A stretch of 64,000 nucleotides of DNA, taken from positions 121,804-185,803 of the forward strand of contig DAOMGE010000001.1 of the NCBI GenBank assembly GCA_035430165.1. The letters run 5' to 3'. Below the pieces are notes generated by a model. That model saw only the letters and a program-made list of their open reading frames with translations. It made no database searches and had not been told where the DNA came from. The stretch is from Pseudomonadales bacterium (GTDB taxonomy: Bacteria; Pseudomonadota; Gammaproteobacteria; Pseudomonadales; UBA7239). The position numbers and the translations under genes are program-made. Positions 1 through 64,000 of this stretch are shown in pieces. Each line of letters opens with the position of its first letter. Position 1 is the first letter of the stretch.

Positions 1-1483
1 CCAACGCACGGTAATCCTTCTCCCATTGCTTGGTTTCTTTCTTGGACACACCACCAGCAACTTGCAAGGCTTCACGCAGGCGCGCACGGGTCAGGTCAGA
101 GCCCAGCAGGGCCATCGAATCAAACAACGGCGGTGAGGAAGTGGAGCCGGTCAGGGCAATGAAAAGCGGCTGCAGAAACGCCTTCATTTTCAAGCCGCCC
201 ATCGCATCCACCAGCGCCTTGATCGACGCGTACAGGTCATCGCGCGCCCAGCTGCGCTGGGTATCCAGCAGCCAACCGGTGTATTGCAGGATGCGACGCA
301 ACTGTTCATCGTCCATGTTCAAAGCATCGAAATCTGCCTTGCAGATATCCGGCATGCCCGAAAAGAAAAAACTGACCAGCGCAGGCAATTGGGAAAAGCG
401 CTCGACGCGACTCTGGATCAGTGGAATCAGTGGTTTCAGGTAGTTCTCGTTCAGTGCCCACTGCCCAACCCGTGCGGCAAAGGCATCGGCGTCAAGGTTT
501 TCACGAATCCAGCGGCCGTTGAGCCAGTCCAGCTTTTCTATGTCGAATACCGGCCCACCAAGAGTGATGGTTTTAAGGTCGAAATGCGCCAGCATCTCGT
601 CCAGTGTGAATTTCTCTTCCTCATTCGGCATCGACCAGCCCATTCGCGCCAGATAATTGAGTAACGCTTCCGGCATATAACCCATGCGACGGTAGTAGTT
701 GATGCTGGTGGGATTCTTGCGCTTGCTCAGCTTGGATTTGTCCGGGTTGCGCAATAGTGGCAGGTGGCACAAGACCGGCGCTTCCCAACCGAAATACTGG
801 TACAGCAACAAATGCTTGGGCGCAGAGTTGATCCACTCTTCACCGCGAATCACATGGGTAATCTGCATCAGGTGATCGTCAACCACATTCGCCAGATGAT
901 AGGTCGGCATGCCGTCACCTTTCATCAACACCTGCATGTCCACCTGCTGCCAGTCGATGACAATCTTGCCGCGCAACAAGTCATCAATTTCACACTGGCC
1001 CTGTTCAGGAATTTTCATGCGAATAACATACGGTTCACCAGCCGCAAGTTTCTGCTCTACCTCTGCCTGCGTCAGTTGCAGGCTGCGGCCGTCATATTTT
1101 GGTGTTTCACCTCGCGCCATCTGTTCGGCACGCATCTGTTCCAGCTCTTCCGCCGTAGCAAAACAGTAAAACGCATGCCCCTTGTTGATCAGCTCCAGCG
1201 CGTAATCCTTGTAGATAGACATGCGCTCGCTCTGGCGATACGGGCCGTGCGGACCACCGACATCAGGGCCCTCATCCCAATCCAGTCCCAACCAGCGCAG
1301 AGACTGCAATATCGCCATCTCGGATTCCGGCGTGCTGCGTGCCTGGTCGGTATCCTCAATACGCAAAATAAATTTACCGCCGTGCTGACGCGCAAAACAC
1401 AGGTTGAACAACGCGATATACGCTGTACCGAGGTGGGGATCACCCGTAGGTGATGGTGCGATGCGTGTACGAATGTCAGACAT
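1..1483 (-). CDS. gltX: Glutamyl-tRNA synthetase (3' end runs off window; only the extreme C-terminus is missing)
   Basis: Reverse translation from the ATG at 1483 reads [50 protein letters not shown]. This is the class I synthetase HIGH region and the GltX N-terminal signature. The frame stays open to position 1. It is absent from the ORF track because there is no stop inside the window. Confidence 0.9.
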
Positions 1484-1510
1484 AAAGAAACCGCCTCATA
1501 GAGAGGCGGC
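1484..1510 (-). terminator. Hairpin plus T-tract after korB (candidate rho-independent terminator), directly abutting the gltX start codon
   Basis: The minus strand reads GCCGCCTC-TCTAT-GAGGCGG followed by TTTCTTT and then ATG (gltX). The 7-bp GC-rich stem lies about 55 nt downstream of the korB stop. Confidence 0.5.
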
Positions 1511-1564
1511 AATTATAGGGCTTGATGCTGCAGGCGACGAGCCTGAATGCGGATAACGCGATGA

Positions 1565-2617
1565 TCAGCGCAAACTGGCGTTGATACGATCCAGTGCGGC
1601 ACTACCAGGGCATAACTCTTTTTCTGTGAGCGAATTGAGCGGTTTGGCGGTGGTGTTGAGAAACTGGTGCGTCTCTTCCGCTTCCGGATCGATATACAGC
1701 AATCCGGTCAGGATATCGCCATCCTTCAACGCAGCACGTTGCGCCGCCAGGGCGGCACTGCGATCGCGAGGATCATGGTTGCTACCGGCTTTCTGCAAAC
1801 GCACCACAGAACCGTCGTGCAGCGTCACCTCCTGCGTGGTGCCTTCGAGATAGCTGGTGACAATTTCTTCGCGCATTGGCACGAAATCGACAGCGCCGGT
1901 TGCTTCCAGATGCTCGCGCACGTAATCGTAACTCTTGGTCGAGCCCTTGTGATTATTGAACGTTACACAAGGAGAAATCACATCAATAAAGGCAAAACCA
2001 TCGTGTGACATCGCTGCCTTCAGCAAGGGCACCAGTTGTTCCTTGTCGCCGGAAAAGCTGCGGGCCACAAACGTAGCACCGAGCTGCAGGGCCAGACTGA
2101 CGAGATCCATCGGCTGGTACTGGTTTTCACTGCCTTTCTTGCTAATGGAACCGACATCTGCCGTAGCAGAATCCTGACCTTTGGTTAAACCGTAGCACCC
2201 ATTATTTTCGACGATGTAAAGCATATTGAGGCTGCGGCGCACCACATGCGCGAACTGACCCATACCGATAGACGCTGTATCGCCATCACCCGATACACCG
2301 ATGTATAACAAATCGCGATTCGCGAGATTGGCGCCGGTAGCAACAGAAGGCATGCGTCCGTGTACCGAGTTGAAACCATGTGACTGGCCGAGAAAATACG
2401 TTGGCGTTTTCGATGAGCAACCGATACCAGACAATTTCGCCACACGATGCGGCTCGATCGACAACTCATAACAAGCACGCACTATCGCAGCAGAAATCGA
2501 ATCGTGACCGCAACCTGCACACAAGGTTGACAGTGAGCCTTCGTAATCACGGAGGCTGTAACCCAGTCGATTGGGTTTCGCTGATGGATGTTCAAAACGG
2601 CTGCGGACGTAAGTCAT
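1565..2617 (-). CDS. korB: 2-oxoacid (2-oxoglutarate):acceptor oxidoreductase, beta (TPP-binding) subunit
   Basis: 350 aa. Contains LCAGCGH, GIGCSSK and GDGD..IG motifs typical of the KorB/OorB TPP-binding subunit. Lies immediately downstream of the alpha subunit. Confidence 0.9.
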   Translation of the reverse strand: MTYVRSRFEHPSAKPNRLGYSLRDYEGSLSTLCAGCGHDSISAAIVRACYELSIEPHRVAKLSGIGCSSKTPTYFLGQSHGFNSVHGRMPSVATGANLANRDLLYIGVSGDGDTASIGMGQFAHVVRRSLNMLYIVENNGCYGLTKGQDSATADVGSISKKGSENQYQPMDLVSLALQLGATFVARSFSGDKEQLVPLLKAAMSHDGFAFIDVISPCVTFNNHKGSTKSYDYVREHLEATGAVDFVPMREEIVTSYLEGTTQEVTLHDGSVVRLQKAGSNHDPRDRSAALAAQRAALKDGDILTGLLYIDPEAEETHQFLNTTAKPLNSLTEKELCPGSAALDRINASLR

Positions 2618-2647
2618 GTCGCTCTCTTTTCTCTCAATTGGTGCCGC

Positions 2648-4486
2648 TTACACACTTTTGCGGATGGGTGTAACCGTCGCAGGATGCAAGTGGCCTCGGA
2701 TTTTGCGCAGGATCTGCTGCGCAGTGATCGGCATGCCATCGAAATTCAATACCGGAATCATTTGCAGTGGCGACACATCGTTTTCCGCCATCAGCAAGGT
2801 ACGCAACTGCGCATCACGATTCTGCTCGATAACAAAGACTTTTTCATGGCGCGCAATAAAATCATCCACTGTTTTATTGAACGGAAAGGCACGGATACGC
2901 AAGGCGTTCAGTCGAATACCCTCTTCGGCAAGGATATCCAGCGCTTCGCGCGCCGCCTCCGTGGAAGTGCCAAAGAAAATCACTCCGTACTTCGCCTCAT
3001 CATGCTGCGCATACAATTCCGGCGCAGGAACATACTGTTTCGCAGTTTCAAACTTGCGAACCAGACGCTCCATGTTCTCGACATATTTATCCCCGTCTTC
3101 GGTGTACACCGCATAGGTATCACGTGACGTGCCGCGCGTGAAAAACGAGCCTTTGCTCGGGTGCGTGCCGGGAATTGTGCGATAGCAGATTCCATCACCA
3201 TCAACATCAAGGTAACGGCCAAATTTTTCAATCTTGTCGAGTTGCTCGGCGCTAAGCGTCTTTCCTCGCTTGTAAGACCGCTTGTCATCCCAGCTAAGCG
3301 GAGGTGACATGTGATCGTTCATACCCAGTTCCAGATCCGTCAGCATGATGATAGGCGTTTGCAACTGTTCGGCGAGATCAAAGGCATCCGCCGTCATATC
3401 AAAACATTCTTTCGGTGTGGCAGGGAACAACAACACATGCTTGGTGTCACCGTGCGAGGCGTAGGCAGACAGGAGAATATCGGACTGCTGTGTACGTGTC
3501 GGCATACCGGTAGATGGACCAGCGCGCTGCACATCAATTAACACCGCAGGAATTTCAGCGAAGTAGGCGAGGCCGAGAAATTCGCTCATCAGCGATACGC
3601 CCGGACCAGAAGTCGCCGTGAAAGAACGCGCGCCATTCCAGTTGGCGCCGATCACCATGCCCATCGCGGCCAACTCATCTTCCGCTTGCATGATGGCAAA
3701 GTTTTTCTCGCCAGTACCCGCATCGACGCGCAAGCGATTGGCGTATTTATCAAACGCATCCACTACCGATGTGCTCGGTGTAATCGGGTACCACGCAGCA
3801 ACTGTTGCACCACCGTAAACCGCGCCCAGACCACAAGCGGTATTACCGTCCACAAGAATACGGTTGCCAACTTTATCGCAACGTTTGAGGCGTAACCCTA
3901 ACGGACACTGGAAGTGATCTTTCGCATACTGGTAGCCGAGTTCCAGGGCATGCACGTTCGGAGCAATCAGCTTTTCCTTGCCCTTGAACTGGTCGCCGAT
4001 CAGGCCTGTCAGCACTTCGAATTCGATATCCACCAAGGCGGCCAACGCACCGACATAGATAATGTTCTTGAACAGCTGGCGCTGGCGGGGATCCGTGTAT
4101 TCACGCATGGAAATTTCCATGAGCGGAATCGGCAGGATATGGATATCGCTGCGCAGCAATTTTTTATCAAGCGGCTTGGTGGAGTCGTAAATAAAGTAGC
4201 CGCCTGGCGTCACATCAAGAATATCTTTTGCTATCGATTGTGGATTCATCGACACCATAATTTCCGAACCACCACCACGGCGACCCAGATAACCTTTCTC
4301 GCAAATACGCACTTCATACCAGGTAGGCAAGCCCTGGATATTGGACGGAAAAATATTGCGCGGGCTGACCGGAATGCCCATGCGGAACACCGCTTTTACA
4401 AATAGCGCGTTGGCGCTTGAAGAGCCAGTACCGTTAACGTTGGCAAACTTGACAACAAAATCGTTGACCGCTTCGAGTTTTTTCAT
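2648..4486 (-). CDS. korA: 2-oxoacid (2-oxoglutarate):acceptor oxidoreductase, alpha subunit
   Basis: 612 aa. The N-terminus FANVNGTGSSSANALF...GIPVSPRNIFPSNIQGLPTWYEVR and the central GNTACGLGAVYGGATVAAWYPITPSTS are characteristic of fused gamma/alpha KorA proteins. Confidence 0.9.
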   Translation of the reverse strand: MKKLEAVNDFVVKFANVNGTGSSSANALFVKAVFRMGIPVSPRNIFPSNIQGLPTWYEVRICEKGYLGRRGGGSEIMVSMNPQSIAKDILDVTPGGYFIYDSTKPLDKKLLRSDIHILPIPLMEISMREYTDPRQRQLFKNIIYVGALAALVDIEFEVLTGLIGDQFKGKEKLIAPNVHALELGYQYAKDHFQCPLGLRLKRCDKVGNRILVDGNTACGLGAVYGGATVAAWYPITPSTSVVDAFDKYANRLRVDAGTGEKNFAIMQAEDELAAMGMVIGANWNGARSFTATSGPGVSLMSEFLGLAYFAEIPAVLIDVQRAGPSTGMPTRTQQSDILLSAYASHGDTKHVLLFPATPKECFDMTADAFDLAEQLQTPIIMLTDLELGMNDHMSPPLSWDDKRSYKRGKTLSAEQLDKIEKFGRYLDVDGDGICYRTIPGTHPSKGSFFTRGTSRDTYAVYTEDGDKYVENMERLVRKFETAKQYVPAPELYAQHDEAKYGVIFFGTSTEAAREALDILAEEGIRLNALRIRAFPFNKTVDDFIARHEKVFVIEQNRDAQLRTLLMAENDVSPLQMIPVLNFDGMPITAQQILRKIRGHLHPATVTPIRKSV

Positions 4487-4501
4487 GATCTCATCCCCGC
4501 C

Positions 4502-6304
4502 TCAAGCCGCACACTTCTTGTCTGGAGTGTCTTTGCCGGCTTTGGTAACGCTGTAAAGATATTTCTGCATATCCCACGCTGACGTCGGGCAGCGCTCTGC
4601 ACACAAACCGCAATGCAGGCATACGTCTTCGTCTTTTACCATGATCCGGCCCGTGCTGAGGCCATCAGCAATATAGAGCGCCTGTTCATGATTGATCGCG
4701 GGTGCACTCAGGTGTTCACGCAATACATTTTCATCGTCGGCAGGCGCTGTAAATGTAATACAGCGTGTCGGGCAAATATCAACGCAGGCATCACATTCAA
4801 TGCATTTGCTGGCGGTGAAAACCGTTTGTACGTCACAGTTCAGACAGCGCTGCGTTTCTTCATACGCGGTAGCAACGTCAAAGCCCAGCTCCACTTCCAG
4901 CATACGATCGGCAAGCGCTTTTTCTTTCGGCGCATGTGGCACCGCATAGCGCACATCGTGCGAAATGGCGCTGTCGTAGCTCCATTCGTGGATACCCATT
5001 TTCTGGCTGATCAGGGTAGTGCCTGGTTCAGGTCGTGTATCCACAGACAAACCGCGACAGAACAGATCAATCGAGATGGCGGCCTGATGGCCTTGTGCTA
5101 CTGCAGTAATTACGTTTTTCGGACCAAATGCGGCATCGCCACCAAAAAAGACTTTCGGGTTGGTGGACTGGAACGTCACCGCATCCAGCACCGGCATGCC
5201 CCACTTGTCAAAACTGACACCACTCTCCGCTTCAATCCACGGAAATGCATTTTCCTGACCGACTGCCATCAATACGTCATCGCACTCGAAAAATACGATT
5301 TCGCCGGTGGCTTTCATTTCGCGTTTGCCGTCAGCATTGATGGTAGCCACCGCTTTTTCAAAACGCATGCCGACCAATTTGCCATTTTCCACCACATACT
5401 CTTTCGGCATGTGATTGTTGAAAAACGGAATACCTTCGTGCTGTGCGTCTTCAATTTCCCACGGGGAGGCTTTCATTTCCTCGAAAGGGCTGCGCACAAC
5501 AATCTTCACATCTTCACCACCAAGACGGCGAGCCGTACGGCAACAATCCATTGCTGTGTTACCACCACCGATAACCAGTACACGCTTGCCAATTTTTTTG
5601 GTGTGGTTAAATGCAACATCAGCAAGAAAATTGATGCCAATGCGGATGTTAGCCGCCGCTTCCTCACGGCCCGGCAACTTCAGGTCACGGCCGCGCGGCG
5701 CACCGGTACCTGCAAACACGGCGTCGTAATTTTTATCGAGAATACTGACAAGACTGTCAACACGGGTATTGTAATGCGTGACAACACCCATATCGGTAAT
5801 GAAATTCACTTCCTGGTCGAGCACTTCGTGTGGCAGACGGAAAGAAGGAATCTGGCTGCGCATGAAACCACCGCCTGCAGGCTGGTCATCATACAAGTCA
5901 ATTTCGTAACCGAGTGGCATCAAATCACGCGCCACCGTCAATGACGCCGGACCACCTCCGATCAGGGCAATGCGCTTGCCATTTTTCTGCGACGGGATTT
6001 TCGGCATCATTGCCTGCACGTCGCCCTTGTTATCCGCAGCGACCCGCTTCAGGCGGCAAATAGCTACCGGCTGGTCTTCCACGCGACCACGGCGGCAAGC
6101 CGGCTCGCAAGGTCGATCACAGGTACGGCCAAGCACGCCCGGGAATACATTCGATTCCCAGTTCACCATATAGGCTTCGGCGTAACGCTCTTGCGCAATC
6201 AGGCGAATGTATTCGGGGACTGGCGTGTGCGCCGGACAGGCGTACTGGCAATCGACAACTTTATGGAAATATTCTGGATCTTGGATGTTGGTGGATTTCA
6301 CCAC
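4502..6304 (-). CDS. GltD-like NAD(P)H-dependent FAD oxidoreductase fused to a C-terminal 2x[4Fe-4S] ferredoxin domain (KorC-like electron-transfer subunit)
   Basis: 600 aa. An N-terminal Cys cluster (CQYACPAHT...CDRPCEPAC) is followed by two dinucleotide-binding motifs (IALIGGGPASL, VLVIGGGNTAMD). The C-terminus carries CIECDACVDICP and CLHCGLCAERCP. There is a 15-nt gap to korA. Confidence 0.8.
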   Translation of the reverse strand: MVKSTNIQDPEYFHKVVDCQYACPAHTPVPEYIRLIAQERYAEAYMVNWESNVFPGVLGRTCDRPCEPACRRGRVEDQPVAICRLKRVAADNKGDVQAMMPKIPSQKNGKRIALIGGGPASLTVARDLMPLGYEIDLYDDQPAGGGFMRSQIPSFRLPHEVLDQEVNFITDMGVVTHYNTRVDSLVSILDKNYDAVFAGTGAPRGRDLKLPGREEAAANIRIGINFLADVAFNHTKKIGKRVLVIGGGNTAMDCCRTARRLGGEDVKIVVRSPFEEMKASPWEIEDAQHEGIPFFNNHMPKEYVVENGKLVGMRFEKAVATINADGKREMKATGEIVFFECDDVLMAVGQENAFPWIEAESGVSFDKWGMPVLDAVTFQSTNPKVFFGGDAAFGPKNVITAVAQGHQAAISIDLFCRGLSVDTRPEPGTTLISQKMGIHEWSYDSAISHDVRYAVPHAPKEKALADRMLEVELGFDVATAYEETQRCLNCDVQTVFTASKCIECDACVDICPTRCITFTAPADDENVLREHLSAPAINHEQALYIADGLSTGRIMVKDEDVCLHCGLCAERCPTSAWDMQKYLYSVTKAGKDTPDKKCAA

Positions 6305-6605
6305 AGACTCCCAACGGCGGGCCTTTCGTTGGCGCGGAATTCTACAGCAAACAACCCTTGATGGGTGCCCGCTATTTGACTGAATTTACCGAATTTATTG
6401 ACCAAAACCACCTGACAAATACATTTCGCCTGCCACCACCGCACCAGACCTGTGCATGAAGGCGTCACCGCCCTGCAAGCCCCGATGATCTGTGTGGCCG
6501 CTCGCTGCTCGCCATACATGCAGAGCTTAATCCGCATCAAGAATCCGCCAGAGTTTATGCGTATCATCCTGAAGACCAGCAAGCCCTGACTGGAAGGAGT
6601 CCCGC

Positions 6606-8072
6606 ATGTTTGAATCAGCCGAACTGAAACACAAGCTGTCTGACAAGGAGTATGACGCACAGGTACCTGCCCTGCGCGAGGCGCTGCTGAATGCCCAGTT
6701 TGACCTGCTGGAAAAACGCGATCGCTCCCTGCTCATTATCGTCGGCGGCGTAGACGGTGCAGGCAAAGGGGAGACAATCAACCTGCTTTCCAGTTGGCTC
6801 GATCCACGCCACCTTGATGTACACGCCCTCACCGCCCACAGCGACGAGGAGCGGGCACGACCCGAGTTTTACCGCCATTTCCGGCGCCTGCCTGCCAAGG
6901 GCACGATCGGCATCCATTTCGGTTCCTGGCATTCGATGCCCATTCTCCAGCACGCTTACAAGAAAACGTCTCGCAGCGAGATGGATGCACAGCTGGCGCG
7001 TATATGTCAGGTGGAACGCATGCTCGCTGACGAAGGCTGGGTGCTGCTGAAACTGTGGTTCCATCTGTCCAAGGACCAGCAGGAAAAACGCCTGAAAACC
7101 CTGTCCAGGGACAAGCACCAGAGTTGGCGAGTCGCCGATACGGATTGGGAACGGTTCAGGATGTACGACCGTTTTGCCAAGGTATCCTCGCGCGCCCTGC
7201 GGGAAACCAGCACCGACTTTGCGCCATGGCACATCATTCCGGGCGCCAATCCGAATTATCGCCACGTCACGGTCGGTAATGCCGTGCTGGCCGCCTTGCA
7301 AGGCGGCGCGCCCAAGCCACCTACGTCCGTTGCTGTACGCCCGACACCGCCTGCGGATGGCGTCCACATTCTCGCCACCCTCAACACCAGCAAAAAACTC
7401 ACCAAGCCCAAATATGAAAAGCAGCTGCTGGATTTGCAGGGACGACTGAACCTGGCCATTCGCAACGAGAAATTCCGCGACCGCTCACTGGCGCTGGTGT
7501 TCGAAGGCTGGGATGCGGCCGGCAAGGGCGGCGCAATCCGTCATGTCACGTCAGCACTGGATGTGCGCAGCTACCACATCACGCCGATAGCCGCACCAAA
7601 TGACGAGGAGCGTCATCACCCGTATCTCTGGCGCTTCTGGAGGCATGTACCGAAAGCCGGCCATATCGGGATTTTCGATCGCTCATGGTACGGGCGCGTG
7701 CTGGTCGAGCGCGTCGAGGGTTTCTGTTCGGAAGCAGACTGGATGCGCGGCTATACCGAAATCAACGAATTCGAAGAACAGATGCACGAACGCGGTACCG
7801 AGGTGATCAAGTTCTGGCTGCATATCAGCGCCGAAGAACAGATGCGCCGCTTCAAGGAACGTGAAGCCACGGGCTTCAAGCGCTACAAGATCACCGAGGA
7901 GGACTGGCGCAACCGCAAGCAATGGCCTGCCTATGAAAGTGCAGTGACGGATATGGTCGATCGCACCAGCACCGAGCATGCACCGTGGACACTGGTAGAG
8001 GCCGAGGACAAGCGCTATGCACGCATCAAAGTGCTGAAAACCATCGTGCATCGACTGGAAAGTATTTTATAA
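6606..8072 (+). CDS. pap: Two-domain polyphosphate kinase 2 family protein (polyphosphate:AMP phosphotransferase type)
   Basis: 488 aa with two PPK2 units, each carrying a P-loop-like motif (GVDGAGKGETI and GWDAAGKGGAI) and the FWRxxP motif. An RBS (GGAAGGAG) lies upstream. Confidence 0.85.
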   Translation: MFESAELKHKLSDKEYDAQVPALREALLNAQFDLLEKRDRSLLIIVGGVDGAGKGETINLLSSWLDPRHLDVHALTAHSDEERARPEFYRHFRRLPAKGTIGIHFGSWHSMPILQHAYKKTSRSEMDAQLARICQVERMLADEGWVLLKLWFHLSKDQQEKRLKTLSRDKHQSWRVADTDWERFRMYDRFAKVSSRALRETSTDFAPWHIIPGANPNYRHVTVGNAVLAALQGGAPKPPTSVAVRPTPPADGVHILATLNTSKKLTKPKYEKQLLDLQGRLNLAIRNEKFRDRSLALVFEGWDAAGKGGAIRHVTSALDVRSYHITPIAAPNDEERHHPYLWRFWRHVPKAGHIGIFDRSWYGRVLVERVEGFCSEADWMRGYTEINEFEEQMHERGTEVIKFWLHISAEEQMRRFKEREATGFKRYKITEEDWRNRKQWPAYESAVTDMVDRTSTEHAPWTLVEAEDKRYARIKVLKTIVHRLESIL

Positions 8073-8552
8073 ACCGACTGGTTGCAGCATTTTTTCCATA
8101 CGCAACGCATTGCAACCATCCTCATAAAAACCGGCTATCTCGCCAAACACCTGATAGCCGTTTTTCCGGTACAGGCTGATAGCCGCCGGATTATCCTCCC
8201 GCACTTCCAGGCGCATCGCGGTGGCGCCTCGCTCTGCTGCTGCTCGCTCCAGCACCGCCAGTAATTGTTGCGCGATACCGCGACCACGCGCCGCTGTATC
8301 CACCGCAATCGAATACAGGCGGCAAACAGATGAGCGCTTGCGAAAAAATAACAAGCCACTGCCCAACAGATTCCTCGCATTGTCATCGACCACCCACAGC
8401 TGGGCAGTCGATGACGACAACGCATGCAACATGCTGCGACGACTCAATCTGTCGCTTGTAAAACAGCGCTGCTCGAGCTGTTCCAGCTGAAGCAGGTCAC
8501 TGCGCGTGGCGCGACGTATGACAACACGATGAATAACAACAGGATCTGGCAT
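8067..8552 (-). CDS. GNAT family N-acetyltransferase (RimI-like)
   Basis: 161 aa. The acetyl-CoA binding motif RGRGIAQQLL and the ending ...AISLYRKNGYQVF are typical of the GNAT fold. Confidence 0.8.
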   Translation of the reverse strand: MPDPVVIHRVVIRRATRSDLLQLEQLEQRCFTSDRLSRRSMLHALSSSTAQLWVVDDNARNLLGSGLLFFRKRSSVCRLYSIAVDTAARGRGIAQQLLAVLERAAAERGATAMRLEVREDNPAAISLYRKNGYQVFGEIAGFYEDGCNALRMEKMLQPVGL

Positions 8553-8662
8553 GGCGAAACAAAGATCTCCCTTGAATGTATCGATCTTGCGATGTGTTGC
8601 ACCCTGCTGCCTTTATATCAATAATGCCGGTCATTCGCACACAAGCGCCGCAGGATTCCCGC

Positions 8663-10117
8663 ATGAGCAGGCTACTGATTGTCATCGACAAACTGGAAGA
8701 CTGGCGGGCATTTTATCCTTCAGAGGATGTTATCAGCGCACAGGATTACATCCAGAATTTCCAGACACAGGAACGTGTACAAGTTATCAACTTGTGCAAA
8801 CGCTATAAGTATCTCGGCATCGGCTACTACGTCTCCCTGTTGGCCGAAGCGCGTGGCCACCGCGTCATGCCATCGGTCAAAACCCTGAGCGACCTGAACG
8901 AAAAAGCCATTTTCAGTTTGCTTGATGAAGATTTTGACAAACAGCTGTCTGCACAACTCGGTAGCAAGGACGGCTTGCAATTTACATGCAAGGCCTATTT
9001 CGGACAAACCGATGAGCAGCCATTGCGCGAAGTGGCACGACAGATTTTCGAACGCTATCCGATACCGGTCATGGAAATTTCCGTACACCGCAAGGGCAAC
9101 TGGCGTCTGCAATCGATACAGTTAATCGGCTTGTCCACACTCGACGACGCCGAGGAAACGGCTTTTGCCAATTCCCTGGATTATTTTTCATCCAAGGTCT
9201 GGCGTCCGGAACGGCCGCGACAAACCTACCGCTACGATCTGGCCATGCTGGTGAATCCGAAGGAGGTGATGGCACCCAGCAATGAAGCCGCGTTGAGAAA
9301 ATTCGAAAAAGCGGGCAAGAAATGCGGCATCCTGGTCGAGCGCATTGGCAAGAAAGACCTGTTCCGGCTTGCCGAATATGATGCGCTGTTTATTCGCGAA
9401 ACCACCGCAGTACCCCACCACACTTACCGTTTTGCCAGAAAAGCTGCATCGGAAGGCATGGTCGTGATCGACGATCCCGAATCAATCCTGAAATGCACCA
9501 ACAAGATTTATCTGGCCAGCTTGCTCACCACCCACAAACTTCCTTCGCCCAAGACCCTGATACTGAACAAAACCCGTTCGCTTTCCCTGAAGTCTGTTAT
9601 CGAAGACCTGGGCTTACCGATAGTCCTGAAAATTCCCGACGGTTCATTTTCTATCGGCGTCACCAAGTCCAGTACCATGGAAGAACTGGAAAAAAACCTG
9701 GAAGACATGTTCGAGAAAAGTGCGCTGGTGTTGGCGCAGGAATATATCTACACCGATTTCGACTGGCGTATCGGCATCCTTAACAACCAGCCGTTGTATG
9801 CCTGCCGTTACTACATGGCGAAAAAACACTGGCAGATTTATCACCACGAAGGCAATAAAACCAAATCAGGCGACTTCGATACGTTGCCAACCTACGAAGC
9901 GCCGGACGCTGTCATCAAGGCCGCGCTCGATGTCTGCAAGCGCATAGGCACCGGTTTTTACGGCGTCGATATCAAACAGAAAGGTGACAAGGTTTTTATC
10001 ATCGAGGTCAATGACAATCCTTCTGTGGAAGCCGGTGTCGAGGACGACTTCCTGAAAGACAAGCTGTACGAACTGATCATGGGCGAGTTCCGTCGCCGAC
10101 TGGATGCAGAAAGCTAG
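8663..10117 (+). CDS. RimK-family ATP-grasp ligase with a roughly 190-aa N-terminal extension
   Basis: The C-terminal 300 aa show ATP-grasp features (PIVLKIPDGSFSIGV..., LAQEYIYTDFDWRIGILN, FYGVDIKQKGDKVFIIEVNDNP). I prefer the ATG at 8663 (MSRLLIVIDKLEDW) to the ORF-track start at 8576. The start remains uncertain. Confidence 0.75.
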   Translation: MSRLLIVIDKLEDWRAFYPSEDVISAQDYIQNFQTQERVQVINLCKRYKYLGIGYYVSLLAEARGHRVMPSVKTLSDLNEKAIFSLLDEDFDKQLSAQLGSKDGLQFTCKAYFGQTDEQPLREVARQIFERYPIPVMEISVHRKGNWRLQSIQLIGLSTLDDAEETAFANSLDYFSSKVWRPERPRQTYRYDLAMLVNPKEVMAPSNEAALRKFEKAGKKCGILVERIGKKDLFRLAEYDALFIRETTAVPHHTYRFARKAASEGMVVIDDPESILKCTNKIYLASLLTTHKLPSPKTLILNKTRSLSLKSVIEDLGLPIVLKIPDGSFSIGVTKSSTMEELEKNLEDMFEKSALVLAQEYIYTDFDWRIGILNNQPLYACRYYMAKKHWQIYHHEGNKTKSGDFDTLPTYEAPDAVIKAALDVCKRIGTGFYGVDIKQKGDKVFIIEVNDNPSVEAGVEDDFLKDKLYELIMGEFRRRLDAES

Positions 10118-11979
10118 AAATTTCCCGCAAACACTTTGCGCAAGAGTTTTTCCCGCAAGGAATCCTGTTCATCAAAACCCATCCTGCCCCGGTAGCGCTC
10201 TGGCACGTCTTCGCCGGAAAAGATTGACCTGACAACACCTGCCAGCAATTCGAGCGGATTACTGCTGGCCGCTTTCAGTTTTTGCAAGGCGGCAATAATC
10301 ACCAGCTCGTCATCGGTAAAATCGTGGCCAAAAGGAAAGTCCGGCAGCAATTGCCGGAATGGCTGCAACAACGAGTTCAGGCGCTCAGGTGTATTCTGGC
10401 AATAGCGAGCGGGGATAACATAATCAGCCGGAAGTTTTTTATGCTCGACTGCCCACAAGCGTAACGCATCCTGAAAGCGCGAGTCGCTCACTTTCAATAA
10501 TTCCGCGATAACATCCGCATCACTTTTTCCGCGCAGATCTGCAATGCCGTATTCAGTGATGACGATATCGCGCAAGTGCCGGGGAATCGTACAACTGGCG
10601 TAGTGCGTGACAATATTCGATTGCGGCTTGCCTTCACTCATCCGCCAACTGCGCAACATCAGTATCGAGCGAGCCTCGGGTAGCTCATGTGCCATCGCTA
10701 CAAAATTATACTGGCCACCCACACCACTGACGACACGACCGTCTTCCAGCCCATCCGAAATGGCGGCACCAGACAGGGTTACCATCATGCAGGTATTGAT
10801 GAAAGCAGCTTTCACACGCTGGCGGCGCTTTCCAGATTCTGTACCACGCGCATCCGCGTACAAGTGATTGATATAGGTAATGCTGTTCATATCAATTTTT
10901 GCCAGCAATTCTTCCGGCATATCGCGCAGTGCCTGATAGAAACGTGGCGGCCCGATAAAAAACCCGCCATGCAGGATAATCTCGCAGCCCGTAGCAGAAT
11001 CTGTAACACCACGCTTTACCACGCCGGCATTCACAAGCTCCAGCAATCCGTTGACGAACATTTCCGTGCACGCATACAGACCTTCACGGAAATTTTCCAC
11101 CCGCACCGAATCGGGCAATTTTCCGTCATGCATGGCATGCAGGATGCTGCAGTAATCCGCATTATCGTAGTGGCGCACAATCAGCGCCCGGGAAATGGCA
11201 TCGCCCAGTGAGCCGATACCGATTTGCAAAGTGCCACCATCCTGCACCAGGCTGCTGGCATGCAGGCCGATTGCATAATCTGTCAGGCTGACTTTCATGT
11301 TTGGCGTACAGAACAGGGTGTGTGTCGCAGCAGGGTCGTCGACAATGACATCAAAAAAATCCGTCGGCACTTCCGCTGCACCCGGCATGAACGGCAATTC
11401 GCGATTGATCACACCGATCAGGAGATTTTTTTCGCCCTGCTGGCGCTGCGCACGCAGCATAGCCGCAAGATCCAGTGTCACATCAGGATTGCACGACAGC
11501 GACAGGCGAAGCTTTCCATCCACTTCACGTACTGCAATCGCCTGTGCCAGCACATTCGGTTTTCTCGACGCCATATCACGTGCAATATGCGTGTAATTGC
11601 TCGAGATAAAGTGTTGCTGTGCGTGCGTGTTAGCCAGCCAGTCTCCGGATTTCAGGAAAAACTCATGCACTGCAACATTGGCAGGCAGGGCCTGGCGCTG
11701 CATGTCGAGTGCGTAATCCAGGTCGGGATAATTACCGAAAAGCCTTTCGGTCAATGGCTGCAAAAAACGCTGCTCCAGTTCGCTGGAGGCCTGCGGCTTC
11801 AGCAATGACAGGGCAGTATAGATATCGAGTTGCAGCGCTGGATTTTCCCTGGCAATTCCATAAAGCGCATTGATGTAGGTATTGGGTTTGCCGATACCAA
11901 GCGGCATGGCGATGCGAATCGCCGATCCGGATTCACGCAGTGTGAAGGCAACAGCCTTGTCGACGCTATCAAGGATCAC
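10114..11979 (-). CDS. Acetyl-CoA hydrolase/transferase family protein
   Basis: 621 aa. Motifs LGIGKPN..., LQIGIGSLGDA and GGQYNFV resemble the CoA-transferase/acetyl-CoA hydrolase family. Overlaps the upstream gene's stop by 4 nt. Confidence 0.7.
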   Translation of the reverse strand: MILDSVDKAVAFTLRESGSAIRIAMPLGIGKPNTYINALYGIARENPALQLDIYTALSLLKPQASSELEQRFLQPLTERLFGNYPDLDYALDMQRQALPANVAVHEFFLKSGDWLANTHAQQHFISSNYTHIARDMASRKPNVLAQAIAVREVDGKLRLSLSCNPDVTLDLAAMLRAQRQQGEKNLLIGVINRELPFMPGAAEVPTDFFDVIVDDPAATHTLFCTPNMKVSLTDYAIGLHASSLVQDGGTLQIGIGSLGDAISRALIVRHYDNADYCSILHAMHDGKLPDSVRVENFREGLYACTEMFVNGLLELVNAGVVKRGVTDSATGCEIILHGGFFIGPPRFYQALRDMPEELLAKIDMNSITYINHLYADARGTESGKRRQRVKAAFINTCMMVTLSGAAISDGLEDGRVVSGVGGQYNFVAMAHELPEARSILMLRSWRMSEGKPQSNIVTHYASCTIPRHLRDIVITEYGIADLRGKSDADVIAELLKVSDSRFQDALRLWAVEHKKLPADYVIPARYCQNTPERLNSLLQPFRQLLPDFPFGHDFTDDELVIIAALQKLKAASSNPLELLAGVVRSIFSGEDVPERYRGRMGFDEQDSLREKLLRKVFAGNF

Positions 11980-12731
11980 AGGCTGTGCAGATACAGGACT
12001 TGCTGCAGGATACTGCGGATATTTTCCATACCGACTTTCAGTGTCGCCTCAATCGCCTCCATGGTGATCAGTTCATCGGTACAACCGGCTGCCCAGTTGG
12101 CCACAACACACAAACTCGCGTACTCGATGCCGACTTCACGAGCCAATGGCGCTTCCGGTATCGCAGTCATACCCACCAGATCACAGCCATCACGCTGCAT
12201 GCGGACAATTTCGGCTGCAGTTTCAAGACGCGGCCCCTGTGTGCAACCGTAAACACCGCGCGCCAACACTGAAAAACCTGCTGCATCTGATGCGCGCATC
12301 AGCAAATTGCGTGTGATATCGGAATACGGAAAGGTGAAATCAATATGTTGCAGCGGTGAATGTTCATCATCGCTGAAGGTATGGATGCGTCCCCAGGTGT
12401 AATCAATAATCTGGTCCGGGACACAGATGGCTGCCGGACACATATCGTGATGAATCCCGCCAACAGCATTCACCGCAATAATCTGCTCGACGCCCAGTTG
12501 TTTCAATGCATGGATGTTTGCACGGTAATTGACGCGATGTGGTGGCCATTCATGCTTTTCGCCGTGACGCGCAAGAAAATAAACCGGTTTACTGTTCTTC
12601 TGCAGTCCAAACCTGCCACGCAAAACCGGTGCCGATGGCAAACCATACGGTGTATCCAGCGATAATTTTTCTTCGACCACCAGTCCATCAAGCTGGTCGA
12701 GGCCCGTGCCACCGATAATTGCAATTGTCAT
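11976..12731 (-). CDS. S-methyl-5'-thioadenosine/thioinosine phosphorylase (MTAP/MTIP family)
   Basis: 251 aa. IIGGTGL..., FLARHG..H..PH.VNYRANI and GPRLETAAE..M....GCDLVGMT are typical of the MTAP family. Confidence 0.85.
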   Translation of the reverse strand: MTIAIIGGTGLDQLDGLVVEEKLSLDTPYGLPSAPVLRGRFGLQKNSKPVYFLARHGEKHEWPPHRVNYRANIHALKQLGVEQIIAVNAVGGIHHDMCPAAICVPDQIIDYTWGRIHTFSDDEHSPLQHIDFTFPYSDITRNLLMRASDAAGFSVLARGVYGCTQGPRLETAAEIVRMQRDGCDLVGMTAIPEAPLAREVGIEYASLCVVANWAAGCTDELITMEAIEATLKVGMENIRSILQQVLYLHSL

Positions 12732-12745
12732 GACGAATCCTTCTT

Positions 12746-13306
12746 CTACAAACCTTTTACTGCGTAGATGCCCGGTGCATTGCGCAAATAGCCCTTGTAA
12801 TCCATACCGTAACCGAACACATAGCGATCAGGCACATCCAGGCCGACAAAATCCGCTTTCAATTCCGGTGGCTGGCGACGGTCGTGATGCTTTTCTACCA
12901 GCACAGCCGTGTAGATTTTTCTGGCACCTTCGCGCTCACAAAACCTGATCACTTCATGCAAGGTAATTCCCTCATCGAGAATGTCATCAATGATCAATAC
13001 GGTGCGGCCCTGCAGTTCATGACGCGGCTTGACCAGCCATTCCACTTCCGTAACACCCTGGGTGTTATTGCGGTAACGCGTGGCATGGATGTAATCCAGC
13101 TGCAAATGAAAATCCAGGCGTGGCAGCAATTTGCCCGCAATCACCATCGCGCCACTCATCAGTGATAGCAATAACGGATTGGCATCTTTCATTTCCGCTG
13201 TGATTTTTTCCGCCATGGCATCAATGGCGTTGTGGACCTGCTCGCGATCAAACAGGCAATCGGCTTCACGCCAGACTGTTTCCACTTCCTGCAAACTTAC
13301 CGTCAT
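12746..13306 (-). CDS. hpt: Hypoxanthine-guanine phosphoribosyltransferase
   Basis: 186 aa. Carries the PRPP-binding motif VLIIDDILDEGITL and a type I PRTase layout. Overlaps the nagZ stop by 4 nt. Confidence 0.85.
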   Translation of the reverse strand: MTVSLQEVETVWREADCLFDREQVHNAIDAMAEKITAEMKDANPLLLSLMSGAMVIAGKLLPRLDFHLQLDYIHATRYRNNTQGVTEVEWLVKPRHELQGRTVLIIDDILDEGITLHEVIRFCEREGARKIYTAVLVEKHHDRRQPPELKADFVGLDVPDRYVFGYGMDYKGYLRNAPGIYAVKGL

Positions 13307-14328
13307 AACGCAAGACTCTTTTTCAATATTTCATGCGCACGCCGCCACTGTTGGCTTGTACGCAATGCAGGTAGGCCAGCCCGGGCAAATGGGCGTTTCA
13401 GTCGCTGCAAATTGCTTGCCGGTGCAAGGCCGGATTGCTCCAGCGCCCCGACCACTGCCTGTTGTGCCGGTCGCTGGTTGCAAACCAGCAATGCCGTGCA
13501 ACCGGCTGCCAGTGCCACTCGCGCGCGCTCACCCATATCAGCAATCACACCGGCACCTTCCATGGTGAGGTCATCACTGAAAATCACACCATCAAACCGC
13601 AATTGCTTTTTTAGAATGTCTTGCAGCCAGTACGATGAAAATCCGGCAGGATGCTTGTCAACTGCGCTATACACAACATGCGCTGGCATCACTGCATCCA
13701 GCTTGCCTTGTTCACTGAGATGGCGATATGGCATTACATCGTCAGCAAGGATTGCCTCCAGTGCGCGCGCATCAACCGGCGTCTCAAAATGACTATCACC
13801 CGTGACTGCGCCATGACCCGGAAAATGCTTGCCCGTTGCACACATATTCGCATCGTGCATGCCATCAACAAACGCCTCACTGAGAATGCTGGCGATTCTT
13901 GCATCAATGGAAAAGGAACGGTTGGCGATAACAGCACAGCGATTGTCATCAAGATCAAGTACCGGCGCAAAACTCAGGTCGATGCCACAAGCGCGCAATT
14001 CAGCGGCCATCAACCAGCCACAAGCATGCGCCAGCAGCAATCCCTGTTTTTCTTCACGGGCATACACTGCACCGATATCTGCCATGGGAGGAATGATAGT
14101 GAAACCATCACGAAAACGTTGTACGCGGCCACCCTCCTGATCGACACAAATGACCAGTTCTGGACGCACGGCGCGGATTTCCGCCACCAGATTTTCGAGC
14201 TGGGCTATCGACTGGAAATTGCGGGCAAACAGAATGATGCCACCCACCCAGGGGTTGCCCAGCAATTGCTCGTCTTCAGCGGTCAACGTCAAGCCTGCCA
14301 CATCGACTATCACCGGCCCCAACATCAT
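13303..14328 (-). CDS. nagZ: Beta-N-acetylhexosaminidase (GH3, peptidoglycan recycling)
   Basis: 341 aa. Contains VGGIILFARNF, DQEGGRVQRF and KHFPGHG...DSH, the GH3 NagZ signature. Confidence 0.9.
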   Translation of the reverse strand: MMLGPVIVDVAGLTLTAEDEQLLGNPWVGGIILFARNFQSIAQLENLVAEIRAVRPELVICVDQEGGRVQRFRDGFTIIPPMADIGAVYAREEKQGLLLAHACGWLMAAELRACGIDLSFAPVLDLDDNRCAVIANRSFSIDARIASILSEAFVDGMHDANMCATGKHFPGHGAVTGDSHFETPVDARALEAILADDVMPYRHLSEQGKLDAVMPAHVVYSAVDKHPAGFSSYWLQDILKKQLRFDGVIFSDDLTMEGAGVIADMGERARVALAAGCTALLVCNQRPAQQAVVGALEQSGLAPASNLQRLKRPFARAGLPALRTSQQWRRAHEILKKSLAL

Positions 14329-14347
14329 GATTTTCCCTCGGAGTGAA

Positions 14348-15310
14348 CTATGGTGTGTTTGTCAGATAATTGCATTTGCGCATCAGATCTGCAAACGGAA
14401 ATTCAACCCAGGCTTGTGTCAACAAGTCCTTGTGCTCGACAGCAGGATCAAACGCAAAAAAACTGACCTGTCCTGGTGACAGTTGCGTGGGGACAATGTC
14501 TTGCATCGAAATATTTTGTGCAGCCAATAACTGTTTCAAGTGTTCATTGCCTGCGCGAGCCGGCTCGGTATAGGAGCTGAAAAAAAACATCTGGTGGCGA
14601 TGCCTGGCTATCCACCCTGCAAATTTTTCTTCCTGTCCATACAGCGCATCCAGCAGGATAACGCCCTTGATACGCCTGTCCGCGCCACCCGCATCCAGTG
14701 CATAGGCTGCAGCCTGGTAGCCACCACTGTATGCCACCAGTACCACAGGTGCCTGTTCCAGTGCGCGGCGATAGCGGACATCATGATGCAGTTGCGCCGC
14801 TTGTTCCGCCGCCTCATCGAGAAAATCTGCAAAAAAACCCTGCTCCCAGAAATGCCCTGCACTGGAATCTTTTGCATCGACTGCAAACTGCGGCGCCACC
14901 AGCACGGCATTCAGGCCAGACTCCGCCAGCTGTCTTGGCACCTGCTGGCGATCTCGCACATCCCGCTCCAGTATCGATTCATTACCATGGAGGAATACCA
15001 CCAGCACAGCCGGGCGATTCACATCAAATTTTTTCGGGATTGTCATCATGACGCGACGATCACTGTAAGTAGCATCCTGCCAGTACACACCACCTCGCAG
15101 AGAGGTGTGCCCGCGCTGTCCATCCGCCGTGGAAACATCCAGAAACGGTTTGCCCATTCCAGGCACCGTACCCTCATAGGGAAAAGGCGAGTGCTGGAAT
15201 GCAAGAAGATCGGTTTTCTCGGAAGTCATATGCAACGAGCATGAAGTCAGGAAGAAGAAAACGGATACCAATGACAGCGCCAGAATACCGGGCGAAATCA
15301 TTTTATTCAC
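14348..15310 (-). CDS. Lipoprotein, alpha/beta-hydrolase-like (function unknown)
   Basis: 320 aa. Has a signal peptide with a lipobox (FFFLTSC), VVFLHGN and a possible nucleophile elbow AYSGG. Lies 3 nt downstream of the 884-aa membrane protein gene. Confidence 0.55.
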   Translation of the reverse strand: MNKMISPGILALSLVSVFFFLTSCSLHMTSEKTDLLAFQHSPFPYEGTVPGMGKPFLDVSTADGQRGHTSLRGGVYWQDATYSDRRVMMTIPKKFDVNRPAVLVVFLHGNESILERDVRDRQQVPRQLAESGLNAVLVAPQFAVDAKDSSAGHFWEQGFFADFLDEAAEQAAQLHHDVRYRRALEQAPVVLVAYSGGYQAAAYALDAGGADRRIKGVILLDALYGQEEKFAGWIARHRHQMFFFSSYTEPARAGNEHLKQLLAAQNISMQDIVPTQLSPGQVSFFAFDPAVEHKDLLTQAWVEFPFADLMRKCNYLTNTP

Positions 15311-15313
15311 CGC

Positions 15314-17968
15314 TCATATCTCCTGCAGATGAACCGGATTGGACACTGGTCGCAGCACGGCAAAAAAAGCCGGGATAGCAAGAAAATATGCAGCACTCGC
15401 TGTCAGCAAGACGCTGGTCAACCCGAAGGAGGTTGCAATAATCGGCACCATCGCTGCACCGATGACTGAAAAGCAACCGTTAACACCCCAGGCCCATAAA
15501 AACATATGATCCTTGCCGAGTCGGGACAATGTGGTCATTGCAGTCGCCATCGGGAAACCCATCAGGAATGCCGGCGGCGCAATCAGGATAAAACAGCACA
15601 CCAGTCGCCATCCGTAAGGAAGCGAGCCAATCAGATCCAGTATGCGGTCGGTTGCAAACCCGTATGTCGCCAGCAATACACTGATTGCCAGCAATATTTT
15701 CGGCAATACCGTGCGTGCACGATCCAGATAACGCTCGGAAATAAAACTGCCCAATCCGGAAAATACCAGCATGCCCGTGATCAGCACCGATGCCGAAACG
15801 GTTGCATTGCCGAGTGCCAGCATGAAATGTGCAATCATGCCGACTTCGACAGTGATGTAGCCAAGGCCGAGACAGGCAAAAAACAAAATCGTCAGCGCCT
15901 TACCCGGATAACGCTGGAACGCAGCGCGCCATTGGAACAGCACCGGCATCGAGATCAGCACGAGTCCTGCCATGCATGCAATAGCAAGTGTTGCCCACAA
16001 TAAAAGATAGCCCCACTCGTCCTGCAGTAATTCCAGGCGATCCATGATGCGAGGCAAATCACCCGGGCGAACATACGCTGCAAAATACGGACGTGCATTC
16101 GTGAGCGGCCTTGCATCAAACACATAGCGATCAGCAAACGTCGGCCATGTATCCTGCATCAGTGCATGCCATGCCAGTCGCGCCAGCGCAGTGGCAGGTA
16201 CCACATTTTGCTCACTGCCTGGTGACTCTTCCGGAAAACTGACAACACCTTCGCTGTCAGCCGTGACCGCTTTATCATCCTGCGGTGTTACCGACGTCGG
16301 CGCAGCAAAAATCTGCACCTGATAATCATCCAGCACATGTGATACCTTGTCTGCGTCAAAGGCCATACCGGGATAGTAGATTTCATCAAACGACATCGAG
16401 TCGCTATGTTTGTGTAATTTCTCCAGAGTCTCCGGCAGGAAACCGCCGCGCTGGAATAACACAGTTGTGGTCGACAGATAGCTCGATACCACATAAAAAC
16501 TGTCAGCAATATTTTTTTCACCATTGGCACGCGCTGCCGCCACCATCGTGGCATACAGCTTCAATATGGATTTTGGCGGCTCCTCCTTGTTCCACAATGT
16601 AACAGCCAGTACACCATTGTCATTCAACGCACGCATATAGCTTTGCATCGCTTCTTGTGTGTAGGCATATTTTTCAACAATCGCAAAACCACCGGGACTG
16701 GAGAGACCGGCAGAATCTGCAAGACTCAAATCGACAATATCAAAACGCTCCTGCGTGTGAGCCAGATACAAACGACCCTCATAATCCACCACGCGCACCT
16801 TCGGGTTGTACAACACATCCCCGGTAAATTTGCGCAAGCCCTCGTCATGACGAAACGCATCCAGTACCGCCGGATTGGATTCGCCGACTGTGACACGCCT
16901 GGCGCCACTGTGCAGCGCAACCGCCGTGGAAATCCCGCCACCGAACTGCACCACAAACGTTTCCGGTGCCGACTTGATCAGGTACGGATAAATCATGGGC
17001 AGGTAGTGAAAATATTTTGTCTGGTCATCGGACAGATTGCGGATTATGCCGCTAGGGCCATCGCTGTCGACATACATACCGAGGTAGGCATTCGCCGGCA
17101 TTTCCGGCAGGTTTAGTGCGGCGTTGTCAGACAATCCCGGCGCAAAATGCAGGTAAGAACTCGAATAGATTTCCATATAACCGAAAGGCGATGCACGCTC
17201 GTAGACGCGCTGGTTATCAGGAAATTTTCTGGCGTAGGATACGCCCTTGTAGTCTGAAACTGCCAGTCTGGCGATATGCAGTTGCTCAGGCAATACAAAG
17301 TGCGCCGCCACTGCCATCAAAGACAACACAACCGCAACCAAGCCGGTACGGAAATCGCGCAAACCGACAAACCACAGCAAGCTTCCGGCAGCAGCCAGGA
17401 TAATCGGCATCACCACCAGATTTTCCGGGCGCAGGAAAAAAAGAGTACCGAGAAAAAGAAGCCCACAAAAACCGGAACCAGCGAGATCTGCAAAATAGAC
17501 ACGCCCAAAAACACTTTGTGCGCGCAAGAAGACCGTGCCAAGAAAAAAACTACCACACAGGAACGGCAGGAGATACAAAACGAAATTATCGAACAAGTGC
17601 CATTTCTGCACCGGATCTGACAAGAGGAAAATCGCATTGAATGGCAATTGTTGTGCGCCGAGATTGGCGGCCACAACCAGTGGTCCGAAGCTGCACAGGG
17701 ACGCCGCGATGACACCACGCCAGTTACGCTCAAACCACGGCTTTGCAACACACATGATGGCGCTGGTCAAACCAAAACCCAGCATCGCCAGACTGACTAC
17801 CAACGAACCGAAATGCGCCCAGCTCCCTACTGCAAAAATCCGCATGATGGCAATCTGCAGCGCAATGACTGCACCTGCCACACAAGCTACCGCCACATAC
17901 AACAACCAGCTGCGTTTGTTGCCTTGTTCCCACTCATTGGCAACGGCGGCTTCCGCTGTTGCGCTCAC
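15314..17968 (-). CDS. Polytopic membrane protein with a central spermidine-synthase-like (class I SAM-dependent transferase fold) domain
   Basis: 884 aa. About 7 hydrophobic segments lie N-terminal and about 8 C-terminal. The central part, VVQFGGGISTAVAL...VTVGESNP...VVDYEGRLYL...FDIVDLSLADS, resembles aminopropyltransferase folds. Confidence 0.7.
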   Translation of the reverse strand: MSATAEAAVANEWEQGNKRSWLLYVAVACVAGAVIALQIAIMRIFAVGSWAHFGSLVVSLAMLGFGLTSAIMCVAKPWFERNWRGVIAASLCSFGPLVVAANLGAQQLPFNAIFLLSDPVQKWHLFDNFVLYLLPFLCGSFFLGTVFLRAQSVFGRVYFADLAGSGFCGLLFLGTLFFLRPENLVVMPIILAAAGSLLWFVGLRDFRTGLVAVVLSLMAVAAHFVLPEQLHIARLAVSDYKGVSYARKFPDNQRVYERASPFGYMEIYSSSYLHFAPGLSDNAALNLPEMPANAYLGMYVDSDGPSGIIRNLSDDQTKYFHYLPMIYPYLIKSAPETFVVQFGGGISTAVALHSGARRVTVGESNPAVLDAFRHDEGLRKFTGDVLYNPKVRVVDYEGRLYLAHTQERFDIVDLSLADSAGLSSPGGFAIVEKYAYTQEAMQSYMRALNDNGVLAVTLWNKEEPPKSILKLYATMVAAARANGEKNIADSFYVVSSYLSTTTVLFQRGGFLPETLEKLHKHSDSMSFDEIYYPGMAFDADKVSHVLDDYQVQIFAAPTSVTPQDDKAVTADSEGVVSFPEESPGSEQNVVPATALARLAWHALMQDTWPTFADRYVFDARPLTNARPYFAAYVRPGDLPRIMDRLELLQDEWGYLLLWATLAIACMAGLVLISMPVLFQWRAAFQRYPGKALTILFFACLGLGYITVEVGMIAHFMLALGNATVSASVLITGMLVFSGLGSFISERYLDRARTVLPKILLAISVLLATYGFATDRILDLIGSLPYGWRLVCCFILIAPPAFLMGFPMATAMTTLSRLGKDHMFLWAWGVNGCFSVIGAAMVPIIATSFGLTSVLLTASAAYFLAIPAFFAVLRPVSNPVHLQEI

Positions 17969-18822
17969 TGGTTATGCGTTCCCTTGATTGCATCGCCTTC
18001 CAGTTTGGTAAATGGCACAAATGGCACAACCTTGCCATTGTAAATATCCGAGCGCGTTACTTTCACTGTGCCATCCGGATTTGCTTCCTTGACTACCTTC
18101 AATACGTGTTGCGCGCCGGGAGGACCGACAGGAATCACCATGATGCCGCCAACTTTCAATTGCTGTAAAAGTGGTGGCGGCACGTGGTCAACACCACATG
18201 TCACGATAATCTTGTCGAACGGACCGGCTTCTTCCCAGCCATAGTAGCCATCTGCATTTTTTCTGGTGATATGGCCGTACTCGGTGTATCCGCGCCTGGT
18301 AAGATCTTCATAGATACCGTTGGTGCGTTCCTGCAACGGTTTGATAATTTCTATCGTCCAGACTTTGTCCGTCATGTTGGACAAAATGGCAGACTGGTAA
18401 CCTGAACCCGTACCGATTTCGAGAACTTTTTCACCGTATTTGATATCGAGAGTGCTCGTCATACGACCAACAATATGCGGCCCGGAAATTGTCACGCCGA
18501 ATCCGATATCAAGAAATGCGTGATCATATGAATGCGCAAGACTGATTTTCCGGACAAATTCTTCACGCGGCACCGAGAGAAAAGCACGCTCCACAGCTTC
18601 ACTGCCGATATCTTGCGAAGCTTTCATCACCTGATGGCGATCCCAGCGTTGCCCGAGGAATTTTTCATCCTCATGCCGGTGTGCCACCATCCACGACACA
18701 TAGTTCTCGCGCGAGTCCAGTGGTATGTCTTTATTATTGAATGGCTCATCAGCAAATCCGGCTTGTGTGATACATGCCGACAATACCAGTGCAAATAATC
18801 CGGAAACGATGCGGTAGTTCAA
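17965..18822 (-). CDS. Protein-L-isoaspartate O-methyltransferase-like protein with a lipoprotein signal peptide
   Basis: 285 aa. The N-terminus MNYRIVSGLFALVLSAC contains a lipobox (LSAC). It also has SAM motif I (VLEIGTGSGYQSAIL) and the PIMT-like C-terminus ...IPVG. A 4-nt ATGA overlap links it to the downstream gene. Confidence 0.75.
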   Translation of the reverse strand: MNYRIVSGLFALVLSACITQAGFADEPFNNKDIPLDSRENYVSWMVAHRHEDEKFLGQRWDRHQVMKASQDIGSEAVERAFLSVPREEFVRKISLAHSYDHAFLDIGFGVTISGPHIVGRMTSTLDIKYGEKVLEIGTGSGYQSAILSNMTDKVWTIEIIKPLQERTNGIYEDLTRRGYTEYGHITRKNADGYYGWEEAGPFDKIIVTCGVDHVPPPLLQQLKVGGIMVIPVGPPGAQHVLKVVKEANPDGTVKVTRSDIYNGKVVPFVPFTKLEGDAIKGTHNQ

Positions 18823-18882
18823 GGTAATGCTCCCATTCAGACCCGTTGGTACAGGCCAGGACTCTGTGAAAATGACGCGCGA

Positions 18883-19950
18883 TTATATCGCCGAAACGGA
18901 CAAAAAACCTGCTCCGGTCTGGCTGACCAGCCGGGCCGTAAATACCCTGTGGTTCAGTGTAACTATTGCCAGTAGCAATAATGCCCCGACACCGTTGTGG
19001 GCCACTGCAACGGGTAACGGCAGTGCAAACAACACATTGCTGACGCCAAGGCACACTTGAAGACACAGCAAGCAGCCAATAACGGCCGCCATGCCCCTGG
19101 CCTGGCGCACACCTGAAACCAACAGTCCGGTAATTACCAACAACAGGGTGCACGTGGTAACCACCGCACCGATACGATGCGCCAGATGGATAGCCACACG
19201 CGCCTGGTTATCCAGACGGCCACCCAGGTAATTCGGGCCAATGTGCTGGAATACATCAAATCCCTGCCTGATATCCATGGCCGGAAGCCATTGGTTCTGG
19301 CACATTGGCAAATCAGGACATGCCAGGGCGGCGTAGTTAGAGCTGGTCCAACCACCCAGCGCAATTTGCGCAATCACAACCAGCAAGGCCACAGCGGACA
19401 GCACTCTCAATTTCCTGACGGACTGCCATGCCTCCATGTCCAGCTGCCACGAAAAGTTGCCGAGCCGTTGGGCCAGTAGCCCTAACAGTGACAACGTTGC
19501 AAATCCACCCAGTAAATGCCCCGTCACCACTTGCGGCCATAGTTTCAGTGTCACCGTCCACATGCCGAACAACGCTTGCACAACAATGACGGCGAGTAGC
19601 AACAAAGGCAATTTAAAGGGTTGCGCTGCGTGGTCGCGAAACCTGATGGCTGCGCCAGCCAGCAGCAACACAAACACCGAGAGGCCACCAACAAAAATAC
19701 GGTGGATTTGCTCAGGCCATGTCTTGTCTGTTTCAACGGGCGTTGCCGCAAATGACTGGTTCGCAGCGTTGATTTCTTCTGGTGTGTTGGGCACCCACAG
19801 ATGCCCATAACAGGTTGGCCAGTCTGGACAACCCAGCCCTGCGTGCTTCAGACGTGTAAACACGCCCAGCAGCACGACCAGGAGCGCCAACGTTGTTGCA
19901 AAAACTGCAAGGTAAAAAGAAGGCTTGCGATTTTCACTTGTCATTTTCAT
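18883..19950 (-). CDS. ctaA: Heme A synthase (COX15/CtaA)
   Basis: 355 aa polytopic protein. Carries GLGCPDWPTCYG near the N-terminus and conserved His residues in the TM helices. Sits in the cox cluster. Confidence 0.85.
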   Translation of the reverse strand: MKMTSENRKPSFYLAVFATTLALLVVLLGVFTRLKHAGLGCPDWPTCYGHLWVPNTPEEINAANQSFAATPVETDKTWPEQIHRIFVGGLSVFVLLLAGAAIRFRDHAAQPFKLPLLLLAVIVVQALFGMWTVTLKLWPQVVTGHLLGGFATLSLLGLLAQRLGNFSWQLDMEAWQSVRKLRVLSAVALLVVIAQIALGGWTSSNYAALACPDLPMCQNQWLPAMDIRQGFDVFQHIGPNYLGGRLDNQARVAIHLAHRIGAVVTTCTLLLVITGLLVSGVRQARGMAAVIGCLLCLQVCLGVSNVLFALPLPVAVAHNGVGALLLLAIVTLNHRVFTARLVSQTGAGFLSVSAI

Positions 19951-19952
19951 AG

Positions 19953-20570
19953 CTATTCGATTCCACGCAACAGGAATTTCATGTCAGCAATCACATCTTT
20001 GTACGTATCTTCCGGCAAGTAATACATCATGACAAATCCACGCGGATCAACCACAAAAAAGCGAGCCGCCGACAACGCGTTCGCACCTTGCGATGATTTA
20101 CCCAGCAATGACTTCCAGTTATCTTGTGGCGCATACAGCACAAGCATATCCTTGTGTTCTTTATCCAGCCATTGTCGAGTACTTTCGTCCAGAATACCGC
20201 CAGTTACCAACCAGACACACCGTATGTGGTCCGCATATTTACCCAAGGCTGTACGCGTCTGCCGCAGCTCCCAGAACTGCTGGCGACACACATCGTCACA
20301 TGCTGCCGCATGAGCCATCAGGAACGTCCAGTTATCTTTGCGTGTAGAGCTCCATTTGTAGGGCTTTTGCTCAATAGTCTCCATGAATATGTCGTCGATC
20401 TGCGCAGGCGGTGAAATCAGTACACCTTTATTACTAGTGCCTTCAGGCATACCGATACCGGTGTAAAAAACGAATGTTGCCAACAACACAACACTGATCG
20501 GCATCAGTATCAAAAACAATAACTGCCAGCGTGCGCGCACCGCTTTTGCGGGCGGGAATTCTTCAACCAT
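19953..20570 (-). CDS. Membrane-anchored thioredoxin-fold protein, Sco/SenC-like (CxxxC present, His ligand apparently absent)
   Basis: I chose the start at MVEEFPPAKAVRARWQLLFLILMP (20570), which gives an 8-nt overlap with SURF1. It has one TM segment, then NWTFLMAHAAACDDVCRQQ (compare Sco FTHCPDVCP) and FFVVDPRGFVMMYY (compare Sco YLIDxxG). The family assignment is made by eye. Confidence 0.5.
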   Translation of the reverse strand: MVEEFPPAKAVRARWQLLFLILMPISVVLLATFVFYTGIGMPEGTSNKGVLISPPAQIDDIFMETIEQKPYKWSSTRKDNWTFLMAHAAACDDVCRQQFWELRQTRTALGKYADHIRCVWLVTGGILDESTRQWLDKEHKDMLVLYAPQDNWKSLLGKSSQGANALSAARFFVVDPRGFVMMYYLPEDTYKDVIADMKFLLRGIE

Positions 20571-21315
20571 CTCGACTCTCTCCACTCGATGATTCACGAC
20601 GAAAAACCAGTGCAAGATAAAATATGACCAGGGCAATTGCCATGCCGAACCACTGGATAGCATAAGCGATATTTTTTTCAGGCTCGATGTTAGTAACTGG
20701 CCAGCCCGTCACCAGGGCTGAAGGCGAGCCTTCACCAAGCCGCACGATTACAGGCAGCACATCAAATTTCAATTCTTTGGCAAGATCAGGCACATGCAAA
20801 CGCGCAATACGTCGTGGCCAACCAGCTTCGGCATATATTTCACCCGAAAGCATTATCTCGGGCGACGCATAGACTTCTCCCGATTCTCGTCCCGATATTG
20901 CTGGCGCGGGAATAACTGGCAACTGGGAACGAGAAGCCGTTGCAGCAATCCATCCACGATTGATCAGTACATTCTTGCCATTATCAAGCCGCATGACACT
21001 TATCACGTCATAGCCTATCTTTTGCTCATGCGTCTGGTTATCCAGCAAAAACATCGGTGCCAGCCATTCACCTTTTAGCGTGACCGGCAAATAGTGAATC
21101 GTATCAGTGCTGTGCCAATCTGTGATAGTGATGATGTCAACAGGCGCTTGCTGGCGCTTTTCGTCCGCTTCTATCCTCATCTGCTTGTGTACATCGGCTC
21201 GATGCAATTGCCAAAAACCCAGACAAACAAATAGCGGCAACAGCACAACAGTCAGCAGTGTGATCCGCCAATCATGTTTGAAACGCCTTAGATCGGACGC
21301 GACTGAAGAATTCAC
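20563..21315 (-). CDS. SURF1 family cytochrome oxidase biogenesis protein
   Basis: 250 aa. An N-terminal TM with GFWQLHR, a central periplasmic domain and a C-terminal TM with YAIQWF match the SURF1 signature. Confidence 0.8.
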   Translation of the reverse strand: MNSSVASDLRRFKHDWRITLLTVVLLPLFVCLGFWQLHRADVHKQMRIEADEKRQQAPVDIITITDWHSTDTIHYLPVTLKGEWLAPMFLLDNQTHEQKIGYDVISVMRLDNGKNVLINRGWIAATASRSQLPVIPAPAISGRESGEVYASPEIMLSGEIYAEAGWPRRIARLHVPDLAKELKFDVLPVIVRLGEGSPSALVTGWPVTNIEPEKNIAYAIQWFGMAIALVIFYLALVFRRESSSGESRDG

Positions 21316-21392
21316 GTGTAATCTACCATCTCACCTGCTTTATACTCGCAATACCAAATTATCAATCCCGTTAACCCAGTGAGGATAGCAGC

Positions 21393-21650
21393 GTGTCAGC
21401 CCTACAACTCAAAAGCCTCATAGCGGTCTTGATGTTTCTGATGGTCATCAGCCTTTTCAATGGCCTGTTCGTACTCTTCAAGGATAATGGCGCACCGGAG
21501 TCCAAACGCACATATCACAGGCTGGTCTTGCGAGTAACATTGGCTGCTGCATTACTCGGTACGATGATATACGGTTTCTATAGCGGTAAACTGGCATCCC
21601 ATGCGCCATGGAATCGCAACATCACCATTCAAAAATCCATATCACAGTAA
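21393..21650 (+). CDS. Small twin-TM protein (DUF2909-like) of cox clusters
   Basis: 85 aa with a GTG start and two hydrophobic helices. This position between SURF1 and coxC is typical in proteobacterial aa3 clusters. Confidence 0.6.
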   Translation: MSALQLKSLIAVLMFLMVISLFNGLFVLFKDNGAPESKRTYHRLVLRVTLAAALLGTMIYGFYSGKLASHAPWNRNITIQKSISQ

Positions 21651-21663
21651 TTAATGCGGCAAA

Positions 21664-21694
21664 CAAAAAGGCCCGCTATCAGGCGGGCCTTTTT
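21664..21694. terminator. Bidirectional rho-independent terminator between convergent genes
   Basis: AAAAAGGCCCGC-tatcag-GCGGGCCTTTTT, a 7-bp GC stem flanked by an A-tract and a T-tract. It lies between the 21650 (+) and 21714 (-) gene ends. Confidence 0.7.
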
Positions 21695-21713
21695 CGTGGT
21701 CAATGTCCTGCAA

Positions 21714-22667
21714 TCAGAACACGTAAACCACCGCGACCAGAAACAGCCAGACCACATCTACAAAGTGCCAATACCAGCTCGCAGCCTCAAAACCGAAATG
21801 GTCGTCTTTATTGAAGTGGCCTTTCAGCGCACGCAAGAACATCACCGTCAACATGAACGCACCGAGACAAACGTGAAAACCATGAAAACCTGTCAGCATG
21901 AAAAACGTGGTGCCGTAAATGCCTGACTTCAGCGTCAAACCCAACACCGTGTATGCTTCGTGATACTCTTTTGCCTGAAAAAAGACAAAAGCAAAACCTA
22001 AAGCCAACGTAATCGCCAACCACAGCTTGAAAGCACCGCGATTATTGGCCTTCAGTGCATGATGGGCAAACTCACACGTAACAGACGATGTGACCAGAAA
22101 AATTGTGTTCCACAATGGCAACCAATGCGCCGCTTCTGCCACGCCAGGCCATGACATGTTTTCCTTTGGCCCAATAAAAGTACCATTATTAGCAATCAGC
22201 TGAGCCGCAACGCCACCGTGCGCCTGCTGCGGGGTCTCCATCATAGGCCAGCTGAAGTGGAAACCTTTCCAGAGCATCTCATTAGTAAAATGGCCTACAC
22301 CTTCACCTGACAACCACGGCCCCACAAGCTCACGCACATAGAACAAACCACCAAAAAACGTGAAGAAGAACATGACTTCAGAAAAAATGAACCATTGCAT
22401 ACCAATACGATAAGAACGTTTCAGCTGAGGGCTGTTCATGCCCTTGATATTTTCGCCTATCGCCGTGCCAAACCAGTTGAAGAGCACAGTTGCAAGAACA
22501 GCAAAACCCAACATAAGGAGGGCAGGGCTACCTTCACGATGGGCATGCAAATCATTCAGCCAAGTGGCAACACCCACCAGCATAAGACCCACACCCATAG
22601 AAGCCAGAACCGGATATTTGCTCTGCTCCGGTACATAGTAGGTCGATTCACCGTGTTCACTTGCCAT
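21714..22667 (-). CDS. coxC: Cytochrome c oxidase subunit III
   Basis: 317 aa. Contains the conserved GFHGFHV and WYWHFVDVVWLFL motifs. Confidence 0.92.
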   Translation of the reverse strand: MASEHGESTYYVPEQSKYPVLASMGVGLMLVGVATWLNDLHAHREGSPALLMLGFAVLATVLFNWFGTAIGENIKGMNSPQLKRSYRIGMQWFIFSEVMFFFTFFGGLFYVRELVGPWLSGEGVGHFTNEMLWKGFHFSWPMMETPQQAHGGVAAQLIANNGTFIGPKENMSWPGVAEAAHWLPLWNTIFLVTSSVTCEFAHHALKANNRGAFKLWLAITLALGFAFVFFQAKEYHEAYTVLGLTLKSGIYGTTFFMLTGFHGFHVCLGAFMLTVMFLRALKGHFNKDDHFGFEAASWYWHFVDVVWLFLVAVVYVF

Positions 22668-22726
22668 AATGATCTCCAGTTATGACGTTTTGTTTGTCTT
22701 GCTGCCTTGAACCAGCCGGAGCAGGC

Positions 22727-23308
22727 TCAAGGCTTCTTGTCTGTTTTCGCCGCAGGAGCTGGCGTTTTTGCAGAATCAGTCACATCGAACAAGGTATAGC
22801 CGAGTGTGATGGTACGTATATCCGCCGGCAAAGCCTGATCAACAATAAACACCACCGGCATATCTATTTCCTGTCCAGGCTCAAGGGTTTGCTGTGTGAA
22901 ACAGAAACACTCTGTCTTGTGGAAATGTTCCACTGCCTGCTCAGGCACGATACTCGGCACCGCCTGCGCTACCATGCGATGATCCGTCGGGTTGCGCGCG
23001 TGAAACGTGGTGCGCGTCGACTCTCCGGGATGCACTTCCAGCACGGTGTCACCGGCATGGAATTCCCATGGCATGCTGGCGCTGTTGACGGTAACAAACT
23101 GCACCTTCACCTTGCGCGTTGTATCAATTTTAACCTGCTCGGCCACATAGGCCTTGGTGTTCAGTCGTGGCGAGTTGATATCCAGCACACTGCACAACAG
23201 GTTGTAAAACGGCGGCATCAGGAACATGGCAAAAGCAAACATACCGACTGCCCCGAGGAACAGCTTGGCGACAATATAACGGTCGCCTTTTTTGTCAATG
23301 TCACTCAT
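22727..23308 (-). CDS. ctaG: Cytochrome c oxidase assembly protein CtaG/Cox11
   Basis: 193 aa. An N-terminal TM is followed by the CFCF motif (KTECFCFTQQTL) characteristic of Cox11. Confidence 0.9.
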   Translation of the reverse strand: MSDIDKKGDRYIVAKLFLGAVGMFAFAMFLMPPFYNLLCSVLDINSPRLNTKAYVAEQVKIDTTRKVKVQFVTVNSASMPWEFHAGDTVLEVHPGESTRTTFHARNPTDHRMVAQAVPSIVPEQAVEHFHKTECFCFTQQTLEPGQEIDMPVVFIVDQALPADIRTITLGYTLFDVTDSAKTPAPAAKTDKKP

Positions 23309-23345
23309 GTACTGATGCTGCGTTTATTCTCACCTTGCTTCTTTC

Positions 23346-24899
23346 TTACTTGACCTGGGGTGGAACACTAAAGGTATGGAACGGCGCTGGACTTGGCACT
23401 GTCCACTCAAGACCAGTAGCACCATCCCATGTTTTCGCCGCAGCGTTCGGTTTACCCGCCACAATAGTACGGATCACGTTGAACAGGAAAAGAATCTGCG
23501 ACGAACCATAAATAAAGGCACCGATAGACGACACCATATTCCAGTCGGCAAAAATAAGGTTGTAGTCAGGTATACGGCGTGGCATACCAGCCAGACCCAC
23601 GAAATGTTGCGGGAAGAATGTCAGGTTGAAGCCAATAAAAGAAATCCAGAAATGGGTTTTGCCCATGGCTTCGGAATACATACGACCCGTCCATTTTGGG
23701 AGCCAGTAATAAACCGCAGCGGACATCGAGAATACAGCACCAGCGACCATTACATAATGAAAGTGAGCCACTACAAAGTAACTGTCGTGGTACTGGAAGT
23801 CTGAAGGCGCCAACGAAAGCATCAGACCAGAGAAACCACCCGTTGTGAACAACACAATAAAGGCTATGCAAAAGAGCATTGGCGTTTCAAAGGTAATCGA
23901 ACCCCGGAACATGGTCGTTACCCAGTTGAAGACCTTCACTCCAGTCGGCACAGCAATCAACATGGTGGCAATCATGAAGTACATCTCTCCAGCCACCGGC
24001 ATGCCTACGACATACATGTGGTGCGCCCACACGATGAATGACAGGAAGGCAATGGAAGCCGTGGCATAAACCATTGAGCTGTAACCAAACAAAGGCTTGC
24101 GAGAAAAGGTTGGAATAATTTCTGAAACCACACCGAACGCAGGAAGGATGATGATATAAACCTCCGGGTGACCGAAGAACCAGAACACATGCTGGAACAG
24201 AACCGGATCGCCACCACCTGCGGCACTGAAGAAAGATGTGCCAAAGTGGATATCCATCAACATCATGGTCACCGCACCCGCCAGAACCGGCATAACCGCG
24301 ATCAGCAAGAATGCCGTGATTAGCCATGTCCACACGAACAAGGGCATCTTCATCAACGTCATACCCGGTGCGCGCAAATTCAACACGGTCGCGATGATAT
24401 TGATAGAACCCATGATGGATGAAGCACCCATCACGTGCACAGCGAAGATAAAAAATGTCACCGACGGCGGCGCATAAGTTGTCGACAAAGGAGCGTAGAA
24501 AGTCCAGCCGAAGTTAGGCGCACCACCAGGCATAAACAGGGTTGAAGCGAGAATACAGAATGCAAACGGCAACAACCAGAATGAAAAGTTGTTCATGCGC
24601 GGCAACGCCATATCCGGCGCACCAATCATCAACGGGATCATCCAGTTCGCCAAGCCGACGAATGAGGGCATGATCGCACCGAATACCATCACCAAGCCAT
24701 GCATAGTGGTCATCTGGTTGAAAAACTCAGGCTGAACCAATTGCAAACCCGGCTTGAACAACTCGGCGCGAATGACCATCGCGAACGCGCCACCCAGAAT
24801 AAACATCGCAAAACTGAACCACAGGTACATTGAACCTATGTCTTTGTGGTTGGTGGCAAACAACCACCGGCTCAAACCCTTAGCTGGACCGTGTGCCAT
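23346..24899 (-). CDS. coxA: Cytochrome c oxidase subunit I
   Basis: 517 aa. Contains WLFATNHKDIG, GHPEVYILILP and HHMY. Confidence 0.95.
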   Translation of the reverse strand: MAHGPAKGLSRWLFATNHKDIGSMYLWFSFAMFILGGAFAMVIRAELFKPGLQLVQPEFFNQMTTMHGLVMVFGAIMPSFVGLANWMIPLMIGAPDMALPRMNNFSFWLLPFAFCILASTLFMPGGAPNFGWTFYAPLSTTYAPPSVTFFIFAVHVMGASSIMGSINIIATVLNLRAPGMTLMKMPLFVWTWLITAFLLIAVMPVLAGAVTMMLMDIHFGTSFFSAAGGGDPVLFQHVFWFFGHPEVYIIILPAFGVVSEIIPTFSRKPLFGYSSMVYATASIAFLSFIVWAHHMYVVGMPVAGEMYFMIATMLIAVPTGVKVFNWVTTMFRGSITFETPMLFCIAFIVLFTTGGFSGLMLSLAPSDFQYHDSYFVVAHFHYVMVAGAVFSMSAAVYYWLPKWTGRMYSEAMGKTHFWISFIGFNLTFFPQHFVGLAGMPRRIPDYNLIFADWNMVSSIGAFIYGSSQILFLFNVIRTIVAGKPNAAAKTWDGATGLEWTVPSPAPFHTFSVPPQVK

Positions 24900-24912
24900 T
24901 GTTATCTACCCC

Positions 24913-26067
24913 TCACTTCTTGCTCTTGAACTTGGCGACGTCGACAGCTTGGAGACTGTCACCCATATTGTTGCCGAATGCATTGCGCTGATAGGTAACA
25001 ACAGCAGCAATATCCAACTCGTTCAGAATGCCGCCAAAGGCCTGCATCGCAGTACCCGGACGACCGTTGACAACCACATTCAAGTGCTCCTCGATAGCGC
25101 CCGTCGCTACTTTACTACCCGCAATCGGTTTACCCACGCCACCCTCACCTTTCGCGCCGTGACATGCCATACAGGTATTGGTGTAAACCTTTTCACCTTT
25201 GGCAATCATCTCTTCCTTGCTGAAAGACTGAGCCATCAGCTCACGCAATTTTCTTGCTTCTGCCTTCTTGCCACTCAGCCACTTGTCATAGTCAGCCTTT
25301 TCTTCCACGACAACCACGATGGGCATGAAGCCATGGTCTTTACCGCACAACTCAGCACACTGACCACGGTAGATACCTACCTTCTCCGCTTTGGTCCATG
25401 CTTCATTGACGATACCGGGAATAGCATCTTTCTTGACAGCCAGCTCAGGTACCCACCAGGAGTGGATAACGTCGTTGCCGGTAATCAGGAAGCGCACTTT
25501 GGTGTGGACAGGAATATGGATGGGCTCATCTACCTCAAGCAAATAGAATTCGCTTTTGGGTTGCTTGCCTTCAATCTCGGCACGCGGCGTAGCAAGATTG
25601 GAAAAGAAGCTGACACTATCCGCCGGCGTCTGTCCCAGATATTCGTATTTCCATTTCCACTGATAGCCCGTGACAACCACGTTCATCTCAGGCTCGTCTG
25701 TGTCGTAGACTTTCAAAAGAGTCTTGATCGCGGGCCACGCCATGAAAGCTAGGATAAAGAAAGGGATGATGGTCCAGGCCAGCTCGGCACCCAGATGCTC
25801 ATGCCAGTGCTCTGCCTGATGACCCAGCGATTTGCGATGCGCAATCAGCGAATAGAACATCAACGCAAAAACGACAATACCGATGCCTACCGAGATCCAG
25901 ATCACCAGCATGTGCAAGTCGTATATGTCTTTGCCCAGCAAGGTGACACCTGGCGACATGTTGACCGTGCTTCTGTCAGCCAGATCTGCCCACGCACTGG
26001 CATGAGCCGTGAGTAATAGCACCGGGCCAAGCAATAGCGACAGCAGCCTTTTTGCTTTGGAATGCAT
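24913..26067 (-). CDS. coxB: Cytochrome c oxidase subunit II with a C-terminal cytochrome c domain
   Basis: I chose the start at MHSKAKRLLSLLLGPV (26067), which has GGAGAA 8 nt upstream. It carries the CuA motif CAELCGKDHGFM and a C-terminal CMACH heme-binding site. Confidence 0.9.
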   Translation of the reverse strand: MHSKAKRLLSLLLGPVLLLTAHASAWADLADRSTVNMSPGVTLLGKDIYDLHMLVIWISVGIGIVVFALMFYSLIAHRKSLGHQAEHWHEHLGAELAWTIIPFFILAFMAWPAIKTLLKVYDTDEPEMNVVVTGYQWKWKYEYLGQTPADSVSFFSNLATPRAEIEGKQPKSEFYLLEVDEPIHIPVHTKVRFLITGNDVIHSWWVPELAVKKDAIPGIVNEAWTKAEKVGIYRGQCAELCGKDHGFMPIVVVVEEKADYDKWLSGKKAEARKLRELMAQSFSKEEMIAKGEKVYTNTCMACHGAKGEGGVGKPIAGSKVATGAIEEHLNVVVNGRPGTAMQAFGGILNELDIAAVVTYQRNAFGNNMGDSLQAVDVAKFKSKK

Positions 26068-26286
26068 GCCCTTTTCTCCGTCGTTATCAAATGAAAATGT
26101 CATAGGCACCCTTCCCACACTTGCAAGCAGCGTCGAAATAACGACCAACTACCAACGTGCGGAGCATAATTTGCTCAAATTTTGAACAAACGGGTGCGGC
26201 AAAGCGCCGCAATTATAGTCAGCACCCCCCACTGGGTAAACAGCCAAAATCAAAAAAACTGACTCTGACTGTAGGGGAATACCACT

Positions 26287-26547
26287 TTACATATCACTGG
26301 CTACATCAGGGTCCACCAATCGCACCACAGCAACCGCATCACGCTTTTCGGCTTCTGTACGATTAACGCGCGTTTCCAGTTCTCGAAAGTTCTGTTCGAA
26401 TTGCATGGCATCCACATACCCACACGCAACACATTCCCGATACTGCTGGCCGTCCTTACGGTACATAACCACCTTGTCCAGTGCCTGGCACTGCGTGCAT
26501 CTGGCTCCGGCTATAAAGCGTCTGGGAATATCAGGCAACACGCTCAT
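26287..26547 (-). CDS. yheV: YheV-family putative zinc-ribbon protein
   Basis: RFIAGARCTQCQALDKVVMY...YRECVACGY is a CxxC...CxxC ribbon. The ATGA overlap with the prlC stop matches the usual prlC-yheV pairing. Confidence 0.7.
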   Translation of the reverse strand: MSVLPDIPRRFIAGARCTQCQALDKVVMYRKDGQQYRECVACGYVDAMQFEQNFRELETRVNRTEAEKRDAVAVVRLVDPDVASDM

Positions 26548-28610
26548 GCTGCACACCGGTCTGCAAGCCCGGTGTGGCGTAGCAGTGCGTCGATTTCCGG
26601 ATCACGGCCGCGGAAGCGCCGGAACAAGCTCATGGCATCCTCTGTACCACCGCGCTCCAGAATTTCACACAGGAAGAGGCTGCCAGTCGCATCATCAAAA
26701 ATGTCAGTCTCTTCAAAAACAGCAAATGCATCGGCCGACAACACTTCTGCCCATTTGTAACTGTAGTAGCCTGCGGCATAACCACCCGCAAAAACATGTG
26801 CGAAACCATTCTGGAAACGGTTAAATGACGGTGGTTTCAACAAGGCCAGTTTTTCTCTTACAGCGTCCAGCACTGCTTGCGCCTTTTTTGTCCCATTCAC
26901 TTCGTAGCGCCAATGCAACAACAGATCAAACAATGAAAATTCGAGTTGTCGCAACATCTGCATACCTGACTGGAAGTTTTTTGCTGCAAGCATCTTTTGC
27001 AACATATCTGCCGACAACGGTTCTCCCGTCTGGTAATGACCAGATATCAGCGGGATAACACGCGGCTGCCAGCACCAGTTTTCCAGAAACTGGCTGGGCA
27101 ATTCAACAGCATCCCATTCCACACCATTGATGCCTGACACAGGAGCACACTCGACTTGCGTCAACATATGATGCAGTCCATGGCCAAACTCATGGAACAG
27201 CGTCGTAACCTCATCAAATGTCAGCAACGACGGCTGGCTCGCTGTCGGCGCCATAAAATTGCAGGTGAGAAAAGCAACGGGCAACTGGATACTGCCGTTA
27301 TCCAGTCGCCGTCGAACGCGACAATCTCCCATCCAGGCGCCGCCGCGCTTGTTTTCGCGTGCATAGAGATCCGTATAAAAAAATGCAATCACTTCACCTT
27401 TGCGGCTCAAGCGATAACAGTGTGCATCGGCATGCCATGTATCTGCCCCATGCTCCTCTACGATATCGACAGCAAACAACCTGCTGATAACCGCAAACAA
27501 TCCATCAAGGACTTTCCCTGCAGGGAAATACTGACGCAGCTGTTCCTGATCTACTGCATAACGCGATTCGCGCAATTTTTCAGACAACCAGCTGACATCC
27601 CAGCTTTGTATATCATCGATGCTGAAATTTTCTGATGCAAAATTCTGCAATTCCATAAATTCCTGTTGGGCAACCGGACGGGATCGATCAGCGAGTTGCC
27701 ACAGAAAATCAGCGACATGCTGCGGAGACTCAGCCATCTTTGTTTCCAGTGAATAGGCCGCATAATTCCCAAAACCCAACAGATGTGCCAACTCATGCCG
27801 GAGTGACAATATCTCCTCGATAATCCCGCTGTTATCAAATTGTCCGGCCTGTGGCCCACACTCGGACGCACGCGTCACATATGCTTCATACATATCACGA
27901 CGCAATTCACGATTGTCCGCATAAGTCATTACTGCCACATAACATGGACCATCCAGCGTCAGCTTGTAGCCGGCTTCTCCCGTGGCTTCTGCCTGAGCAC
28001 GCGCAGAAATCCGTGCAGATTCCGGCAAGCCTGCAAGCAAGGTTTCGTCAGTGATGTGTTTTGTCCATGCACGGGTAGCATCAAGCAAATGATTCGAAAA
28101 ATCGCTCGACAACGCAGACAGCTTCGAGCAGATTTCTGCATAACGGCGTTGCTGCTCTACCGGCAAATCGATGCCGGATAATCGGAAGTCGCGCAATGCA
28201 TTGTCGATCACTTTTTTCTGCGCCTGCGAAAATGCAGGAAAGTTGCTGCTGTTTTTGATAGCTGTATAGGCATTGAAAAGGCCACGATGCTGACCCATGC
28301 GCGTATGATAATCTGACAAAAGTGGCAAGCAGGCATCATGCGCAGCGCGCCATTCTGCACTTTGCACAACGGCATTCATATGGCTCACGGGTGCCCACGC
28401 TTTTTCCAGCCTGTCGTTGATGTTGTGCAGTGGTTGCACCAGCGTCGCCCAGTCAGGTGCTGGTTTTGCGGCCAGGGCGTCCACATACTGCAGGCTTTCT
28501 GCAATGATGGCGCTGATCGCCGGCTCTATGTGTTCTGCTTTTATCAGGGAGAAGTGTGGCAGTAACACATCATCAAGGAGTGGATTTTTTTCTGGCTGGC
28601 TTTGCGGCAT
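26544..28610 (-). CDS. prlC: Oligopeptidase A (M3 metallopeptidase)
   Basis: The HEFGH zinc motif is present (TLFHEFGHGLHHML). I chose the start at MPQSQPEKNPLLDD (28610). The longer ORF-track start would overlap the divergent gene and adds an Arg/His-rich, non-native-looking extension. Confidence 0.9.
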   Translation of the reverse strand: MPQSQPEKNPLLDDVLLPHFSLIKAEHIEPAISAIIAESLQYVDALAAKPAPDWATLVQPLHNINDRLEKAWAPVSHMNAVVQSAEWRAAHDACLPLLSDYHTRMGQHRGLFNAYTAIKNSSNFPAFSQAQKKVIDNALRDFRLSGIDLPVEQQRRYAEICSKLSALSSDFSNHLLDATRAWTKHITDETLLAGLPESARISARAQAEATGEAGYKLTLDGPCYVAVMTYADNRELRRDMYEAYVTRASECGPQAGQFDNSGIIEEILSLRHELAHLLGFGNYAAYSLETKMAESPQHVADFLWQLADRSRPVAQQEFMELQNFASENFSIDDIQSWDVSWLSEKLRESRYAVDQEQLRQYFPAGKVLDGLFAVISRLFAVDIVEEHGADTWHADAHCYRLSRKGEVIAFFYTDLYARENKRGGAWMGDCRVRRRLDNGSIQLPVAFLTCNFMAPTASQPSLLTFDEVTTLFHEFGHGLHHMLTQVECAPVSGINGVEWDAVELPSQFLENWCWQPRVIPLISGHYQTGEPLSADMLQKMLAAKNFQSGMQMLRQLEFSLFDLLLHWRYEVNGTKKAQAVLDAVREKLALLKPPSFNRFQNGFAHVFAGGYAAGYYSYKWAEVLSADAFAVFEETDIFDDATGSLFLCEILERGGTEDAMSLFRRFRGRDPEIDALLRHTGLADRCAA

Positions 28611-28675
28611 AAATGGATATCGCTCACGGCAGGAAGGTTTATTATACGCACGACACTGCCAACAAGGAGCATTGC

Positions 28676-29230
28676 GTGACTGCCACTTCCAATGTACGCC
28701 CGCATGAAAACACTGCACCCGTGCTCGGTGAACGCGTCTATATCGATCCGGCAGCCGTGGTGATTGGCGATGTGCATCTCGGCGAAGACACGTCAGTGTG
28801 GCCATACACTGTCATACGCGGCGACATGCACCGCATCCGCATCGGTGCACGCTGCAGCATCCAGGACGGTTCTGTTTTGCATATTACGCACGCAGGACCT
28901 TACGATCCTGAAGGTTTCCCATTGACGCTGGGCGATGAAGTGACTGTCGGCCATCGCGCTGTGTTGCACGGCTGCACCATCGGCAACCGCGTGTTGATCG
29001 GGATTGGCGCGATTGTGATGGATGGTGCCGTAATTGAAGATGAAGTCATGCTCGCTGCCGGCAGCCTGGTGCCGCCTGGTAAAAAACTATCCAGCGGATT
29101 CCTGTATGTGGGCAGCCCGGCCAAACAGGCTCGCCCCCTGACCGAAAAAGAAAAATCATTTTTCACTTATGGCGCCAACAATTACAGCAAGCTCAAGGAA
29201 AAGCACCGGGCAGCAAATCAGCAGAAATAA
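28676..29230 (+). CDS. Gamma-class carbonic anhydrase-like / hexapeptide-repeat protein (YrdA/PaaY-like)
   Basis: GTG start at 28676 with AAGGAG 6 nt upstream. Left-handed beta-helix hexapeptide repeats are present (IGDVHLGEDTSVWPYTVIRGD...IGARCSIQDGSVLH). Confidence 0.85.
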   Translation: MTATSNVRPHENTAPVLGERVYIDPAAVVIGDVHLGEDTSVWPYTVIRGDMHRIRIGARCSIQDGSVLHITHAGPYDPEGFPLTLGDEVTVGHRAVLHGCTIGNRVLIGIGAIVMDGAVIEDEVMLAAGSLVPPGKKLSSGFLYVGSPAKQARPLTEKEKSFFTYGANNYSKLKEKHRAANQQK

Positions 29231-29256
29231 AAAAAGCCGCATGGCGGCTTTTTTTA
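29229..29256. terminator. Bidirectional rho-independent terminator
   Basis: AAAAAAGCCGC-atg-GCGGCTTTTTTT lies between the convergent gene ends at 29230 (+) and 29285 (-). Confidence 0.7.
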
Positions 29257-29284
29257 TGCTTGTGGAATGCCACAGACAAAATGG

Positions 29285-30988
29285 CTACTTGCCCATCACA
29301 TCGTCCGCAGCGATATAGCCGAAAGCCATCGCAGGGCCGATGGTGGAACCGGCGCCGGCGTAGGTCGGGCCCATCAGTGCCGCGGAGTTGTTGCCGATAA
29401 CATAGACACCCGGAATCACTTTGCCATCCTTGTCGAGTACGCGCGCTTTCTCGTCAGCATTGAGGCCGCCTTTTGTACCAAGTTCGCCGGCATGCACTTT
29501 CACCGCGTAGAACGGGCCTTCAATCGGCATCAGGCACGGGTTCGGGTAACCGGTCTGGTCATCACCGTAGAAACGGTCGTACTCGTTGCCACCCTTGTCG
29601 TACTCGAGATCCTTGCCGGTCTTCGCGTACTCGTTCATGTTCGCTACGGTGGTTTTCAGGTTCGCCACATTCACACCGGTTTTCTGTGCCAGTTGCTCCA
29701 GTGTGTCGGCCTTGAAAATATAGCTGTCCCACAACTCGGGCGGTACGCGTTTGTCCGGCATCATCTCGCCGGGAAACACCGGGCCGCACGGATATTTCTC
29801 GCGGTAATCCTTGCCGAAAATCATCCAGCTCGGCACTGCCTGTGTGCCCTCGCGCTCACGCTTGTACATATCCTGCACGACGGTGATATACGGTGCCGCC
29901 TCGTCGGTGTAGCGCTTGCCATTCATATCGACAAACGCACAACCCGGCAGTGATTTCTCGACGATCATCATGCGCGCCTGTTCTTCACCCGGCACGACTA
30001 CGGTCGGTCCCCACCAGGCGTCATCCATGAACTTCACGTCGGCACCGATCGCCATGCCGGCGCGGTGCGCGTCGCCCGTGTTGCCGGGTGAACCGGCCGT
30101 CCACGAGGTGTGGGTAGGATTCGGCAGGTACTGCTCACGCATCTGCTGGTTCTTCTCGAAACCACCAGCACCGAGGATCACACCTTTCTTGGCGCGGATG
30201 CGGAACGGCTGGCCATTTTTCTCGGCAATCACACCCACAACCCGGCCTTCTTCGACCACCAGTTCCTTCAAGCCGCAGTTCAGCCACAGCGGAATCCGGC
30301 GATCAAGCATGGATTTGCGCAGTGAACCGGCCACCGAGTTACCTAGCGTCAGGCGACGGCTGCGTTTCTTGAACTGGAGGCGATAACCAAAATCAAACAG
30401 CCACTGGAAAAACACCCTGGCAAAGACGCCCATCCAACCCGGCTCTTTCTTGAACACTGCACGGAATTCCATCGTTTCCATCGTGAAGATATTCCAGATC
30501 AGCGTCTGCGGGTGCTGGCCGCGCAGGTTTTCAAATTCCTTACCGAGTGCTGCCGCATTGAAGGCTTTCGGATCGTGGCTACGGCCACCCTCCATATAGC
30601 CCGGCGCGCCGGGGTAGTAATCCGGATACAGCTCCAGCGATTCAAAACGCATGGCGGTCTTTTCATGCAGCCACTTGATCATCTCCGGGGCTTTCTCAAC
30701 ATAGGCGCGGATGCGCGCGTCCGGCACCGTGTCACCGATCAGGTGCTTGAGGTAGCTGAAGCCTTTTTCAGCGCTGTCTTTCAGGCCTTTCGCTGCCATC
30801 AGATGGCTGTTTGGCACCCAGATCACGCCGCCGCTCATGGCTGTGTTGCCACCGTATTTGTCGGTTTTCTCGATCACCAACGTATCGCCGCCGTTATCGT
30901 GGGCGCGAATCGCTGCCACCATGGCGCCACCACCGGAGCCGACCACCAGCACGTCGACTGTGTGATCCCATTTGATTGCGTCTGCCAT
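29285..30988 (-). CDS. FAD-dependent oxidoreductase of the fumarate reductase/3-ketosteroid-delta1-dehydrogenase (KstD-like) family
   Basis: 567 aa. The N-terminal FAD motif DVLVVGSGGGAMVAA...EKTDKYGGNTAMSGG is present, and the C-terminal GVYVIGNNSA... is typical of the family. Confidence 0.75.
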   Translation of the reverse strand: MADAIKWDHTVDVLVVGSGGGAMVAAIRAHDNGGDTLVIEKTDKYGGNTAMSGGVIWVPNSHLMAAKGLKDSAEKGFSYLKHLIGDTVPDARIRAYVEKAPEMIKWLHEKTAMRFESLELYPDYYPGAPGYMEGGRSHDPKAFNAAALGKEFENLRGQHPQTLIWNIFTMETMEFRAVFKKEPGWMGVFARVFFQWLFDFGYRLQFKKRSRRLTLGNSVAGSLRKSMLDRRIPLWLNCGLKELVVEEGRVVGVIAEKNGQPFRIRAKKGVILGAGGFEKNQQMREQYLPNPTHTSWTAGSPGNTGDAHRAGMAIGADVKFMDDAWWGPTVVVPGEEQARMMIVEKSLPGCAFVDMNGKRYTDEAAPYITVVQDMYKREREGTQAVPSWMIFGKDYREKYPCGPVFPGEMMPDKRVPPELWDSYIFKADTLEQLAQKTGVNVANLKTTVANMNEYAKTGKDLEYDKGGNEYDRFYGDDQTGYPNPCLMPIEGPFYAVKVHAGELGTKGGLNADEKARVLDKDGKVIPGVYVIGNNSAALMGPTYAGAGSTIGPAMAFGYIAADDVMGK

Positions 30989-31114
30989 AGCTAACCTCCA
31001 TTGAATATCGATGACCGGAAACGGGCGCTAGTCTAGGGGATTTGGCCCCTTGCCTCCACTGCAACTATATTCCCGCCCGGTGTGGCCTAGCCCGGATTTA
31101 TCCGCTAGGCTGCT

Positions 31115-32161
31115 ATGACATTCGCCAACGCCTTGATAATCATCAACATGTCCACACACATTATGGGTGTTGCCGTACCCGCACCGAATACTGACAGGAA
31201 GCTGAAGACCGGATCGCAAAACCGCATCGGCGTGGACATCGAGTGGACCAACCGCTGCAACGCCACCTGCTCGTTCTGTCCGCGTGACAAGATGCCGGCG
31301 CAGGGCATGATGAAGTTCGATGTCTTCAAGCAAGTGTTGAAGCGCTGCAAGGAAATGCCGATCCTGCCGGTCGCCAAGGCCTGCGGCACGGGCGAGCCGC
31401 TGATCCACCCGCAATCGATTGAATACGTCCGCTATGCCACCGAGCAGGGTTTCGATTTCAACATCACCACCAACGCCTCGCTGCTGACACCGGAAAAGTC
31501 GAAAGCCTTGTTTGACGCCGGCCTGAGCCAGCTCAACCTCAGTGTCAGCGCCACCGGCCAGCTGTACAACCAGATCTACAATCTCGAATTCGATACTGTG
31601 CGGCGCAATATCGAAGCGGCCGTGCAACAGAATCCCGGCAGCTGCAAGATCATGCTGACCATCGTCGAATTTGAAGACAATCTCGGCCAGGTTGAGGAAC
31701 TGAAAGCGTACTGGCGCAATCTCGGCATCAAGCGCTTCAACATCAACAAAGTTCACAATCGCGGCGGCTATGCCGAGCAATATTGCCAGGATGCCTTTAA
31801 TACCGATTACGAAGCGGAAGCGCTGCAGATTCTCGCCGATAACCAGATGTCGCACCTGTGCATGGTGCCGTATATTTTTGTGATGATCGGCTGGGATGGA
31901 CAATACTATCTCTGCTGCCACGACTGGAAAAAACGCCACCCGATGGGCAGTGTGTTTGATTTATCCATCGAAGAAGTCGAATACCGCAAACTCGCCGCCA
32001 CGCGCGATCGCTCGCCGTGCAAGACCTGTGCGGCGGATCCGGTCAACCAGATACGCATGGCATTGATTGCTACCAGCAAGGATGGCGCACCGCCGGAATT
32101 ACTGCAGGAAACCATCGACAAGATCAAACCTGACCAGCAATTCATGCACAACTTTGACTGA
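31115..32161 (+). CDS. Radical SAM enzyme with a C-terminal SPASM-like Cys-rich domain
   Basis: Contains the CNATCSFC (CxxxCxxC) cluster motif and the GEPLIHP SAM-binding motif. C-terminal Cys residues (CMVP...YYLCCHDW...SPCKTCAAD) are also present. The start is uncertain (31115, 31148 or 31163). Confidence 0.8.
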   Translation: MTFANALIIINMSTHIMGVAVPAPNTDRKLKTGSQNRIGVDIEWTNRCNATCSFCPRDKMPAQGMMKFDVFKQVLKRCKEMPILPVAKACGTGEPLIHPQSIEYVRYATEQGFDFNITTNASLLTPEKSKALFDAGLSQLNLSVSATGQLYNQIYNLEFDTVRRNIEAAVQQNPGSCKIMLTIVEFEDNLGQVEELKAYWRNLGIKRFNINKVHNRGGYAEQYCQDAFNTDYEAEALQILADNQMSHLCMVPYIFVMIGWDGQYYLCCHDWKKRHPMGSVFDLSIEEVEYRKLAATRDRSPCKTCAADPVNQIRMALIATSKDGAPPELLQETIDKIKPDQQFMHNFD

Positions 32162-32239
32162 TTTTCCATCCGTCTGACAAAACACACTGATCCCAGAACA
32201 CACTGCTAGAATGCGCACCCGTTTTATTGCCAGCCAGTC

Positions 32240-34279
32240 ATGAGCACGCCATCCGGTCTGAATCCACGCCAACGCGAAGCCGTGCGGTATATCGACGGCC
32301 CCTTGCTCGTGCTCGCTGGCGCTGGCAGTGGCAAGACGCGCGTCATCACCGAAAAAATTTCCTACCTGATTCGCGAATGCGGCATGAAGGCACAGCACAT
32401 TGCCGCTGTCACATTTACCAATAAAGCCGCGCGTGAAATGAAAGAGCGTGTCGGCAAATTGCTAGGCAGTGAAGCACGCGGTTTGCAGGTTTCCACATTT
32501 CACTCACTCGGTCTCGATATTATTCGCCGCGAATTATCCGCGCTCGGTTACAAAAGCGGCTTCTCGATTTTTGACCAGCAGGATGCACAGACACTGATTC
32601 GCGAACTACTGCTGAAAAGCGGCGATGTCGATAGTGATTATATCGATCTCGCGCAAAGCAGTATTTCCAACTGGAAAAACGATTTGCAAACACCGGAGGC
32701 GTTGATCAGCCGCGCCAGCACGCCGGGCGAACTGAATCTCGCGGTTTTATACGAACGTTACCAGCGTTCATTGAAAGCCTATAACGCCGTGGATTTTGAT
32801 GACCTGATTTTGTTGCCGGTGCAATTGTTTGACTCACAGCCAGAGGTGCTGGCGCGTTGGCATAAACGCATTCGCTATTTGCTGGTTGATGAGTATCAGG
32901 ACACCAACTCCGGCCAGTACAAACTGGTGCAACAACTGGTCGGCAATCGCAGCGGATTAACGGTAGTCGGTGATGACGATCAATCGATTTATGCCTGGCG
33001 CGGCGCGCGACCGGAAAACCTGTCGCAACTGAAACATGATTTCCGCGAACTGAAACTGATCAAGCTGGAACAGAATTACCGTTCCTGCGGCCGCATCCTC
33101 AAAGCTGCCAACCAGTTGATCGCCAACAACCCGCACGAATTTGAAAAGCAGTTGTGGAGCGAGCTGGGTTTCGGCGATCCGATACGCGTGTTGCATTGCG
33201 CCAACGAAGAAGCAGAAGCCGAGCGCGTTGCCACAGAAATTCTGGCGCAGCGTTTGCAGCGCCGTGAATATTTCCGCGACTTTGCCGTGCTGTATCGCAG
33301 CAACCATCAGGCACGCCTGCTGGAAGTGCACCTGCAACAGTTACAGATCCCGTACAACATAACGGGTGGCACCTCGTTTTTTGCGCGCGCAGAAATCAAG
33401 GACATCATGGCGTATTTGCGTTTGCTGGTGAATCCGGAAGACGACAACGCTTTCCTGCGCATCATCAATGTGCCGCGCCGGAAGATAGGCCCCGGCACGC
33501 TGGAAAAACTCGGCTTGTATGCACAGAACCGCGACAACAGTCTGTTCAATGTGATTGGCGAAATCGGTATCGAATCCGTGATCACCGGCGAGTCGTTGCA
33601 GCACTTGCGGCATTTTGCGCACTGGCTGGAAAAAATCCGTAAACGCTGCGCATCCGAAAATCCGATAGAAGTCATCAATGAAATGATTGACGACATCGGT
33701 TACGAGGCCTGGCTGCACCAGAATGCCTCGAACGCGAACATTGCCGAGCGCCGCATGGAGAATGTTCGCTATCTGGTGGATACGCTCGGACGTTCATTGA
33801 AGATCAGCGAGGACGATGACACCGACAGCGCGCGTGACAACAATGATTATCTGGATGATGCCATCAAGAAACTGATCCTGCGCGATTTGCTCGAACGCAA
33901 CGAAGAAGAGGAAGACCTGGATCGCGTGCAATTATTAACACTGCACGCCGCCAAGGGTCTCGAATTCCCGCACGTATTTATTCTGGGCTGGGAAGAAGAA
34001 TTGCTGCCGCATCGCAACAGCATCGAGGGCAACCAGATTGAAGAAGAACGCCGCCTCGCCTACGTCGGCATCACGCGCGCGCAGCGAACCCTCACGCTGA
34101 CACTCGCACAGAAACGCAAACAGTACGGACAAGTGAGCGAACCCACGCCCAGCCGTTTCCTCGACGAATTACCAGCAGACGATTTGCAGCGCGAAGGCGG
34201 TGGTCATGCGCTGTCACCCGAGCAACAAGAAAAGAAAGCGCGCGACACTATGGCCAGTCTGAAAAGCCTGTTTGATTAA
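32240..34279 (+). CDS. rep: ATP-dependent DNA helicase Rep (UvrD/Rep SF1)
   Basis: 679 aa. Contains LNPRQREAV, AGAGSGKTRV, LLVDEYQDTN, QNYRS and LLTLHAAKGLEF. The length and lack of a UvrD-type C-terminal extension fit Rep. Confidence 0.92.
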   Translation: MSTPSGLNPRQREAVRYIDGPLLVLAGAGSGKTRVITEKISYLIRECGMKAQHIAAVTFTNKAAREMKERVGKLLGSEARGLQVSTFHSLGLDIIRRELSALGYKSGFSIFDQQDAQTLIRELLLKSGDVDSDYIDLAQSSISNWKNDLQTPEALISRASTPGELNLAVLYERYQRSLKAYNAVDFDDLILLPVQLFDSQPEVLARWHKRIRYLLVDEYQDTNSGQYKLVQQLVGNRSGLTVVGDDDQSIYAWRGARPENLSQLKHDFRELKLIKLEQNYRSCGRILKAANQLIANNPHEFEKQLWSELGFGDPIRVLHCANEEAEAERVATEILAQRLQRREYFRDFAVLYRSNHQARLLEVHLQQLQIPYNITGGTSFFARAEIKDIMAYLRLLVNPEDDNAFLRIINVPRRKIGPGTLEKLGLYAQNRDNSLFNVIGEIGIESVITGESLQHLRHFAHWLEKIRKRCASENPIEVINEMIDDIGYEAWLHQNASNANIAERRMENVRYLVDTLGRSLKISEDDDTDSARDNNDYLDDAIKKLILRDLLERNEEEEDLDRVQLLTLHAAKGLEFPHVFILGWEEELLPHRNSIEGNQIEEERRLAYVGITRAQRTLTLTLAQKRKQYGQVSEPTPSRFLDELPADDLQREGGGHALSPEQQEKKARDTMASLKSLFD

Positions 34280-34311
34280 CAGCGACATAAAGTTTTGGCA
34301 TAGTTATGACC

Positions 34312-36582
34312 TTATTGCGCATTAATCCGCTCGCCAATAGCTGAGCCACGGAAATTGCTATTCATCGGCAACAGCTTTTCGGTGTTGATCGCAGCATTCA
34401 ACGAATCGGCATCGATGTAATCTGGTATACCGTCATTATCATCATCAGGATCAGCGTTGTTGCCAATACCATCGTTGTCGGTATCGCCATACAGCCCAGG
34501 CACAACTTGTGGTGTGGTTTTTGACACCACAGTGTTATCGCCCAGTTGCCCATAGGTATTATTTCCCCAGCATTTGACACTGCCGGATGTTGTCAGGCTG
34601 CACGTATGGTCATAACCGGGAGCAATCACCATGCTGTCATTGCCGATGCCATTCACTGCTACGGGTACATTGCTGTTACTGGTAAGGCCATTGCCGAGCT
34701 GCCCGTTGTTGTTGTATCCCCAACACCTGGCACTACCGTCCGCCAGCACTGCGCAACTGTGGTAATAGCCGATGCCGAAACCGGTGACACCACTGGTGAG
34801 ACCGCTGACATCCACCGGCGTAGTGATTGTCACCGTCGCGGTGCCGTTACCGACTTCACCAGACCCGTTGTGGCCCCAACACTTCAAACCACCGGTTACC
34901 GTGCTTGCGCAAGAAGTGACATAGCCATTATCAATCGCCGCCACACCACTGCCCAGCCCTGACACATCGGTCGGCGACAACTGGCCAACCGTACCACCAT
35001 CACCGATTTCACCCCAGGCACCGTAGCCCCAGCATTTGACCGCGCCGCCCATCATCAGCGCACAGTGATGTGCACCACCAGCAGTAATCGCCAACACACC
35101 GGTCAAGCCCGGCACATCCACCGGTACGACACTCGGGGTTGATATCGCGCCCCAGCATTTCACCGTACCACCCGTCATCAAGGCACAGGTGTGGGATTCA
35201 CCCACCGCGACCGCAGCCACGCCGCTGTCGAGACCCACGACATCAACCGGCGCATTGCGATGGGTTTTTGTGCCATCGCCCAGCTGGCCATTGCCGTTAT
35301 TACCCCAACATTTCAGGCCGCCCGCCTCTGTCACTGCACAGGCACCCACAATGCCGACGCTGATCGATTGGACCCCGCTGGTCAGCCCGACTACATCCAC
35401 TGGCCGGTATTGCGGGCTGTTACCGCCATAACCCAGATCGCCGTAGTCGTTGTGCCCCCAACATTTGGCGCCACCTGCCGCAGTGAGGATGCAGGAAAAC
35501 TGGTAGCCCGCTGCCAATTGCACCACCTTGTCAGCACGAACCGGCAAGACATCACAGGCATCACCCTGCACATCGCCGTCGGTATTTTTCTGGTCCGGAT
35601 TGGGCAGCAGCGTGCAATTGTCCTGAGCATTCGCAACGCCATCTCCGTCGATATCCGGATCGCACGCATTGCCGGTGCCATCCCCATCACTGTCGAGCTG
35701 ATCCGGATTACTGGTAGCAGGGCAATTATCAAGTTGCAATCCGGAACCGGTCTGGCAAGCAACATCGCAGCCCGTTGTCCATCGGTCGGGAAAGCCATCC
35801 GCATCCGCATCCACGGAAGCGGCAGGGTTCAACGGCCAGCGATCATTGCCATCCGGTGCGCCATCATTGTCATCATCCGAATCACAGGCATTGCCTTGTG
35901 CATCACCATCTGTATTGAGTTGATCGGCATTTGAATTCAATGGACAGTTATCTGCGCCGTCCAGCACACCGTCATTGTCACTGTCCGGGTCACACACATC
36001 ACCCAGCCCGTCCTGATCGACGTCAAGCTGATCGGCATTGGGCACCGCTGGGCAGTTATCCGTCACGGTTGTAATGCTCACATCGTCGATATAAGGCTGA
36101 CCGAAGCTGGTCGGCGAGGATATGGTCCACTTGAAAACATGCGCACCCGCGCTGACCAGAAAACTGGATTGCGTATAGGAATACTTGTTTGCCCCAAAAT
36201 AGCCTACCTGAACATTATCGACATAGAACGGTACAGTAGTACCGGAGTTACTAGAGGATTTGGCCCAGAAACTGATCCTGGATGCCTGGGGCAACGTATA
36301 AGCTAATGTCATTACCGGAGGAAACCGGCACTGAATTATGCCCATGGTACAAGCAGTGGCCACATAAGAAGGGGTGCGGGCGGCTGCATCGTTCACTCTG
36401 CTCCATTGGCCAAAAGACCAGCCGGCATCTGCCGTATCAAAAGAAGTTGAATAAATTGTTACACCACCTACGTCATCAATACCGTCACCATCGGTATCAA
36501 CCGCCCAGACAGAAGCACTGAGCAAGCAGCACAAGCCCATCATGCAACGTAAGAAAATAACCGGAACGTCAATTTTTTTCAT
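34312..36582 (-). CDS. Secreted protein: N-terminal beta-sandwich-like domain, TSP type 3 Ca-binding repeats, seven RCC1-type repeats, C-terminal TSP3 repeats and a conserved tail
   Basis: Start at MKKIDVPVIFLRCMMGLCCLLSASVWA (signal peptide). It has repeated DxDxDGxGDxCDxDxDNDG units and seven copies of the G(G/S)xKCWGxNxxGQLG pattern. The tail is ...DNDGIPDYIDADSLNAAIN. Confidence 0.8.
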   Translation of the reverse strand: MKKIDVPVIFLRCMMGLCCLLSASVWAVDTDGDGIDDVGGVTIYSTSFDTADAGWSFGQWSRVNDAAARTPSYVATACTMGIIQCRFPPVMTLAYTLPQASRISFWAKSSSNSGTTVPFYVDNVQVGYFGANKYSYTQSSFLVSAGAHVFKWTISSPTSFGQPYIDDVSITTVTDNCPAVPNADQLDVDQDGLGDVCDPDSDNDGVLDGADNCPLNSNADQLNTDGDAQGNACDSDDDNDGAPDGNDRWPLNPAASVDADADGFPDRWTTGCDVACQTGSGLQLDNCPATSNPDQLDSDGDGTGNACDPDIDGDGVANAQDNCTLLPNPDQKNTDGDVQGDACDVLPVRADKVVQLAAGYQFSCILTAAGGAKCWGHNDYGDLGYGGNSPQYRPVDVVGLTSGVQSISVGIVGACAVTEAGGLKCWGNNGNGQLGDGTKTHRNAPVDVVGLDSGVAAVAVGESHTCALMTGGTVKCWGAISTPSVVPVDVPGLTGVLAITAGGAHHCALMMGGAVKCWGYGAWGEIGDGGTVGQLSPTDVSGLGSGVAAIDNGYVTSCASTVTGGLKCWGHNGSGEVGNGTATVTITTPVDVSGLTSGVTGFGIGYYHSCAVLADGSARCWGYNNNGQLGNGLTSNSNVPVAVNGIGNDSMVIAPGYDHTCSLTTSGSVKCWGNNTYGQLGDNTVVSKTTPQVVPGLYGDTDNDGIGNNADPDDDNDGIPDYIDADSLNAAINTEKLLPMNSNFRGSAIGERINAQ

Positions 36583-36730
36583 TGTGAACCCCTTGGATAA
36601 CAATCCTGTTGTCTGCGGGGAGAAAGCATGGCGCTACAGCCGGACGCCGCCGAACGAAGCTGCCAAACTCCTTGCCGTGTCAGGCTATCATCAATCCGGT
36701 GACTCGGGATAGTCTTCCGAAATGGCGAAA

Positions 36731-36804
36731 AAGGAAAAAGGTGCCGGAGGGATTATTTTTTGAGCAACTGATCATTTTTAAATCCCTCCGGCACCTTTTT
36801 CCTT
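36731..36804. repeat. Perfect 24-bp inverted repeat with a 26-nt AT-rich loop, abutting the stop of the 1382-aa gene (probable strong terminator or structured element)
   Basis: AAGGAAAAAGGTGCCGGAGGGATT (36731-36754) is the exact reverse complement of AATCCCTCCGGCACCTTTTTCCTT (36781-36804). On the minus strand a T-rich run follows the second arm. Confidence 0.85.
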
Positions 36805-39800
36805 CAGACATTCTCATCCAGCGACAATTGTGGTTCTGCTTTTCCACGCCACAATTCGCCGCTGCTGAAACTGTTCCAGCCCCAGCGACACCAGTCGAGC
36901 AGGGCAAACGCCAGCCACAATGACCACGCCAGCATCACGCCGCGGTACATCCACATCGGCAATGACAACGCCCATGCCGTTGGCAGCCCGACGGCGGTGC
37001 GATCTTGAAACCAGTTCAGCGACTGCGCGGTGGACTGGTTGCCGATCACTTGCATATCCGGTGATGACAACAGGCTCATCGGGATCGTGCCCAGCAAACA
37101 ACTGATCATGGCCAGCGTCAGTAACACCAGCAGCACCTGCATGGCATTGAAACGTGAACGCGTGAGTTGGGCAGTCTGCAGGTTGCTGCGCTTGGCCAGC
37201 ACCACAAACCACGCCACCACCAGCAAACTGCCCACGGCATTGACGGTACTCATGCCGAGGCCCAGCAGTACCCACTGCCAGGTTTTTACCGGTGCCAGTT
37301 GCAGGCGACCCAACACCAGCGCCACCAGCAGCATCACCACCAGCACACCCCAGAACAACAGGGCTGGCCCCATCATCGGCCCGCCCGCTGCCAGTAACCA
37401 CCGCCCTTCCGGCAAATGCAAACGCAAGCTGATATTGCTGACCGGTTCGTCCAGCTGCGGCTGCGGCAACACAGTGCGTGCGGCCATCGCCACATCCTGT
37501 CGCCAGCGGATATCGATCTGTTGCACACCGGGATGCAGCGGCAGGCGCAACGTGCCATCACTGGCCGGGTTGCCCTGCTCTTTGCCATCGATCATGACCT
37601 TTTGCAGGTTGCTGCCCGCCGGCAGTTGCAAGGGCAAATCGGCGCCCTGGCTACTGCGCACTTGCAGGCGCAACACGGCATCCGCCGCCCGGATACCCGG
37701 ACTGTAATCCAGCTGTGCCGACTCGATGGTGCGGGTGCTACCTTCCAGCGGCGACGGGCGCGAAATCCCCAGTTGCAGGCTTTCGCCCGGCCACGGCTGC
37801 CAGACCGGCATCGCATCTACTTGCGCGCCCTGTCTGACTGGCGGCAAGCCTTCGGTGTCCACGTGCCAGACCGGCGCGACGTCCAGCACCCACCGCTCTA
37901 CCCAGGGCTGGCCTTCCGCTGCTTTCAACGCCAGTTGCTCCGTCTGCTTCAGGGAAGACACCCAGCTGAACGCTGACTGGTCGGCGCTCATCACCACTGG
38001 CACCTTGCTGTCTTTGACCTCGATACCGGGCGTCAGCACCGCCTCACCCGGCAACAGGTTCACTGCGGTGGTGATCGCGCCGTACTGCGGCGCCACACGC
38101 TCGATGACCGTTTGCACCTGCCAGTCCAGACCCAGCACCAGCGTGCGCGTCACCTTCAGGAATACCGGTGCCGGATCCGGCAGCAGCTGCACCTTCTCTG
38201 CTTCCACTGGATCAGCAACCACGGGTTTGTCGCGGGTCAGCTGCAAGCTGCGTCCGGGCACACCGCCATCCACCAGACCGGACACCTGCCAATCCGTGGC
38301 TGTCACGGCCAGATTGTGTACATCCATGGCAAAGGGCAGCGTGAGCGCATCCGCAACCGGCGCACCTTCCATCACAACGCGGTGTGAACCCGCCGTCACC
38401 ACCACCCACAACAAGCCGCTATCGTCCCGCCGCAAACTGCTGGCGGTTTGGCTGTCGATCAGCACCGAGCGAGGCTGCCACTGGTTGCGGCCCGATGGCA
38501 AGGGCACGGCCACCGTCTCCTGGGCATCGATCTGCAAATCGATGCGCACCGCGCGGTCATCCACCGCGATCTGGCCCTTGTTCAAGCTGGCACACTGCGG
38601 CTCACAATCCGGCAGGCGCAACAGGCGCTTTTCCAGCTCTTCCAGCATGGCCTTGTCGGGAATCTCGGCGCGTGCCGCTGACGGCGGCAACAAAAATACA
38701 GCCGCCAGTACGAACGACAGGACCGGGGCCGCAGGCACCGGCGACGATTGCAGCCGCCACGCCAGCAAGGGGTTTGCCGCCCGCAATAACAGCGCCACAA
38801 AACCGCCAGCCAATGCCACCGACAAGGCATTCCACAACCGGTGCAGGAACGGGGACAACAGGTACAACTGCAGGGATTGCTGTTGCGTCACCGGCCCACT
38901 CCACTGCAACTGCACACGCTGCCACTGCCAGGCCGGCTCGCCGGGCCCAGTTTGTACCTTGGCGTTGCTGTCGTAGCCTGTAGGTAATTTTTCGCGCTTG
39001 GCCTTGGCCGGGCGCACGGCATAGCTGGCAGGTGCGGTAGGCGCATTGGCCACCTTGTCTTCCAGTGCGCCTTCTGCAGTGCGGGTACGGATTTCATCAA
39101 CCTCGGCATTCGCTTGCAACGGCTCCGCCACCTCCTTCTCGGCAGGCACTGCAGAGGCTGCCACCTCCACCGGCACGTGACCCTGAATGGCGGCATAGGC
39201 TCCCAGCTCCAGCTGCGGATACAAGCCCTTGCGCACCTGATCGACAGAAAATTGCAGCAGCTGCAACACCAGCAATAACAGCCCCAGCATCAAATAGACC
39301 GACACCAGTTTGTGCAACTTGCCTGTAGGCAGGACGCGCAACAGCGTCAGTGCCACCAGCGCGTTCAGCCACAGGAAAATCGGTGCCTTGTCGCTGTGGT
39401 AGGTCAGCACCAGCGTCAGCAAGGCCACCAGACCGGCCTGCCAACCCAGCAGACGCGACGTGCCTGCCGCCACGATCAGCACCAGAAAGATGGCCCACAA
39501 ATTCCAGCGCGCCAGCCACGACAGCTGCACCTTGTCCACGCCACCGGCATGCAACAGCATCCAGCCGGGCGGCAAGTGCAAAGTGGCCGAAGCATGCGCA
39601 ACGTCCTGCTGCCAGGCGGTTGCCGGCAGTGCGGTGTGTCTTTCAATACGACTCATGCTGCTCAGGCTGAGCGCACCGGGGCGCAATTCGATGCCCGCCG
39701 CTTCCCCGTCGCGGCGCGTGATCAGCCTGGGTTCGCCGTTAACATCGACCCGGCCCAGCACTTGTGGTGGCGCCATCGAAAAACGGGCAGCCTGTTTCAG

Positions 39801-40952
39801 CGTACCTGTCACCACATCGCGACTGGTAAACGCCTGGCCATCAAAATCCAGCCATACATCGCGCTTCAGGTTCAGGGAATCGCCAATGGCAGCCGCCCCG
39901 CTATCCCCGCGCCGCTGCTCGGTCAGCACCAGCTTGTCTTGTGGATGCAGCAGCCACGCCGGCAGTGCACGCCAGGCCGGCGGCAGATCGGTTTGCGAGG
40001 GATCAATGCTGCTGGCACCCGACAGGCTGATCTGGCGCAGGCTGCGATCGTCCTGCAGCGACCAGATTTCTTCTGCGGGCCACACATCGTCCATCCGCTT
40101 CATGGAAAAAGCAGTGGGTTGCTCCTTGGTGGATTGTCTTTCGGCGCGAGCCAGCAGGCGCACTTCCCCGGAGCCGGCACGCAACTGCACGCGCAAGCGG
40201 CCATCCGGCTCGATGCGGGCGGGCAGCGGTGACTCCAGTGACAGCGGCTGCATGCCGTCTGGCAAGAACTGGCCGAGCAGCACTTCGCGATCACGGCCAG
40301 CCACCTGCAGGCGCACAACGGTTTCCAGCTGGACCGGGATATCGTCAATCAGGCGACGGAACACCTGCACCGTCAGGGCATCGGCGACCACATCCGGTGG
40401 CGGCGCGTTCCCGGCCGGGGCATCGCCAAACAGCAACTGGCCCGCGCCATCCACGGATGGATTCGCTACCGCCTTGCCGTTCAGCGTCAGGGACAGCAGG
40501 CCCGTATCCGCCGGGAGCGTCAGGCGCGGCGGCAATTTGTCCCAGTGCAGGGCTCCCTGCAGGCGATATTCCCCCGCCGCCAGCCAGATCACCGGCTTGC
40601 CATCGCGAGCAATCACCGGCAGCGTCTTGTCATTCACCCGCACATTTTGCGGCCAGTATTCACTATCGCCCGGCAGCCAGACCCAGCCCGGCGTATAGAG
40701 CTGCCAATCCTGGCTGAAGGTCGCGCCTCTGGCGTCGGCTTCCAGTGCCAATCGGCCTGGCCATGAACATACATGCTCACCCAGCGCCGCATACGCCGCT
40801 GGACACGCAAGGTCCTTGTGCTGCTCCAGCACCCAGTTGCGCCAGGGCTGCAAGGGTTCCGGCACATTCACCGGTGCCGCTGACGCCTCCGCAGCCAGTG
40901 ATATCGACAATACGGCCAGACAAACGAGCCCGTACTTACGCAATCGCGACAT
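36804..40952 (-). CDS. Giant polytopic membrane protein, family not recognised (signal peptide, two large soluble regions, three hydrophobic clusters)
   Basis: The ATG at 40952 has GGGAGAA 7 nt upstream; the ORF-track start at 40970 is TTG. The protein is 1382 aa and begins MSRLRKYGLVCLAVLSISLAAEASA. The reading frame is long, uninterrupted and GC-rich. Hydrophobic clusters lie mid-protein and at the C-terminus. Confidence 0.7.
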   Translation of the reverse strand: MSRLRKYGLVCLAVLSISLAAEASAAPVNVPEPLQPWRNWVLEQHKDLACPAAYAALGEHVCSWPGRLALEADARGATFSQDWQLYTPGWVWLPGDSEYWPQNVRVNDKTLPVIARDGKPVIWLAAGEYRLQGALHWDKLPPRLTLPADTGLLSLTLNGKAVANPSVDGAGQLLFGDAPAGNAPPPDVVADALTVQVFRRLIDDIPVQLETVVRLQVAGRDREVLLGQFLPDGMQPLSLESPLPARIEPDGRLRVQLRAGSGEVRLLARAERQSTKEQPTAFSMKRMDDVWPAEEIWSLQDDRSLRQISLSGASSIDPSQTDLPPAWRALPAWLLHPQDKLVLTEQRRGDSGAAAIGDSLNLKRDVWLDFDGQAFTSRDVVTGTLKQAARFSMAPPQVLGRVDVNGEPRLITRRDGEAAGIELRPGALSLSSMSRIERHTALPATAWQQDVAHASATLHLPPGWMLLHAGGVDKVQLSWLARWNLWAIFLVLIVAAGTSRLLGWQAGLVALLTLVLTYHSDKAPIFLWLNALVALTLLRVLPTGKLHKLVSVYLMLGLLLLVLQLLQFSVDQVRKGLYPQLELGAYAAIQGHVPVEVAASAVPAEKEVAEPLQANAEVDEIRTRTAEGALEDKVANAPTAPASYAVRPAKAKREKLPTGYDSNAKVQTGPGEPAWQWQRVQLQWSGPVTQQQSLQLYLLSPFLHRLWNALSVALAGGFVALLLRAANPLLAWRLQSSPVPAAPVLSFVLAAVFLLPPSAARAEIPDKAMLEELEKRLLRLPDCEPQCASLNKGQIAVDDRAVRIDLQIDAQETVAVPLPSGRNQWQPRSVLIDSQTASSLRRDDSGLLWVVVTAGSHRVVMEGAPVADALTLPFAMDVHNLAVTATDWQVSGLVDGGVPGRSLQLTRDKPVVADPVEAEKVQLLPDPAPVFLKVTRTLVLGLDWQVQTVIERVAPQYGAITTAVNLLPGEAVLTPGIEVKDSKVPVVMSADQSAFSWVSSLKQTEQLALKAAEGQPWVERWVLDVAPVWHVDTEGLPPVRQGAQVDAMPVWQPWPGESLQLGISRPSPLEGSTRTIESAQLDYSPGIRAADAVLRLQVRSSQGADLPLQLPAGSNLQKVMIDGKEQGNPASDGTLRLPLHPGVQQIDIRWRQDVAMAARTVLPQPQLDEPVSNISLRLHLPEGRWLLAAGGPMMGPALLFWGVLVVMLLVALVLGRLQLAPVKTWQWVLLGLGMSTVNAVGSLLVVAWFVVLAKRSNLQTAQLTRSRFNAMQVLLVLLTLAMISCLLGTIPMSLLSSPDMQVIGNQSTAQSLNWFQDRTAVGLPTAWALSLPMWMYRGVMLAWSLWLAFALLDWCRWGWNSFSSGELWRGKAEPQLSLDENV

Positions 40953-41037
40953 AGCTATTTCTCCCTGCAAACCGGCAGCCTATCGTTGAATACCAACGAT
41001 ACACAAAAAAGGGGACAGATGCGTTTGTCAGATCCCG

Positions 41038-43290
41038 TTATTGCTCGAGCGATTGCCGCTCGCGGAAGACACTGCCTTTGTAATGGCCATCCAGTGGCAA
41101 TAGTGCTTCGACGTTAATACCGGCATTGAGCGGTGCGGCATCGATGTAATCCGGCACGCCATCGTTGTCGTCGTCAAGGTCCCGGCTATTTGGCACACCA
41201 TCGTTGTCGGTGTCCAGCGGCAACAGGTCGGAGAAATCCGTCTGGCCATCGCCGTCGTCATCACTGTCTGTCGTGTCTGCCGCGCCGTCGCTATCAGTGT
41301 CCAGCCATGCGCCCTGCCCATTGAACAGGTACACCGCGCGGCTGGTGGTTGAACTGACAGCGATATCGGCATAACCGTCACCGTTGATATCGCCGGTATC
41401 ACACACGGCAGCCCCGAAGAAAGCATCCCCGATGAACGAGTAGAGAACCGAGCCGTCCATGCCACTGAAAACCCTTGCCTTGCCGGAGCCATTGCCGCTG
41501 CCGACGATCACATCGGCGCGCCCGTCGTGGTTAACATCACCGGCACCGCTGACGGCAGAGCCAAAGTAGTTGCCGCTCTTGTCGCCTGTGAATGTGTAGA
41601 GGGTATTGCCATTGGCGCCACTGAAAACGCGTGCCATGCCGGCAGAGGATCCGTTTGGATCGGCCAGGTAGGCACCAGCTATGATGTCCGGACGCCCGTC
41701 GCCATCCACATCACCAGCCTTGCTGATACTACTGCCGAGTAAATCGCCGGCCTGGTCGCCGTCCAGGGTATAGAGGATGCTGCCGTCACTGCCACTGAAT
41801 ACGCGCACAGATCCGGACAGACTGCCGTTGTTGTCGTCGTAAGGTGCACCGACAGCCACGTCGTCATGGCCATCGCCATTCACATCGCCAATACCGCTGA
41901 CGGCGAGGCCGAAATTGTCGCCTGCACTGTCCCCGTTGAATGTGTAGAGCAAGCTGCCATTCGCACCACTGTAGACGTAAGCCGCGCCTGCGTTGTTGCC
42001 GGTGCTGTCATTCTGGAAAGCACCCACCAGAATATCGGCCTTGCCGTCACCATTGACATCCCCTGCGCCGCTGACGGCAATGCCGAAACCGTCGCCGGCA
42101 GCCTGCCCATTAAATGTATAAAGCACGGCGCCATTGGCGCCGCTTAACACGCGTGCCGATCCTGCCCCGTCGCCCGTGTTGTCATCGCCGTAGGCACCAA
42201 CAACCAGGTCGGGATAACCGTCACCGTTGACATCGCCGGCACCCGCTACCGAGCGGCCGAGCCAGTCCAGCGCGTTGTCACCGTAAAAGGTGAACAATGT
42301 GCTGCCGTTCGCGCCACTCAGGACATACGCCGCGCCGGCACTGGTGCCGTGGGTGCTGTCGGCATAGGCGCCGACAATGAGGTCGTCCACGCCGTCCTGG
42401 TTAATGTCGCCGGCGTTATCCATGGCGCTGCCGAAGGAGTCGGTATTCTTGCTGGTTTTTCCCAGCAGATTGCTGTCGCCCGTGGTGCGAGAGGGGTCGG
42501 TGGGAAAAGCATCCTGCGCATCAGCCGTGCCGTCATTGTCGTCATCGTTATCGCAGGCATTGCCTGAGCCGTCGGTATCACTGTCTGTTTGGCTGGTATT
42601 GCTGACGGCGGGGCAGTTGTCGACAAACCCGTCGACGCCATCATTGTCGATATCGCCGGCCTGGGCCGGGTCCAGCGGGAACTGGTCGTAGATGTCGAGT
42701 ACGCCGTCGTTGTCATCATCACTGTCACAGGCGTTGCCAGCACCATCACCGTCGTAATCGGCCTGATCGACGTTGTGGCTGTTCGGGCAGTTGTCCGAGG
42801 CATTGGCGATGTTGTCGAAATCCTGGGTATCCAGCTGGTCGAGCCCGCTGAAGCTGATGGATTTCAAGCCGGGCGCCGTGGTGTTCAGGGATGTCCGGAA
42901 TATTTCCCATTCCAGGGTGTGGGTACCGGCAGCCACATTGAAGCTGCAGCTGGTAGTTGTGCAGCTGGATTGCAGGGCGGCGTCGTAGCGTAGTTGGATG
43001 CAGTTGATTGAACAGGTGTTGCTTTGCTGCCATGTCAGCGTATAGGCATTGCCATTAGTGACGGTCAGGGTCAGTTTGGCACTGGCGGTTGTGTTGGATG
43101 CCACGCCTGCGCCGAGCAGGACGGTTGCGTTACTGGTAACAAGCCACGTGGGCCCCGGCGGTAAATTTGCGCTGATGAGAAAAGTGAAGGTCGCATCGGC
43201 CGCGCTGGCTGCTGGAGCGACAAGCATTCCTATTGGCCATAGGGCGACGGCCAACAGACGACTGAAGCGGGATAAGATCCAATGTGGCAT
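41038..43290 (-). CDS. Secreted protein: N-terminal beta-sandwich-like domain, TSP type 3 repeats, seven FG-GAP (integrin-alpha-like) repeats, C-terminal TSP3 repeats and a conserved tail
   Basis: Signal peptide LLAVALWPIGMLVAPAASAADA. It has DxDxDGxGNACDxDDDNDG repeats and seven copies of FGxAVSGAGDVNGDGxxDxxVGA. The tail is ...DNDGVPDYIDAAPLNAGIN. Confidence 0.8.
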   Translation of the reverse strand: MPHWILSRFSRLLAVALWPIGMLVAPAASAADATFTFLISANLPPGPTWLVTSNATVLLGAGVASNTTASAKLTLTVTNGNAYTLTWQQSNTCSINCIQLRYDAALQSSCTTTSCSFNVAAGTHTLEWEIFRTSLNTTAPGLKSISFSGLDQLDTQDFDNIANASDNCPNSHNVDQADYDGDGAGNACDSDDDNDGVLDIYDQFPLDPAQAGDIDNDGVDGFVDNCPAVSNTSQTDSDTDGSGNACDNDDDNDGTADAQDAFPTDPSRTTGDSNLLGKTSKNTDSFGSAMDNAGDINQDGVDDLIVGAYADSTHGTSAGAAYVLSGANGSTLFTFYGDNALDWLGRSVAGAGDVNGDGYPDLVVGAYGDDNTGDGAGSARVLSGANGAVLYTFNGQAAGDGFGIAVSGAGDVNGDGKADILVGAFQNDSTGNNAGAAYVYSGANGSLLYTFNGDSAGDNFGLAVSGIGDVNGDGHDDVAVGAPYDDNNGSLSGSVRVFSGSDGSILYTLDGDQAGDLLGSSISKAGDVDGDGRPDIIAGAYLADPNGSSAGMARVFSGANGNTLYTFTGDKSGNYFGSAVSGAGDVNHDGRADVIVGSGNGSGKARVFSGMDGSVLYSFIGDAFFGAAVCDTGDINGDGYADIAVSSTTSRAVYLFNGQGAWLDTDSDGAADTTDSDDDGDGQTDFSDLLPLDTDNDGVPNSRDLDDDNDGVPDYIDAAPLNAGINVEALLPLDGHYKGSVFRERQSLEQ

Positions 43291-43444
43291 GCAACATTCC
43301 TGATCTTGTGTTATTGCTTTTCACTCTATCAGCATTCACCAAGTCCTAGAACCCTGCCCCCGCTTTTCCAGAGAAAAAGTTGACCACCCTGCCATTTAGG
43401 CACACGATGGGCCGAAGTGTGACGGAAATCACAGCAGTCGTCGT

Positions 43445-45079
43445 ATGCCCACAAGTCTTCAAGCTGTCCTGGATCGAAGAAAAACCGTGCCCCTGCGTAT
43501 GTTCAGGAACCTGTCCTTGCGCACGTCCTATACATTGGTGGCCGCCCTGCTGATCGTCGCCGGGTTCCGTCGCATGTACCACATCGACTCTGTCGGGCTG
43601 TGGTCAGATGAACTCTGGGGCGTGTTTGCCTGCTCACAAGGCAGCTGGTGGGCCATGATCCAGGATCTGGTTCACAACGACTCCCACCCGCCGGGTTACC
43701 AGACTCTCTTGTACTGGTGGATAAAGGCGTTTGGCGAAAGCGACATTGCCGTGCGCCTGCCCTCGGTCATTGCCGGCGTTGCATCGGTGGCGTTCACGTA
43801 TTTGTTGGGCAAGCGGCATTTTTCTGTTATCGCCGGCATCATCGCTGCCGCCATGGTCACCGGTTCTTTCTATGCGATCTATTACAGTCAGGAAGCGCGT
43901 GCCTACGCATTCCTGATGTTTTTTGCGCCGACGATGACGCTCTATTTCATCGATTTATTCGTCAGCAAAAACCACGACAAATATTCACTTCCCCTGTTCT
44001 GGCTGGTAAGTACCGCATGCATGTACTTCCACTACGTCGGTTTTGTTTTTGTCGGTTCTGCTTTGTTACTGAGTCTGTTTTTCTGGATGTACGACCGGCG
44101 CAGACAGGGTCATCTGCAACTTGTCTTCAAGGCCTTTTCCCCTTGCCTGATACTGTATCTGCCCTGGCTGCCGGTGATGTACCAGCACATGGCGCACTCG
44201 CCGGATGACTGGTCAACACCGGTGCCGGATCTGCCTGTTTTATGGCAAACCGTGCGATTTTTGTTCGGGCCTGACGATCTGCGGCTCTATCTTTTACTCG
44301 TCAGCATCGTGATGGCACACATTGTCTGGATTACCCGGTTTTTTAATTCCAGCAGCGCACCAGCTATCAGGTCGTACAACGACTACAAGTACAGGGCGTT
44401 CATCTGCCTGGCCTGGCTGACGTGGATTCCAATACTGGTCTTTTATTTCAAATCCCAGTTCAGCCAATCAGTTTATACACTGCGGCATTTCACCTATGCC
44501 ATCCCGCTCATCGCCATCATGGCCTCGCTGTTTCCTGCCCTGTTGATTTCAAAAATTGCTAACCACACCTGGCGATCTTCCGTACTGGTCATGCTGCTGC
44601 TGACTATCGCCGCCATCAACACGCGCGGCAATGATGATAACCGGCTGTATAACAACTACCTGCGCGAAGATTATCGCGGTGCCGTGGATATTGTGCGCCA
44701 TGATTTCCGGTTCATGTCCACCAATCCCGCCGACCGGATTGTGATTACGTCCAATGTTTTTTTTGACCACTACCTGCGGCTGTACGACCTGAAACCCCAT
44801 GCAGACATGGTGATGTCATCTGTCGGACAAATGAGCGAACTGGAAGCACTGCTGGAAAAAGAAAAACCCGACCGTTTCTATTTCCTGGAAGTCAGCGGCA
44901 AGGAAACGTCACCCTTGCTGGCGGCGCTGGAAAGCCGGTTTGCCACACGTTGCTTTTCCCGTCTCAACAAGATGAATGTATTCAAGTTCCTGAACCAGCC
45001 ACGACCCGCTGACCAGCTGCCTCGCAGTGAGCTGCATGACTGCCCGCTGAAAAGCAGTGTCAAACCTATGTCGGAATAA
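43445..45079 (+). CDS. GT-C fold glycosyltransferase, family 39/83-like (ArnT/PMT-like)
   Basis: About 12 hydrophobic segments. The N-terminal loop LWSDELWG...HPPGYQTLLYWW...ESDIAVRLPSVIAG is typical of ArnT/PMT-type enzymes, and a C-terminal soluble domain follows. The start could be 43445 or 43499. Confidence 0.7.
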   Translation: MPTSLQAVLDRRKTVPLRMFRNLSLRTSYTLVAALLIVAGFRRMYHIDSVGLWSDELWGVFACSQGSWWAMIQDLVHNDSHPPGYQTLLYWWIKAFGESDIAVRLPSVIAGVASVAFTYLLGKRHFSVIAGIIAAAMVTGSFYAIYYSQEARAYAFLMFFAPTMTLYFIDLFVSKNHDKYSLPLFWLVSTACMYFHYVGFVFVGSALLLSLFFWMYDRRRQGHLQLVFKAFSPCLILYLPWLPVMYQHMAHSPDDWSTPVPDLPVLWQTVRFLFGPDDLRLYLLLVSIVMAHIVWITRFFNSSSAPAIRSYNDYKYRAFICLAWLTWIPILVFYFKSQFSQSVYTLRHFTYAIPLIAIMASLFPALLISKIANHTWRSSVLVMLLLTIAAINTRGNDDNRLYNNYLREDYRGAVDIVRHDFRFMSTNPADRIVITSNVFFDHYLRLYDLKPHADMVMSSVGQMSELEALLEKEKPDRFYFLEVSGKETSPLLAALESRFATRCFSRLNKMNVFKFLNQPRPADQLPRSELHDCPLKSSVKPMSE

Positions 45080-45848
45080 ACTGCAACACGCACAAGACAA
45101 GACCGACAACCCCGAAGGATGACATCAGCGCAATTTCGAACACACGACGGCGACCTGAATAGGTTTTTTCTGTTTTATGGAAAATGTTTTTTACCAGCCA
45201 GCTCAGAAAAATCATCAGGCAAATTGCTGCCACCAGCAGGCGCATCATCTGCGCCATATTCCCCATTTGCGCACCGGCACCAACAAAGACTGCCGGCACC
45301 GCTTCCGGTAAAAAACCGATAAAACTTCCAAGCAGGAATTCCCAATGCGACACGGCAGACAAGCCGAGCACCACGTTGGCAATAAAACCACTGATCGGCA
45401 TCTGGCGAATCAGGAAAATGGAAACAATGCCGTGGCTTTCAATCGTGTTTAACAGGTCTTCCAGCTTCGGCCATTTGTGCAGGACAAAATCCGCACCGAA
45501 AATTCGCGCAAAGATAAATGTGGCATACGCGCCCAATGTAACGCCGAGTTGCGACAGGATGATTCCCCACCACACACCGTAAGCCAGACCACCCAGCGCG
45601 CACACCAGCAAGCGCGGCATGCCGAGTGCGCAGGCGATTGCCGATGCCACAACGAAATAAAAATAACCGGCAACACCGAAGCTGACAAGCCAGTCACGCA
45701 CGGCCTGCATACTGGGCAGCGATTCAAAATCTGCCAGCGTATGCAAATGCGAGAGTGACAGGCGCAGCGGTGAAAACCAGGCAAAGATGCCCGCACCAAT
45801 CAACAGCACCAGAAAAAAAACGCGCTTCCGTAACAGAAAGTGACGCAT
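45066..45848 (-). CDS. TVP38/TMEM64 family membrane protein (DedA superfamily)
   Basis: 260 aa polytopic protein with F.ARIFG...RQMPI.GF..N...G motifs characteristic of the family. Confidence 0.7.
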   Translation of the reverse strand: MRHFLLRKRVFFLVLLIGAGIFAWFSPLRLSLSHLHTLADFESLPSMQAVRDWLVSFGVAGYFYFVVASAIACALGMPRLLVCALGGLAYGVWWGIILSQLGVTLGAYATFIFARIFGADFVLHKWPKLEDLLNTIESHGIVSIFLIRQMPISGFIANVVLGLSAVSHWEFLLGSFIGFLPEAVPAVFVGAGAQMGNMAQMMRLLVAAICLMIFLSWLVKNIFHKTEKTYSGRRRVFEIALMSSFGVVGLVLCVLQFIPT

Positions 45849-45877
45849 GAACCGTCGCGCAGCCCGCGTTGGATTAC

Positions 45878-46939
45878 CTACGATTTACGGCCGAGTTTGC
45901 AATGCGTTGGTGTGAACGGCAGGAACACTTCCTTGCCGGTTTCGATGGATTCGTACAGCGCCACCAGCAGTTCAATACTCTTGCGCGCTTCACGGCCATC
46001 CACCAGTTGCGGCTTGTTGTTCACCAGACAATCGACCACATGCTTGTAATAGGCGCTGTGGCCAAAGCCGTAAACATCCGGCGGATTGACGGAATATTTC
46101 TCGATGACATCCGCATCGCCTTCCTGTTCTTCAACAAAACGCCAGGTCTGCATCTTGTTCACGGCAAAACCGCCGATAACCACAGTGCCCTTGTCTCCCA
46201 ACATGGAAATGGAACCTTCCAGGTCGACCGGACGTGCGCAGGTCGTGGCTTCCACCACACCGAGTGCACCGTTGCGAAATTTTACCGTGCCGACTGCCGT
46301 GTCTTCCGCTTCGATATCCACCAATGCGGTAATCGATTTGGCAAACACACTTTCCACGTCGCCCATCATCCAGCGCAACATATCGATGTGATGTACCGCC
46401 TGGTTTGTCAACACCCCGCCGTCCTGCGCCCACGTGCCGCGCCACGCATCCTGGCTGTAATATTTCTGGTCACGACTCCAGCGTACCCGCAAGGTGCCCA
46501 GCACCAGTTTGCCAAGGCGGCCCTGGTCACGCGCTTCTGCCATTTTCACCACGGGCACGTTGAAACGGTTCTGGTGCACAACAAATAAACGGACATTATT
46601 TTTGTCGCAAGCTTCGATCATCGCATCGGCATCAGCCAGCGACATCGCCATCGGTTTTTCGACAAGGATAGGCTTGCCGTATTTCGACAAACCGATCACG
46701 TGTTCGGCGTGATCGCCACTGGGCGTCAGCACCGATACCACGTCAATATTTTCTTTCTGCATCATCTCGTGCATATCGCGATACGCCGGCACATTCCACT
46801 GTGCTGCCATTTTTTCGGCGCGCGGGAAATCGATATCACACACGGCTGCCAGTTGGGCGCCTTCGGTATGGCCGCTGCCGAGCAGTTCAGCGTGGCGTTT
46901 CGCGATACGGCCGCAGCCAACCAGAGCAAATCTGAGCAT
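45878..46939 (-). CDS. Gfo/Idh/MocA family NAD(P)-dependent oxidoreductase (nucleotide-sugar dehydrogenase-like, WbpB-like)
   Basis: 353 aa. Has the N-terminal Rossmann motif LRFALVGCGRIAKRH and the EKPMA motif (ILVEKPMAMS). Confidence 0.85.
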   Translation of the reverse strand: MLRFALVGCGRIAKRHAELLGSGHTEGAQLAAVCDIDFPRAEKMAAQWNVPAYRDMHEMMQKENIDVVSVLTPSGDHAEHVIGLSKYGKPILVEKPMAMSLADADAMIEACDKNNVRLFVVHQNRFNVPVVKMAEARDQGRLGKLVLGTLRVRWSRDQKYYSQDAWRGTWAQDGGVLTNQAVHHIDMLRWMMGDVESVFAKSITALVDIEAEDTAVGTVKFRNGALGVVEATTCARPVDLEGSISMLGDKGTVVIGGFAVNKMQTWRFVEEQEGDADVIEKYSVNPPDVYGFGHSAYYKHVVDCLVNNKPQLVDGREARKSIELLVALYESIETGKEVFLPFTPTHCKLGRKS

Positions 46940-47003
46940 GATGTTTCCCCCTGAAGAAAATTAATCGTGCGATTTTAGCACAGCACGCATTCGGCTTCTT
47001 TGT

Positions 47004-47600
47004 TCAGCGACTTCCCACACCCAGCAACACGGCTACGCCCAGCCCGACAAAAATCAGGGCGGCAATGCTGTGAACCAGCTTCAGCGGGATCTTGTGTGCC
47101 GCCTGGCTGCCAACAATCACTGCGGGCACATTGGCGATCATCATGCCCAGCGTCGTACCGCCCACTACCCAGGCCAGCGATTGCGCATACTGCGCCGCGA
47201 GTGCAACGGTAGCGATCTGTGTCTTGTCTCCCATTTCCGCCAGGAAGAAAGCAATGACCGTGGTGATGAACACACTCGCATGCGGTTTCGCCAGCACCGC
47301 ATCATCGTCATCGAGCTTGTCGGGCACCATGATCCAGCCCGCCATCAGCAGGAAGCTGATACCGAGTATCCAGCGCAATAATTCCGGCCCGAGCAGGTGT
47401 GTGACGTAAGCGCCCAGTATCCCGGCACCGGCGTGATTGACGATGGTCGAAACGAAAATCCCGAAAATAATGGCGAGATGATGCTGGCGATAACGTGCTG
47501 CCAGTACCAGCGACAACAGTTGCGTCTTGTCACCGATTTCTGCCAGCGCAACGATGCCGGTCGATACCAGGAAGGGTTCGATAGTCGACAAGAATGTCAT
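47004..47600 (-). CDS. UPF0016/GDT1 (TMEM165) family cation (Ca2+/Mn2+) transporter
   Basis: 198 aa with two copies of the E-x-G-D-K-T motif (AEIGDKTQLL and AEMGDKTQIA). Confidence 0.85.
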   Translation of the reverse strand: MTFLSTIEPFLVSTGIVALAEIGDKTQLLSLVLAARYRQHHLAIIFGIFVSTIVNHAGAGILGAYVTHLLGPELLRWILGISFLLMAGWIMVPDKLDDDDAVLAKPHASVFITTVIAFFLAEMGDKTQIATVALAAQYAQSLAWVVGGTTLGMMIANVPAVIVGSQAAHKIPLKLVHSIAALIFVGLGVAVLLGVGSR

Positions 47601-47803
47601 CAGAGTTTTTTATCCTGCGCATCCACTTCTTCCGATTCCCTGATCAGGAAAGACAACACCAGGAACACGCCCAGTACCGCAAACTCGGTAATCAGCAGCT
47701 TGGCAAAGGTTTCATCCGTCCAGATGGAAAACCAGAGTTGGCCGAGACCCGTGACGACACCGAGCAGGAACACAACAAAACAGACAATCTGCATGGCATT
47801 CAT
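47600..47803 (-). CDS. Small two-TM membrane protein, unknown function
   Basis: 67 aa with two hydrophobic helices and an acidic C-terminus. Its stop overlaps the downstream GDT1 start (TGATG), which suggests translational coupling. Confidence 0.45.
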   Translation of the reverse strand: MNAMQIVCFVVFLLGVVTGLGQLWFSIWTDETFAKLLITEFAVLGVFLVLSFLIRESEEVDAQDKKL

Positions 47804-47818
47804 TCTTTGTGTCCCGTG

Positions 47819-48157
47819 TTACGGATTTTCAATCGGCACCACCTTCACGGCAGTGCCATAGCACAACACTTCGGTGACGCCCGCCATCAACTCGGTGGCG
47901 TCGTAGCGCATGCCGATGATGGCATTGGCACCGCTGTTGCTCGCGTGCTGGCACATGATCTTGTAGGCATCGGTGCGCGCTTTCTCACAGAGGTTGGTGT
48001 AGATGCTGATGTTGCCCCCAAGAATAGTCTGCAGGCCGCCAAAAAAATTGCCTATGATCGAACGCGAACGCACCACAATGCCGCGCACAATGCCGACGTT
48101 ACCAACGATGCGATAGCCGGGAAGTTCCAGCGCTGATGTCACCATGGATGGGGTCAT
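47819..48157 (-). CDS. ybjQ: YbjQ/UPF0145 family protein
   Basis: Start at MTPSMVTS (48157), with AGGAAA upstream. G.V.G..VRSRSI...F.GGL..I.GG.I..YT.L....R..A...M...A...GANA..G.R.D is the UPF0145 pattern. Confidence 0.85.
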
Positions 48158-48370
48158 GAATTTTTCCTGCTGGCAGTGGGTATGGGGCGCGATTCTACCG
48201 GCGCGCTGCCGCAGCTGTATACCAACCCGCACGCGAGGCAGAGCACGGCGGGGATTACCGCAGCCATCACCGGCCGGGGACGGCCATCTGTTACACTGGG
48301 GACTCCTAGTTCGTCCTCCCCGCCGCGGGTTGCAGCCATGCTGTCAGCGGCCACCCTCCCGCGAGATACC

Positions 48371-49912
48371 ATGCCTGCTACGTCCAGTTCTACCGTTACC
48401 CCCAATTCGTCCACTACGTCGTCTGTCACTACGTCATCTGTTACTACGGGCTTTGCTGCACTGGGGCTTTGTGATGCCCTCGTCCAGGCCGTCACCGGCA
48501 AGGGCTACACCGAACCCACACCCATCCAGCAACAGGCTATCCCGGCAGTGCTGGGCGGCGGCGACCTGCTCGGCGGCGCCCAGACCGGCACCGGCAAGAC
48601 AGCCGCGTTTACCCTGCCGATCCTGCAATTGCTGTCCACCCGTCCAGCGCCGGCCGGCCGCACCCGCCAGAGCATCCGGGCGCTGATCCTGACTCCCACC
48701 CGCGAATTGGCGGCCCAGGTGCAGGAAAGTGTGCGCGACTACGGCAATGGCTTGCGCCTGAAATCAATGGCCATGTTCGGCGGCGTGAGCATCAACCCGC
48801 AAATCAAGCAGATCACCGATACCGACATCCTCGTCGCCACCCCCGGCCGCCTGCTCGACCACGTGCAACAGCGCACGATTGACCTGTCGCGCGTCGAGAT
48901 TCTTGTGCTCGACGAAGCCGATCGTATGCTGGACATGGGCTTTATCCACGACATCAAGCGCCTGCTGAAACTGTTGCCACAGAAACGGCAGAACCTGCTG
49001 TTTTCCGCGACCTTTTCCGACGAGATCAAACAGCTGGCCGAAGGCCTGTTGCACAAACCCGTGTTGATTGAAGTGGCGCGCCGCAATGCTGCCGCCGAGA
49101 CCATCGCCCAACGGGTGTTGCTGGTCGATCGTGAGCGCAAACGTGAGCTGCTGACCAAGCTGATCCAGGACCATAACTGGTACCAGGTGCTGGTGTTCAC
49201 ACGCACCAAGCACGGCGCCAACCGGCTGGCCGAACAGCTGGAGAAATCCGGCATCACGGCCATGGCCATCCATGGCAACAAGAGCCAGGGCGCGCGCACC
49301 AAGGCGCTCAGTGAATTCAAGACCGGCAAGCTGCAAGTACTGGTGGCAACCGATATCGCCGCGCGCGGTATCGACATCAGCGAGCTGCCACACGTGGTCA
49401 ACTTCGAGCTGCCCAATGTGGCCGAGGATTATGTACACCGTATCGGCCGTACCGGTCGCGCCGGCTCCGAGGGCGAGGCGCTGTCGCTGGTCTGTGTCGA
49501 TGAACACGGCCTGCTGGCGGGTGTCGAGCGCCTGCTGAAACGCAAGTTCGACCGCGAGGTCATCCCCGGTTTCGCACCGGACTTGTCGATCAAACCGGAA
49601 CCGATCCAGAACGGCAGCCGCTCCGGTGGCGGCCGGTCACAAAATGGCCGCTCACAGAACGGCGGCGGTGGGCAGGGACAAGGTCGCAGACCGCAGCGAA
49701 CCGGCGATGCCCCGGCGCGCCTCGGCGAGAAACCTCGCCCTGCAGGTGGCGCCAGATCCTCAAGCTCAACCAGCAAGCCACAAGCCTCTGGCAACCGCCA
49801 TACCGGTGGCGCGCCCAGCGGCAACAGCCCAAGCAGGCCTTCGAGCAATAGACCCGCCAGCCCCAAACCCTCGGGCACCCGTTCTTTCGGCCCTCGCAGC
49901 GGTAACCGCTAA
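48371..49912 (+). CDS. rhlE: DEAD-box ATP-dependent RNA helicase RhlE, with a Ser/Thr-rich N-terminal leader and an Arg/Gly/Ser-rich C-terminal tail
   Basis: Contains the Q motif ([13 protein letters not shown]), [27 protein letters not shown] and [10 protein letters not shown]. The start is uncertain (48338 or 48371). The upstream part of the ORF-track frame looks non-coding. Confidence 0.88.
48412..48450 (+). repeat. 15-nt tandem repeat (about 2.6 copies) inside the rhlE 5' end
   Basis: CACTACGTCGTCTGT / CACTACGTCATCTGT / TACTACGGG, which encodes [12 protein letters not shown]. Confidence 0.7.
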
Positions 49913-49923
49913 TCCCGACCCGC

Positions 49924-51132
49924 ATGGCCGCTGACGCCCCTCGCCCGTCTCGCCTGCCCTTCGCCATCTGGGCGCTGGGCATGGTCAGCCTGTTCGGGGA
50001 TGTGGCCTCGGAAATGATTTTCAGCCTGTTACCTGCCTTCCTCACCAGTGAGCTGGGCGCCAGCGCGCTGATGGTCGGGCTGATTGTTGGCATGGGTGAA
50101 GCCACGGCGCTGACCGTCAAGATTATTTCTGGCCCACTGTCAGACCGGCTGGGCCAGCGCAAATGGCTGGCACTGGTCGGCTATGGCATGGCTGCCCTGA
50201 TGAAACCCTTTTTTGCGATAGCGGGATCGCCACTGCATGTCCTGTTTGCCCACCTGCTCGACCGCACGGGCAAAGGCATACGCGGTGCGCCGCGCGATGC
50301 GCTGATCGCCGACATCACGCCACCCTCGATGCGCGGTGCCGCTTACGGTTTACGGCAGGCGCTGGACAGCCTCGGTGCCATTCTCGGCCCACTGCTGGCA
50401 CTGGTGCTGATGGCGTTGTGGGCCAACAACATCCGCGCCGTGTTCTGGGTAGCCGCCATACCAGCTGCCATCTCGGTCATCATCCTGTTTTTCGGTGTGC
50501 AGGAGCCGGCCGGACTGGTGAAAAGCAGCGTCGGCAACCCGCTTGCCCGTACCAACCTGCGTCGCCTGCCCCCGGCTTTCTGGCATGTGGTGCTGTTTGG
50601 TGGCCTGTTCACACTGGCGCGCTTCAACCAGGCCTTCCTGGTGTTGCGCGTACAACAAGGTGGACTGGCACTGGGACATCTGCCCATGGTGCTAGTAGCC
50701 ATGAACGTGGTGTACGCCCTGTCAGCCTACCCATTGGGCAAGCTGGCCGATCGCATGGCGCACAAACACTTGCTCGCCATCGGCATGCTGTTACTCGTCA
50801 GTGCTGACCTGCTACTTGCGCACAGCAATCAAGGCTATTTCGTCTGGATGGGTGTGGGGCTCTGGGGCCTGCACATGGGTGCGACCCAGGGATTGCTGGC
50901 GGCGATGGTCGCTGACACCGCACCGACCGACCTGCGCGGAACGGCGTTCGGCGTGTTCAATCTGGTAGCAGGACTGGCGCTGTTATGTAGCGGGGGCACG
51001 GCAGGACTGGTATGGGATCATTTCGGCGCCCGATACACCTTTATTTTCGGGGCCAGCATGGCACTGCTAGCGCTGGTCGCCTTGCTGATACACAGCCAAT
51101 CGGCCAGAAAAAGCAGGAAATCTCAGATATAG
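49924..51132 (+). CDS. MFS transporter
   Basis: 402 aa with 12 predicted hydrophobic segments and the D-R-x-G-R-K-like loop motif ([10 protein letters not shown]). Confidence 0.8.
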
Positions 51133-51776
51133 CGACTGCTGCGCGTCATCAGGCGCGACACCAGTGTCATCCCTTTCTTCACGGGCGCAGGAAAACGCAA
51201 GCCACCGGCTGCAAGTGCGGCATGGCTGTGATGCGCCTCGTCTTCCAACATCTTTTCGACAATCGCCCGGCTCTTGTCATCATGCACGGGCAGCGTTTGC
51301 AGATGCTCTTCGAGATGCTCGCAGACCTGGTCCTCGATGGCCGATACGAAACCGAGGCTGACCTTGTCGCCGACCAGCCCGGCTGCCGCGCCCAGACCGA
51401 ACGACATGCCGTACCAGAGCGGGTTCAGCAGCGACAGGTGGCCGCCAAGTTGCTTCACGCGTTCCTCGCACCAGGCAAGGTGATCGATTTCCTCGTCCGC
51501 TGCCCGTTCCATCTCCGCCCGCACGGCAGGCAATTGCGCCGTCAATGCCTGTCCCTGGTAGAGCGCTTGCGCGCAGACTTCCCCGGTGTGGTTGACGCGC
51601 ATCAGGCCGCTGGCCAGCTTGCGCTCGTCTGCTGTCAGTGAGCACTCCGCTTCCTGCAGGGCTGGCGACTGGCGCAGGGATGGCCGTGTGTTGCCGGTCA
51701 GTGTGCGCAGGGCACGGTCAGCCGTCATCAGGGCGTGGTCGATGGGCGATAACTGGCGATTTTCCAACATGCTCAC
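51123..51776 (-). CDS. coq7: Demethoxyubiquinone hydroxylase (di-iron Coq7 family)
   Basis: 217 aa. The di-iron ExxH motifs are present ([14 protein letters not shown]) along with RVNHTGE.CAQALY. Confidence 0.9.
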
Positions 51777-51901
51777 AAGTTCCGGGGCGTGTAATCCATG
51801 GTCGCCAGTTTACCACTTGTCACAGTATGTGACGCCCTTGTGCGGATGGTAGAATGCTGTCCTTCCCGTCATCCCACCAGCAGTAGAAGAGGAGCTCCGC
51901 C

Positions 51902-53029
51902 GTGGATCTCGATTTCAACGAAGAACAAGTCATGCTGCGCGACACCGCGCGCGGCATATGTGAAGAATTGTCCCCGTCGGCCATCGTGCGGGCGATGGAG
52001 CAGGACGAGACCGGTTTTTCTGCGCCGTTCTGGAAGCAGCTGGCCGAACTGGGTATCACCAGCCTCGGCATTCCCGAAGCGCATGGCGGCATGGCCTGGG
52101 GCGCGCTGGAAATGGCTATCGTCTATGAAGAATTCGGCCGCTCACTGGCGCCGAGCCCGCACTGGGCCAGTTGCGTATTGTCCGCCAAACTGCTGGAACT
52201 GGCCGGCACCGACGCACAACAATCCGCACTGCTGCCCGGTATTGCCGCTGGCGAAACCATCGTCGTGCCGGCATGGCTGGAACCCAAAAACGGTTTTGGC
52301 CCGGAAGGCGTACAACTGCGCGCGGCAAAACAGGGTGACACGTATGTATTGAACGGCACCAAATTGCTGGTGCCTTTTGCGTCCAGCGCATCAAGGCTGC
52401 TGGTATTGGCGCGCACCGGTGAAGGGGTACAGGATGTGGCCGGTTTGCTGGTTGATCCTGCTGCACAAGGCGTAACGATCACGCGCGAACGCAACCATGC
52501 TGACGATGCGCTATACCAAGTGGATTTCAACCATGTCAGCGTTGCCACTGTCGATGTGCTCGAGCAGAAAAACTTCTGGGGCGCATGGGATGAAGCCATG
52601 ACCCGCTCGATTGTTGCGCAAGCGGCACAGGCGATCGGTGCTGCCGAAGCCATCCATGCCATGGCAACCGACTATTCCAAGCAACGTGTGCAGTTTGGCA
52701 AACCCATCGGCTCCTTCCAGGCCATCGCGCATTATCTCGCCGACCTGATTGTAAAAATCGAGGGCGCGAAAGTGCTGGTGTACCAGGCCGCGTGGGCCAT
52801 CGACAACAACAAGCCTTACGCAAAACTGGCCGCGCAGGCCAAGTTGCAAGCCTGCAATGTTTTCCGTGAAGCGTCTGCGACCGGCGTACAAATCCACGGC
52901 GGTTTCGGTTTCACCTCCGAAGGCGATCCGCAATTGTATTTCCGCCGCGCCAAACACTGGCAGTTGATGAACTGGGATTCTTCGTATCTGGAAAAACGTA
53001 TTGCTGCGTTGGTGCTAGATGCAGCGTGA
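51902..53029 (+). CDS. Acyl-CoA dehydrogenase family protein
   Basis: GTG start. The N-terminus MDLDFNEEQVMLRDTAR and the C-terminus QIHGGFGFTSE...YFRRAK are ACAD signatures. Confidence 0.9.
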   Translation: MDLDFNEEQVMLRDTARGICEELSPSAIVRAMEQDETGFSAPFWKQLAELGITSLGIPEAHGGMAWGALEMAIVYEEFGRSLAPSPHWASCVLSAKLLELAGTDAQQSALLPGIAAGETIVVPAWLEPKNGFGPEGVQLRAAKQGDTYVLNGTKLLVPFASSASRLLVLARTGEGVQDVAGLLVDPAAQGVTITRERNHADDALYQVDFNHVSVATVDVLEQKNFWGAWDEAMTRSIVAQAAQAIGAAEAIHAMATDYSKQRVQFGKPIGSFQAIAHYLADLIVKIEGAKVLVYQAAWAIDNNKPYAKLAAQAKLQACNVFREASATGVQIHGGFGFTSEGDPQLYFRRAKHWQLMNWDSSYLEKRIAALVLDAA

Positions 53030-53085
53030 TGAAATAGATGGGCGTGATAAATCACGCCCCTACGCAAAAAACTAACGGGGTTTTT

Positions 53086-53967
53086 ATGGGAATTCTTGAC
53101 GGCAAAGCAGCCATCGTTACCGGCAGTGGACGTGGCGTAGGTCGCGGTCACTGTCTCCATCTGGCAAAGAACGGCGCAAAAGTTGTTGTGAATGATATTT
53201 TGCTGGAAGAAGCGCAAAAAGTTGCTGATGAAATCAATGCGTCGGGCGGCGAAGCCATTGCCAGCAACGCCGACATTGGCACACGCGCCGGCTGCGAATC
53301 ACTGGTGCAACAGTGTGTGGATGCGTTCGGCCATATCGACATCGCCATCAACAACGCCGGCATTGTGCGCGACAAGACCTTACTGAAACTGGAAGATGCC
53401 GATTTTGATCTGGTGTTGCGCATCCACGTGATGGGCACGTTCTGGATTGCACAAGCCGCTGCGAAAAAAATGATCGAGCAAGGCACAGGCGGCTCGATTA
53501 TCAACACCACATCCGGCGCACATTTCGGCAGCTTCGGACAGACGAATTATTCCGCTGCCAAAGGCGCAATTGCATCGATGACCTACACCTGGGCGATGGA
53601 ACTGGCGAAGCACGGCATTCGTGTCAACGCGATTGGCCCGCTCGCCACCACACACATGTCGGCCACGTTTTCTGACGCCGACAAGATGCCGTATTTTCCG
53701 CCAGAAAATAACGGCCCGATTGTGTGCTGGTTGTGCAGCGACGAAGCGGATTTTGTTTCCGGCCAGATTTTCGGCACCGGCGGCGATCGCATCTCGCACA
53801 TGGTGCAACCGCATTACGGCAAGACACTCATACAACCGGGCGGCTGGGAAATCGACCAGATCCGCACGTATTTCAAACAGCACATGCAACCGGAGTTCGG
53901 CGCGTTCGGCATGCTCGGCAAACCGTACCCGTTCCACGCCGGCGTTAAACCACCGGCAAAAGATTGA
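53086..53967 (+). CDS. SDR family oxidoreductase
   Basis: Start at MGILDGKAAIVTGSGRGVGRG (TGxxxGxG). Also has NNAG and the YSAAK catalytic motif. Confidence 0.85.
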   Translation: MGILDGKAAIVTGSGRGVGRGHCLHLAKNGAKVVVNDILLEEAQKVADEINASGGEAIASNADIGTRAGCESLVQQCVDAFGHIDIAINNAGIVRDKTLLKLEDADFDLVLRIHVMGTFWIAQAAAKKMIEQGTGGSIINTTSGAHFGSFGQTNYSAAKGAIASMTYTWAMELAKHGIRVNAIGPLATTHMSATFSDADKMPYFPPENNGPIVCWLCSDEADFVSGQIFGTGGDRISHMVQPHYGKTLIQPGGWEIDQIRTYFKQHMQPEFGAFGMLGKPYPFHAGVKPPAKD

Positions 53968-53974
53968 CCTCCCC

Positions 53975-54045
53975 GATTCGCTGCGCGAATCACCCCTCCT
54001 ACCCAGCAGGAGGGGCATCGTCTCCCCTGCGTAGTAGGGGAGATG
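53975..54045. repeat. Three consecutive short GC-rich hairpins in the SDR / HMGCS-like intergenic region
   Basis: GATTCGC-tgc-GCGAATC (53975-53991), CCCCTCC-9 nt-GGAGGGG (53993-54015) and TCTCCCCT-gcgtagt-AGGGGAGA (54021-54043). Confidence 0.5.
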
Positions 54046-54095
54046 CTGAACGCAGTGAAGCAGAGGGGTCATCATCAGGTTAGCGAGGTTTTAAT

Positions 54096-55547
54096 ATGAT
54101 CGGTATTGTTTCTTACGGCGCATACATTCCGCGCATGCGTTTGCCGGCATCGGTGATGGCGGGCAAGGCACCCAAAGAAGGCGGCCCGGAAAAAGCCGTG
54201 GCATGGATGGACGAAGACAGCGTGACGATGGCCGTCGCCGCAGCACAAAACTGCTTGCAGGGTTTTGATCGCTCGCGTGTCGATGCCGTGCTGTTTGCGA
54301 CAACAACTTACGCGTTTGCCGAGAAACAAGGTGCCGCGATTATCGCAAAAGCCCTGAACCTGAAAGGTGACGTGCGCACGGCAGATATTTCCCACAGCAC
54401 CCGTTCGGGCAGTATTGCATTGCAATCTGCTGTGGATGCCGTGAAAGCGGGCAGCGCAGCACGCGTGCTGGTGATTGCCGCCGATTGCCGCATGGGCGCA
54501 CCCGGTTCCGGTTTTGAAGCGAATACCGGCGATGCTGCCGCTGCCTTTCTCGTCGGTGCAGAAGGCGCGATTGCATCACTGGATTGTGCGTGCGCGCACA
54601 CCACGGAAATTATCGACATCTGGCGCAAACAGGGCGACCGTTTTGTGCACAGTTGGGAAGACCGTTTCGTCAACGTACACGGCTACATCGACAACACGGT
54701 TGCTGCCATCAAGGGTCTGTTTGCAAAAAGCGGCAAGACCGCCGCCGATATTGCGAAAGCCGCGCTGTACGCACCGGAAGCGCGTTCGCTTGGCGAAATG
54801 AGCAAAGCCGCCGGCATTGCGAAAGAACAAATCCAGGACACTTTGTTTGGTAAAGTCGGCAATGCCGGTTCAGCTTACGCACCCCTGTTGTTGATTGCCG
54901 CACTGGAAAATGCGAAAGCGGGTGAAAAAATTCTCGTTGCCAATTATGGCGACGGTGCTGATGCGATGTTATTCACCGTCACGGGTGCTCGCAACAAGGC
55001 AGAAGGCTATCGCAGCGTGAACGATTTGTTGGCGCACCGCAAAGTGGTTGATGCTTATGGCAAATACATGAAAGCGCGCGGCCTGACGATTACCGAATAT
55101 CCTGAAAACGACGATCAGGGAATTTCTGCCACGGTGCATTACCGTGAACGCGATGAGGATTTGTCGCTCGAAGGCCAACAGTGCACGCACTGTGGCACGC
55201 ACCAGTTTCCGAAAGGCCGCGTTTGCGTGCGCTGCCATGCAAAAGATTTGTGGACGCCATCCTGCTACAGCGATCTCACCGGCAAAGTGGTGACCTACAC
55301 ACTCGATGCATTTTTTCCATCACCGGAACCACCAACCGCTGTCGGCATTATTGAAGTGGTGAACGCCGATGGCTCGGCCGGCCCACGCATCCACATGCAG
55401 ATCGGCGAAACCACGCCGAAAGATATCGCCATTGATTTGCCGGTTGAATTCACCTTCCGCTGCATCCACCGCGTCGGTTTGCGTCCGAATTATTTCTGGA
55501 AATGTACGCCCATTGCCACAGCTGTCGCTGAAGGAGCTGCCGCATGA
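54096..55547 (+). CDS. HMG-CoA synthase-like (thiolase-fold) domain fused to a C-terminal DUF35-type zinc-ribbon/OB-fold domain
   Basis: The N-terminus MIGIVSYGAYIPRMRL...DEDSVTMAV resembles archaeal-type HMGCS. The C-terminus has the CTHCGTHQFPKGRVCVRC zinc ribbon followed by an OB-like segment. The RBS GCGAGG lies upstream. Confidence 0.75.
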   Translation: MIGIVSYGAYIPRMRLPASVMAGKAPKEGGPEKAVAWMDEDSVTMAVAAAQNCLQGFDRSRVDAVLFATTTYAFAEKQGAAIIAKALNLKGDVRTADISHSTRSGSIALQSAVDAVKAGSAARVLVIAADCRMGAPGSGFEANTGDAAAAFLVGAEGAIASLDCACAHTTEIIDIWRKQGDRFVHSWEDRFVNVHGYIDNTVAAIKGLFAKSGKTAADIAKAALYAPEARSLGEMSKAAGIAKEQIQDTLFGKVGNAGSAYAPLLLIAALENAKAGEKILVANYGDGADAMLFTVTGARNKAEGYRSVNDLLAHRKVVDAYGKYMKARGLTITEYPENDDQGISATVHYRERDEDLSLEGQQCTHCGTHQFPKGRVCVRCHAKDLWTPSCYSDLTGKVVTYTLDAFFPSPEPPTAVGIIEVVNADGSAGPRIHMQIGETTPKDIAIDLPVEFTFRCIHRVGLRPNYFWKCTPIATAVAEGAAA

Positions 55548-56707
55548 GTATCAAGGACAAAGTTGCCATTGTCGGTGTCGGTTGCTGCAAGTTCGGCGAG
55601 AACTGGGATCGCTCCGAAGAAGACATGATTGTTGATGCCGCGTATGAAGCGTATGCGGATGCTGGCATCACTGAACCCTCCAGACAGATCGATGCAATTT
55701 ACTGCGGATCGCTGTACACCAAGAACGGCCCGGTGGAAGTCGGTGAGGCCCTGAAGTTGTACAAACCACTCACAGCGGTATCCAATTACTGCGCAACCGG
55801 CACGGAAGCATTTCGCGCCGGCGTGATGGCTATCGCAGCCGGTGTGTACGACACCGTACTGGTGGTCGGTTATGACAAACCCAAGGATCGCGGCGTATCT
55901 GGCCCGAGTGTCAATATCAAAGGTGTGCGCGATTTACCTGCAACACCGGCGGGCTGGTTTGCCATGTGCGCCGCACCGTATTTCAAGAAATTTGGCGCCG
56001 GCCGTGAAGACCTCGCGAAAATTGCTGTGAAAAACCATTTCAACGGCACACTGTCACCCAAATCATTTTTGAAAAAAATCATTACCGAAGAAGAGGCGCT
56101 GAATGGCCGCATGATTTCCTGGCCGTTTGGTTTGTACGATTGCGCGGCACAATCCGACGGCGCCGCCGTTGCGGTTATCACCAAGGCATCGCTCGCGAAA
56201 AATTTTCGTGACAACCCCGTGTACGTAAAAGCCGTGGCGAGTGGTTCGGCGGCGAATCCGCATACGGATCCCGACCACGATTTCCTGCGCTGGAAGCCGA
56301 CCGAAAATGCAGCGGCAGAAGCGTACAAAATGGCGGGCATCACCAACCCGTTTAAAGAAATTCATCTGGCGCAAGTGCATGACTGTTTCACGCTGACGGA
56401 ATTGCTCGCTTACGAAGATCTCGGTTTTATTCCGAAAGGTGCAGCGAAAGAACATATCGCCAACGGCACGTTCACACTGAAAGGCGAATTGCCGGTGAAC
56501 AGTGACGGCGGCCTGAAAACATTTGGTCACCCGACCGGCGCGACCGGCGTGCGCATGATTGTCGAAAACGTCCTGCAGTTGCAGGGTCGTGCAGACAAAC
56601 GTCAGCTGGCGTTGCACAACGGCAAACAACCGACCATGGCACTGACGCACAACATCGGCGGTTTCCCGACCGGCTGCGCCGTGAGCATCATTGGTATCGA
56701 CAAATAG
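55544..56707 (+). CDS. Thiolase-fold protein, SCP2/nonspecific lipid-transfer-type thiolase
   Basis: 387 aa. Contains VAIVGVGCCKFGE, SNYCATGTEAF (putative nucleophile Cys) and the C-terminal ...HNIGG. An ATGA overlap links it to the upstream gene. Confidence 0.85.
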   Translation: MSIKDKVAIVGVGCCKFGENWDRSEEDMIVDAAYEAYADAGITEPSRQIDAIYCGSLYTKNGPVEVGEALKLYKPLTAVSNYCATGTEAFRAGVMAIAAGVYDTVLVVGYDKPKDRGVSGPSVNIKGVRDLPATPAGWFAMCAAPYFKKFGAGREDLAKIAVKNHFNGTLSPKSFLKKIITEEEALNGRMISWPFGLYDCAAQSDGAAVAVITKASLAKNFRDNPVYVKAVASGSAANPHTDPDHDFLRWKPTENAAAEAYKMAGITNPFKEIHLAQVHDCFTLTELLAYEDLGFIPKGAAKEHIANGTFTLKGELPVNSDGGLKTFGHPTGATGVRMIVENVLQLQGRADKRQLALHNGKQPTMALTHNIGGFPTGCAVSIIGIDK

Positions 56708-56739
56708 TATTGCCAGATGCACACAAAGGGTGAACCCGC

Positions 56740-57324
56740 ATGAAACCATCAGCAGCACACACGTTTTTCCGCCTTCTCGCCGGAGTGACCTGTGCCCTGC
56801 TGCTGGTTTCCTGTGCGCAATCACCGCAAACGCCCGGCACACCCGCGAAACTGACGGATGTACCGGTAAAGACATCAACGCCGATCCACCAGTACAGCTG
56901 CATTTCAAAAATTTACCTGAGTGAAATCACCAAAGCCTTCCTCATACCTGCAGATGACAGTGGCGAAGGCAATGTGATCCGCGTCGGTGAAGTGCTGGAC
57001 AAAATGGTGAGTGACATGTTCTGGCTGGATACCACCAATACCGGCATCAAGCGTGTAGCTCCCAATGTGACGCTCGGTTTTGATCGCGGCACGGGCGTGT
57101 ATCGCCATCCCGATGGCAATGGCAACCTGGTGCAAATCCGTTTGCAATACCAGATTTTCAAACCGACCGGCCAATCCTTTTCCAGTTCCAGTTTCGGCCA
57201 GTTTCCCGCGCGCAAGGCCAACCAGGACTCCACCGTCCTCGCACTCAACCAGGCCATGATGCAATCACTCGAAAGACTGGCTGACGGCCTGGTGCAAACC
57301 GGCGTTTGCAAGACCATGATGTAG
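56740..57324 (+). CDS. Lipoprotein, unknown function
   Basis: Signal peptide with a lipobox (ALLLVSC). 194 aa. I recognise no family. Confidence 0.55.
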   Translation: MKPSAAHTFFRLLAGVTCALLLVSCAQSPQTPGTPAKLTDVPVKTSTPIHQYSCISKIYLSEITKAFLIPADDSGEGNVIRVGEVLDKMVSDMFWLDTTNTGIKRVAPNVTLGFDRGTGVYRHPDGNGNLVQIRLQYQIFKPTGQSFSSSSFGQFPARKANQDSTVLALNQAMMQSLERLADGLVQTGVCKTMM

Positions 57325-57369
57325 GACGTCGCGGCAAAAAAACGCCGGATAAAAAATTACCGTAACAAT

Positions 57370-59439
57370 CTACGCTATAAAACCTGTCCACAGTGTCCGG
57401 TAGGCGTGCTCCAGTTTCCGCACACAGGCTTCACTATCAAACAGCGATGACGTGTTTTTCTGCACCAGCAATTTCTGGCGGATAGCCGTTAACGCTGCCG
57501 CATCGGTCGCCAGTGCCAGCGCCCGCGCTTCGTAGGCAGCCAGCGAATCCGTCACCAGTTCCGGCAAATCCAGTGCGTGCAACAAACTGCTGGCGACGCG
57601 CGCTGCAAACGATTGTCCTTCACACGTCAGCAAGGGTAAACCCGCCCATAACGCATCACTCGCGGTGGTGTGTGCATTGCACGGCAACGTGTCCAGAAAC
57701 AGATCGGCCAGCTGCATGCGCGCCAGATGTTGCGGCAACGGTAAATGGCCGGCAAACACCAGCCTGTCGGCATCCACGCCTTGCTGCTGCGCTGTTGCAC
57801 GCAAATTCTGCTTTGCCGTTTCTTCCGTGACGTACAACCACAACACACTACCGGGCACCTGTTGCAGCAAGCGCATCCAGATTGCAAACACGCCGGGTGT
57901 GAATTTGTAATGCTGGTTGAAACAACAGAACACAAAACCCTGCGCGGGCAATCCCTGTGCAGCGCGATCTGGCATCACCTGGTCGATCTGGCGCAATGCA
58001 TCATTGCACTGGTAACTGCCCGGCACAGCAATGACAGTCTCGCTAAAAAACGGATACAAGGTTTCAGGCAACACAACATTATCGGCAATGATGTAATCCA
58101 TATACGGCGCACCCATCGTGCCGGGATAACCGAGATAACTCACTTGCAGCGGTGCAGCGTGCGCTGCCAGGATGCGCGCACGGTTGCCCTGCGTGTAACC
58201 CTTCAGGTCAACCAGGATGTCGATATGGTGCTCACGAATGTATTGCACAATCGCTGCATCCGGCAACGACGATGCGTCCAGAAAACATTCAAATGCAGCA
58301 ACCAGCCTCTGGCGCATGGCATCCTGTCGATCAGGGCCGATCGAGATGGCGTGCACGGCAAATTGCGAGCGGTCGTGCAATTCGAACACACGCGCCATCA
58401 ACTGTGCCGTGGCATGCTCATGAAAATCTGCCGACAAATACGCGACACCAATCCTGTCCGATGATTTTCCGGGGGATCGATCGCGGCGCGGCGACGGCGG
58501 ATACCACGCCTGCATCCACGTTTGTGCTGCACGCCACTGCAGGGCGGGATTGTCCAGGCACGTGATGACGGTAAACGGTTTCGCGATGTCACCTGCCTGC
58601 ACTCGCGCCGCCAGTTGCTGCAAGCGACGGTCAAAATCCTGCCAGTCACACAAGCGCATGGCGATTTCCAGCGCCAGCGCCAGCGCTTCGGCATTGTCTG
58701 GCTGCAAGACCAGCGCATCGTGTACTGCATGGCGTGCCGCTATAAATTGCCGCGTTTCGCACAAGGCCGTGGCAAGGTTGAAATGCGCCGTGAAATAATC
58801 CGGCTTCAATGCAATCGCACGGCGATAATCCGCCAGCGCTTCCGGCAGGCGGCGCATTGTCCAGTAACAGACACCGCGATTATTGTAAGCATCGGCGTAA
58901 TCCGGTTTCACACGCAACGCGTCATTGAAACAACTGACAGCATCGTCGAGACAGGATAAATCCGTCAGCACATTGCCCTTGTTGTTGTATGCCTGGAAAA
59001 ATTCCGGCTGCAATGCCAGCACCGCGTTGTAATCCTGCAATGCCGCTTCCGGTTGCTGCAATTTGCGTAGCAGCGCTGCGCGGTTGTACAACACACCGGC
59101 AAATCCCGGCTGCAACTGCACGGCGCGGTTGTAACACGCCATCGCTTCGGTGTTGTCACCCAGTTTTTCCGCACACAATCCGAGGTTGCACAAGGCTGAT
59201 GCCTGTGACGGCATCAAGGCAAGTGATTTACGCAACAGGCTCGCCGCTTCCCTGAGCGCTTGCCGGTCGAGATAGATCGCTGCCAGCAAATTCAGCGCAT
59301 TGATATGGTTCTTGTCGAGTTCGAGAATCTTGCGATAAAGCTTCTGCGCATCATCCAGATTGCCTTGCTGATGCAGTCCATGCGCTCTGGCAAACATTGC
59401 CTCGGCTTTCGCGCTGTTTTTTGACCCGGAATTTTTCAT
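57370..59439 (-). CDS. TPR-repeat protein with a C-terminal GT41 (O-GlcNAc transferase/SPINDLY-like) glycosyltransferase domain
   Basis: Start at MKNSGSKNS (59439). About 8 TPR units are present (e.g. AYNNKGNVL, AYNNRGVCY). The C-terminal half, IGVAYLSADFHEHATAQL...FCCFNQHYKFTP...PGSVLWL...PCNAHTTASDALWAGLPLLT, is typical of GT41. Confidence 0.8.
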   Translation of the reverse strand: MKNSGSKNSAKAEAMFARAHGLHQQGNLDDAQKLYRKILELDKNHINALNLLAAIYLDRQALREAASLLRKSLALMPSQASALCNLGLCAEKLGDNTEAMACYNRAVQLQPGFAGVLYNRAALLRKLQQPEAALQDYNAVLALQPEFFQAYNNKGNVLTDLSCLDDAVSCFNDALRVKPDYADAYNNRGVCYWTMRRLPEALADYRRAIALKPDYFTAHFNLATALCETRQFIAARHAVHDALVLQPDNAEALALALEIAMRLCDWQDFDRRLQQLAARVQAGDIAKPFTVITCLDNPALQWRAAQTWMQAWYPPSPRRDRSPGKSSDRIGVAYLSADFHEHATAQLMARVFELHDRSQFAVHAISIGPDRQDAMRQRLVAAFECFLDASSLPDAAIVQYIREHHIDILVDLKGYTQGNRARILAAHAAPLQVSYLGYPGTMGAPYMDYIIADNVVLPETLYPFFSETVIAVPGSYQCNDALRQIDQVMPDRAAQGLPAQGFVFCCFNQHYKFTPGVFAIWMRLLQQVPGSVLWLYVTEETAKQNLRATAQQQGVDADRLVFAGHLPLPQHLARMQLADLFLDTLPCNAHTTASDALWAGLPLLTCEGQSFAARVASSLLHALDLPELVTDSLAAYEARALALATDAAALTAIRQKLLVQKNTSSLFDSEACVRKLEHAYRTLWTGFIA

Positions 59440-59523
59440 TCCGCTATACTGCCCACGCGCCCTGATCTTGTAAAGTGAACGGACGAGTAAAGCAAACAGG
59501 CTTGTAAAGCAAACGGGAGTGGT

Positions 59524-60339
59524 ATGGTATTCGAAACAGTTTCCTATGACGTGAAAGATGGCGTTGCTGTTATCACGCTCAATCGTCCGCAACAACGCAA
59601 TGCCGTGAATTCAATCATGAGCCGTGAATTGCCGTTGGTGTGGCAGCATTTCAACCAGGATAAAACCGCCGTCGTTGCGATTCTCACGGGCGCTGGCGAC
59701 AAAGCCTTGTGCACAGGTGCAGATCTCGCTGACTTGCCGGAAACCGATGGCGACGTGGATGAACAAGGTCGCAAATTCGGTTCGCTCGCGTCGATCAAAT
59801 GGACATCACTGCAAAACCGTATCTGGAAACCGGTGATCTGCGCCGTGAATGGCATGGTGGTGGGTGGTGGCCTGCATTTTGTCGCGGATGCCGACATCGT
59901 GATTGCAGCAGACACAGCAACATTTTTTGATACGCATGTAAAAGTGGGACTGGTCGCCGGCCTGGAGCCGGTGAGTCTCGTGCGCAAGATGCCGTTTGAT
60001 GCCGTGATGCGTATGGCGCTCACCGGCGGCAATGAACGCATGACGGCACAACGTGCGTATGAACTCGGCATGGTGGGTGAAATCGTTCCCGCTGCTGAAT
60101 TGATGGCGCGTGCACACGCACTCGCGGATCTCATCAAAACCAATTCTCCCATAGCACTGGCGCGCTCGAAAAAAGCGATCTGGGAAGCCAAGGAAATGGG
60201 CCTGCACGCTGCACTGGAAAATGCGTGGGGCTACATCATGGACCAGAATACACATCCGGATATTGCCGAAGGCGGCAAGGCTTTTATGGAAAAAAGAAAT
60301 CCGCAGTGGCAACCGTACGCGGGCGAATGTGATGAGTAA
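59524..60339 (+). CDS. Enoyl-CoA hydratase/isomerase (crotonase) family protein
   Basis: 271 aa. Contains VAVITLNRPQQRNA, GAGDKALCTGADL and ICAVNGMVVGGGL. Confidence 0.9.
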   Translation: MVFETVSYDVKDGVAVITLNRPQQRNAVNSIMSRELPLVWQHFNQDKTAVVAILTGAGDKALCTGADLADLPETDGDVDEQGRKFGSLASIKWTSLQNRIWKPVICAVNGMVVGGGLHFVADADIVIAADTATFFDTHVKVGLVAGLEPVSLVRKMPFDAVMRMALTGGNERMTAQRAYELGMVGEIVPAAELMARAHALADLIKTNSPIALARSKKAIWEAKEMGLHAALENAWGYIMDQNTHPDIAEGGKAFMEKRNPQWQPYAGECDE

Positions 60340-60829
60340 ACAGGCGATGACTGAATCGCCGCTGACACGTTTTTTCACGGCGGACGGATCAGGAAAAATT
60401 GCTGACGGTTATATCCTGCTACCGGATGGCCTCGGCTTTAACGACGCGTTTGCACCGGTTTATGTGAAAGTGGACGAGCACGGCTGGCACTGCGGTTTTT
60501 TTGTCGAAAAACATCACCTGAATCCGCAAGGTATTTGTCATGGCGGCGTGTTGATGAGTTTTTGCGATCTTGCCATGGCCGGCAACATCGGCCATCACAT
60601 CAATGAAATGATGGGCATTTTCACCATCAACATGAATACCGATTTTCTCTCGCCAGGTCGATTGGGCCAATGGCTGGAAATGCGCGTACACCATTTGCAC
60701 ACCACACGCACCATGGCAACCATCGGCGGACTGATCCACGGGCCGGAGGGTGTGGTTGTGCGCACCAACGGCATCTATCGCTTGCCGAAAGACTGGTCTA
60801 CAAAAAAACCTGCAAGCCCAGCTGCATGA
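60332..60829 (+). CDS. PaaI-family hotdog-fold thioesterase
   Basis: Start at MSKQAMTES, with an 8-nt overlap with the crotonase gene. NPQGICHGGVLMSFCDLAMA is typical of PaaI/4HBT type II. Confidence 0.8.
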   Translation: MSKQAMTESPLTRFFTADGSGKIADGYILLPDGLGFNDAFAPVYVKVDEHGWHCGFFVEKHHLNPQGICHGGVLMSFCDLAMAGNIGHHINEMMGIFTINMNTDFLSPGRLGQWLEMRVHHLHTTRTMATIGGLIHGPEGVVVRTNGIYRLPKDWSTKKPASPAA

Positions 60830-60830
60830 A

Positions 60831-61460
60831 ATGATGCTGGATGCGCATGCCATAGCGGATGCATTGTGCCAGCAAGGCTGGTGGGTAGGTCAGGATGCCA
60901 TTGACCGCCACTTGTCAGCAGCATTGCATGCCGAGGCAGGCAGATTGCAGCAAACCGGTGCCATGCATGCCGCGATGATCGGGCGCGGCAACACACAACA
61001 GCACAACACAACAACACGCAGCGACAGGATTCACTGGCTGGATGCTGCAACGGATGCGCAGCAACTTTATCTCGGGCAGATGGAAACATTGCGCTGCGGA
61101 CTGAATCGCGAACTGATGCTCGGCCTGTTCGAATTTGAAGCGCATTTCGCCTGTTATCCGCCCGGTGCTTTTTATAAAAAACATGTCGACAGTTTTGTCG
61201 GCAGTGCCAGCCGCCTGGTCTCGGTTGTCAGTTACCTGAATCGTGACTGGCCTGCCGGCAGCGGTGGCGAATTGCTCCTGTTTTCGGAAGATGGCGAATC
61301 TGAAATGTCGCGCGTCGTACCGCAAGCAGGCACCGTCGCTATTTTTCTCAGTGAAAAAATCCCGCACGCCGTCGAGGCTGCCACACGGGAACGCTACAGC
61401 ATCGCCGGCTGGTTTCGCGTCAATGCGTCCAGTGGCCAACGTATTGATGTGATGACGTAA
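60831..61460 (+). CDS. 2OG-Fe(II) oxygenase superfamily protein (prolyl-hydroxylase-like)
   Basis: Start at MMLDAH, 1 nt after the PaaI stop. Has the HxD...H facial triad (KKHVDSF ... IPHAVEA) and RYSIAGWF (2OG-binding Arg). Confidence 0.8.
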   Translation: MMLDAHAIADALCQQGWWVGQDAIDRHLSAALHAEAGRLQQTGAMHAAMIGRGNTQQHNTTTRSDRIHWLDAATDAQQLYLGQMETLRCGLNRELMLGLFEFEAHFACYPPGAFYKKHVDSFVGSASRLVSVVSYLNRDWPAGSGGELLLFSEDGESEMSRVVPQAGTVAIFLSEKIPHAVEAATRERYSIAGWFRVNASSGQRIDVMT

Positions 61461-61578
61461 GCGCTGGGGCTGTCACCCGGAAAGGCGGCGAAGCCTCCAC
61501 GCGGCGCTTGTCGGAACCGCTGGCGCGTTCTAGCATGGACGAATAACGAAACCGTTTCAGGCAGGAGAGCAGCATCGC

Positions 61579-63528
61579 ATGTCCACCCACGTATCAGGCC
61601 AACACATCTATCCGGTTCTTCCCGAATTTGCTGCCAACGCGCTGGTCACGCGTGAGCAGTATGACGCCATGTATCGCCAGTCCATTGAGCAGCCGGATCG
61701 TTTCTGGGCAGAACAGGCCACAAAATTCCTGTCGTTTGAACGCGTGTGGGACCAGGTCGCCGAATACGATCTGGCGAAAGGCCATGCGCGCTGGTTTGCC
61801 GGTGCGCAACTGAATGTGAGTGTGAACTGCATTGATCGCCATCTCGCCACGCGCGGCGAACAGACAGCGATCATCTGGGAAGGCGATGACCCGTCGCAAG
61901 ACAAGCGCATCACCTATCGCGAATTGCACAAACACGTGTGCCAACTCGCCAACGCGCTGAAAGTGCGCGGCGTGAAACGCGGTGATCGTGTCTGCATCTA
62001 CATGCCGATGATTCCGGAAGCGGCTTACGCCATGCTGGCCTGCACGCGTCTCGGCGCCGTGCATTCCATCGTCTTCGGCGGTTTTTCGCCGGAGTCACTG
62101 AAAGACCGCATCCTCGATTCCGATTGCCGCGTGGTGATCACGGCCGATGAAGGTTTGCGCAGTGGCAAGACCATCCCGATGAAAGCCAATGTCGATCTCG
62201 CGCTGCGCAACTGCCCGAACGTTCACACGGTTGTCACGGTGAAGCGCACGGGCAACGACATCAACTGGCAAGCGCCGCGCGACATCTGGTATCACGAATT
62301 TGTCGATGACCAGGATGAACAGTGCGATCCGGAATGGATGGGCGCGGAAGATCCGCTGTTTATCCTGTACACCTCCGGCTCTACCGGCAAACCCAAGGGG
62401 GTGTTGCACACCACAGCGGGATATTTGCTGATGGCGGCGATGACGTTCCGCTACACGTTTGATTATCACGACGGCGATATTTTCTGGTGTACCGCCGATG
62501 TCGGCTGGGTCACCGGTCATTCCTACACGGTGTACGGCCCGCTCGCCAACGGCGGCACCACGCTGATGTTTGAAGGCGTGCCGACGTATCCTGACGCGTC
62601 GCGTTGCTGGCAAGTGTGCGACAAACACCACGTCAATATTTTTTACACCGCACCCACAGCCATCCGCGCACTGATGGCGCAAGGCAACCGTTTTGTCGAA
62701 GCGAGTTCGCGCCGCAGCATTCGCCTGCTCGGCACGGTCGGTGAACCGATCAACCCGGAAGCGTGGGAGTGGTATCACCGTGTGGTCGGCGAAGGCCGCT
62801 GCCCGATTGTGGATACGTGGTGGCAAACCGAAACCGGCGCGCAAATGCTCACGCCATTACCGGGTGCGATTGCACTGAAACCCGGCTCGGCCACCTTGCC
62901 GATGTTTGGCGTGCAGCCAGCGTTGCTCGACCAGAACGGCAAGGAAATTGAAGGTGCCGGCGAAGGCATGCTGGTGATCAAGGCATCGTGGCCAAGCCAG
63001 ATCCGCACGGTGTACGGCAATCACCAACGCCTGATTGAAACCTATTTCTCGCAATATCCCGGTTATTACTTTACCGGCGACGGCGCGCGCCGCGATGCCG
63101 ACGGTTATTACTGGATCACCGGTCGCGTCGATGACGTGCTGAATATTTCCGGCCACCGCCTCGGCACCGCAGAAATCGAATCTGCGCTCGTGCTGCACCC
63201 GAAAGTCGCCGAAGCCGCGGTGGTCGGTTATCCACACGACATCAAGGGCCAGGGTATTTATTGTTTCGTCACACTGATGAACGGCGAAACCGGCGACGAG
63301 GCACTGGAAAAAGAACTGGTGCAATGTTGTGTGCAGGAAATCGGCCCCATTGCAAAACCGGATCTGATCCAGTGGGCGCCGGGCTTGCCGAAAACACGCT
63401 CAGGCAAAATCATGCGCCGCATCTTGCGCAAGATCGCCGAAAACGAATTATCAAATCTGGGCGACACATCGACGCTGGCCGATCCGTCGGTGGTGGAGCA
63501 CCTTGTTAAACACAGCAGGCACAAGTGA
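61579..63528 (+). CDS. acs: Acetyl-CoA synthetase (AMP-forming)
   Basis: 649 aa. Contains [42 protein letters not shown] and the C-terminal [13 protein letters not shown]. Confidence 0.95.
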
Positions 63529-63605
63529 TGTGTTGCATGGGGTAAAACAAACATGGTTAGTAACAGTATTTATGGCGTAGCCAACTTTAAAAATTAGGGG
63601 TCTGC

Positions 63606-64000
63606 ATGGCTTGGAAACTTCAGTCACTCTTATGGGTATTTTTACCAGAAGATCGTGCAGTTAACCTGTCACTGTATTTTTTTATACTACTGTTAATGAT
63701 TTTTTTGTTTTCAACATTTATTTCATTGAAATTTAAAAAATATACCGCCAAGAAAATTTCAATGGTATTAATGCTGGCAACGCTAATATCCTGGGTTTTT
63801 CTTTATATAAATCGTCCAGCATGGCTTGTGGCATCCCAACAAGAAAATGCCGGGCATCCTGACGTTTCCGAGCTTAATTGGGAGTCTCCATCTGACGGGC
63901 TTCAGGTCTCTGAGCTGCGTTTTAAAGTTGCTGGCAAGTTTGTAGACCGCATGGTATTGGCTAGATTAGACCCAAGTAAGTACAAGTTTAGCGTTCACTT
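63606..64000 (+). CDS. Hypothetical membrane-anchored protein, 5' partial view (runs off window), in an AT-rich segment
   Basis: My own translation from the ATG at 63606 is MAWKLQSLLWVFLPEDRAVNLSLYFFILLLMIFLFSTFISLKFKKY...VDRMVLARLDPSKYKFSVH, with no stop before the window end. It has two hydrophobic segments. The last part faintly resembles the start of DUF2233/phosphodiester-glycosidase domains, at low confidence. Confidence 0.5.
   Translation, partial: MAWKLQSLLWVFLPEDRAVNLSLYFFILLLMIFLFSTFISLKFKKYTAKKISMVLMLATLISWVFLYINRPAWLVASQQENAGHPDVSELNWESPSDGLQVSELRFKVAGKFVDRMVLARLDPSKYKFSVH

Follow-up and report, generated by a model that had tools for sequence, protein, structure and literature searches.

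Dockerins are small, usually C-terminal modules with two calcium loops that sit on many Sec-exported carriers and are typical of Firmicutes, and T1SS substrates are exported without Sec signal peptides. The T9SS C-terminal domain (Por_Secre_tail) is a C-terminal signal that serves diverse cargo without a membrane span; it is a beta-sandwich of 70-100 residues and belongs to Bacteroidota-type T9SS only. The tripartite sorting signals (LPXTG/sortase, PEP-CTERM/exosortase, GlyGly-CTERM/rhombosortase and MYXO-CTERM/myxosortase) combine a Sec signal with a short conserved C-terminal tag that recurs on many paralogues with varied cargo (PMC11980579), and in RTX proteins a short conserved C-terminal cap behind the calcium-binding repeats is critical for folding (PMC9120197, PMC12874523). 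Here we compare with these systems a 23-residue C-terminal motif from uncultured Pseudomonadales, usually borne on a thrombospondin type-3 (T3) calcium-binding unit, which may act as a tag in its own right.

The window, a stretch of 64,000 nucleotides, carries on its minus strand two genes with a common 3' end. One (34312..36582) encodes a 756-residue protein composed of a signal peptide, a T3 unit, a jelly-roll-like domain, a T3 array, an RCC1 propeller and a terminal T3 unit plus tail; the other (41038..43290) encodes a 750-residue protein with a signal peptide, a beta domain, a T3 array, an FG-GAP propeller and again T3 plus tail. Both begin with plausible Sec-type signal peptides, as the first-pass annotation had stated, which were read from the sequence as MKKIDVPVIFLRCMMGLCCLLSASVWA (36502..36582, minus strand, end ...SVWA/VD) and MPHWILSRFSRLLAVALWPIGMLVAPAASA (43201..43290, minus strand, end ...AASA/AD). 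The regions behind them, an N-terminal beta domain with the first T3 units in each protein (35671..36213 and 42562..42999, minus strand), are paralogous, with 36% identity over 184 columns (BLASTP, E = 6e-22). The C-terminal modules span 57 codons in the RCC1 protein (34315-34485, minus strand; stop codon 34312-34314) and 58 codons in the FG-GAP protein (41041-41214, minus strand; stop codon 41038-41040), and the coordinates first given for this common tail proved exact. The modules are indeed paralogous, as had been proposed from their alignable DNA: the last 57-58 residues are ~62% identical (33/53, BLASTP E = 6e-17) and the DNA ~65% identical, with different codons at about half of the identical residues, which indicates conservation on the protein level and no recent DNA copy.

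Each module has two parts, a T3 unit of ~34 residues (consensus D-T-D-x-D-G-I-G-N-N-x-D-x-D-D-D-[NG]-D-G-V-P-D-Y-I-D-A-x-P-L-N-A-A) followed by an end motif of ~23 residues (x-x-x-E-x-x-L-P-L-[ND]-G-x-Y-K-G-S-x-[VI]-x-[ED]-x4-Q-stop). In the RCC1 protein the two T3 calcium-binding loops (DTDNDGIGNNADPDDDNDGIPDYIDADSLNAAIN, 34384..34485, minus strand) abut the translated, tail-specific final 23 codons (TEKLLPMNSNFRGSAIGERINAQ, 34315..34383, minus strand), loops and tail together making up the 57-residue module; in the FG-GAP protein the two loops (DTDNDGVPNSRDLDDDNDGVPDYIDAAPLNAGIN, 41113..41214, minus strand), which also align with the first module by BLASTP, precede the translated, tail-specific final 24 codons (VEALLPLDGHYKGSVFRERQSLEQ, 41041..41112, minus strand). 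A leave-out profile, built from 59 tails of other organisms with the T3 part and the window sequences excluded and meant as a non-circular test, matches both window tails at the extreme C-termini (E = 5e-13 for the RCC1 protein and 5e-12 for the FG-GAP protein) and has no further match in the six-frame translation of the window. With a profile that includes the two window tails, the terminal modules score 75-80 bits, whereas no T3 unit in the interior of either protein exceeds 13 bits.

The leading ~34 residues are, by sequence and predicted fold alike, a bona fide calcium-binding unit of the thrombospondin type-3 kind (PF02412 TSP_3; PF18884 TSP3_bac). Pfam TSP_3 matches the isolated tails at E = 5e-6 (FG-GAP protein) and 1e-3, reaching ..LNA, and hmmsearch relates the unit to COMP, TSP-1 and TSP-2 at E-values from 3.5e-9 (COMP, RCC1 loops) to 4e-3. 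A calcium-free AlphaFold model of the module gives a pLDDT of 91-94 for residues 11-40, the T3 loops; it superposes on 1UX6, 1YO8 and 2RHP with an rmsd of 0.8-1.6 Å over 33-36 residues (Foldseek), the T3 part being 47-50% identical to 1UX6 and 1YO8 (thrombospondin-1/2 T3 repeats). Unlike this unit, the last 23 residues lie outside every T3 model and can occur without a T3 unit; they have no match in Pfam, NCBIfam or PDB (E <= 10), and their pLDDT is 67-75 when the module is modeled alone and drops below 50 in the complete chain of a 283-residue family member (P0126). This full-length model, which rests on a shallow alignment with no contact map, gives no sign that the tail docks on the protein's own domains, a weak negative.

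These features bear on the main rival to a tag, namely that the 23 residues are a structural cap, closing the calcium site of the last T3 unit and shielding its hydrophobic face without any partner because the polypeptide of this family finishes with the T3 array, which we regard as a serious but rather unlikely explanation. The motif almost always stands directly after a T3 unit, and AlphaFold predicts a backbone beta-bridge from D32 of the YID strand to the invariant E43 that resembles closure of the last calcium site; both observations count against a tag. In favor of a cap, calcium could plausibly be bound by the invariant Glu and the conserved N/D-G, the thrombospondin repeat on which the profile match reaches furthest is the last one ahead of the lectin-like domain (..PENNAIS), and RTX block V offers a precedent for a C-terminal cap critical to the folding of calcium repeats (PMC9120197). 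A cap fits less well with AlphaFold confidence that is low exactly at the end motif, and with the lack of any detectable likeness to internal T3 segments: the motif was considered as a degenerate next T3 unit, and hhalign of a tail-only profile (A7) vs the internal linker-plus-loop profile (A8) returned no alignment. In two proteins, moreover, the motif is retained at the extreme C-terminus right behind an Ig-like domain, where no T3 unit precedes it (L026, E = 0.003; L012, E = 6e-5); these are the only two examples known and both are of weak score, which in turn counts against the tag. A cap also leaves unexplained why numerous carriers with no relation to one another would terminate in a T3 array that hangs free. 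The fallback reading offered by the first-pass annotation, that the tail is just the terminal TSP3 cap, is not established: the end motif does not resemble T3 and twice lacks a preceding T3 unit.

Three other structural ideas were set aside. Homology to the thrombospondin junction between T3 repeats and lectin domain (ISETDF..PLDPKGT) is suggestive by eye, and the tail-only profile has no PDB match at E <= 10. Isopeptide (SpyTag-like) or Lpp-like lysine chemistry was dropped because the Lys of Y-K-G is conserved in only 69% of sequences, and docking of the tail on a shared jelly-roll domain of the same protein because that domain is missing from many members, with the P0126 model as a further, weak negative.

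To define the family, we searched 1.84 billion representative proteins with a 40-residue tail profile (E <= 1e-3), which yielded 132 clusters or representative proteins, 45 of them at E <= 1e-10. About 128 of the 132 matches stop 0-5 residues short of the protein end, and members have 34-38 residues from DYIDA to the stop and 9-11 residues after Y-x-G. Besides the window pair, the module closes at least 125 further secreted proteins of uncultured Pseudomonadales that differ greatly from one another; these unrelated carriers include RCC1, FG-GAP and DUF5122 propellers, PilY1/VWA, a CEMIP-like beta-helix, a jelly-roll, pentapeptide repeats and T3-only proteins. A signal-peptide-like N-terminus is present in 74 of 93 full-length, M-starting members, and genomes hold from 2 to 5 or more copies, some in tandem. 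Thus the suggestion that the tail is a shared determinant stands insofar as it fits the family pattern (strictly C-terminal, on many unrelated carriers, several copies per genome); the part that made the large membrane protein between the two genes its recognizer does not. P0229 is an exception, with the module right after the signal peptide and ~200 residues behind it; this N-terminal placement counts against the tag reading, in that it conflicts with mechanisms that depend on a free C-terminus but not with docking. When tail profiles were run through a word-index protein search, they gave 1 and 8 short hits, the index favoring short proteins, of which P0001, P0138 and P0254 were useful; among metagenome contigs, a scan with a generic pattern confirmed none and a second scan returned only three loci that were already known.

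The tail genes are accessory and differ from close relatives as clean single-gene indels. Compared with the 87%-identical relative (L006), the RCC1 carrier gene is one such indel (window 36813-34281 vs 11 bp) and the FG-GAP carrier gene another (window 43378-40968 vs 106 bp), and a single variable slot in three related genomes is either empty, filled by one giant gene or filled by five genes. This turnover is in keeping with exposed proteins that diversify while their ends stay constant. A rival reading is passive conservation: a multigene family would simply have inherited a constant frame, with the signal peptide and first T3 unit at the N-terminus and the tail at the C-terminus, these ends possibly being homology arms for core swaps, and the tail peptide would have no function of its own. 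This reading would agree with paralogues that share both ends while their cores differ, with different tail genes in orthologous slots, with adjacent paralogues that are alike even in the variable last residues (AIQEQ[AV]QRP), and with a Sel1 gene in L017 that ends, tail-like, in ESQTAQ. We nevertheless consider it improbable: paralogous tail DNA is only ~65% identical with free synonymous variation and has no long identical tracts for recombination, and E, L-P-L, Y and G are kept across members that are only 30-50% identical, which requires selection on the peptide. A constraint on the DNA itself was entertained when GATTACATCGATGCC, which encodes DYIDA, was found identical in three sequences, and was abandoned when nine more loci varied at synonymous sites; in tail DNA generally, synonymous sites vary and the conservation is at the protein level.

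We then compared the tail with the known C-terminal signals. The absence of a transmembrane segment and of any recognized sorting tag, as first noted from the two window proteins, holds across the family: the maximum 12-residue hydropathy of the final 30 residues averages 0.39 and reaches 1.40 at most (~128 members), and when the tails are run against Pfam and NCBIfam (E <= 10), only T3-related matches appear, with no Cys, GG, PEP or LPXTG in the tails. The tag shares with the tripartite signals the pairing of a Sec signal with a short C-terminal sequence on varied cargo; unlike them, it has no transmembrane helix, cytoplasmic basic cluster, signature Cys, GG or PEP. Nor was any sorting enzyme gene found near tail genes in the loci examined. 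With the T9SS domain it shares the C-terminal position, the lack of a membrane span and the diversity of cargo, but the tail measures 23 residues (57 with the T3 unit), matches no T9SS model in Pfam or NCBIfam, and is modeled by AlphaFold without strands. That the motif lacks the helix and basic cluster of sortase-type signals and is far shorter than the T9SS domain weighs against a tag.

The dockerin (PF00404) is close in outline, with ~60 residues, two DxDxDG-type calcium loops, a usually C-terminal position, unrelated Sec-exported carriers and many copies. In contrast to dockerins of Firmicutes, the tail proteins are gammaproteobacterial, and no cohesin-like partner was identified in the tail loci (up to 24 kb); the module has no PF00404 match at E <= 10 and no helices are predicted for it by AlphaFold. 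The RTX block V cap and T1SS signal likewise place a short conserved C-terminal segment after calcium-binding repeats, but there the repeats form a GGxGxD beta-roll rather than a T3 wire, and RTX substrates lack the Sec signal peptides that the tail proteins have. It is hardly conceivable that the tail is a divergent member of a described class, be it a tripartite sortase-type tag (PEP-CTERM, GlyGly-CTERM, MYXO-CTERM), a T1SS signal or the C-terminal domain of T9SS cargo. The general pattern of a C-terminal element on many carriers in many copies does match these classes, TSP3 proteins with MYXO-CTERM exist, and the NCBIfam model MtsC partly matches T3 arrays. On the other side, no sorting-signal model in NCBIfam or Pfam matches at E <= 10, a hydrophobic helix (maximum 1.4), basic cluster and invariant Cys are all missing, the length is 23 residues against the 70-100 of the T9SS domain, and Sec signal peptides speak against T1SS.

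Between the two tail genes lies a gene for a membrane protein of 1,382 residues (36804..40952, minus strand), which the first-pass annotation had put forward as recognizing the tail, so that the tail would dock to it or be exported or anchored by it. The two tail genes do flank this gene on the same strand, and two independent indels beside one gene are somewhat unlikely by chance, although tail genes also cluster elsewhere. The distribution of the protein, for which there is no Pfam or NCBIfam match, nonetheless makes this partnership highly improbable. It is a stand-alone core gene, far more widely distributed than the tail, whose homologues number more than 370 in several phyla and include those of Myxococcales, Hydrogenedentota and Oceanimonas. 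In the 87%-identical relative (L006) the gene order PMT_2, membrane gene, rep helicase is kept with both tail genes absent, and flanking tail genes are absent as well from relatives at 59%, 55% and 40% identity. Conversely, the protein is missing from ~15 other tail loci (checked over up to 10 kb or as far as the contig reached). Many other TSP3 proteins carry the motif with no membrane partner linked to them, which is the very outcome that the first-pass annotation had named as counting against a linked partner. Just past the membrane gene stands a perfect 25-bp inverted repeat followed by a T-run (36740..36795), which is terminator-like (fold energy -47 kcal/mol, z -9) and occurs once in the window; a hairpin of this strength suggests that the RCC1 gene is probably a transcription unit apart from the membrane gene. 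With neither co-distribution nor conserved linkage to tail genes, a place for the membrane protein in the tail system is not supported on present evidence, and the proposed tie can be dropped whether the motif is a tag or a cap.

Other neighbors were sought in loci of up to 24 kb around tail genes. An all-against-all BLAST of the ORFs of ~10 loci, together with Pfam assignment of flanking genes, found only unrelated housekeeping genes; ~15 loci show no recurrent gene family beside the tail genes that might be a partner, which counts against a tag, and no protease-like gene recurred beside them in the loci examined. An alpha/beta hydrolase gene adjoins tail genes in L016, L026 and L023, a proximity that reflects common synteny, at least among L016, L017 and L026.

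The best explanation, in our view just short of an even proposition, is that the two tails are copies of a lineage-specific module whose end motif is an autonomous C-terminal tag read in trans by a partner encoded elsewhere. Its strict C-terminal position, the diversity of carriers, their signal peptides and the multiple copies per genome point to a tag, as do the lack of T3 likeness, the two T3-less occurrences, the low AlphaFold confidence, the gene turnover and the selection at the protein level. Both recognition in trans and the fate that follows it are what we infer from this pattern. We propose that the tag would mark fast-turnover accessory proteins with adhesin- or enzyme-like domains, exported by Sec in uncultured Pseudomonadales/Cellvibrionales. 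After export, the partner may recognize the tag in the periplasm, so that the protein would be either retained on the cell envelope or docked to it, or else passed on through the outer membrane. Loaded with calcium, the T3 array could serve as a stiff stalk or spacer, and by analogy the tag might act for varied cargo much as a dockerin or sorting tag does. A stronger version, which we think unlikely, is that the 23-residue motif, usually on its T3 stalk, represents a new class of Gram-negative C-terminal sorting or anchoring tags without a membrane span, with a dedicated envelope machinery or receptor that displays or exports a rapidly diversifying adhesin-like set.

Being short, strict in its position and new to both Pfam and NCBIfam, the motif is ready for a family model and for genome-wide partner searches; even if it proved to be no more than a cap, it would have its use as a defined terminus of bacterial T3 arrays. 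If it is read in trans, it would constitute a new Gram-negative route by which many unrelated secreted proteins share one fate with no need for a sorting signal that spans the membrane, and it would provide a sequence signature by which to find the surface or secreted proteome of a clade, marine or environmental, that is uncultured.

Three minus-strand genes of the window bear on the shared tail: an FG-GAP/T3 gene (43290-41038; 750 aa), whose product combines thrombospondin type-3 calcium-binding (T3; Pfam TSP_3) repeats with a seven-bladed FG-GAP propeller; a membrane-protein gene (40952-36804), encoding a polytopic 1382-aa protein without a match in Pfam and NCBIfam scans; and an RCC1/T3 gene (36582-34312; 756 aa), whose product combines T3 repeats with an RCC1 propeller. 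The first-pass annotation had described a C-terminal tail common to the two propeller proteins; translation showed the sequences it quoted to be right, and the two intervals it gave coincide exactly with the final 57 and 58 codons together with the stop. The terminal modules share 33/53 identities by BLASTP (E 6e-17). The N-terminal beta domain and first T3 units are likewise paralogous (36% identity, E 6e-22, BLASTP), the propellers are unrelated to each other, and plausible Sec signal peptides are present at both N-termini, as had been proposed. The window's own proteins carry annotation in a Pseudomonadales MAG.

At least 125 clusters make up the family to which the tail belongs. A HMMER search of 1.84 billion representative proteins with a 40-residue tail profile, as the first-pass annotation had envisaged, yielded 132 proteins at E <= 1e-3 (45 at <= 1e-10), and in ~128 of the 132 the match ends 0-5 residues from the C-terminus. 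From DYIDA to the stop there are 34-38 residues, with 9-11 residues after Y-x-G at all loci read, and the logo is D-x-D-D-D-[NG]-D-G-V-P-D-Y-I-D-A-[DAE]-P-L-N-A-A-x-x-x-E-x-x-L-P-L-[ND]-G-x-Y-K-G-S-x-[VI]-x-[ED]-x4-Q; E and G hardly ever vary, and conservation of Y/F is 99%. None of the family tails contains a hydrophobic stretch, which agrees with the earlier observation that the tail lacks a TM segment. The carriers are diverse, including DUF5122 (delta-60), RCC1 and FG-GAP propellers, a jelly-roll domain, pentapeptide repeats and T3-only proteins. At locus L023 (1-14668), three giant tandem genes (PilY1/FG-GAP, >2171 aa; CEMIP-like beta-helix, 1122 aa; VWA/PilY1, 1555 aa) each end in the tail variant WDDDNDGVPDT[IV]D[AF]APLDAGD.SE..LPL.G.YKG. 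Signal-peptide-like N-termini occur in 74 of the 93 members starting with Met, and many paralogues have their signal peptide and initial T3 unit in common (..LACCLLL..LPLQAWAVDTDGDG..), so that both protein ends are constant and the core is variable. Across many family members this N-terminal segment reads ..LACCLLL.S.ALPLQAWAVDTDGDG.D..DAFPN; in the RCC1 protein the signal peptide lies at window 36502-36582. Three Pseudomonadales/Cellvibrionales MAGs carry 2, 4 and 3 tail loci on separate contigs, as counted on the contigs of species representatives by exact matches to two peptide patterns, a scan that more divergent tails in other genomes would escape.

In the module of ~57 residues, a true T3 unit precedes an end motif of 23 residues that is distinct from it. 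Pfam TSP_3 coverage of the tails stops at ..PDYIDAxxLNA, and a profile search of PDB sequences retrieved COMP and thrombospondins in alignments that end at ..PLNAAIN; the remaining 23 residues matched no PDB sequence at E <= 10, no Pfam model and no NCBIfam model, and a profile comparison with internal linker-plus-loop segments of the family gave no similarity. NCBIfam, which holds curated C-terminal sorting-signal models, gave only T3-type matches to the tails even at E <= 10, in line with the earlier view that the tail is none of the known sorting tags. In an AlphaFold model of the last 64 residues (80-sequence alignment), two calcium loops were modelled with confidence (residues 11-40, pLDDT 91-94), and this part aligns structurally with thrombospondin-1 and -2 T3 repeats at an rmsd of 0.8-1.6 A and 47-50% identity; the first half of the module is a bona fide T3 repeat. 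Along the final 24 residues pLDDT falls to 75, 68 and 67 and no regular secondary structure is predicted. A lone backbone bridge links D32 (of Y-I-D) to the invariant Glu E43. This bridge would suit a cap that only closes the last T3 unit, as would the nearly constant adjacency of a T3 unit to the motif and the putative capacity of the Glu and N/D-G to act as calcium ligands; RTX domains, whose calcium-driven folding depends critically on a C-terminal cap (PMC9120197), offer a precedent. Against a cap stand the lack of T3 character in the end motif and the AlphaFold confidence, which is lowest exactly at this motif, both in isolation and in the full-length model of a 283-aa member, where tail pLDDT is <50 with no sign of docking on the jelly-roll.

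Tail DNA of the RCC1 and FG-GAP genes is only ~65% identical, with different codons at about half of the identical residues, and synonymous sites of the most conserved tail codons vary freely in nine further loci; the tail is therefore conserved by purifying selection on the peptide. A leave-out profile of 59 tails from other organisms, beginning after the T3 part and excluding the window sequences, picked out only the two window tails (E 5e-13 and 5e-12) from a six-frame translation of the window. With a full-module profile, which included both window tails, terminal modules scored 75-80 bits versus <=13 bits for internal T3 units of the same proteins.

The end motif also occurs apart from T3 units, which weighs against a cap: two proteins end in it, at the extreme C-terminus, directly after an Ig-like domain (L026 1-1403, ..TSTTLLIETSLPLEGLYKGAVIRDINTLQ before the stop, profile E 0.003; L012 5698-6750, ..STTYPYEFQVDGTYRGSAIQEQAQRP before the stop, E 6e-5). 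The last residues of the L012 protein are AIQEQAQRP, and those of the adjacent tail gene AIQEQVQRP. Tail genes are, moreover, fast-turnover accessory genes that keep constant ends, which again favors an autonomous element over a cap. Three related genomes share a variable slot flanked by a LiaF-TM-like gene and maoC: it is empty in L016 (7119-7186), holds one 1724-aa tail gene in L026 (7853-13258), and in L017 (5451-10267) holds five genes, which encode a membrane protein, a tail protein of 283 aa, a Sel1 protein, an MNT/HEPN pair and a tail ORF of 78 aa. The last of these, P0138 (L017 10001-10237), comprises nothing beyond a signal peptide, a single T3 unit and the tail; it represents either a free "handle" in minimal form or a rearrangement remnant. 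The Sel1-repeat protein (L017 8206-9090) ends in ESQTAQ, identical to the last six residues of the tail of family protein P0128, a match that recombination with the 3' end of a tail gene may have left behind.

Recognition of the tail by the membrane protein encoded between the two genes, as the first-pass annotation suggested, is not supported. This protein has >370 full-length homologues, mostly unnamed, including Pseudomonadales, Oceanisphaera, Oceanimonas, Methylotetracoccus, Myxococcales and Hydrogenedentota, a distribution far wider than the tail's. An 87%-identical relative (L006) keeps the window's gene order (GFO/IDH, VTT, PMT_2, membrane gene, rep helicase, radical SAM, FAD oxidoreductase) and lacks both tail genes, 106 bp replacing window 43378-40968 and 11 bp replacing 36813-34281; relatives at 59%, 55% and 40% identity have no adjacent T3 genes. 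Conversely, no membrane-protein or PMT_2 homologue was found at tail loci L001, L008-L017 and L021-L026 (to 10 kb at most, or as far as the contig reached), nor any gene family recurring beside tail genes at the loci examined. Two tail genes flanking one gene is an unusual arrangement; tail genes cluster elsewhere too, with two in tandem at L013, three within 10 kb at L017 and three in tandem at L023. Directly after the membrane gene lies a perfect 25-bp inverted repeat with a T-run (window 36740-36795; -47 kcal/mol, z -9), and with the ~200-bp spacer ahead of the RCC1 gene this indicates that the latter is probably a separate transcription unit. A 64-bp element homologous to this repeat is present in the 87% relative too (L006 4267-4330), but on the other side of the membrane gene, in the position that the FG-GAP gene takes in the window. 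At the loci covered (the window, L002, L004, L005 and L006), members of this large family, which has no Pfam or NCBIfam model and spans several phyla, often adjoin a GT-C/PMT_2-like membrane protein (window 43445-45079, L006 2545-4131, L004 8292-9986, L002 15281-16786); a patatin gene adjoins them in L002 and L004. A radical SAM/SPASM-domain gene (window 31115-32161) lies beside the rep helicase, with synteny kept in L006 and L007.

Among known systems, tripartite sortase-type signals combine a signature motif with a transmembrane helix and a basic cluster (PMC11980579); the tail is not one of them: it has neither helix nor basic cluster and matches no such model. A T9SS C-terminal domain is ruled out by size, fold and model, and a T1SS signal by the presence of Sec signal peptides. 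Dockerins are small two-loop calcium modules, usually C-terminal, on many cargo proteins. They are the nearest functional analogy, sharing each of these features with the tail module; since the module matches no dockerin model and is not known to have a cohesin-like partner, the likeness is a suggestion of how the tail might work. In family protein P0229 (264 aa), the only member of this kind, the module directly follows the signal peptide and precedes ~200 residues of another beta-rich domain, an arrangement that suits a docking module or a cap and does not suit an obligatorily C-terminal signal. It is hard to see why unrelated cargo should terminate in a calcium wire that hangs free if that end had no role, an argument for an autonomous element over a cap. 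Weighing this cargo diversity, the T3-less tails, the non-T3 motif, the low AlphaFold confidence and the gene turnover against the points for a cap, we tentatively favor, at somewhat short of even probability, a C-terminal handle that would be recognized in trans for docking, retention or onward export; a simple cap seems rather unlikely, and other explanations share the remaining probability. The tail is a well-defined, strictly positioned C-terminal motif on T3-repeat proteins, a putative handle and a moderately interesting lead toward a sorting or docking system.

Follow-up and report, generated by a model that had tools for sequence, protein, structure and literature searches.

A 64,000-nucleotide stretch of DNA from a Pseudomonadales bacterium, hereafter the window, carries a GT-C glycosyltransferase gene set end to end against genes for a VTT/DedA-superfamily membrane protein and a Gfo/Idh/MocA oxidoreductase, next to a block of genes for secreted proteins. 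Do these three genes form one periplasmic glycosylation pathway, and does that pathway act on the secreted proteins encoded beside it? A sequence-only reading of the window had proposed both.

Three genes at a convergent junction

The GT-C gene occupies positions 43445-45079 of the plus strand and is divergent from a gene whose product has FG-GAP and TSP_3 domains in Pfam (41038-43290, minus strand). Its 3' end converges on a two-gene minus-strand unit, in which the Gfo gene (45878-46939) comes first and the VTT gene (45066-45848) second, with 29 nt from the Gfo stop to the VTT start. The open reading frames and the sequence itself confirm this layout as it was first described, including the 14-nt overlap of GT-C and VTT at 45066-45079. 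The GT-C stop codon (TAA) lies at 45077-45079 and the VTT stop (CTA on the plus strand) at 45066-45068. The overlap leaves no room for a terminator between the two genes. A sibling contig, L006, likewise has the convergent overlap, there of 20 nt. The genes are real, since full-length homologs were found for them and all three are under purifying selection, with dN/dS values against L006 of 0.12 for GT-C, 0.07 for VTT and 0.022 for Gfo. Between the two contigs the Gfo protein is 98% identical and the GT-C protein is 18% diverged. Because UvrD is also 98% identical, the conservation of the trio reflects recent common ancestry.

The GT-C protein (544 aa) has a Pfam PMT_2 domain (E 3.3e-10, 40.9 bits against a cut-off of 26.1), and its sequence places it in a small PMT_2 subclade, which we call A1. 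As in the GT-C superfamily, acidic residues are conserved in the first extracytoplasmic loop: D55-E56 (LWSDELWG), directly past TM1, is invariant in an alignment of 28 sequences, and TM1 is preceded by a positively charged N-terminus. Further motifs are HPP at 81-83 and YYSQEARAY at 146-154. The AlphaFold2 model (pLDDT 89.9) predicts the multi-pass GT-C fold and periplasmic C-terminal domain of this superfamily, and the periplasmic location is consistent with two cysteines, C503 and C533, which are invariant in that domain in the same alignment. A fold search with the model against the PDB gave 32 matches at E<=0.001, and all those listed are GT-C enzymes, with ArnT (5ezm; TM 0.56-0.57, E 1.5e-7) at the top and fungal Pmt4 third. 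The PDB sequence search gave no match for this protein. The earlier description as ArnT/PMT-like agrees with domain and fold. Identity with ArnT itself (GT83) was rejected, as there is no match to the NCBIfam ArnT model and there are no arn genes in the window. In NCBIfam a model for a mycobacterial mannosyltransferase matched weakly, at 24.7 bits. Neither a PF02366 match nor the luminal MIR domain of protein O-mannosyltransferases (PMT, GT39) was found in the protein. Its clade is a separate one, evolves fast and is confined to uncultured Pseudomonadales. The enzyme, with its ArnT fold, probably modifies an envelope acceptor with a sugar supplied on polyprenyl phosphate. Distant A1-like GT-Cs (L015, L017, L021 and L022) lie in clusters with DegT and ArnC-like GT2 genes, which suggests that the wider clade uses lipid-linked amino sugars.

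The Gfo protein (353 aa) has the N- and C-terminal GFO_IDH_MocA domains (E ~1e-30 each). It aligns over its full length (query residues 1-341) and at about 50% identity with PDB entries 3q2k (E 4e-85, 289 bits) and 3q2i (E 5e-81, 276 bits), with conservation of the EKP motif (EKPMA) and the NQAxHxxD stretch. The search labeled these entries just 'oxidoreductase' and 'dehydrogenase'; we take them to be WlbA, a UDP-GlcNAcA 3-dehydrogenase, from Bordetella pertussis and from Chromobacterium violaceum. The second-best NCBIfam match is an archaeal UDP-GlcNAc 3-dehydrogenase model (130 bits). Gfo is thus predicted to be a WlbA-like NAD-dependent sugar 3-dehydrogenase, and the label 'WbpB-like' given to it before is apt at the sequence level. 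Its genomic context is not that of WbpB, with WbpA, WbpE, WbpD and WbpI all absent from the window.

The VTT protein (260 aa) matches VTT_dom (E 8.7e-19, 68.6 bits against a cut-off of 33.9), as its earlier placement in the TVP38/DedA superfamily would have it. With a profile of its family, E. coli YdjX reaches 68 bits and YdjZ 60, against 17 for DedA and 6 for YqjA, and relatives of the protein are named YdjX by JGI. These scores assign it to the YdjX/YdjZ (COG0398, TVP38-like) subfamily. The family alignment has 21 invariant columns, none of them acidic; invariant are, among others, G75, P77, R78 and L79 of a GMPRLL motif and R147, Q148 and P150 of an RQxP motif. The two motifs, with R78 and R147, may form re-entrant loops. 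Recent work has shown that DedA proteins flip lipid carriers and that they are important in polymyxin resistance; to our knowledge, this role has been assigned in the COG0586 branch only. COG0398 is the DedA branch closest to eukaryotic VMP1, TMEM41B and TVP38. The first argument for this gene, that DedA proteins recycle polyprenyl-phosphate carriers, is right as to superfamily, but the evidence for it concerns COG0586 and the window protein belongs to COG0398. Todor et al. 2023 (PMC10127716) argue that proteins of COG0398 lack residues expected of undecaprenyl-phosphate flippases and are unlikely flippers.

A conserved module around Gfo and VTT

Orthologs of the VTT protein, at 39-78% identity, always lie within a module of Gfo, VTT, a DegT sugar aminotransferase, an ArnC-like GT2 and one or two ArnT-like GT-Cs. 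With overlapping contigs of one genome taken as one locus, there are 13 independent loci with a VTT ortholog (L091/092, L093, L094, L095, L096-098, L099, L100, L101, L102, L103, L104, L108 and L109), all of them outside the window's lineage and spread over distant lineages. Gfo accompanies VTT in 13/13, and the module Gfo proteins are 66-91% identical to that of the window. DegT and GT2 are seen in 12 of the 13. The contig of the exception, L102, begins inside Gfo; its genes are ordered as in L094, so that DegT-GT2 would be upstream of the contig start. A PMT_2 GT-C is also seen in 12 loci, with the contig of L104 ending at VTT. The reading frames of the module often overlap, for example in L094, and in L094, L102 and L108 a PMT_2 gene follows VTT immediately.

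The module GT2 matches ArnC (PDB 9bhc, E 1e-33; NCBIfam ArnC, E 1.5e-40) and has the catalytic domain only, its 248 aa being aligned to residues 8-225 of the 316 of ArnC. Of six module GT-Cs compared with NCBIfam, five have ArnT as their sole match (88-106 bits) and that of L094 has none; the module GT-C PMT2a also matches PDB 5ezm (E 2.5e-11). The module DegT is most similar to aminotransferases that act at C3, QdtB and WbpE among them, and is >60% identical among the 120 best homologs listed. We saw neither an acetyltransferase nor a 2-epimerase gene next to the WbpE-like DegT in the orthologous loci examined. Near the L096 module there is a nucleotide-sugar dehydrogenase, which by its score is a UDP-glucose 6-dehydrogenase. 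The module of L091 directly adjoins genes with KdsD-, KdsC-, LptC-, LptA- and LptB-type domains. Judged by these matches, the module is a predicted Arn-like, polyprenyl-phosphate-dependent pathway of periplasmic glycosylation. Gfo and VTT are its two most tightly linked genes and form its conserved core, and they are kept together even where the module is split, as in the window.

The five genes of the module do not form one locus in the window. Only Gfo (ortholog at 91%) and VTT (ortholog at 78%) are present, and tblastn with the module DegT, GT2 and GT-Cs found nothing similar in the 64 kb. L006 is like the window, with DegT, GT2 and the cognate GT-C absent from the contig. The A1 GT-C was also rejected as the module transferase, as BLASTP gave no match to any module GT-C. 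The A1 profile scores <=34 bits on module GT-Cs versus 430-715 bits on its own clade, and profile-profile comparison with the module ArnT-like GT-Cs finds a remote relationship (97% probability, 18% identity). An A1-like GT-C occurs in 0/13 module loci, and orthologs of Gfo or VTT adjoin the A1 GT-C at 0 of ~16 other A1 loci examined. In GCA_964509075.1, the closest representative genome, a likely A1 ortholog (55% identity) lies on contig 1 beside an MFS gene and rpiA, and the full module, with its own two GT-Cs, lies on contig 10. The pairing of GT-C with VTT-Gfo is thus lineage-specific, and the proposal that the adjacent GT-C transfers the sugar of the Gfo route is not supported by these comparisons. 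The general idea, that Gfo, a DedA protein and a GT-C act in a polyprenyl-phosphate route, is sustained by the conservation of the module, though its DegT and GT2 are not in the window.

Weighing the explanations

On balance, we favor the explanation that the three genes are all part of the inner-membrane machinery for putting polyprenyl-phosphate sugars on an envelope glycolipid, but not as one self-contained operon: Gfo-VTT would be split from the module and the GT-C non-cognate. In the predicted chemistry, Gfo would oxidize a UDP-sugar, either UDP-GlcNAc or UDP-GlcNAcA, at C3, a DegT enzyme would aminate it, and an ArnC-like GT2 would load the 3-amino sugar onto undecaprenyl phosphate. The COG0398 DedA protein may then translocate either the sugar on its lipid or the spent carrier, and ArnT-like GT-C enzymes would transfer the sugar in the periplasm. 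To judge by the similarity to ArnT and the single LPS-gene neighborhood, LPS is the most likely acceptor. The module would have been broken up in the window's lineage, with only Gfo-VTT left here, and a lineage-specific rearrangement would have set the A1 GT-C against VTT. Since Gfo-VTT stands alone and yet is under strong purifying selection, the putative DegT, GT2 and cognate GT-C would have to be encoded in the genome outside the 64 kb searched.

Against this explanation stands the argument of Todor et al. that COG0398 proteins lack the residues of a flippase. Moreover, GT-C and VTT-Gfo each seem to have come from an ancestral neighborhood of its own. Few PMT_2 genes are expected per genome, so that a GT-C would rarely come to lie beside VTT-Gfo by chance, and taken with the movement of both units this hints at selection for co-location and favors functional coupling. 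Such coupling could mean that the A1 GT-C took over as periplasmic transferase for the sugar of the Gfo pathway, with VTT as the flippase and with DegT and GT2 supplied from elsewhere. The gene does sit at the module GT-C position, directly beyond the VTT 3' end as in L094, L102 and L108, the convergent overlap is retained in L006 despite the divergence of the GT-C protein, and the distant A1-like GT-Cs keep company with DegT and ArnC-like GT2. However, the A1 GT-C is never with Gfo or VTT orthologs at the other A1 loci nor present in the module loci, GCA_964509075.1 keeps A1 and module apart on different contigs, and the likeness of window and L006 is that of recent ancestry. We therefore consider this coupling rather unlikely. 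It is improbable that the role of Gfo is a cytoplasmic one of the GnnA type, in which Gfo and a distant DegT would make UDP-GlcNAc3N for a diamino-sugar lipid A backbone and VTT and GT-C would be unrelated. The chemistry of GnnA/GnnB was reportedly described by Sweet and colleagues in 2004. The strong conservation of Gfo and DegT, the archaeal UDP-GlcNAc 3-dehydrogenase model as second-best match and the kds and lpt genes beside the module in L091 would agree with such a role. Yet the GnnA/GnnB route needs no GT2, VTT or GT-C, and in distant lineages the genes for these three alternate with Gfo and DegT within a single operon whose frames overlap; moreover, in the window Gfo stays with VTT though parted from DegT.

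Even less probable, to the point of being very improbable, is protein O-glycosylation, in which the PMT-like GT-C would glycosylate the neighboring secreted TSP3, FG-GAP and RCC1 proteins in the periplasm. The PMT_2 domain, the weak mycobacterial mannosyltransferase match and Pmt4 as third-best fold match are in its favor, but ArnT is the best full-length fold match and the GT-C is without a MIR domain. Each of the two TSP3 genes is an exact insertion of a single gene in the window. L006 has neither, yet it retains GT-C, VTT and Gfo. No TSP3, FG-GAP or RCC1 neighbor was found at the other A1 loci, with one exception: at the paralog locus L004, a DUF5122/TSP_3 protein is encoded ~4 kb from tandem A1 GT-Cs. 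The similarity there is confined to repeat regions of the FG-GAP and aspartate-rich TSP3 types. The suggested link of the trio to the secreted-protein block fails as a matter of co-occurrence at the locus level and is not supported, and this tempting connection is thereby removed from the interpretation of the locus.

Comparison with known systems

Our preferred explanation, machinery for polyprenyl-phosphate sugars in which the Gfo-VTT pair is split from its module, finds its closest parallel in the Arn system (PmrHFIJKLM; ArnA, ArnB, ArnC, ArnD, ArnE/F and ArnT), which puts 4-amino-4-deoxy-L-arabinose on lipid A. The logic is common to both: oxidize, aminate with DegT, load with GT2, flip and transfer with GT-C. 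The module GT2 and GT-Cs are similar in sequence to ArnC and ArnT, and the window GT-C is similar to ArnT in fold. The module differs in that a Gfo/Idh/MocA 3-dehydrogenase replaces the SDR C4 oxidase-decarboxylase of ArnA, there is no formyltransferase or deformylase, the GT2 is reduced to its catalytic domain, and a COG0398 DedA protein stands in place of a small flippase of the ArnE/F type. The window has only the dehydrogenase and the DedA protein, beside a GT-C without a match to the ArnT model.

Bordetella LgmABC and Rhizobium RgtE/RgtA-D also combine a polyprenyl-phosphate sugar synthase with an ArnT-like GT-C acting on lipid A or core. The Flm, Lgm and Rgt systems handle GalN, mannose, GlcN or GalA rather than a 3-amino sugar, and we know of no Gfo 3-dehydrogenase or DedA-superfamily gene in any of them. 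As a separate observation, L095 also has a UGDH-epimerase-VTT-GT2 unit that converges on a PMT_2 gene and resembles the Rgt galacturonic acid system. Francisella FlmF1/FlmF2/FlmK (PMC2233673) decorate lipid A or core with a synthase and an ArnT-like GT-C, as the module would. In the WbpA/B/E/D/I (WlbA-D) pathway to UDP-ManNAc3NAcA (PMC10622841), WlbA and WbpE are the counterparts that Gfo and the module DegT resemble, but no WbpD acetyltransferase, WbpI 2-epimerase or WbpA UDP-GlcNAc 6-dehydrogenase was seen beside Gfo in the window and module loci. The product of that pathway goes to cytoplasmic O-antigen assembly, whereas the module product would go to a GT2/GT-C route. The module probably serves to decorate the Gram-negative envelope with a 3-amino sugar, in a manner not yet described, in uncultured Pseudomonadales of marine or soil origin.

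The VTT/DedA domain links the window protein to the DedA superfamily (COG0586 of the UptA/YghB type, and COG0398; PMC10127716, PMC9876793), and the VTT family has an invariant arginine in each of its two motifs. Unlike bacterial COG0398 in the literature, for which the link is to aerobic metabolism only (PMC10127716), the VTT family of the window is embedded in glycolipid-modification operons. The module context gives COG0398 DedA proteins a candidate role in translocation of polyprenyl-phosphate amino sugars or in carrier recycling. We tentatively raise the further possibility that they are devoted to translocating a 3-amino sugar on its lipid, or the spent carrier, in an undescribed Arn-like pathway whose Gfo-DedA core was re-paired in this lineage with a new clade of ArnT-fold GT-C. 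The main value of the locus is the conserved genomic association that points to such a role for COG0398 DedA proteins.

Layout of the locus and its sibling contig

The locus comprises a GT-C glycosyltransferase gene on the plus strand (43445-45079; 544 aa, PMT_2 domain, E 3.3e-10) and two minus-strand genes encoding a VTT/DedA protein (45066-45848; 260 aa, VTT/DedA domain, E 8.7e-19) and a Gfo/Idh/MocA oxidoreductase (45878-46939; 353 aa, both domains, E about 1e-30). These coordinates, first given in a sequence-only reading, are borne out by the open reading frames and their domain matches. The same holds for the convergence of the GT-C and VTT genes with a 14-nt overlap, which is read straight from the sequence, and for the divergence of the GT-C gene from the FG-GAP/TSP3 gene (41038-43290, minus strand). 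Gfo and VTT lie on the same strand, 29 nt apart. A promoter and terminator scan of 43000-48200 gave counts no better than shuffled sequence. The window derives from an uncultured Pseudomonadales MAG, and its GT-C protein is 100% identical to HQQ62075.1. Purifying selection still acts on all genes, with dN/dS values of 0.022 for Gfo, 0.071 for VTT and 0.121 for GT-C.

The convergent arrangement of the three genes is retained in one sibling contig, L006, and is absent beyond it; when the VTT and Gfo proteins were searched by tblastn against 90 loci, matches were found in L006 only. Protein identities between the two contigs are 98% for UvrD, 98% for Gfo, 91% for VTT, 87% for a 1388-aa neighbour and 82% for the GT-C. 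We also observed that dS is high for GT-C (0.90) and VTT (0.72), whereas it is only 0.36 for UvrD (32240-34279) and 0.48 for Gfo. Recombination with divergent alleles at an envelope locus would be one possible cause, weaker codon bias another.

At the DNA level, the contigs align in four collinear blocks (29361-34280, 36814-40967, 43379-46951 and 47598-48172), with 84-91% identity in the flanks. The three gaps between the blocks correspond to an RCC1/TSP3 gene (34281-36813), the FG-GAP/TSP3 gene (40968-43378) and a GDT1-family cation transporter gene (46952-47597). Each is an exact single-gene insertion in the window, or a deletion in L006, and fills one intergenic gap of a shared backbone to which the GT-C, VTT and Gfo genes belong; no mobile-element genes were seen. 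The 1388-aa protein (36804-40970, minus strand), a member of the secreted-protein block, is a polytopic membrane protein and not a simple secreted protein. It has a signal-peptide-like N-terminus, several clusters of TM helices and two large domains that are probably periplasmic. Pfam and NCBIfam gave no match to it, and Pfam searches with the whole protein and its thirds returned nothing at E<=0.1. Its dN/dS is 0.12, and in L006 its gene lies directly next to, and diverges from, the GT-C gene. It is the ancestral divergent neighbour of the GT-C.

Two further features of the window were recorded. A 741-aa protein (57370-59595, minus strand) combines TPR repeats with a GT41 (OGT/SPY-like) domain (E 2e-86) and would be a cytoplasmic protein glycosyltransferase unconnected with the GT-C. 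Two neighbouring ORFs without a Pfam hit, of 320 and 884 aa (14348-17968, minus strand), are flanked by genes for a GH3 (NagZ-like) protein and a PCMT methyltransferase.

The three proteins and their relatives

A PDB sequence search with the GT-C gave no match at E<=1, and the NCBIfam ArnT model does not match it. An alignment of 28 sequences from A1, the small PMT_2 subclade that holds this protein, shows D55-E56 to be invariant in the first periplasmic loop, together with H81-P82-P83, S148/E150/A151/R152 and, in the C-terminal domain, the two cysteines C503 and C533. An AlphaFold2 model built from this alignment (pLDDT 89.9, pTM 0.89) has Cupriavidus ArnT (5ezm) as its top solved-structure match over the whole length, with a TM-score of 0.56-0.57, followed by fungal Pmt4, OST catalytic subunits and DPY19. 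The protein is a true GT-C enzyme, built like ArnT. In an exhaustive profile search, about 40 clusters (50% identity) scored above 370 bits, with a long tail of 5,018 proteins at E<=1e-30. Thus, A1 is a minor branch within a large PMT_2 family that is uncharacterised.

The named-organism loci of full-length GT-C relatives all come from uncultured Pseudomonadales or Cellvibrionales MAGs. Relatives with 42-55% identity adjoin rpiA and an MFS gene, which we take to be AmpG-like from weak Acatn hits; one relative lies near lpxK and kdsB. At L004, two tandem paralogues cluster with sulfatase, YfdI_N and acyltransferase genes. For the proteins lacking Pfam hits that adjoin the A1 GT-Cs at L001 and L004, Pfam returned nothing at E<=0.1. 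No TSP3, FG-GAP or RCC1 neighbours occur at other A1 loci, with the exception of L004, where a DUF5122/TSP_3 gene is located some 4 kb from the paralogues and the similarity is confined to repeat regions. Still more divergent relatives (27-30%) belong to a conserved GT87 / PMT_2 / PMT_2 / methyltransferase / DegT / GT2 / FdtA-hexapeptide / GtrII cluster. In several Pseudomonadales MAGs (L015, L017, L021 and L022; e.g., L021 7070-18034), this cluster is found downstream of carB-greA; one of its PMT_2 proteins is 770 aa long and A1-like, the GT2 has 322 aa, the FdtA-hexapeptide protein is bifunctional and the GtrII protein is a GT-C type. The cluster thus has four GT-C enzymes for one probable lipid-linked 3-acetamido-3,6-dideoxyhexose donor.

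Residues 1-341 of Gfo match PDB entries 3q2k (E 4e-85) and 3q2i (E 5e-81), with about half of the residues identical; the EKP motif is kept, as is the NQAxHxxD stretch. We take these entries to be the B. pertussis and C. violaceum WlbA enzymes, which are UDP-GlcNAcA 3-dehydrogenases. The earlier "WbpB-like" label fits this predicted sugar-nucleotide 3-dehydrogenase. The WlbA/Wbp pathway has been described (PMC10622841). Gfo homologues on Azospirillum plasmids (57-60% identity) lie in ordinary polysaccharide clusters without VTT, in one case directly followed by DegT, which supports the assignment as a sugar-nucleotide 3-dehydrogenase.

The VTT family profile scores 68 bits with E. coli YdjX and 60 with YdjZ, against 17 with DedA and 6 with YqjA, and the JGI name for more distant relatives is YdjX. 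The VTT protein belongs to the COG0398 subfamily. The function of COG0398 is unknown, and undecaprenyl phosphate flipping has been judged unlikely for it, unlike COG0586 (Todor et al. 2023, PMC10127716). Invariant residues are G75, P77, R78 and L79 of a GMPRLL motif, and R147, Q148 and P150 of an RQxP motif. Our search of the literature for glycosylation clusters with TVP38-type proteins brought up no relevant report.

An Arn-like module containing Gfo and VTT

From the contexts of VTT homologues and a metagenome scan, we collected 13 independent loci outside this lineage (L091/092, L093, L094, L095, L096-098, L099, L100, L101, L102, L103, L104, L108 and L109). VTT and Gfo orthologues occur together in all 13, with Gfo 66-91% identical in nearer clades and about 50% identical in the most distant. 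A DegT aminotransferase and a GT2 of about 250 aa are present in 12; at L102 the contig begins inside Gfo, and its gene order would place DegT-GT2 upstream of that point. One or two PMT_2 GT-Cs are likewise found in 12 of the 13, the exception being L104, whose contig ends at VTT. At L094 all five genes share one strand in the order DegT-GT2-Gfo-VTT-GT-C, and their reading frames overlap. The GT2 is closest to ArnC (PDB 9bhc, E 1e-33; NCBIfam, E 1.5e-40), the DegT is nearest to C3-aminotransferases such as QdtB and WbpE, and the tested GT-Cs match ArnT only, except that of L094, which has no NCBIfam match. At L091 the module adjoins genes with KdsD-, KdsC-, LptC-, LptA- and LptB-type domains. 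None of the Azospirillum plasmid Gfo loci, all lacking VTT, provides a cultured example.

This pattern is that of an Arn-like pathway in which a DedA-superfamily protein takes the ArnE/F position. No further small membrane protein is conserved across the module loci; a 115-aa ORF considered as an ArnE/F- or GtrA-like flippase was rejected as a conserved component, being found at L091 only and giving no Pfam hit at E<=0.1.

In L095 (8289-9962) and L096 (8254-9939), the module VTT is a fusion protein with an extra C-terminal domain of roughly 310 aa without Pfam hit, for a total of 557-561 aa. The extra domain may have an accessory function in the pathway, enzymatic or periplasmic. A second unit at L095 (1325-6904), next to the first, encodes a UDP-glucose 6-dehydrogenase, a GalE-like epimerase, a 246-aa VTT and an ArnC-like GT2, convergent with a 542-aa ArnT-like PMT_2 protein. 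Apart from its DedA-type protein, this unit is similar to the Rhizobium RgtE/RgtF/RgtA-D galacturonic acid system. The idea that a UGDH adjoining the module makes UDP-GlcNAcA for Gfo was rejected, since the enzyme scores as a UDP-glucose 6-dehydrogenase and, in L095, goes with the Rgt-like unit.

Origin of the gene trio and comparison with known systems

Gfo (91%) and VTT (78%) are the only module genes present in the window. Searches of its 64 kb by tblastn with the module DegT, GT2 and GT-Cs gave no match, and Pfam annotation of the remainder revealed no sugar-pathway partners. A DegT protein, P0145, was ruled out as a product of the same MAG, its accession prefix being HSC and its assembly GCA_035456205.1. 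The adjacent GT-C matches none of the module GT-Cs by BLASTP, and profile-profile comparison relates it to them only remotely (97% probability, 18% identity). With the A1 profile, members of its own clade reach 430-715 bits, whereas the module GT-Cs stay at or below 34. In GCA_964509075.1, the nearest representative genome, the likely A1 orthologue and the complete module are on different contigs, and the flanks of Gfo-VTT differ on both sides between the window and L091. The partners are missing, the GT-C is only remotely related, the contigs are separate and the flanks differ; therefore, the module is split in this lineage, and the GT-C adjoining Gfo-VTT is not its usual transferase. The window holds a two-gene fragment and a non-cognate GT-C only. 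The sequence-only reading had joined Gfo, the DedA protein and the GT-C in a polyprenyl-linked arm. Its Gfo-VTT part survives as part of an Arn-like module at 13 loci, but the adjacent GT-C is non-cognate, and DegT and GT2 are absent from the window.

We favour, with modest confidence, the reading that Gfo-VTT is the detached core of an Arn-like amino-sugar module whose partners would be encoded elsewhere in the genome, and that a rearrangement would have placed a separate, ArnT-fold A1 GT-C beside it. By homology and context, the pathway would oxidise UDP-GlcNAc or UDP-GlcNAcA at C3 and aminate it, with VTT as the putative translocator and LPS as the likely acceptor. The main rival, in which the A1 GT-C was recruited as the transferase of the Gfo-VTT pathway, strikes us as less likely. 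Two points speak for it: one of few PMT_2 genes would hardly come to lie beside VTT by chance, and the gene occupies the same position as the GT-C in L094-type modules. Against it, this co-occurrence is found nowhere else. A purely cytoplasmic, GnnA-type Gfo is improbable, and compatible with the other readings. Least probable is protein O-glycosylation of the TSP3 proteins by the GT-C; judged by the sequence-only reading's own test, the proposed linkage to these secreted proteins is unsupported at the locus level, as L006 keeps the trio but lacks both TSP3 genes.

The association of VTT with the module could make the function of COG0398 DedA proteins directly testable. We found no description of a Gfo-entry, COG0398-containing variant in our literature search. 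Known lipid A glycosylation routes of the same kind are Arn, Lgm, Flm and Rgt. The variant enters through a Gfo 3-dehydrogenase and always includes a COG0398 DedA protein.

Follow-up and report, generated by a model that had tools for sequence, protein, structure and literature searches.

A fused HMG-CoA-synthase-like/DUF35 protein as the predicted non-catalytic partner of an SCP2-type thiolase in a Pseudomonadales beta-oxidation cassette

A gene in a 64,000-nucleotide stretch of Pseudomonadales DNA (hereafter the window) encodes a protein in which an HMG-CoA-synthase fold, devoid of its catalytic Glu, Cys and His, is joined to a DUF35 module. We put at roughly 0.75 the probability that this fusion is a non-catalytic partner of the adjacent SCP2-type thiolase and that the complex serves a dedicated beta-oxidation module as its thiolytic enzyme. 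The pseudo-enzyme-scaffold architecture itself is not new: a fused HMGS-DUF35 protein without the catalytic tetrad, together with an active ACAT, from Pseudomonas fluorescens was characterised by Liao et al. (Nat Commun 2026, published in January 2026; PMC12960953). Because the basic discovery has already been published, the gain lies in annotation and pathway context rather than in a new principle. What is added here is that context, namely a conserved cassette of acyl-CoA dehydrogenase (ACAD), SDR, fusion, thiolase and enoyl-CoA hydratase (ECH) genes, syntenic with the oestrogen-degradation (edc) cluster of Novosphingobium ES2-1. On this reading the locus illustrates cleanly, in nature, how a pseudo-enzyme can be retained as structural partner of a former pathway neighbour. 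The fused family is very large and mostly mis-annotated, and its recognition avoids false mevalonate-pathway predictions in these bacteria. Two separate papers are also linked, the biochemistry of Liao et al. and the unexplained E2-induced 'HMG-CoA synthase' of Ibero et al. 2020, and the link leads to a testable assignment, one thiolytic step in the catabolism of oestrogen and other bulky acyl-CoA esters.

The open reading frame at 54096-55547 on the forward strand, on which all features discussed below lie unless stated otherwise, encodes 483 amino acids comprising an archaeal-type HMG-CoA-synthase fold followed by a DUF35 zinc ribbon and OB fold. Residues 1-330 (54096..55085), the putative pseudo-HMG-CoA-synthase domain, score 223.1 bits against NF003274 (archaeal-type HMG-CoA synthase), just under its 244-bit cut-off, and the protein does not reach the cut-off of TIGR00748 (160.2 bits against 353.35). 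This domain matches the solved archaeal enzyme (6esq_I, E 7e-38) and the PhlA chains 5m3k_A and 9skh_A (E about 1e-36). A linker at residues 331-356 (55086..55163) is less conserved in the homologue alignment, and there the confidence of the AlphaFold2 (AF2) model falls to a 10-residue block mean pLDDT of 59 (residues 341-350). The DUF35 module (55164..55511) consists of a rubredoxin-like zinc ribbon (residues 357-385) carrying the motif CTHC...CVRC (Cys363/366/377/380) and an OB fold (residues 386-472). The C-terminus scores above the cut-off for zf-ChsH2 (PF12172, 32.3 bits against 23.2) and just under it for OB_ChsH2_C (PF01796, 25.1 against 27.1), and residues 349-473 match the archaeal DUF35 chain 6esq_E (E 3e-6). 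The original prediction, that the protein begins like an archaeal-type HMG-CoA synthase and ends in a DUF35-type zinc ribbon and OB fold, is borne out at both ends: by NF003274 and 6esq_I at the former, and by PF12172, 6esq_E and the four cysteines at the latter. With the AF2 model (pLDDT 90.3, pTM 0.92), Foldseek returned 9skh, 6esq_I, 5mg5_A and 9vbo as top matches, at a TM score (target) of 0.80-0.87. The nearest solved folds are PhlA-like subunits, MucA and archaeal HMGCS; PhlA and MucA are known non-catalytic HMGS-like subunits.

Mapping of the catalytic positions by HMMER and by MAFFT alignment to 6ESQ chain I gave the same result, in which the archaeal tetrad E82/C114/H238/N270 corresponds to T70/T102/Y225/N256. 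The former Glu is T70 (54303-54305; VGSE82SH aligned with FATT70TY), the former Cys is T102 (54399-54401; LEFAC114KAG aligned with ISHST102RSG), the former His is Y225 (54768-54770; VFH238QP aligned with ALY225AP), and the Asn is retained as N256 (54861-54863; LGN270T aligned with VGN256A). A by-eye reading had placed Thr at the acyl-enzyme Cys and ATTT where GSES was expected; the formal alignment upholds both, adds the loss of His so that no triad is left at the active site, and supplements the dead-site reading with the retained Asn, which had gone unmentioned. The HMGS-like domain is, judging from these substitutions, most likely catalytically dead.

The same replacements hold throughout the family, so they are not a matter of chance. 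In about 370 full-length fused homologues, examined in sets of 120, 135 and 117, Glu82 never occurs (0/120, 0/135, 0/117) and neither does Cys114; the catalytic His, too, is missing from each of the relatives examined. Thr replaces the Glu almost universally, while Leu, Thr, Ala, Pro or Met occupies the Cys position; as for the four zinc cysteines, 133-134 of the 135 relatives in one of these sets have them, as do all 117 in another. Database searches returned thousands of family members. At E<=1e-30 they comprise 941 cluster representatives, of which the 150 highest-ranking are nearly all full-length fusions. Some relatives are fused further, either to SDR and SCP2 or to two SCP2 sterol-carrier domains. 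Names given to members of the family in the source databases are 'HMG-CoA synthase', 'OB-fold protein' and 'FabH C-terminal domain protein'.

The stop codon of the fusion gene overlaps the start of the next gene (ATGA, 55544-55547), exactly as first reported. This gene (55544..56707) encodes a 387-residue SCP2-type thiolase that scores 117 bits against Thiolase_C_1 (PF22691) and 409.6 bits against NF004810, above the 403-bit cut-off. SCP2-type thiolases are defined by a nucleophilic Cys, an HDCF motif, a GHP motif and the lack of a C-terminal CxG cysteine. The window protein has the nucleophile Cys83 in NYC83ATG (Cys codon at 55790-55792), H279-D-C281-F at residues 279-282 (56378-56389) and G-H329-P (56525-56533), and its C-terminus reads NIGGF, with no CxG cysteine. 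Read from the sequence, the two genes are translationally coupled. Of 74 species-level loci, 69 have the thiolase as the very next gene after the fusion, and five related loci have no adjoining thiolase.

The neighbouring genes would supply the remaining activities of a beta-oxidation cycle. The first cassette gene (51902..53029) encodes a 375-residue acyl-CoA dehydrogenase with the N, M and C Acyl-CoA_dh Pfam domains all present; in 47 of 61 related loci, one or more co-oriented ACAD genes precede the fusion. It is followed by an SDR of the MFE-2/17beta-HSD4 type (53038..53967, 309 residues), a predicted (3R)-3-hydroxyacyl-CoA dehydrogenase, whose closest solved relative is the (3R)-hydroxyacyl-CoA dehydrogenase 2et6_A (E 1e-82), followed by 17beta-HSD4 (1gz6, 1zbq). 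An SDR gene stands directly upstream of the fusion gene in 40 of 73 loci. A crotonase-family enoyl-CoA hydratase of 271 residues (59524..60339; ECH_1, 163.8 bits), with EchA19 as its best NCBIfam match (191 bits, below its cut-off), probably belongs to the same pathway. In the window two genes, one for a lipoprotein and one, on the minus strand, for a TPR/GT41 protein, separate it from the thiolase; in closer relatives the hydratase is found 3.2 kb after the fusion start. The hydratase stop is overlapped by 8 nt by the ATG of a 4HBT-fold acyl-CoA thioesterase gene (60332..60829; PF03061, 50.2 bits), which also follows the hydratase gene in four related loci (L008, L012, L014 and L015). Beyond the cassette, the window flanks consist of housekeeping genes.

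ACAD, SDR, fusion, thiolase and ECH recur together in Pseudomonadales, Myxococcota, Binatia and other MAGs, and the five window genes are syntenic with a plasmid cluster of Novosphingobium ES2-1 at 40-71% identity (ACAD 40%, SDR 64%, fusion 49%, thiolase 71%, ECH 57%). This plasmid cluster is the oestrogen (edc) one, since IM701_20395, the TetR gene it contains, has been named the EdcR homologue (PMC8700777). Its genes follow one another as in the window (ACAD, SDR/HADH, fusion, thiolase, ECH), with IM701_RS20355/20360 as the fusion/thiolase pair; the ES2-1 protein (467 aa) is likewise fused, reads TLSF at the dead tetrad, and ends in a stop codon that shares 4 nt with the thiolase start. The edc cluster of N. 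(Caenibius) tardaugens also has this order, with EGO55_13555/13550 encoding an 'HMG-CoA synthase' and a thiolase (PMC7793797). EGO55_13555 is E2-induced, and no step could be assigned to it (PMC7793797); from the orthologous ES2-1 cluster we infer that it, too, is fused to DUF35. The resemblance to edc clusters does not extend to the whole pathway. [quoted passage not shown] Two related loci (L005 and L017, 61-63% identity) do have a POR gene nearby.

A more ambitious version of the partner reading is possible, and we offer it tentatively: the fusion may be the obligatory specificity partner of a 'bulky-substrate' thiolase, its remodelled HMGS pocket binding a steroid-derived acyl group, in steroid-ring (oestrogen 4,5-seco) and related catabolism of uncultured Pseudomonadales, Myxococcota and Binatia. 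If so, the unassigned 'HMG-CoA synthase' of edc clusters would be explained, and the published view of these complexes as pathway-less evolutionary intermediates would be overturned.

In the mechanism that we favour, the HMG-CoA-synthase fold lacking Glu, Cys and His is covalently tied to a DUF35 zinc-ribbon/OB-fold adaptor, the type of element that connects a dimer of HMGS-like subunits to one of thiolase-like subunits in the archaeal thiolase/HMGCS, PhlACB and MucABC complexes. Made by translational coupling with the downstream thiolase, the fusion would most likely enter a heteromeric complex with it, in which the thiolase (Cys83 nucleophile, HDCF, GHP) would be the only catalytic part. If the solved complexes are a guide, the inactive HMGS/DUF35 portion may keep the thiolase soluble and correctly shaped and may help to form an interfacial CoA/substrate chamber. 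In a dedicated beta-oxidation module, the complex would then be responsible for thiolytic (retro-Claisen) cleavage, and the acyl-CoA dehydrogenase, the crotonase-type hydratase and the MFE-2-type hydroxyacyl-CoA dehydrogenase encoded nearby would catalyse the remaining reactions. The substrate is probably a bulky, cyclic or branched acyl-CoA, the nearest characterised context being carbon removal from the ring-A-cleaved oestrogen CoA ester (4,5-seco pathway) of sphingomonads. The sequences themselves show the domain architecture, the family-wide loss of catalytic residues, the intact thiolase motifs, the coupling of the genes, the conserved operon and purifying selection; complex formation, scaffold role and substrate class are inferred. 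The proposal that the protein is a pseudo-enzyme scaffold for the thiolase gains support from the family-wide dead site, the intact thiolase motifs, the adjacency in 69 of 74 loci, purifying selection, the PhlA/MucA-like fold and the P. fluorescens biochemistry (PMC12960953).

The P. fluorescens complex is the closest functional precedent. It cleaves acetoacetyl-CoA and forms neither HMG-CoA nor acetoacetyl-CoA; thiolysis needs the HDxF histidine of the ACAT, and the related ACAT subunits are insoluble or inactive on their own (PMC12960953). Like the window pair, it places the HMGS-like domain and DUF35 on one polypeptide, has lost the catalytic Glu, Cys and His in the HMGS part, adjoins an ACAT/SCP2-type thiolase with catalytic Cys, HDxF and GHx, and has no neighbouring PKS or NRPS; by analogy, thiolysis without HMG-CoA synthesis is predicted for the window pair. 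Kinship between the two is judged from architecture only, and no P. fluorescens entry stands among the homologue matches listed. Unlike its counterpart, the window protein keeps the tetrad Asn and lies within a clear beta-oxidation cassette. The archaeal complex (6esq) is the best overall match for all three modules (HMGCS E 7e-38, DUF35 3e-6, thiolase 3e-43), shares the same fold set and is likely to represent the ancestral architecture; it differs in its active HMGCS (E82/C114/H238/N270), its separate DUF35 chain and its anabolic role in the mevalonate pathway. Among the DUF35-dependent SCP2-type thiolases and aldolases, the benzoylsuccinyl-CoA thiolase BbsAB (7PXP; E 4.5e-43 between BbsB and the window thiolase) and the steroid aldolases Ltp2-ChsH2(DUF35) and Sal-Shy resemble the proposed system in that an SCP2-type thiolase-fold enzyme requires a DUF35 partner to act on a bulky CoA ester in catabolism, whereas they have no HMGS-like module, and their DUF35 occurs either on its own or joined to a MaoC hydratase.

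Purifying selection acts on the HMGS-like domain as it does on the enzymes encoded around it: dN/dS is 0.054 (about 0.05) for this domain, 0.043 for the DUF35 module, 0.020 for the thiolase and 0.020-0.067 across the neighbouring enzymes, all approximate values since dS (1.2-1.7) is near saturation. Such strong constraint could also mean that the domain is not dead and has acquired a new activity or ligand, its remodelled pocket, with invariant Thr70, D130/R132/H185/E188/R190 and the retained Asn256, holding a bulky acyl group and perhaps even catalysing hydrolysis or isomerisation. About 40 positions of the domain are invariant across 116 sequences, the change from Glu to Thr is near-universal, the tetrad Asn and many ancestral motif residues are conserved, and the interfacial chamber is kept in complexes that do not form HMG-CoA (PMC12960953). 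That the homologue in the edc cluster 'might have other activities' was a speculation of Ibero et al. 2020 (PMC7793797). We nevertheless hold this alternative to be unlikely: no nucleophile stands at the Cys position, which holds Leu, Thr, Ala, Pro or Met across the family, only PhlC residues contact substrate in PhlACB (PMC6392133), and the P. fluorescens complex is left almost inactive by one substitution in its ACAT, H294Y (PMC12960953). Moreover, active archaeal HMGCS shares most of the invariant motifs (DEDxxT, DxWR...H...RF, YGxGA), which therefore look ancestral and structural.

In the view of Liao et al., no pathway has so far taken up the P. fluorescens complex (PMC12960953), and the window pair might, in the same vein, be an evolutionary leftover of a mevalonate-pathway complex that has lost its function. 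The published in-vitro activity is indeed generic acetoacetyl-CoA thiolysis with no pathway named (PMC12960953), and housekeeping genes flank the cassette. We regard this as very improbable in view of an operon with ACAD, SDR and ECH conserved in many phyla, purifying selection on both fusion domains, thousands of family members, the existence of domain fusions to SDR and SCP2, and a homologue that is E2-induced inside an edc catabolic operon.

Scarcely any likelier, and if anything less so, is a role in secondary metabolism as a Friedel-Crafts C-acyltransferase acetylating a small-molecule acceptor, after the manner of PhlACB (PpATase, CsATase; 5M3K/5MG5, 9SKH) and MucABC (SmaATase; 9VBO/9VBT). 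These enzymes also combine an HMGS-like part lacking Glu and Cys with DUF35 and a thiolase-like part, PhlC alone being catalytic in PhlACB (PMC6392133), and both sequence and structure searches place PhlA and the PhlA-like subunit of CsATase near the top (about 30-32% identity, TM about 0.82). They are, on the other hand, built from three separate polypeptides, whereas the window DUF35 is fused to the HMGS-like part; PhlC and MucB, which acylate small molecules, have lost the HDxF motif (PMC12960953) that the window thiolase retains as HDCF (residues 279-282); and they are tied to PKS or NRPS genes, of which none occurs among the open reading frames of the window, the conserved neighbours being beta-oxidation enzymes.

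An active HMG-CoA synthase, or an archaeal-like biosynthetic complex channelling acetoacetyl-CoA to HMG-CoA, has a negligible chance of being correct, for although the top HMM is the archaeal HMGCS model and many relatives are annotated 'hydroxymethylglutaryl-CoA synthase' in source databases, both curated cut-offs are missed (223 against 244 and 160 against 353), Glu, Cys and His are all replaced, no mevalonate-pathway genes lie nearby, and the archaeal complex no longer forms HMG-CoA once all four E-C-H-N residues have been replaced (PMC12960953).

Between the SDR and fusion genes lies a 128-nt structured spacer (53968..54095) with two G+C-rich hairpins, whose predicted RNA fold has an energy of -61.2 kcal/mol (z = -4.9). 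It matches no Rfam family at threshold, its sequence is single copy within the 64-kb window, and relatives have almost no spacer at this place, as judged from SDR offsets. A Shine-Dalgarno GAGG stands at its 3' end.

The two genes at the heart of the locus lie on the plus strand, the 483-residue fusion at 54096-55547 and a 387-residue thiolase at 55544-56707, each preceded by a plausible Shine-Dalgarno sequence (GAGG and GGAG, respectively). The two ORFs are translationally coupled and, as originally noted, the fusion stop and the thiolase start share an ATGA (55544-55547). Residues 1-330 of the fusion match the archaeal-type HMG-CoA synthase (HMGCS) model NF003274 from end to end, scoring 223.1 bits against a curated cut-off of 244 bits, and the score against TIGR00748 (160 bits) likewise falls under its 353-bit cut-off. 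At the C-terminus, the ChsH2-type zinc ribbon (PF12172) scores above its cut-off and the OB fold (PF01796) slightly below; this part carries all four zinc-ribbon cysteines (Cys363/366/377/380) and on its own matches the DUF35 chain 6esq_E (E 3e-6). The top solved-structure match of the protein is 6esq_I, the HMGCS chain of the Methanothermococcus thiolase/HMGCS/DUF35 complex (E 7e-38), followed by the PhlA-type subunits 9skh_A and 5m3k_A (E about 1e-36). These matches bear out the HMG-CoA-synthase-like::DUF35 architecture of the original prediction.

The catalytic tetrad of archaeal HMGS has been defined as E82/C114/H238/N270 (Liao et al., PMC12960953). The sequences of 6esq_I and PhlA were rebuilt from HMMER alignments, their numbering was verified, and both were aligned with the fusion using MAFFT. 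In this alignment E82 corresponds to T70 (Cys in PhlA), C114 to T102 (Gly in PhlA) and H238 to Y225 (Gln in PhlA), and N270 is retained as N256 (Asp in PhlA). The motif changes first read by eye, EFACKAG to SHSTRSG at the acyl-enzyme Cys and GSES to ATTT at the catalytic Glu, were therefore correct; the formal alignment adds one point, the retention of the Asn. An AF2 model of the fusion is confident (pLDDT 90.3, pTM 0.92), and its best fold matches are the CsATase PhlA-like subunit, archaeal HMGCS, PhlA and MucA, with target-normalised TM values of 0.80-0.87.

The downstream gene is the SCP2-type thiolase that had been proposed, passing the curated 403-bit cut-off of NF004810 (409.6 bits) and possessing an SCP2-thiolase C-terminal domain; its nearest solved relatives include an archaeal-type acetyl-CoA acetyltransferase, the 6ESQ thiolase and BbsB. 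With its nucleophilic Cys83 (NYCATG), HDCF (279-282) and GHP (328-330) motifs intact, it is, judged by sequence, a competent enzyme. PhlC and MucB, in contrast, have lost the HDxF motif (PMC12960953) that is kept here as HDCF.

PhlA, without Cys and Glu, was shown to be non-catalytic in 2018 (PMC6392133). A study by Liao et al., published in January 2026, drew on 1,030 bacterial HMGS/ACAT/DUF35 loci, 1,001 of them without PKS or NRPS, and described a Pseudomonas fluorescens complex consisting of a fused, tetrad-less HMGS-DUF35 and an ACAT keeping the Cys, HDxF and GHx motifs (PMC12960953). This complex makes neither HMG-CoA nor acetoacetyl-CoA; it cleaves acetoacetyl-CoA, an activity nearly abolished by the ACAT substitution H294Y, and its discoverers regard it as an evolutionary intermediate that no pathway has yet recruited (PMC12960953). 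The interpretation of the window's fusion as a pseudo-enzyme scaffold is supported but, because such a complex has now been characterised, it is already published in substance. The P. fluorescens fusion was not among the matches of our genome scan, of a plasmid tblastn or of a homologue search that started from the Azoarcus fusion.

Such fusions are very common. More than 2,649 matches came from a word-indexed search, the best 120 of which are all fusions of about 470-500 residues, and a HMMER profile search covering 1.84 billion 50%-identity representatives returned 5,100 matches (941 at E<=1e-30), the best 150 being nearly all full-length fusions. A second subfamily, found in Aromatoleum, Azoarcus and Variovorax, contributes thousands more members. 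Catalytic positions were scored in three sets of full-length members, namely the 120 closest homologues, 135 diverse representatives and 117 sequences of the second subfamily; Glu at position 82 and Cys at position 114 are absent from every one of them (0/120, 0/135 and 0/117 for each). Thr is the commonest residue at 82 (120/120, 116/135 and 116/117, respectively), position 114 is mostly Leu, with Thr in the window's clade, and the four zinc cysteines are kept almost without exception across the sets checked. Over 11 close orthologues, dN/dS values, approximate as dS is near saturation, are 0.054 for the dead HMGS-like domain, 0.043 for DUF35, 0.020 for the thiolase, 0.047 for the short-chain dehydrogenase (SDR) and 0.067 for the acyl-CoA dehydrogenase (ACAD). 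The dead domain is nonetheless kept by selection and is not decaying.

Some relatives depart from the window's arrangement. The second subfamily, 33% identical to the window's fusion and with T/L,A,M,P/P/D at the tetrad positions, includes a fusion on plasmid pAZKH of Azoarcus sp. KH32C (locus L087); downstream of it lie an ACAT and a gene of the acetyl-CoA hydrolase/transferase family, a context unlike the window's. Haloarchaeal plasmids of Halomarina (match H11) and Halorubrum (match H34) carry HMGS-like genes, about 30% identical, adjoining or joined with zinc-ribbon/OB-fold genes; if these retain the tetrad, the fusion may be older than the inactivation. Two cluster representatives unite further domains on one chain: P0217 (911 residues) combines dead-HMGS and DUF35 with an SDR and an SCP2 sterol-carrier domain, and P0234 (722 residues) with two SCP2 domains. 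These sets resemble the combinations of eukaryotic peroxisomal MFE-2 and SCPx, and such SDR and SCP2 fusions connect the family with the beta-oxidation of lipophilic substrates.

A survey of genomic context in 80 loci from GTDB species representatives places the thiolase directly after the fusion in 69 of 74 loci and an MFE-2-type SDR directly ahead of it in 40 of 73, with one or two acyl-CoA dehydrogenases upstream (47/61) and one or two crotonase-type hydratases downstream (37/60). Other recurring neighbours are a 1,170-residue indolepyruvate-ferredoxin-oxidoreductase-family gene (POR plus DUF6537; 23/50) and a luciferase-like gene (30/50). In five Myxococcota and 'Spirochaetaceae' MAG loci (L061, L064, L069, L076 and L082), two hydratase genes directly follow the fusion and no SCP2-type thiolase adjoins it; the partner may be encoded elsewhere, or the mode of action may differ. 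In the window, the ACAD (51902-53029, plus strand) and the SDR (53038-53967, plus strand) precede the fusion, the best solved relative of the SDR being the (3R)-hydroxyacyl-CoA dehydrogenase of yeast MFE-2 (E 1e-82), then 17beta-HSD4. Past the thiolase come a lipoprotein gene, a minus-strand TPR/GT41 gene, an enoyl-CoA hydratase (ECH; 59524-60339, plus strand; best NCBIfam model EchA19, below its cut-off) and a 4HBT-fold thioesterase (60332-60829, plus strand), whose ATG at 60332 gives an 8-nt overlap with the hydratase stop.

The best annotated match links this cassette to oestrogen degradation. It is a 467-residue 'OB-fold domain-containing protein' encoded by plasmid p3 of Novosphingobium sp. 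ES2-1, an oestradiol degrader (locus L086), and is 49% identical to the fusion, with the tetrad TLSF and an overlap with the downstream acetyl-CoA acetyltransferase. ES2-1 and the window share the order ACAD, SDR, fusion, thiolase, ECH, at 40, 64, 49, 71 and 57% identity, respectively. [quoted passage not shown] The same gene order occurs in the OpA operon of the N. tardaugens edc (oestrogen-degradation) cluster: ACAD (13565), hydroxyacyl-CoA dehydrogenase (13560), 'HMG-CoA synthase' (13555) and thiolase (13550) (PMC7793797). The authors were unable to assign a step to EGO55_13555, the 'HMG-CoA synthase' (PMC7793797), which is E2-induced and served as an OpA expression marker (PMC8700777). The product of the oxidoreductase EdcC is 4-norestrogen-5(10)-en-3-oyl-CoA, from which beta-oxidation-like steps lead to HIP.

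Since the edc-type oxidoreductase is of the POR/DUF6537 kind, the recurring POR/DUF6537 neighbour in the Myxococcota loci is EdcC-like. Among the related loci, L017 has a POR gene, and in L005 a POR/DUF6537 gene is accompanied by one resembling an extradiol dioxygenase. An EdcC-like gene of ~1,170 residues and a luciferase-like monooxygenase adjoin the cassette in L001-L003, L005, L017, many Myxococcota loci and L086, and in some loci (for example L001 and L002) SnoaL/NTF2, P450, AMP-ligase and CoA-transferase genes are also nearby. These neighbours suggest steroid- or oestrogen-like catabolic islands in uncultured Myxococcota. The window itself was rejected as an edc cluster, as EdcA (P450), EdcB (extradiol dioxygenase) and EdcC are absent from its 64 kb; because its own clade (relatives of 87-90% identity) is without POR/DUF6537 and extradiol-dioxygenase-like neighbours, we do not call the locus an oestrogen cluster.

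Taken together, we put at roughly three in four the probability that the fusion supplies one half, HMGS-like/DUF35 and non-catalytic, of a heteromeric thiolase complex, in which the SCP2-type subunit would perform thiolysis within a dedicated beta-oxidation module. As the substrate class we infer an acyl-CoA that is bulky, cyclic or branched and may derive from a steroid; a steroid-type substrate in the source organism is a tentative and rather doubtful proposal. That the HMGS-like domain has acquired a neo-functional pocket is improbable. The view of Liao et al. that such a complex is not yet recruited, here a pathway-less relic, is disfavoured to the point of being very improbable by the conservation of the catabolic operon, by purifying selection and by the link to edc. 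A Phl/Muc-type acyltransferase is likewise very improbable, given the intact HDCF and the lack of any PKS or NRPS among the genes of the 64-kb window. The loss of the tetrad, together with scores under both the NF003274 and TIGR00748 cut-offs, excludes an active HMGCS. The reading of the fusion as a non-catalytic partner corrects its annotation and connects the 2026 biochemistry with the 'HMG-CoA synthase' that had been left unexplained in oestrogen-degradation clusters.

Several minor features accompany the cassette. The 128-nt spacer between SDR and fusion (53968-54095) contains two adjacent G+C-rich hairpins within a longer stem (-61.2 kcal/mol, z = -4.9), is single copy in the window and is not followed by a T-run; an Rfam scan of it gave a sub-threshold match only, and a promoter/terminator scan of the cassette performed no better than on shuffles. 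As close relatives have almost no spacer there, it seems to be a genome-specific insertion, and might be a REP-like element or serve in mRNA processing or stabilisation. Downstream of the thioesterase lie a 2OG-Fe(II) oxygenase (60750-61460) and an acetyl-CoA synthetase (61579-63528), the order ECH, thioesterase, oxygenase being kept in several close relatives. The remaining window genes are housekeeping (cytochrome oxidase, COQ7, UvrD, PPK2, acetyl-CoA synthetase), and no P450, extradiol dioxygenase, PKS or NRPS gene is among them. A two-subunit 2-oxoacid:ferredoxin oxidoreductase (1565-6304, minus strand; POR/POR_N, 612 residues, and TPP_enzyme_C, 350 residues), adjoined by a 600-residue Fer4/pyridine-nucleotide-disulphide oxidoreductase, lies 50 kb from the cassette and, unlike EdcC, is not a fused enzyme. 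A 1,388-residue ORF (36804-40970, minus strand) has zero Pfam matches. At 34312-43290 (minus strand), the internal DNA repeat families D1-D3 are explained by thrombospondin type-3, RCC1 and FG-GAP repeats in three very large ORFs.
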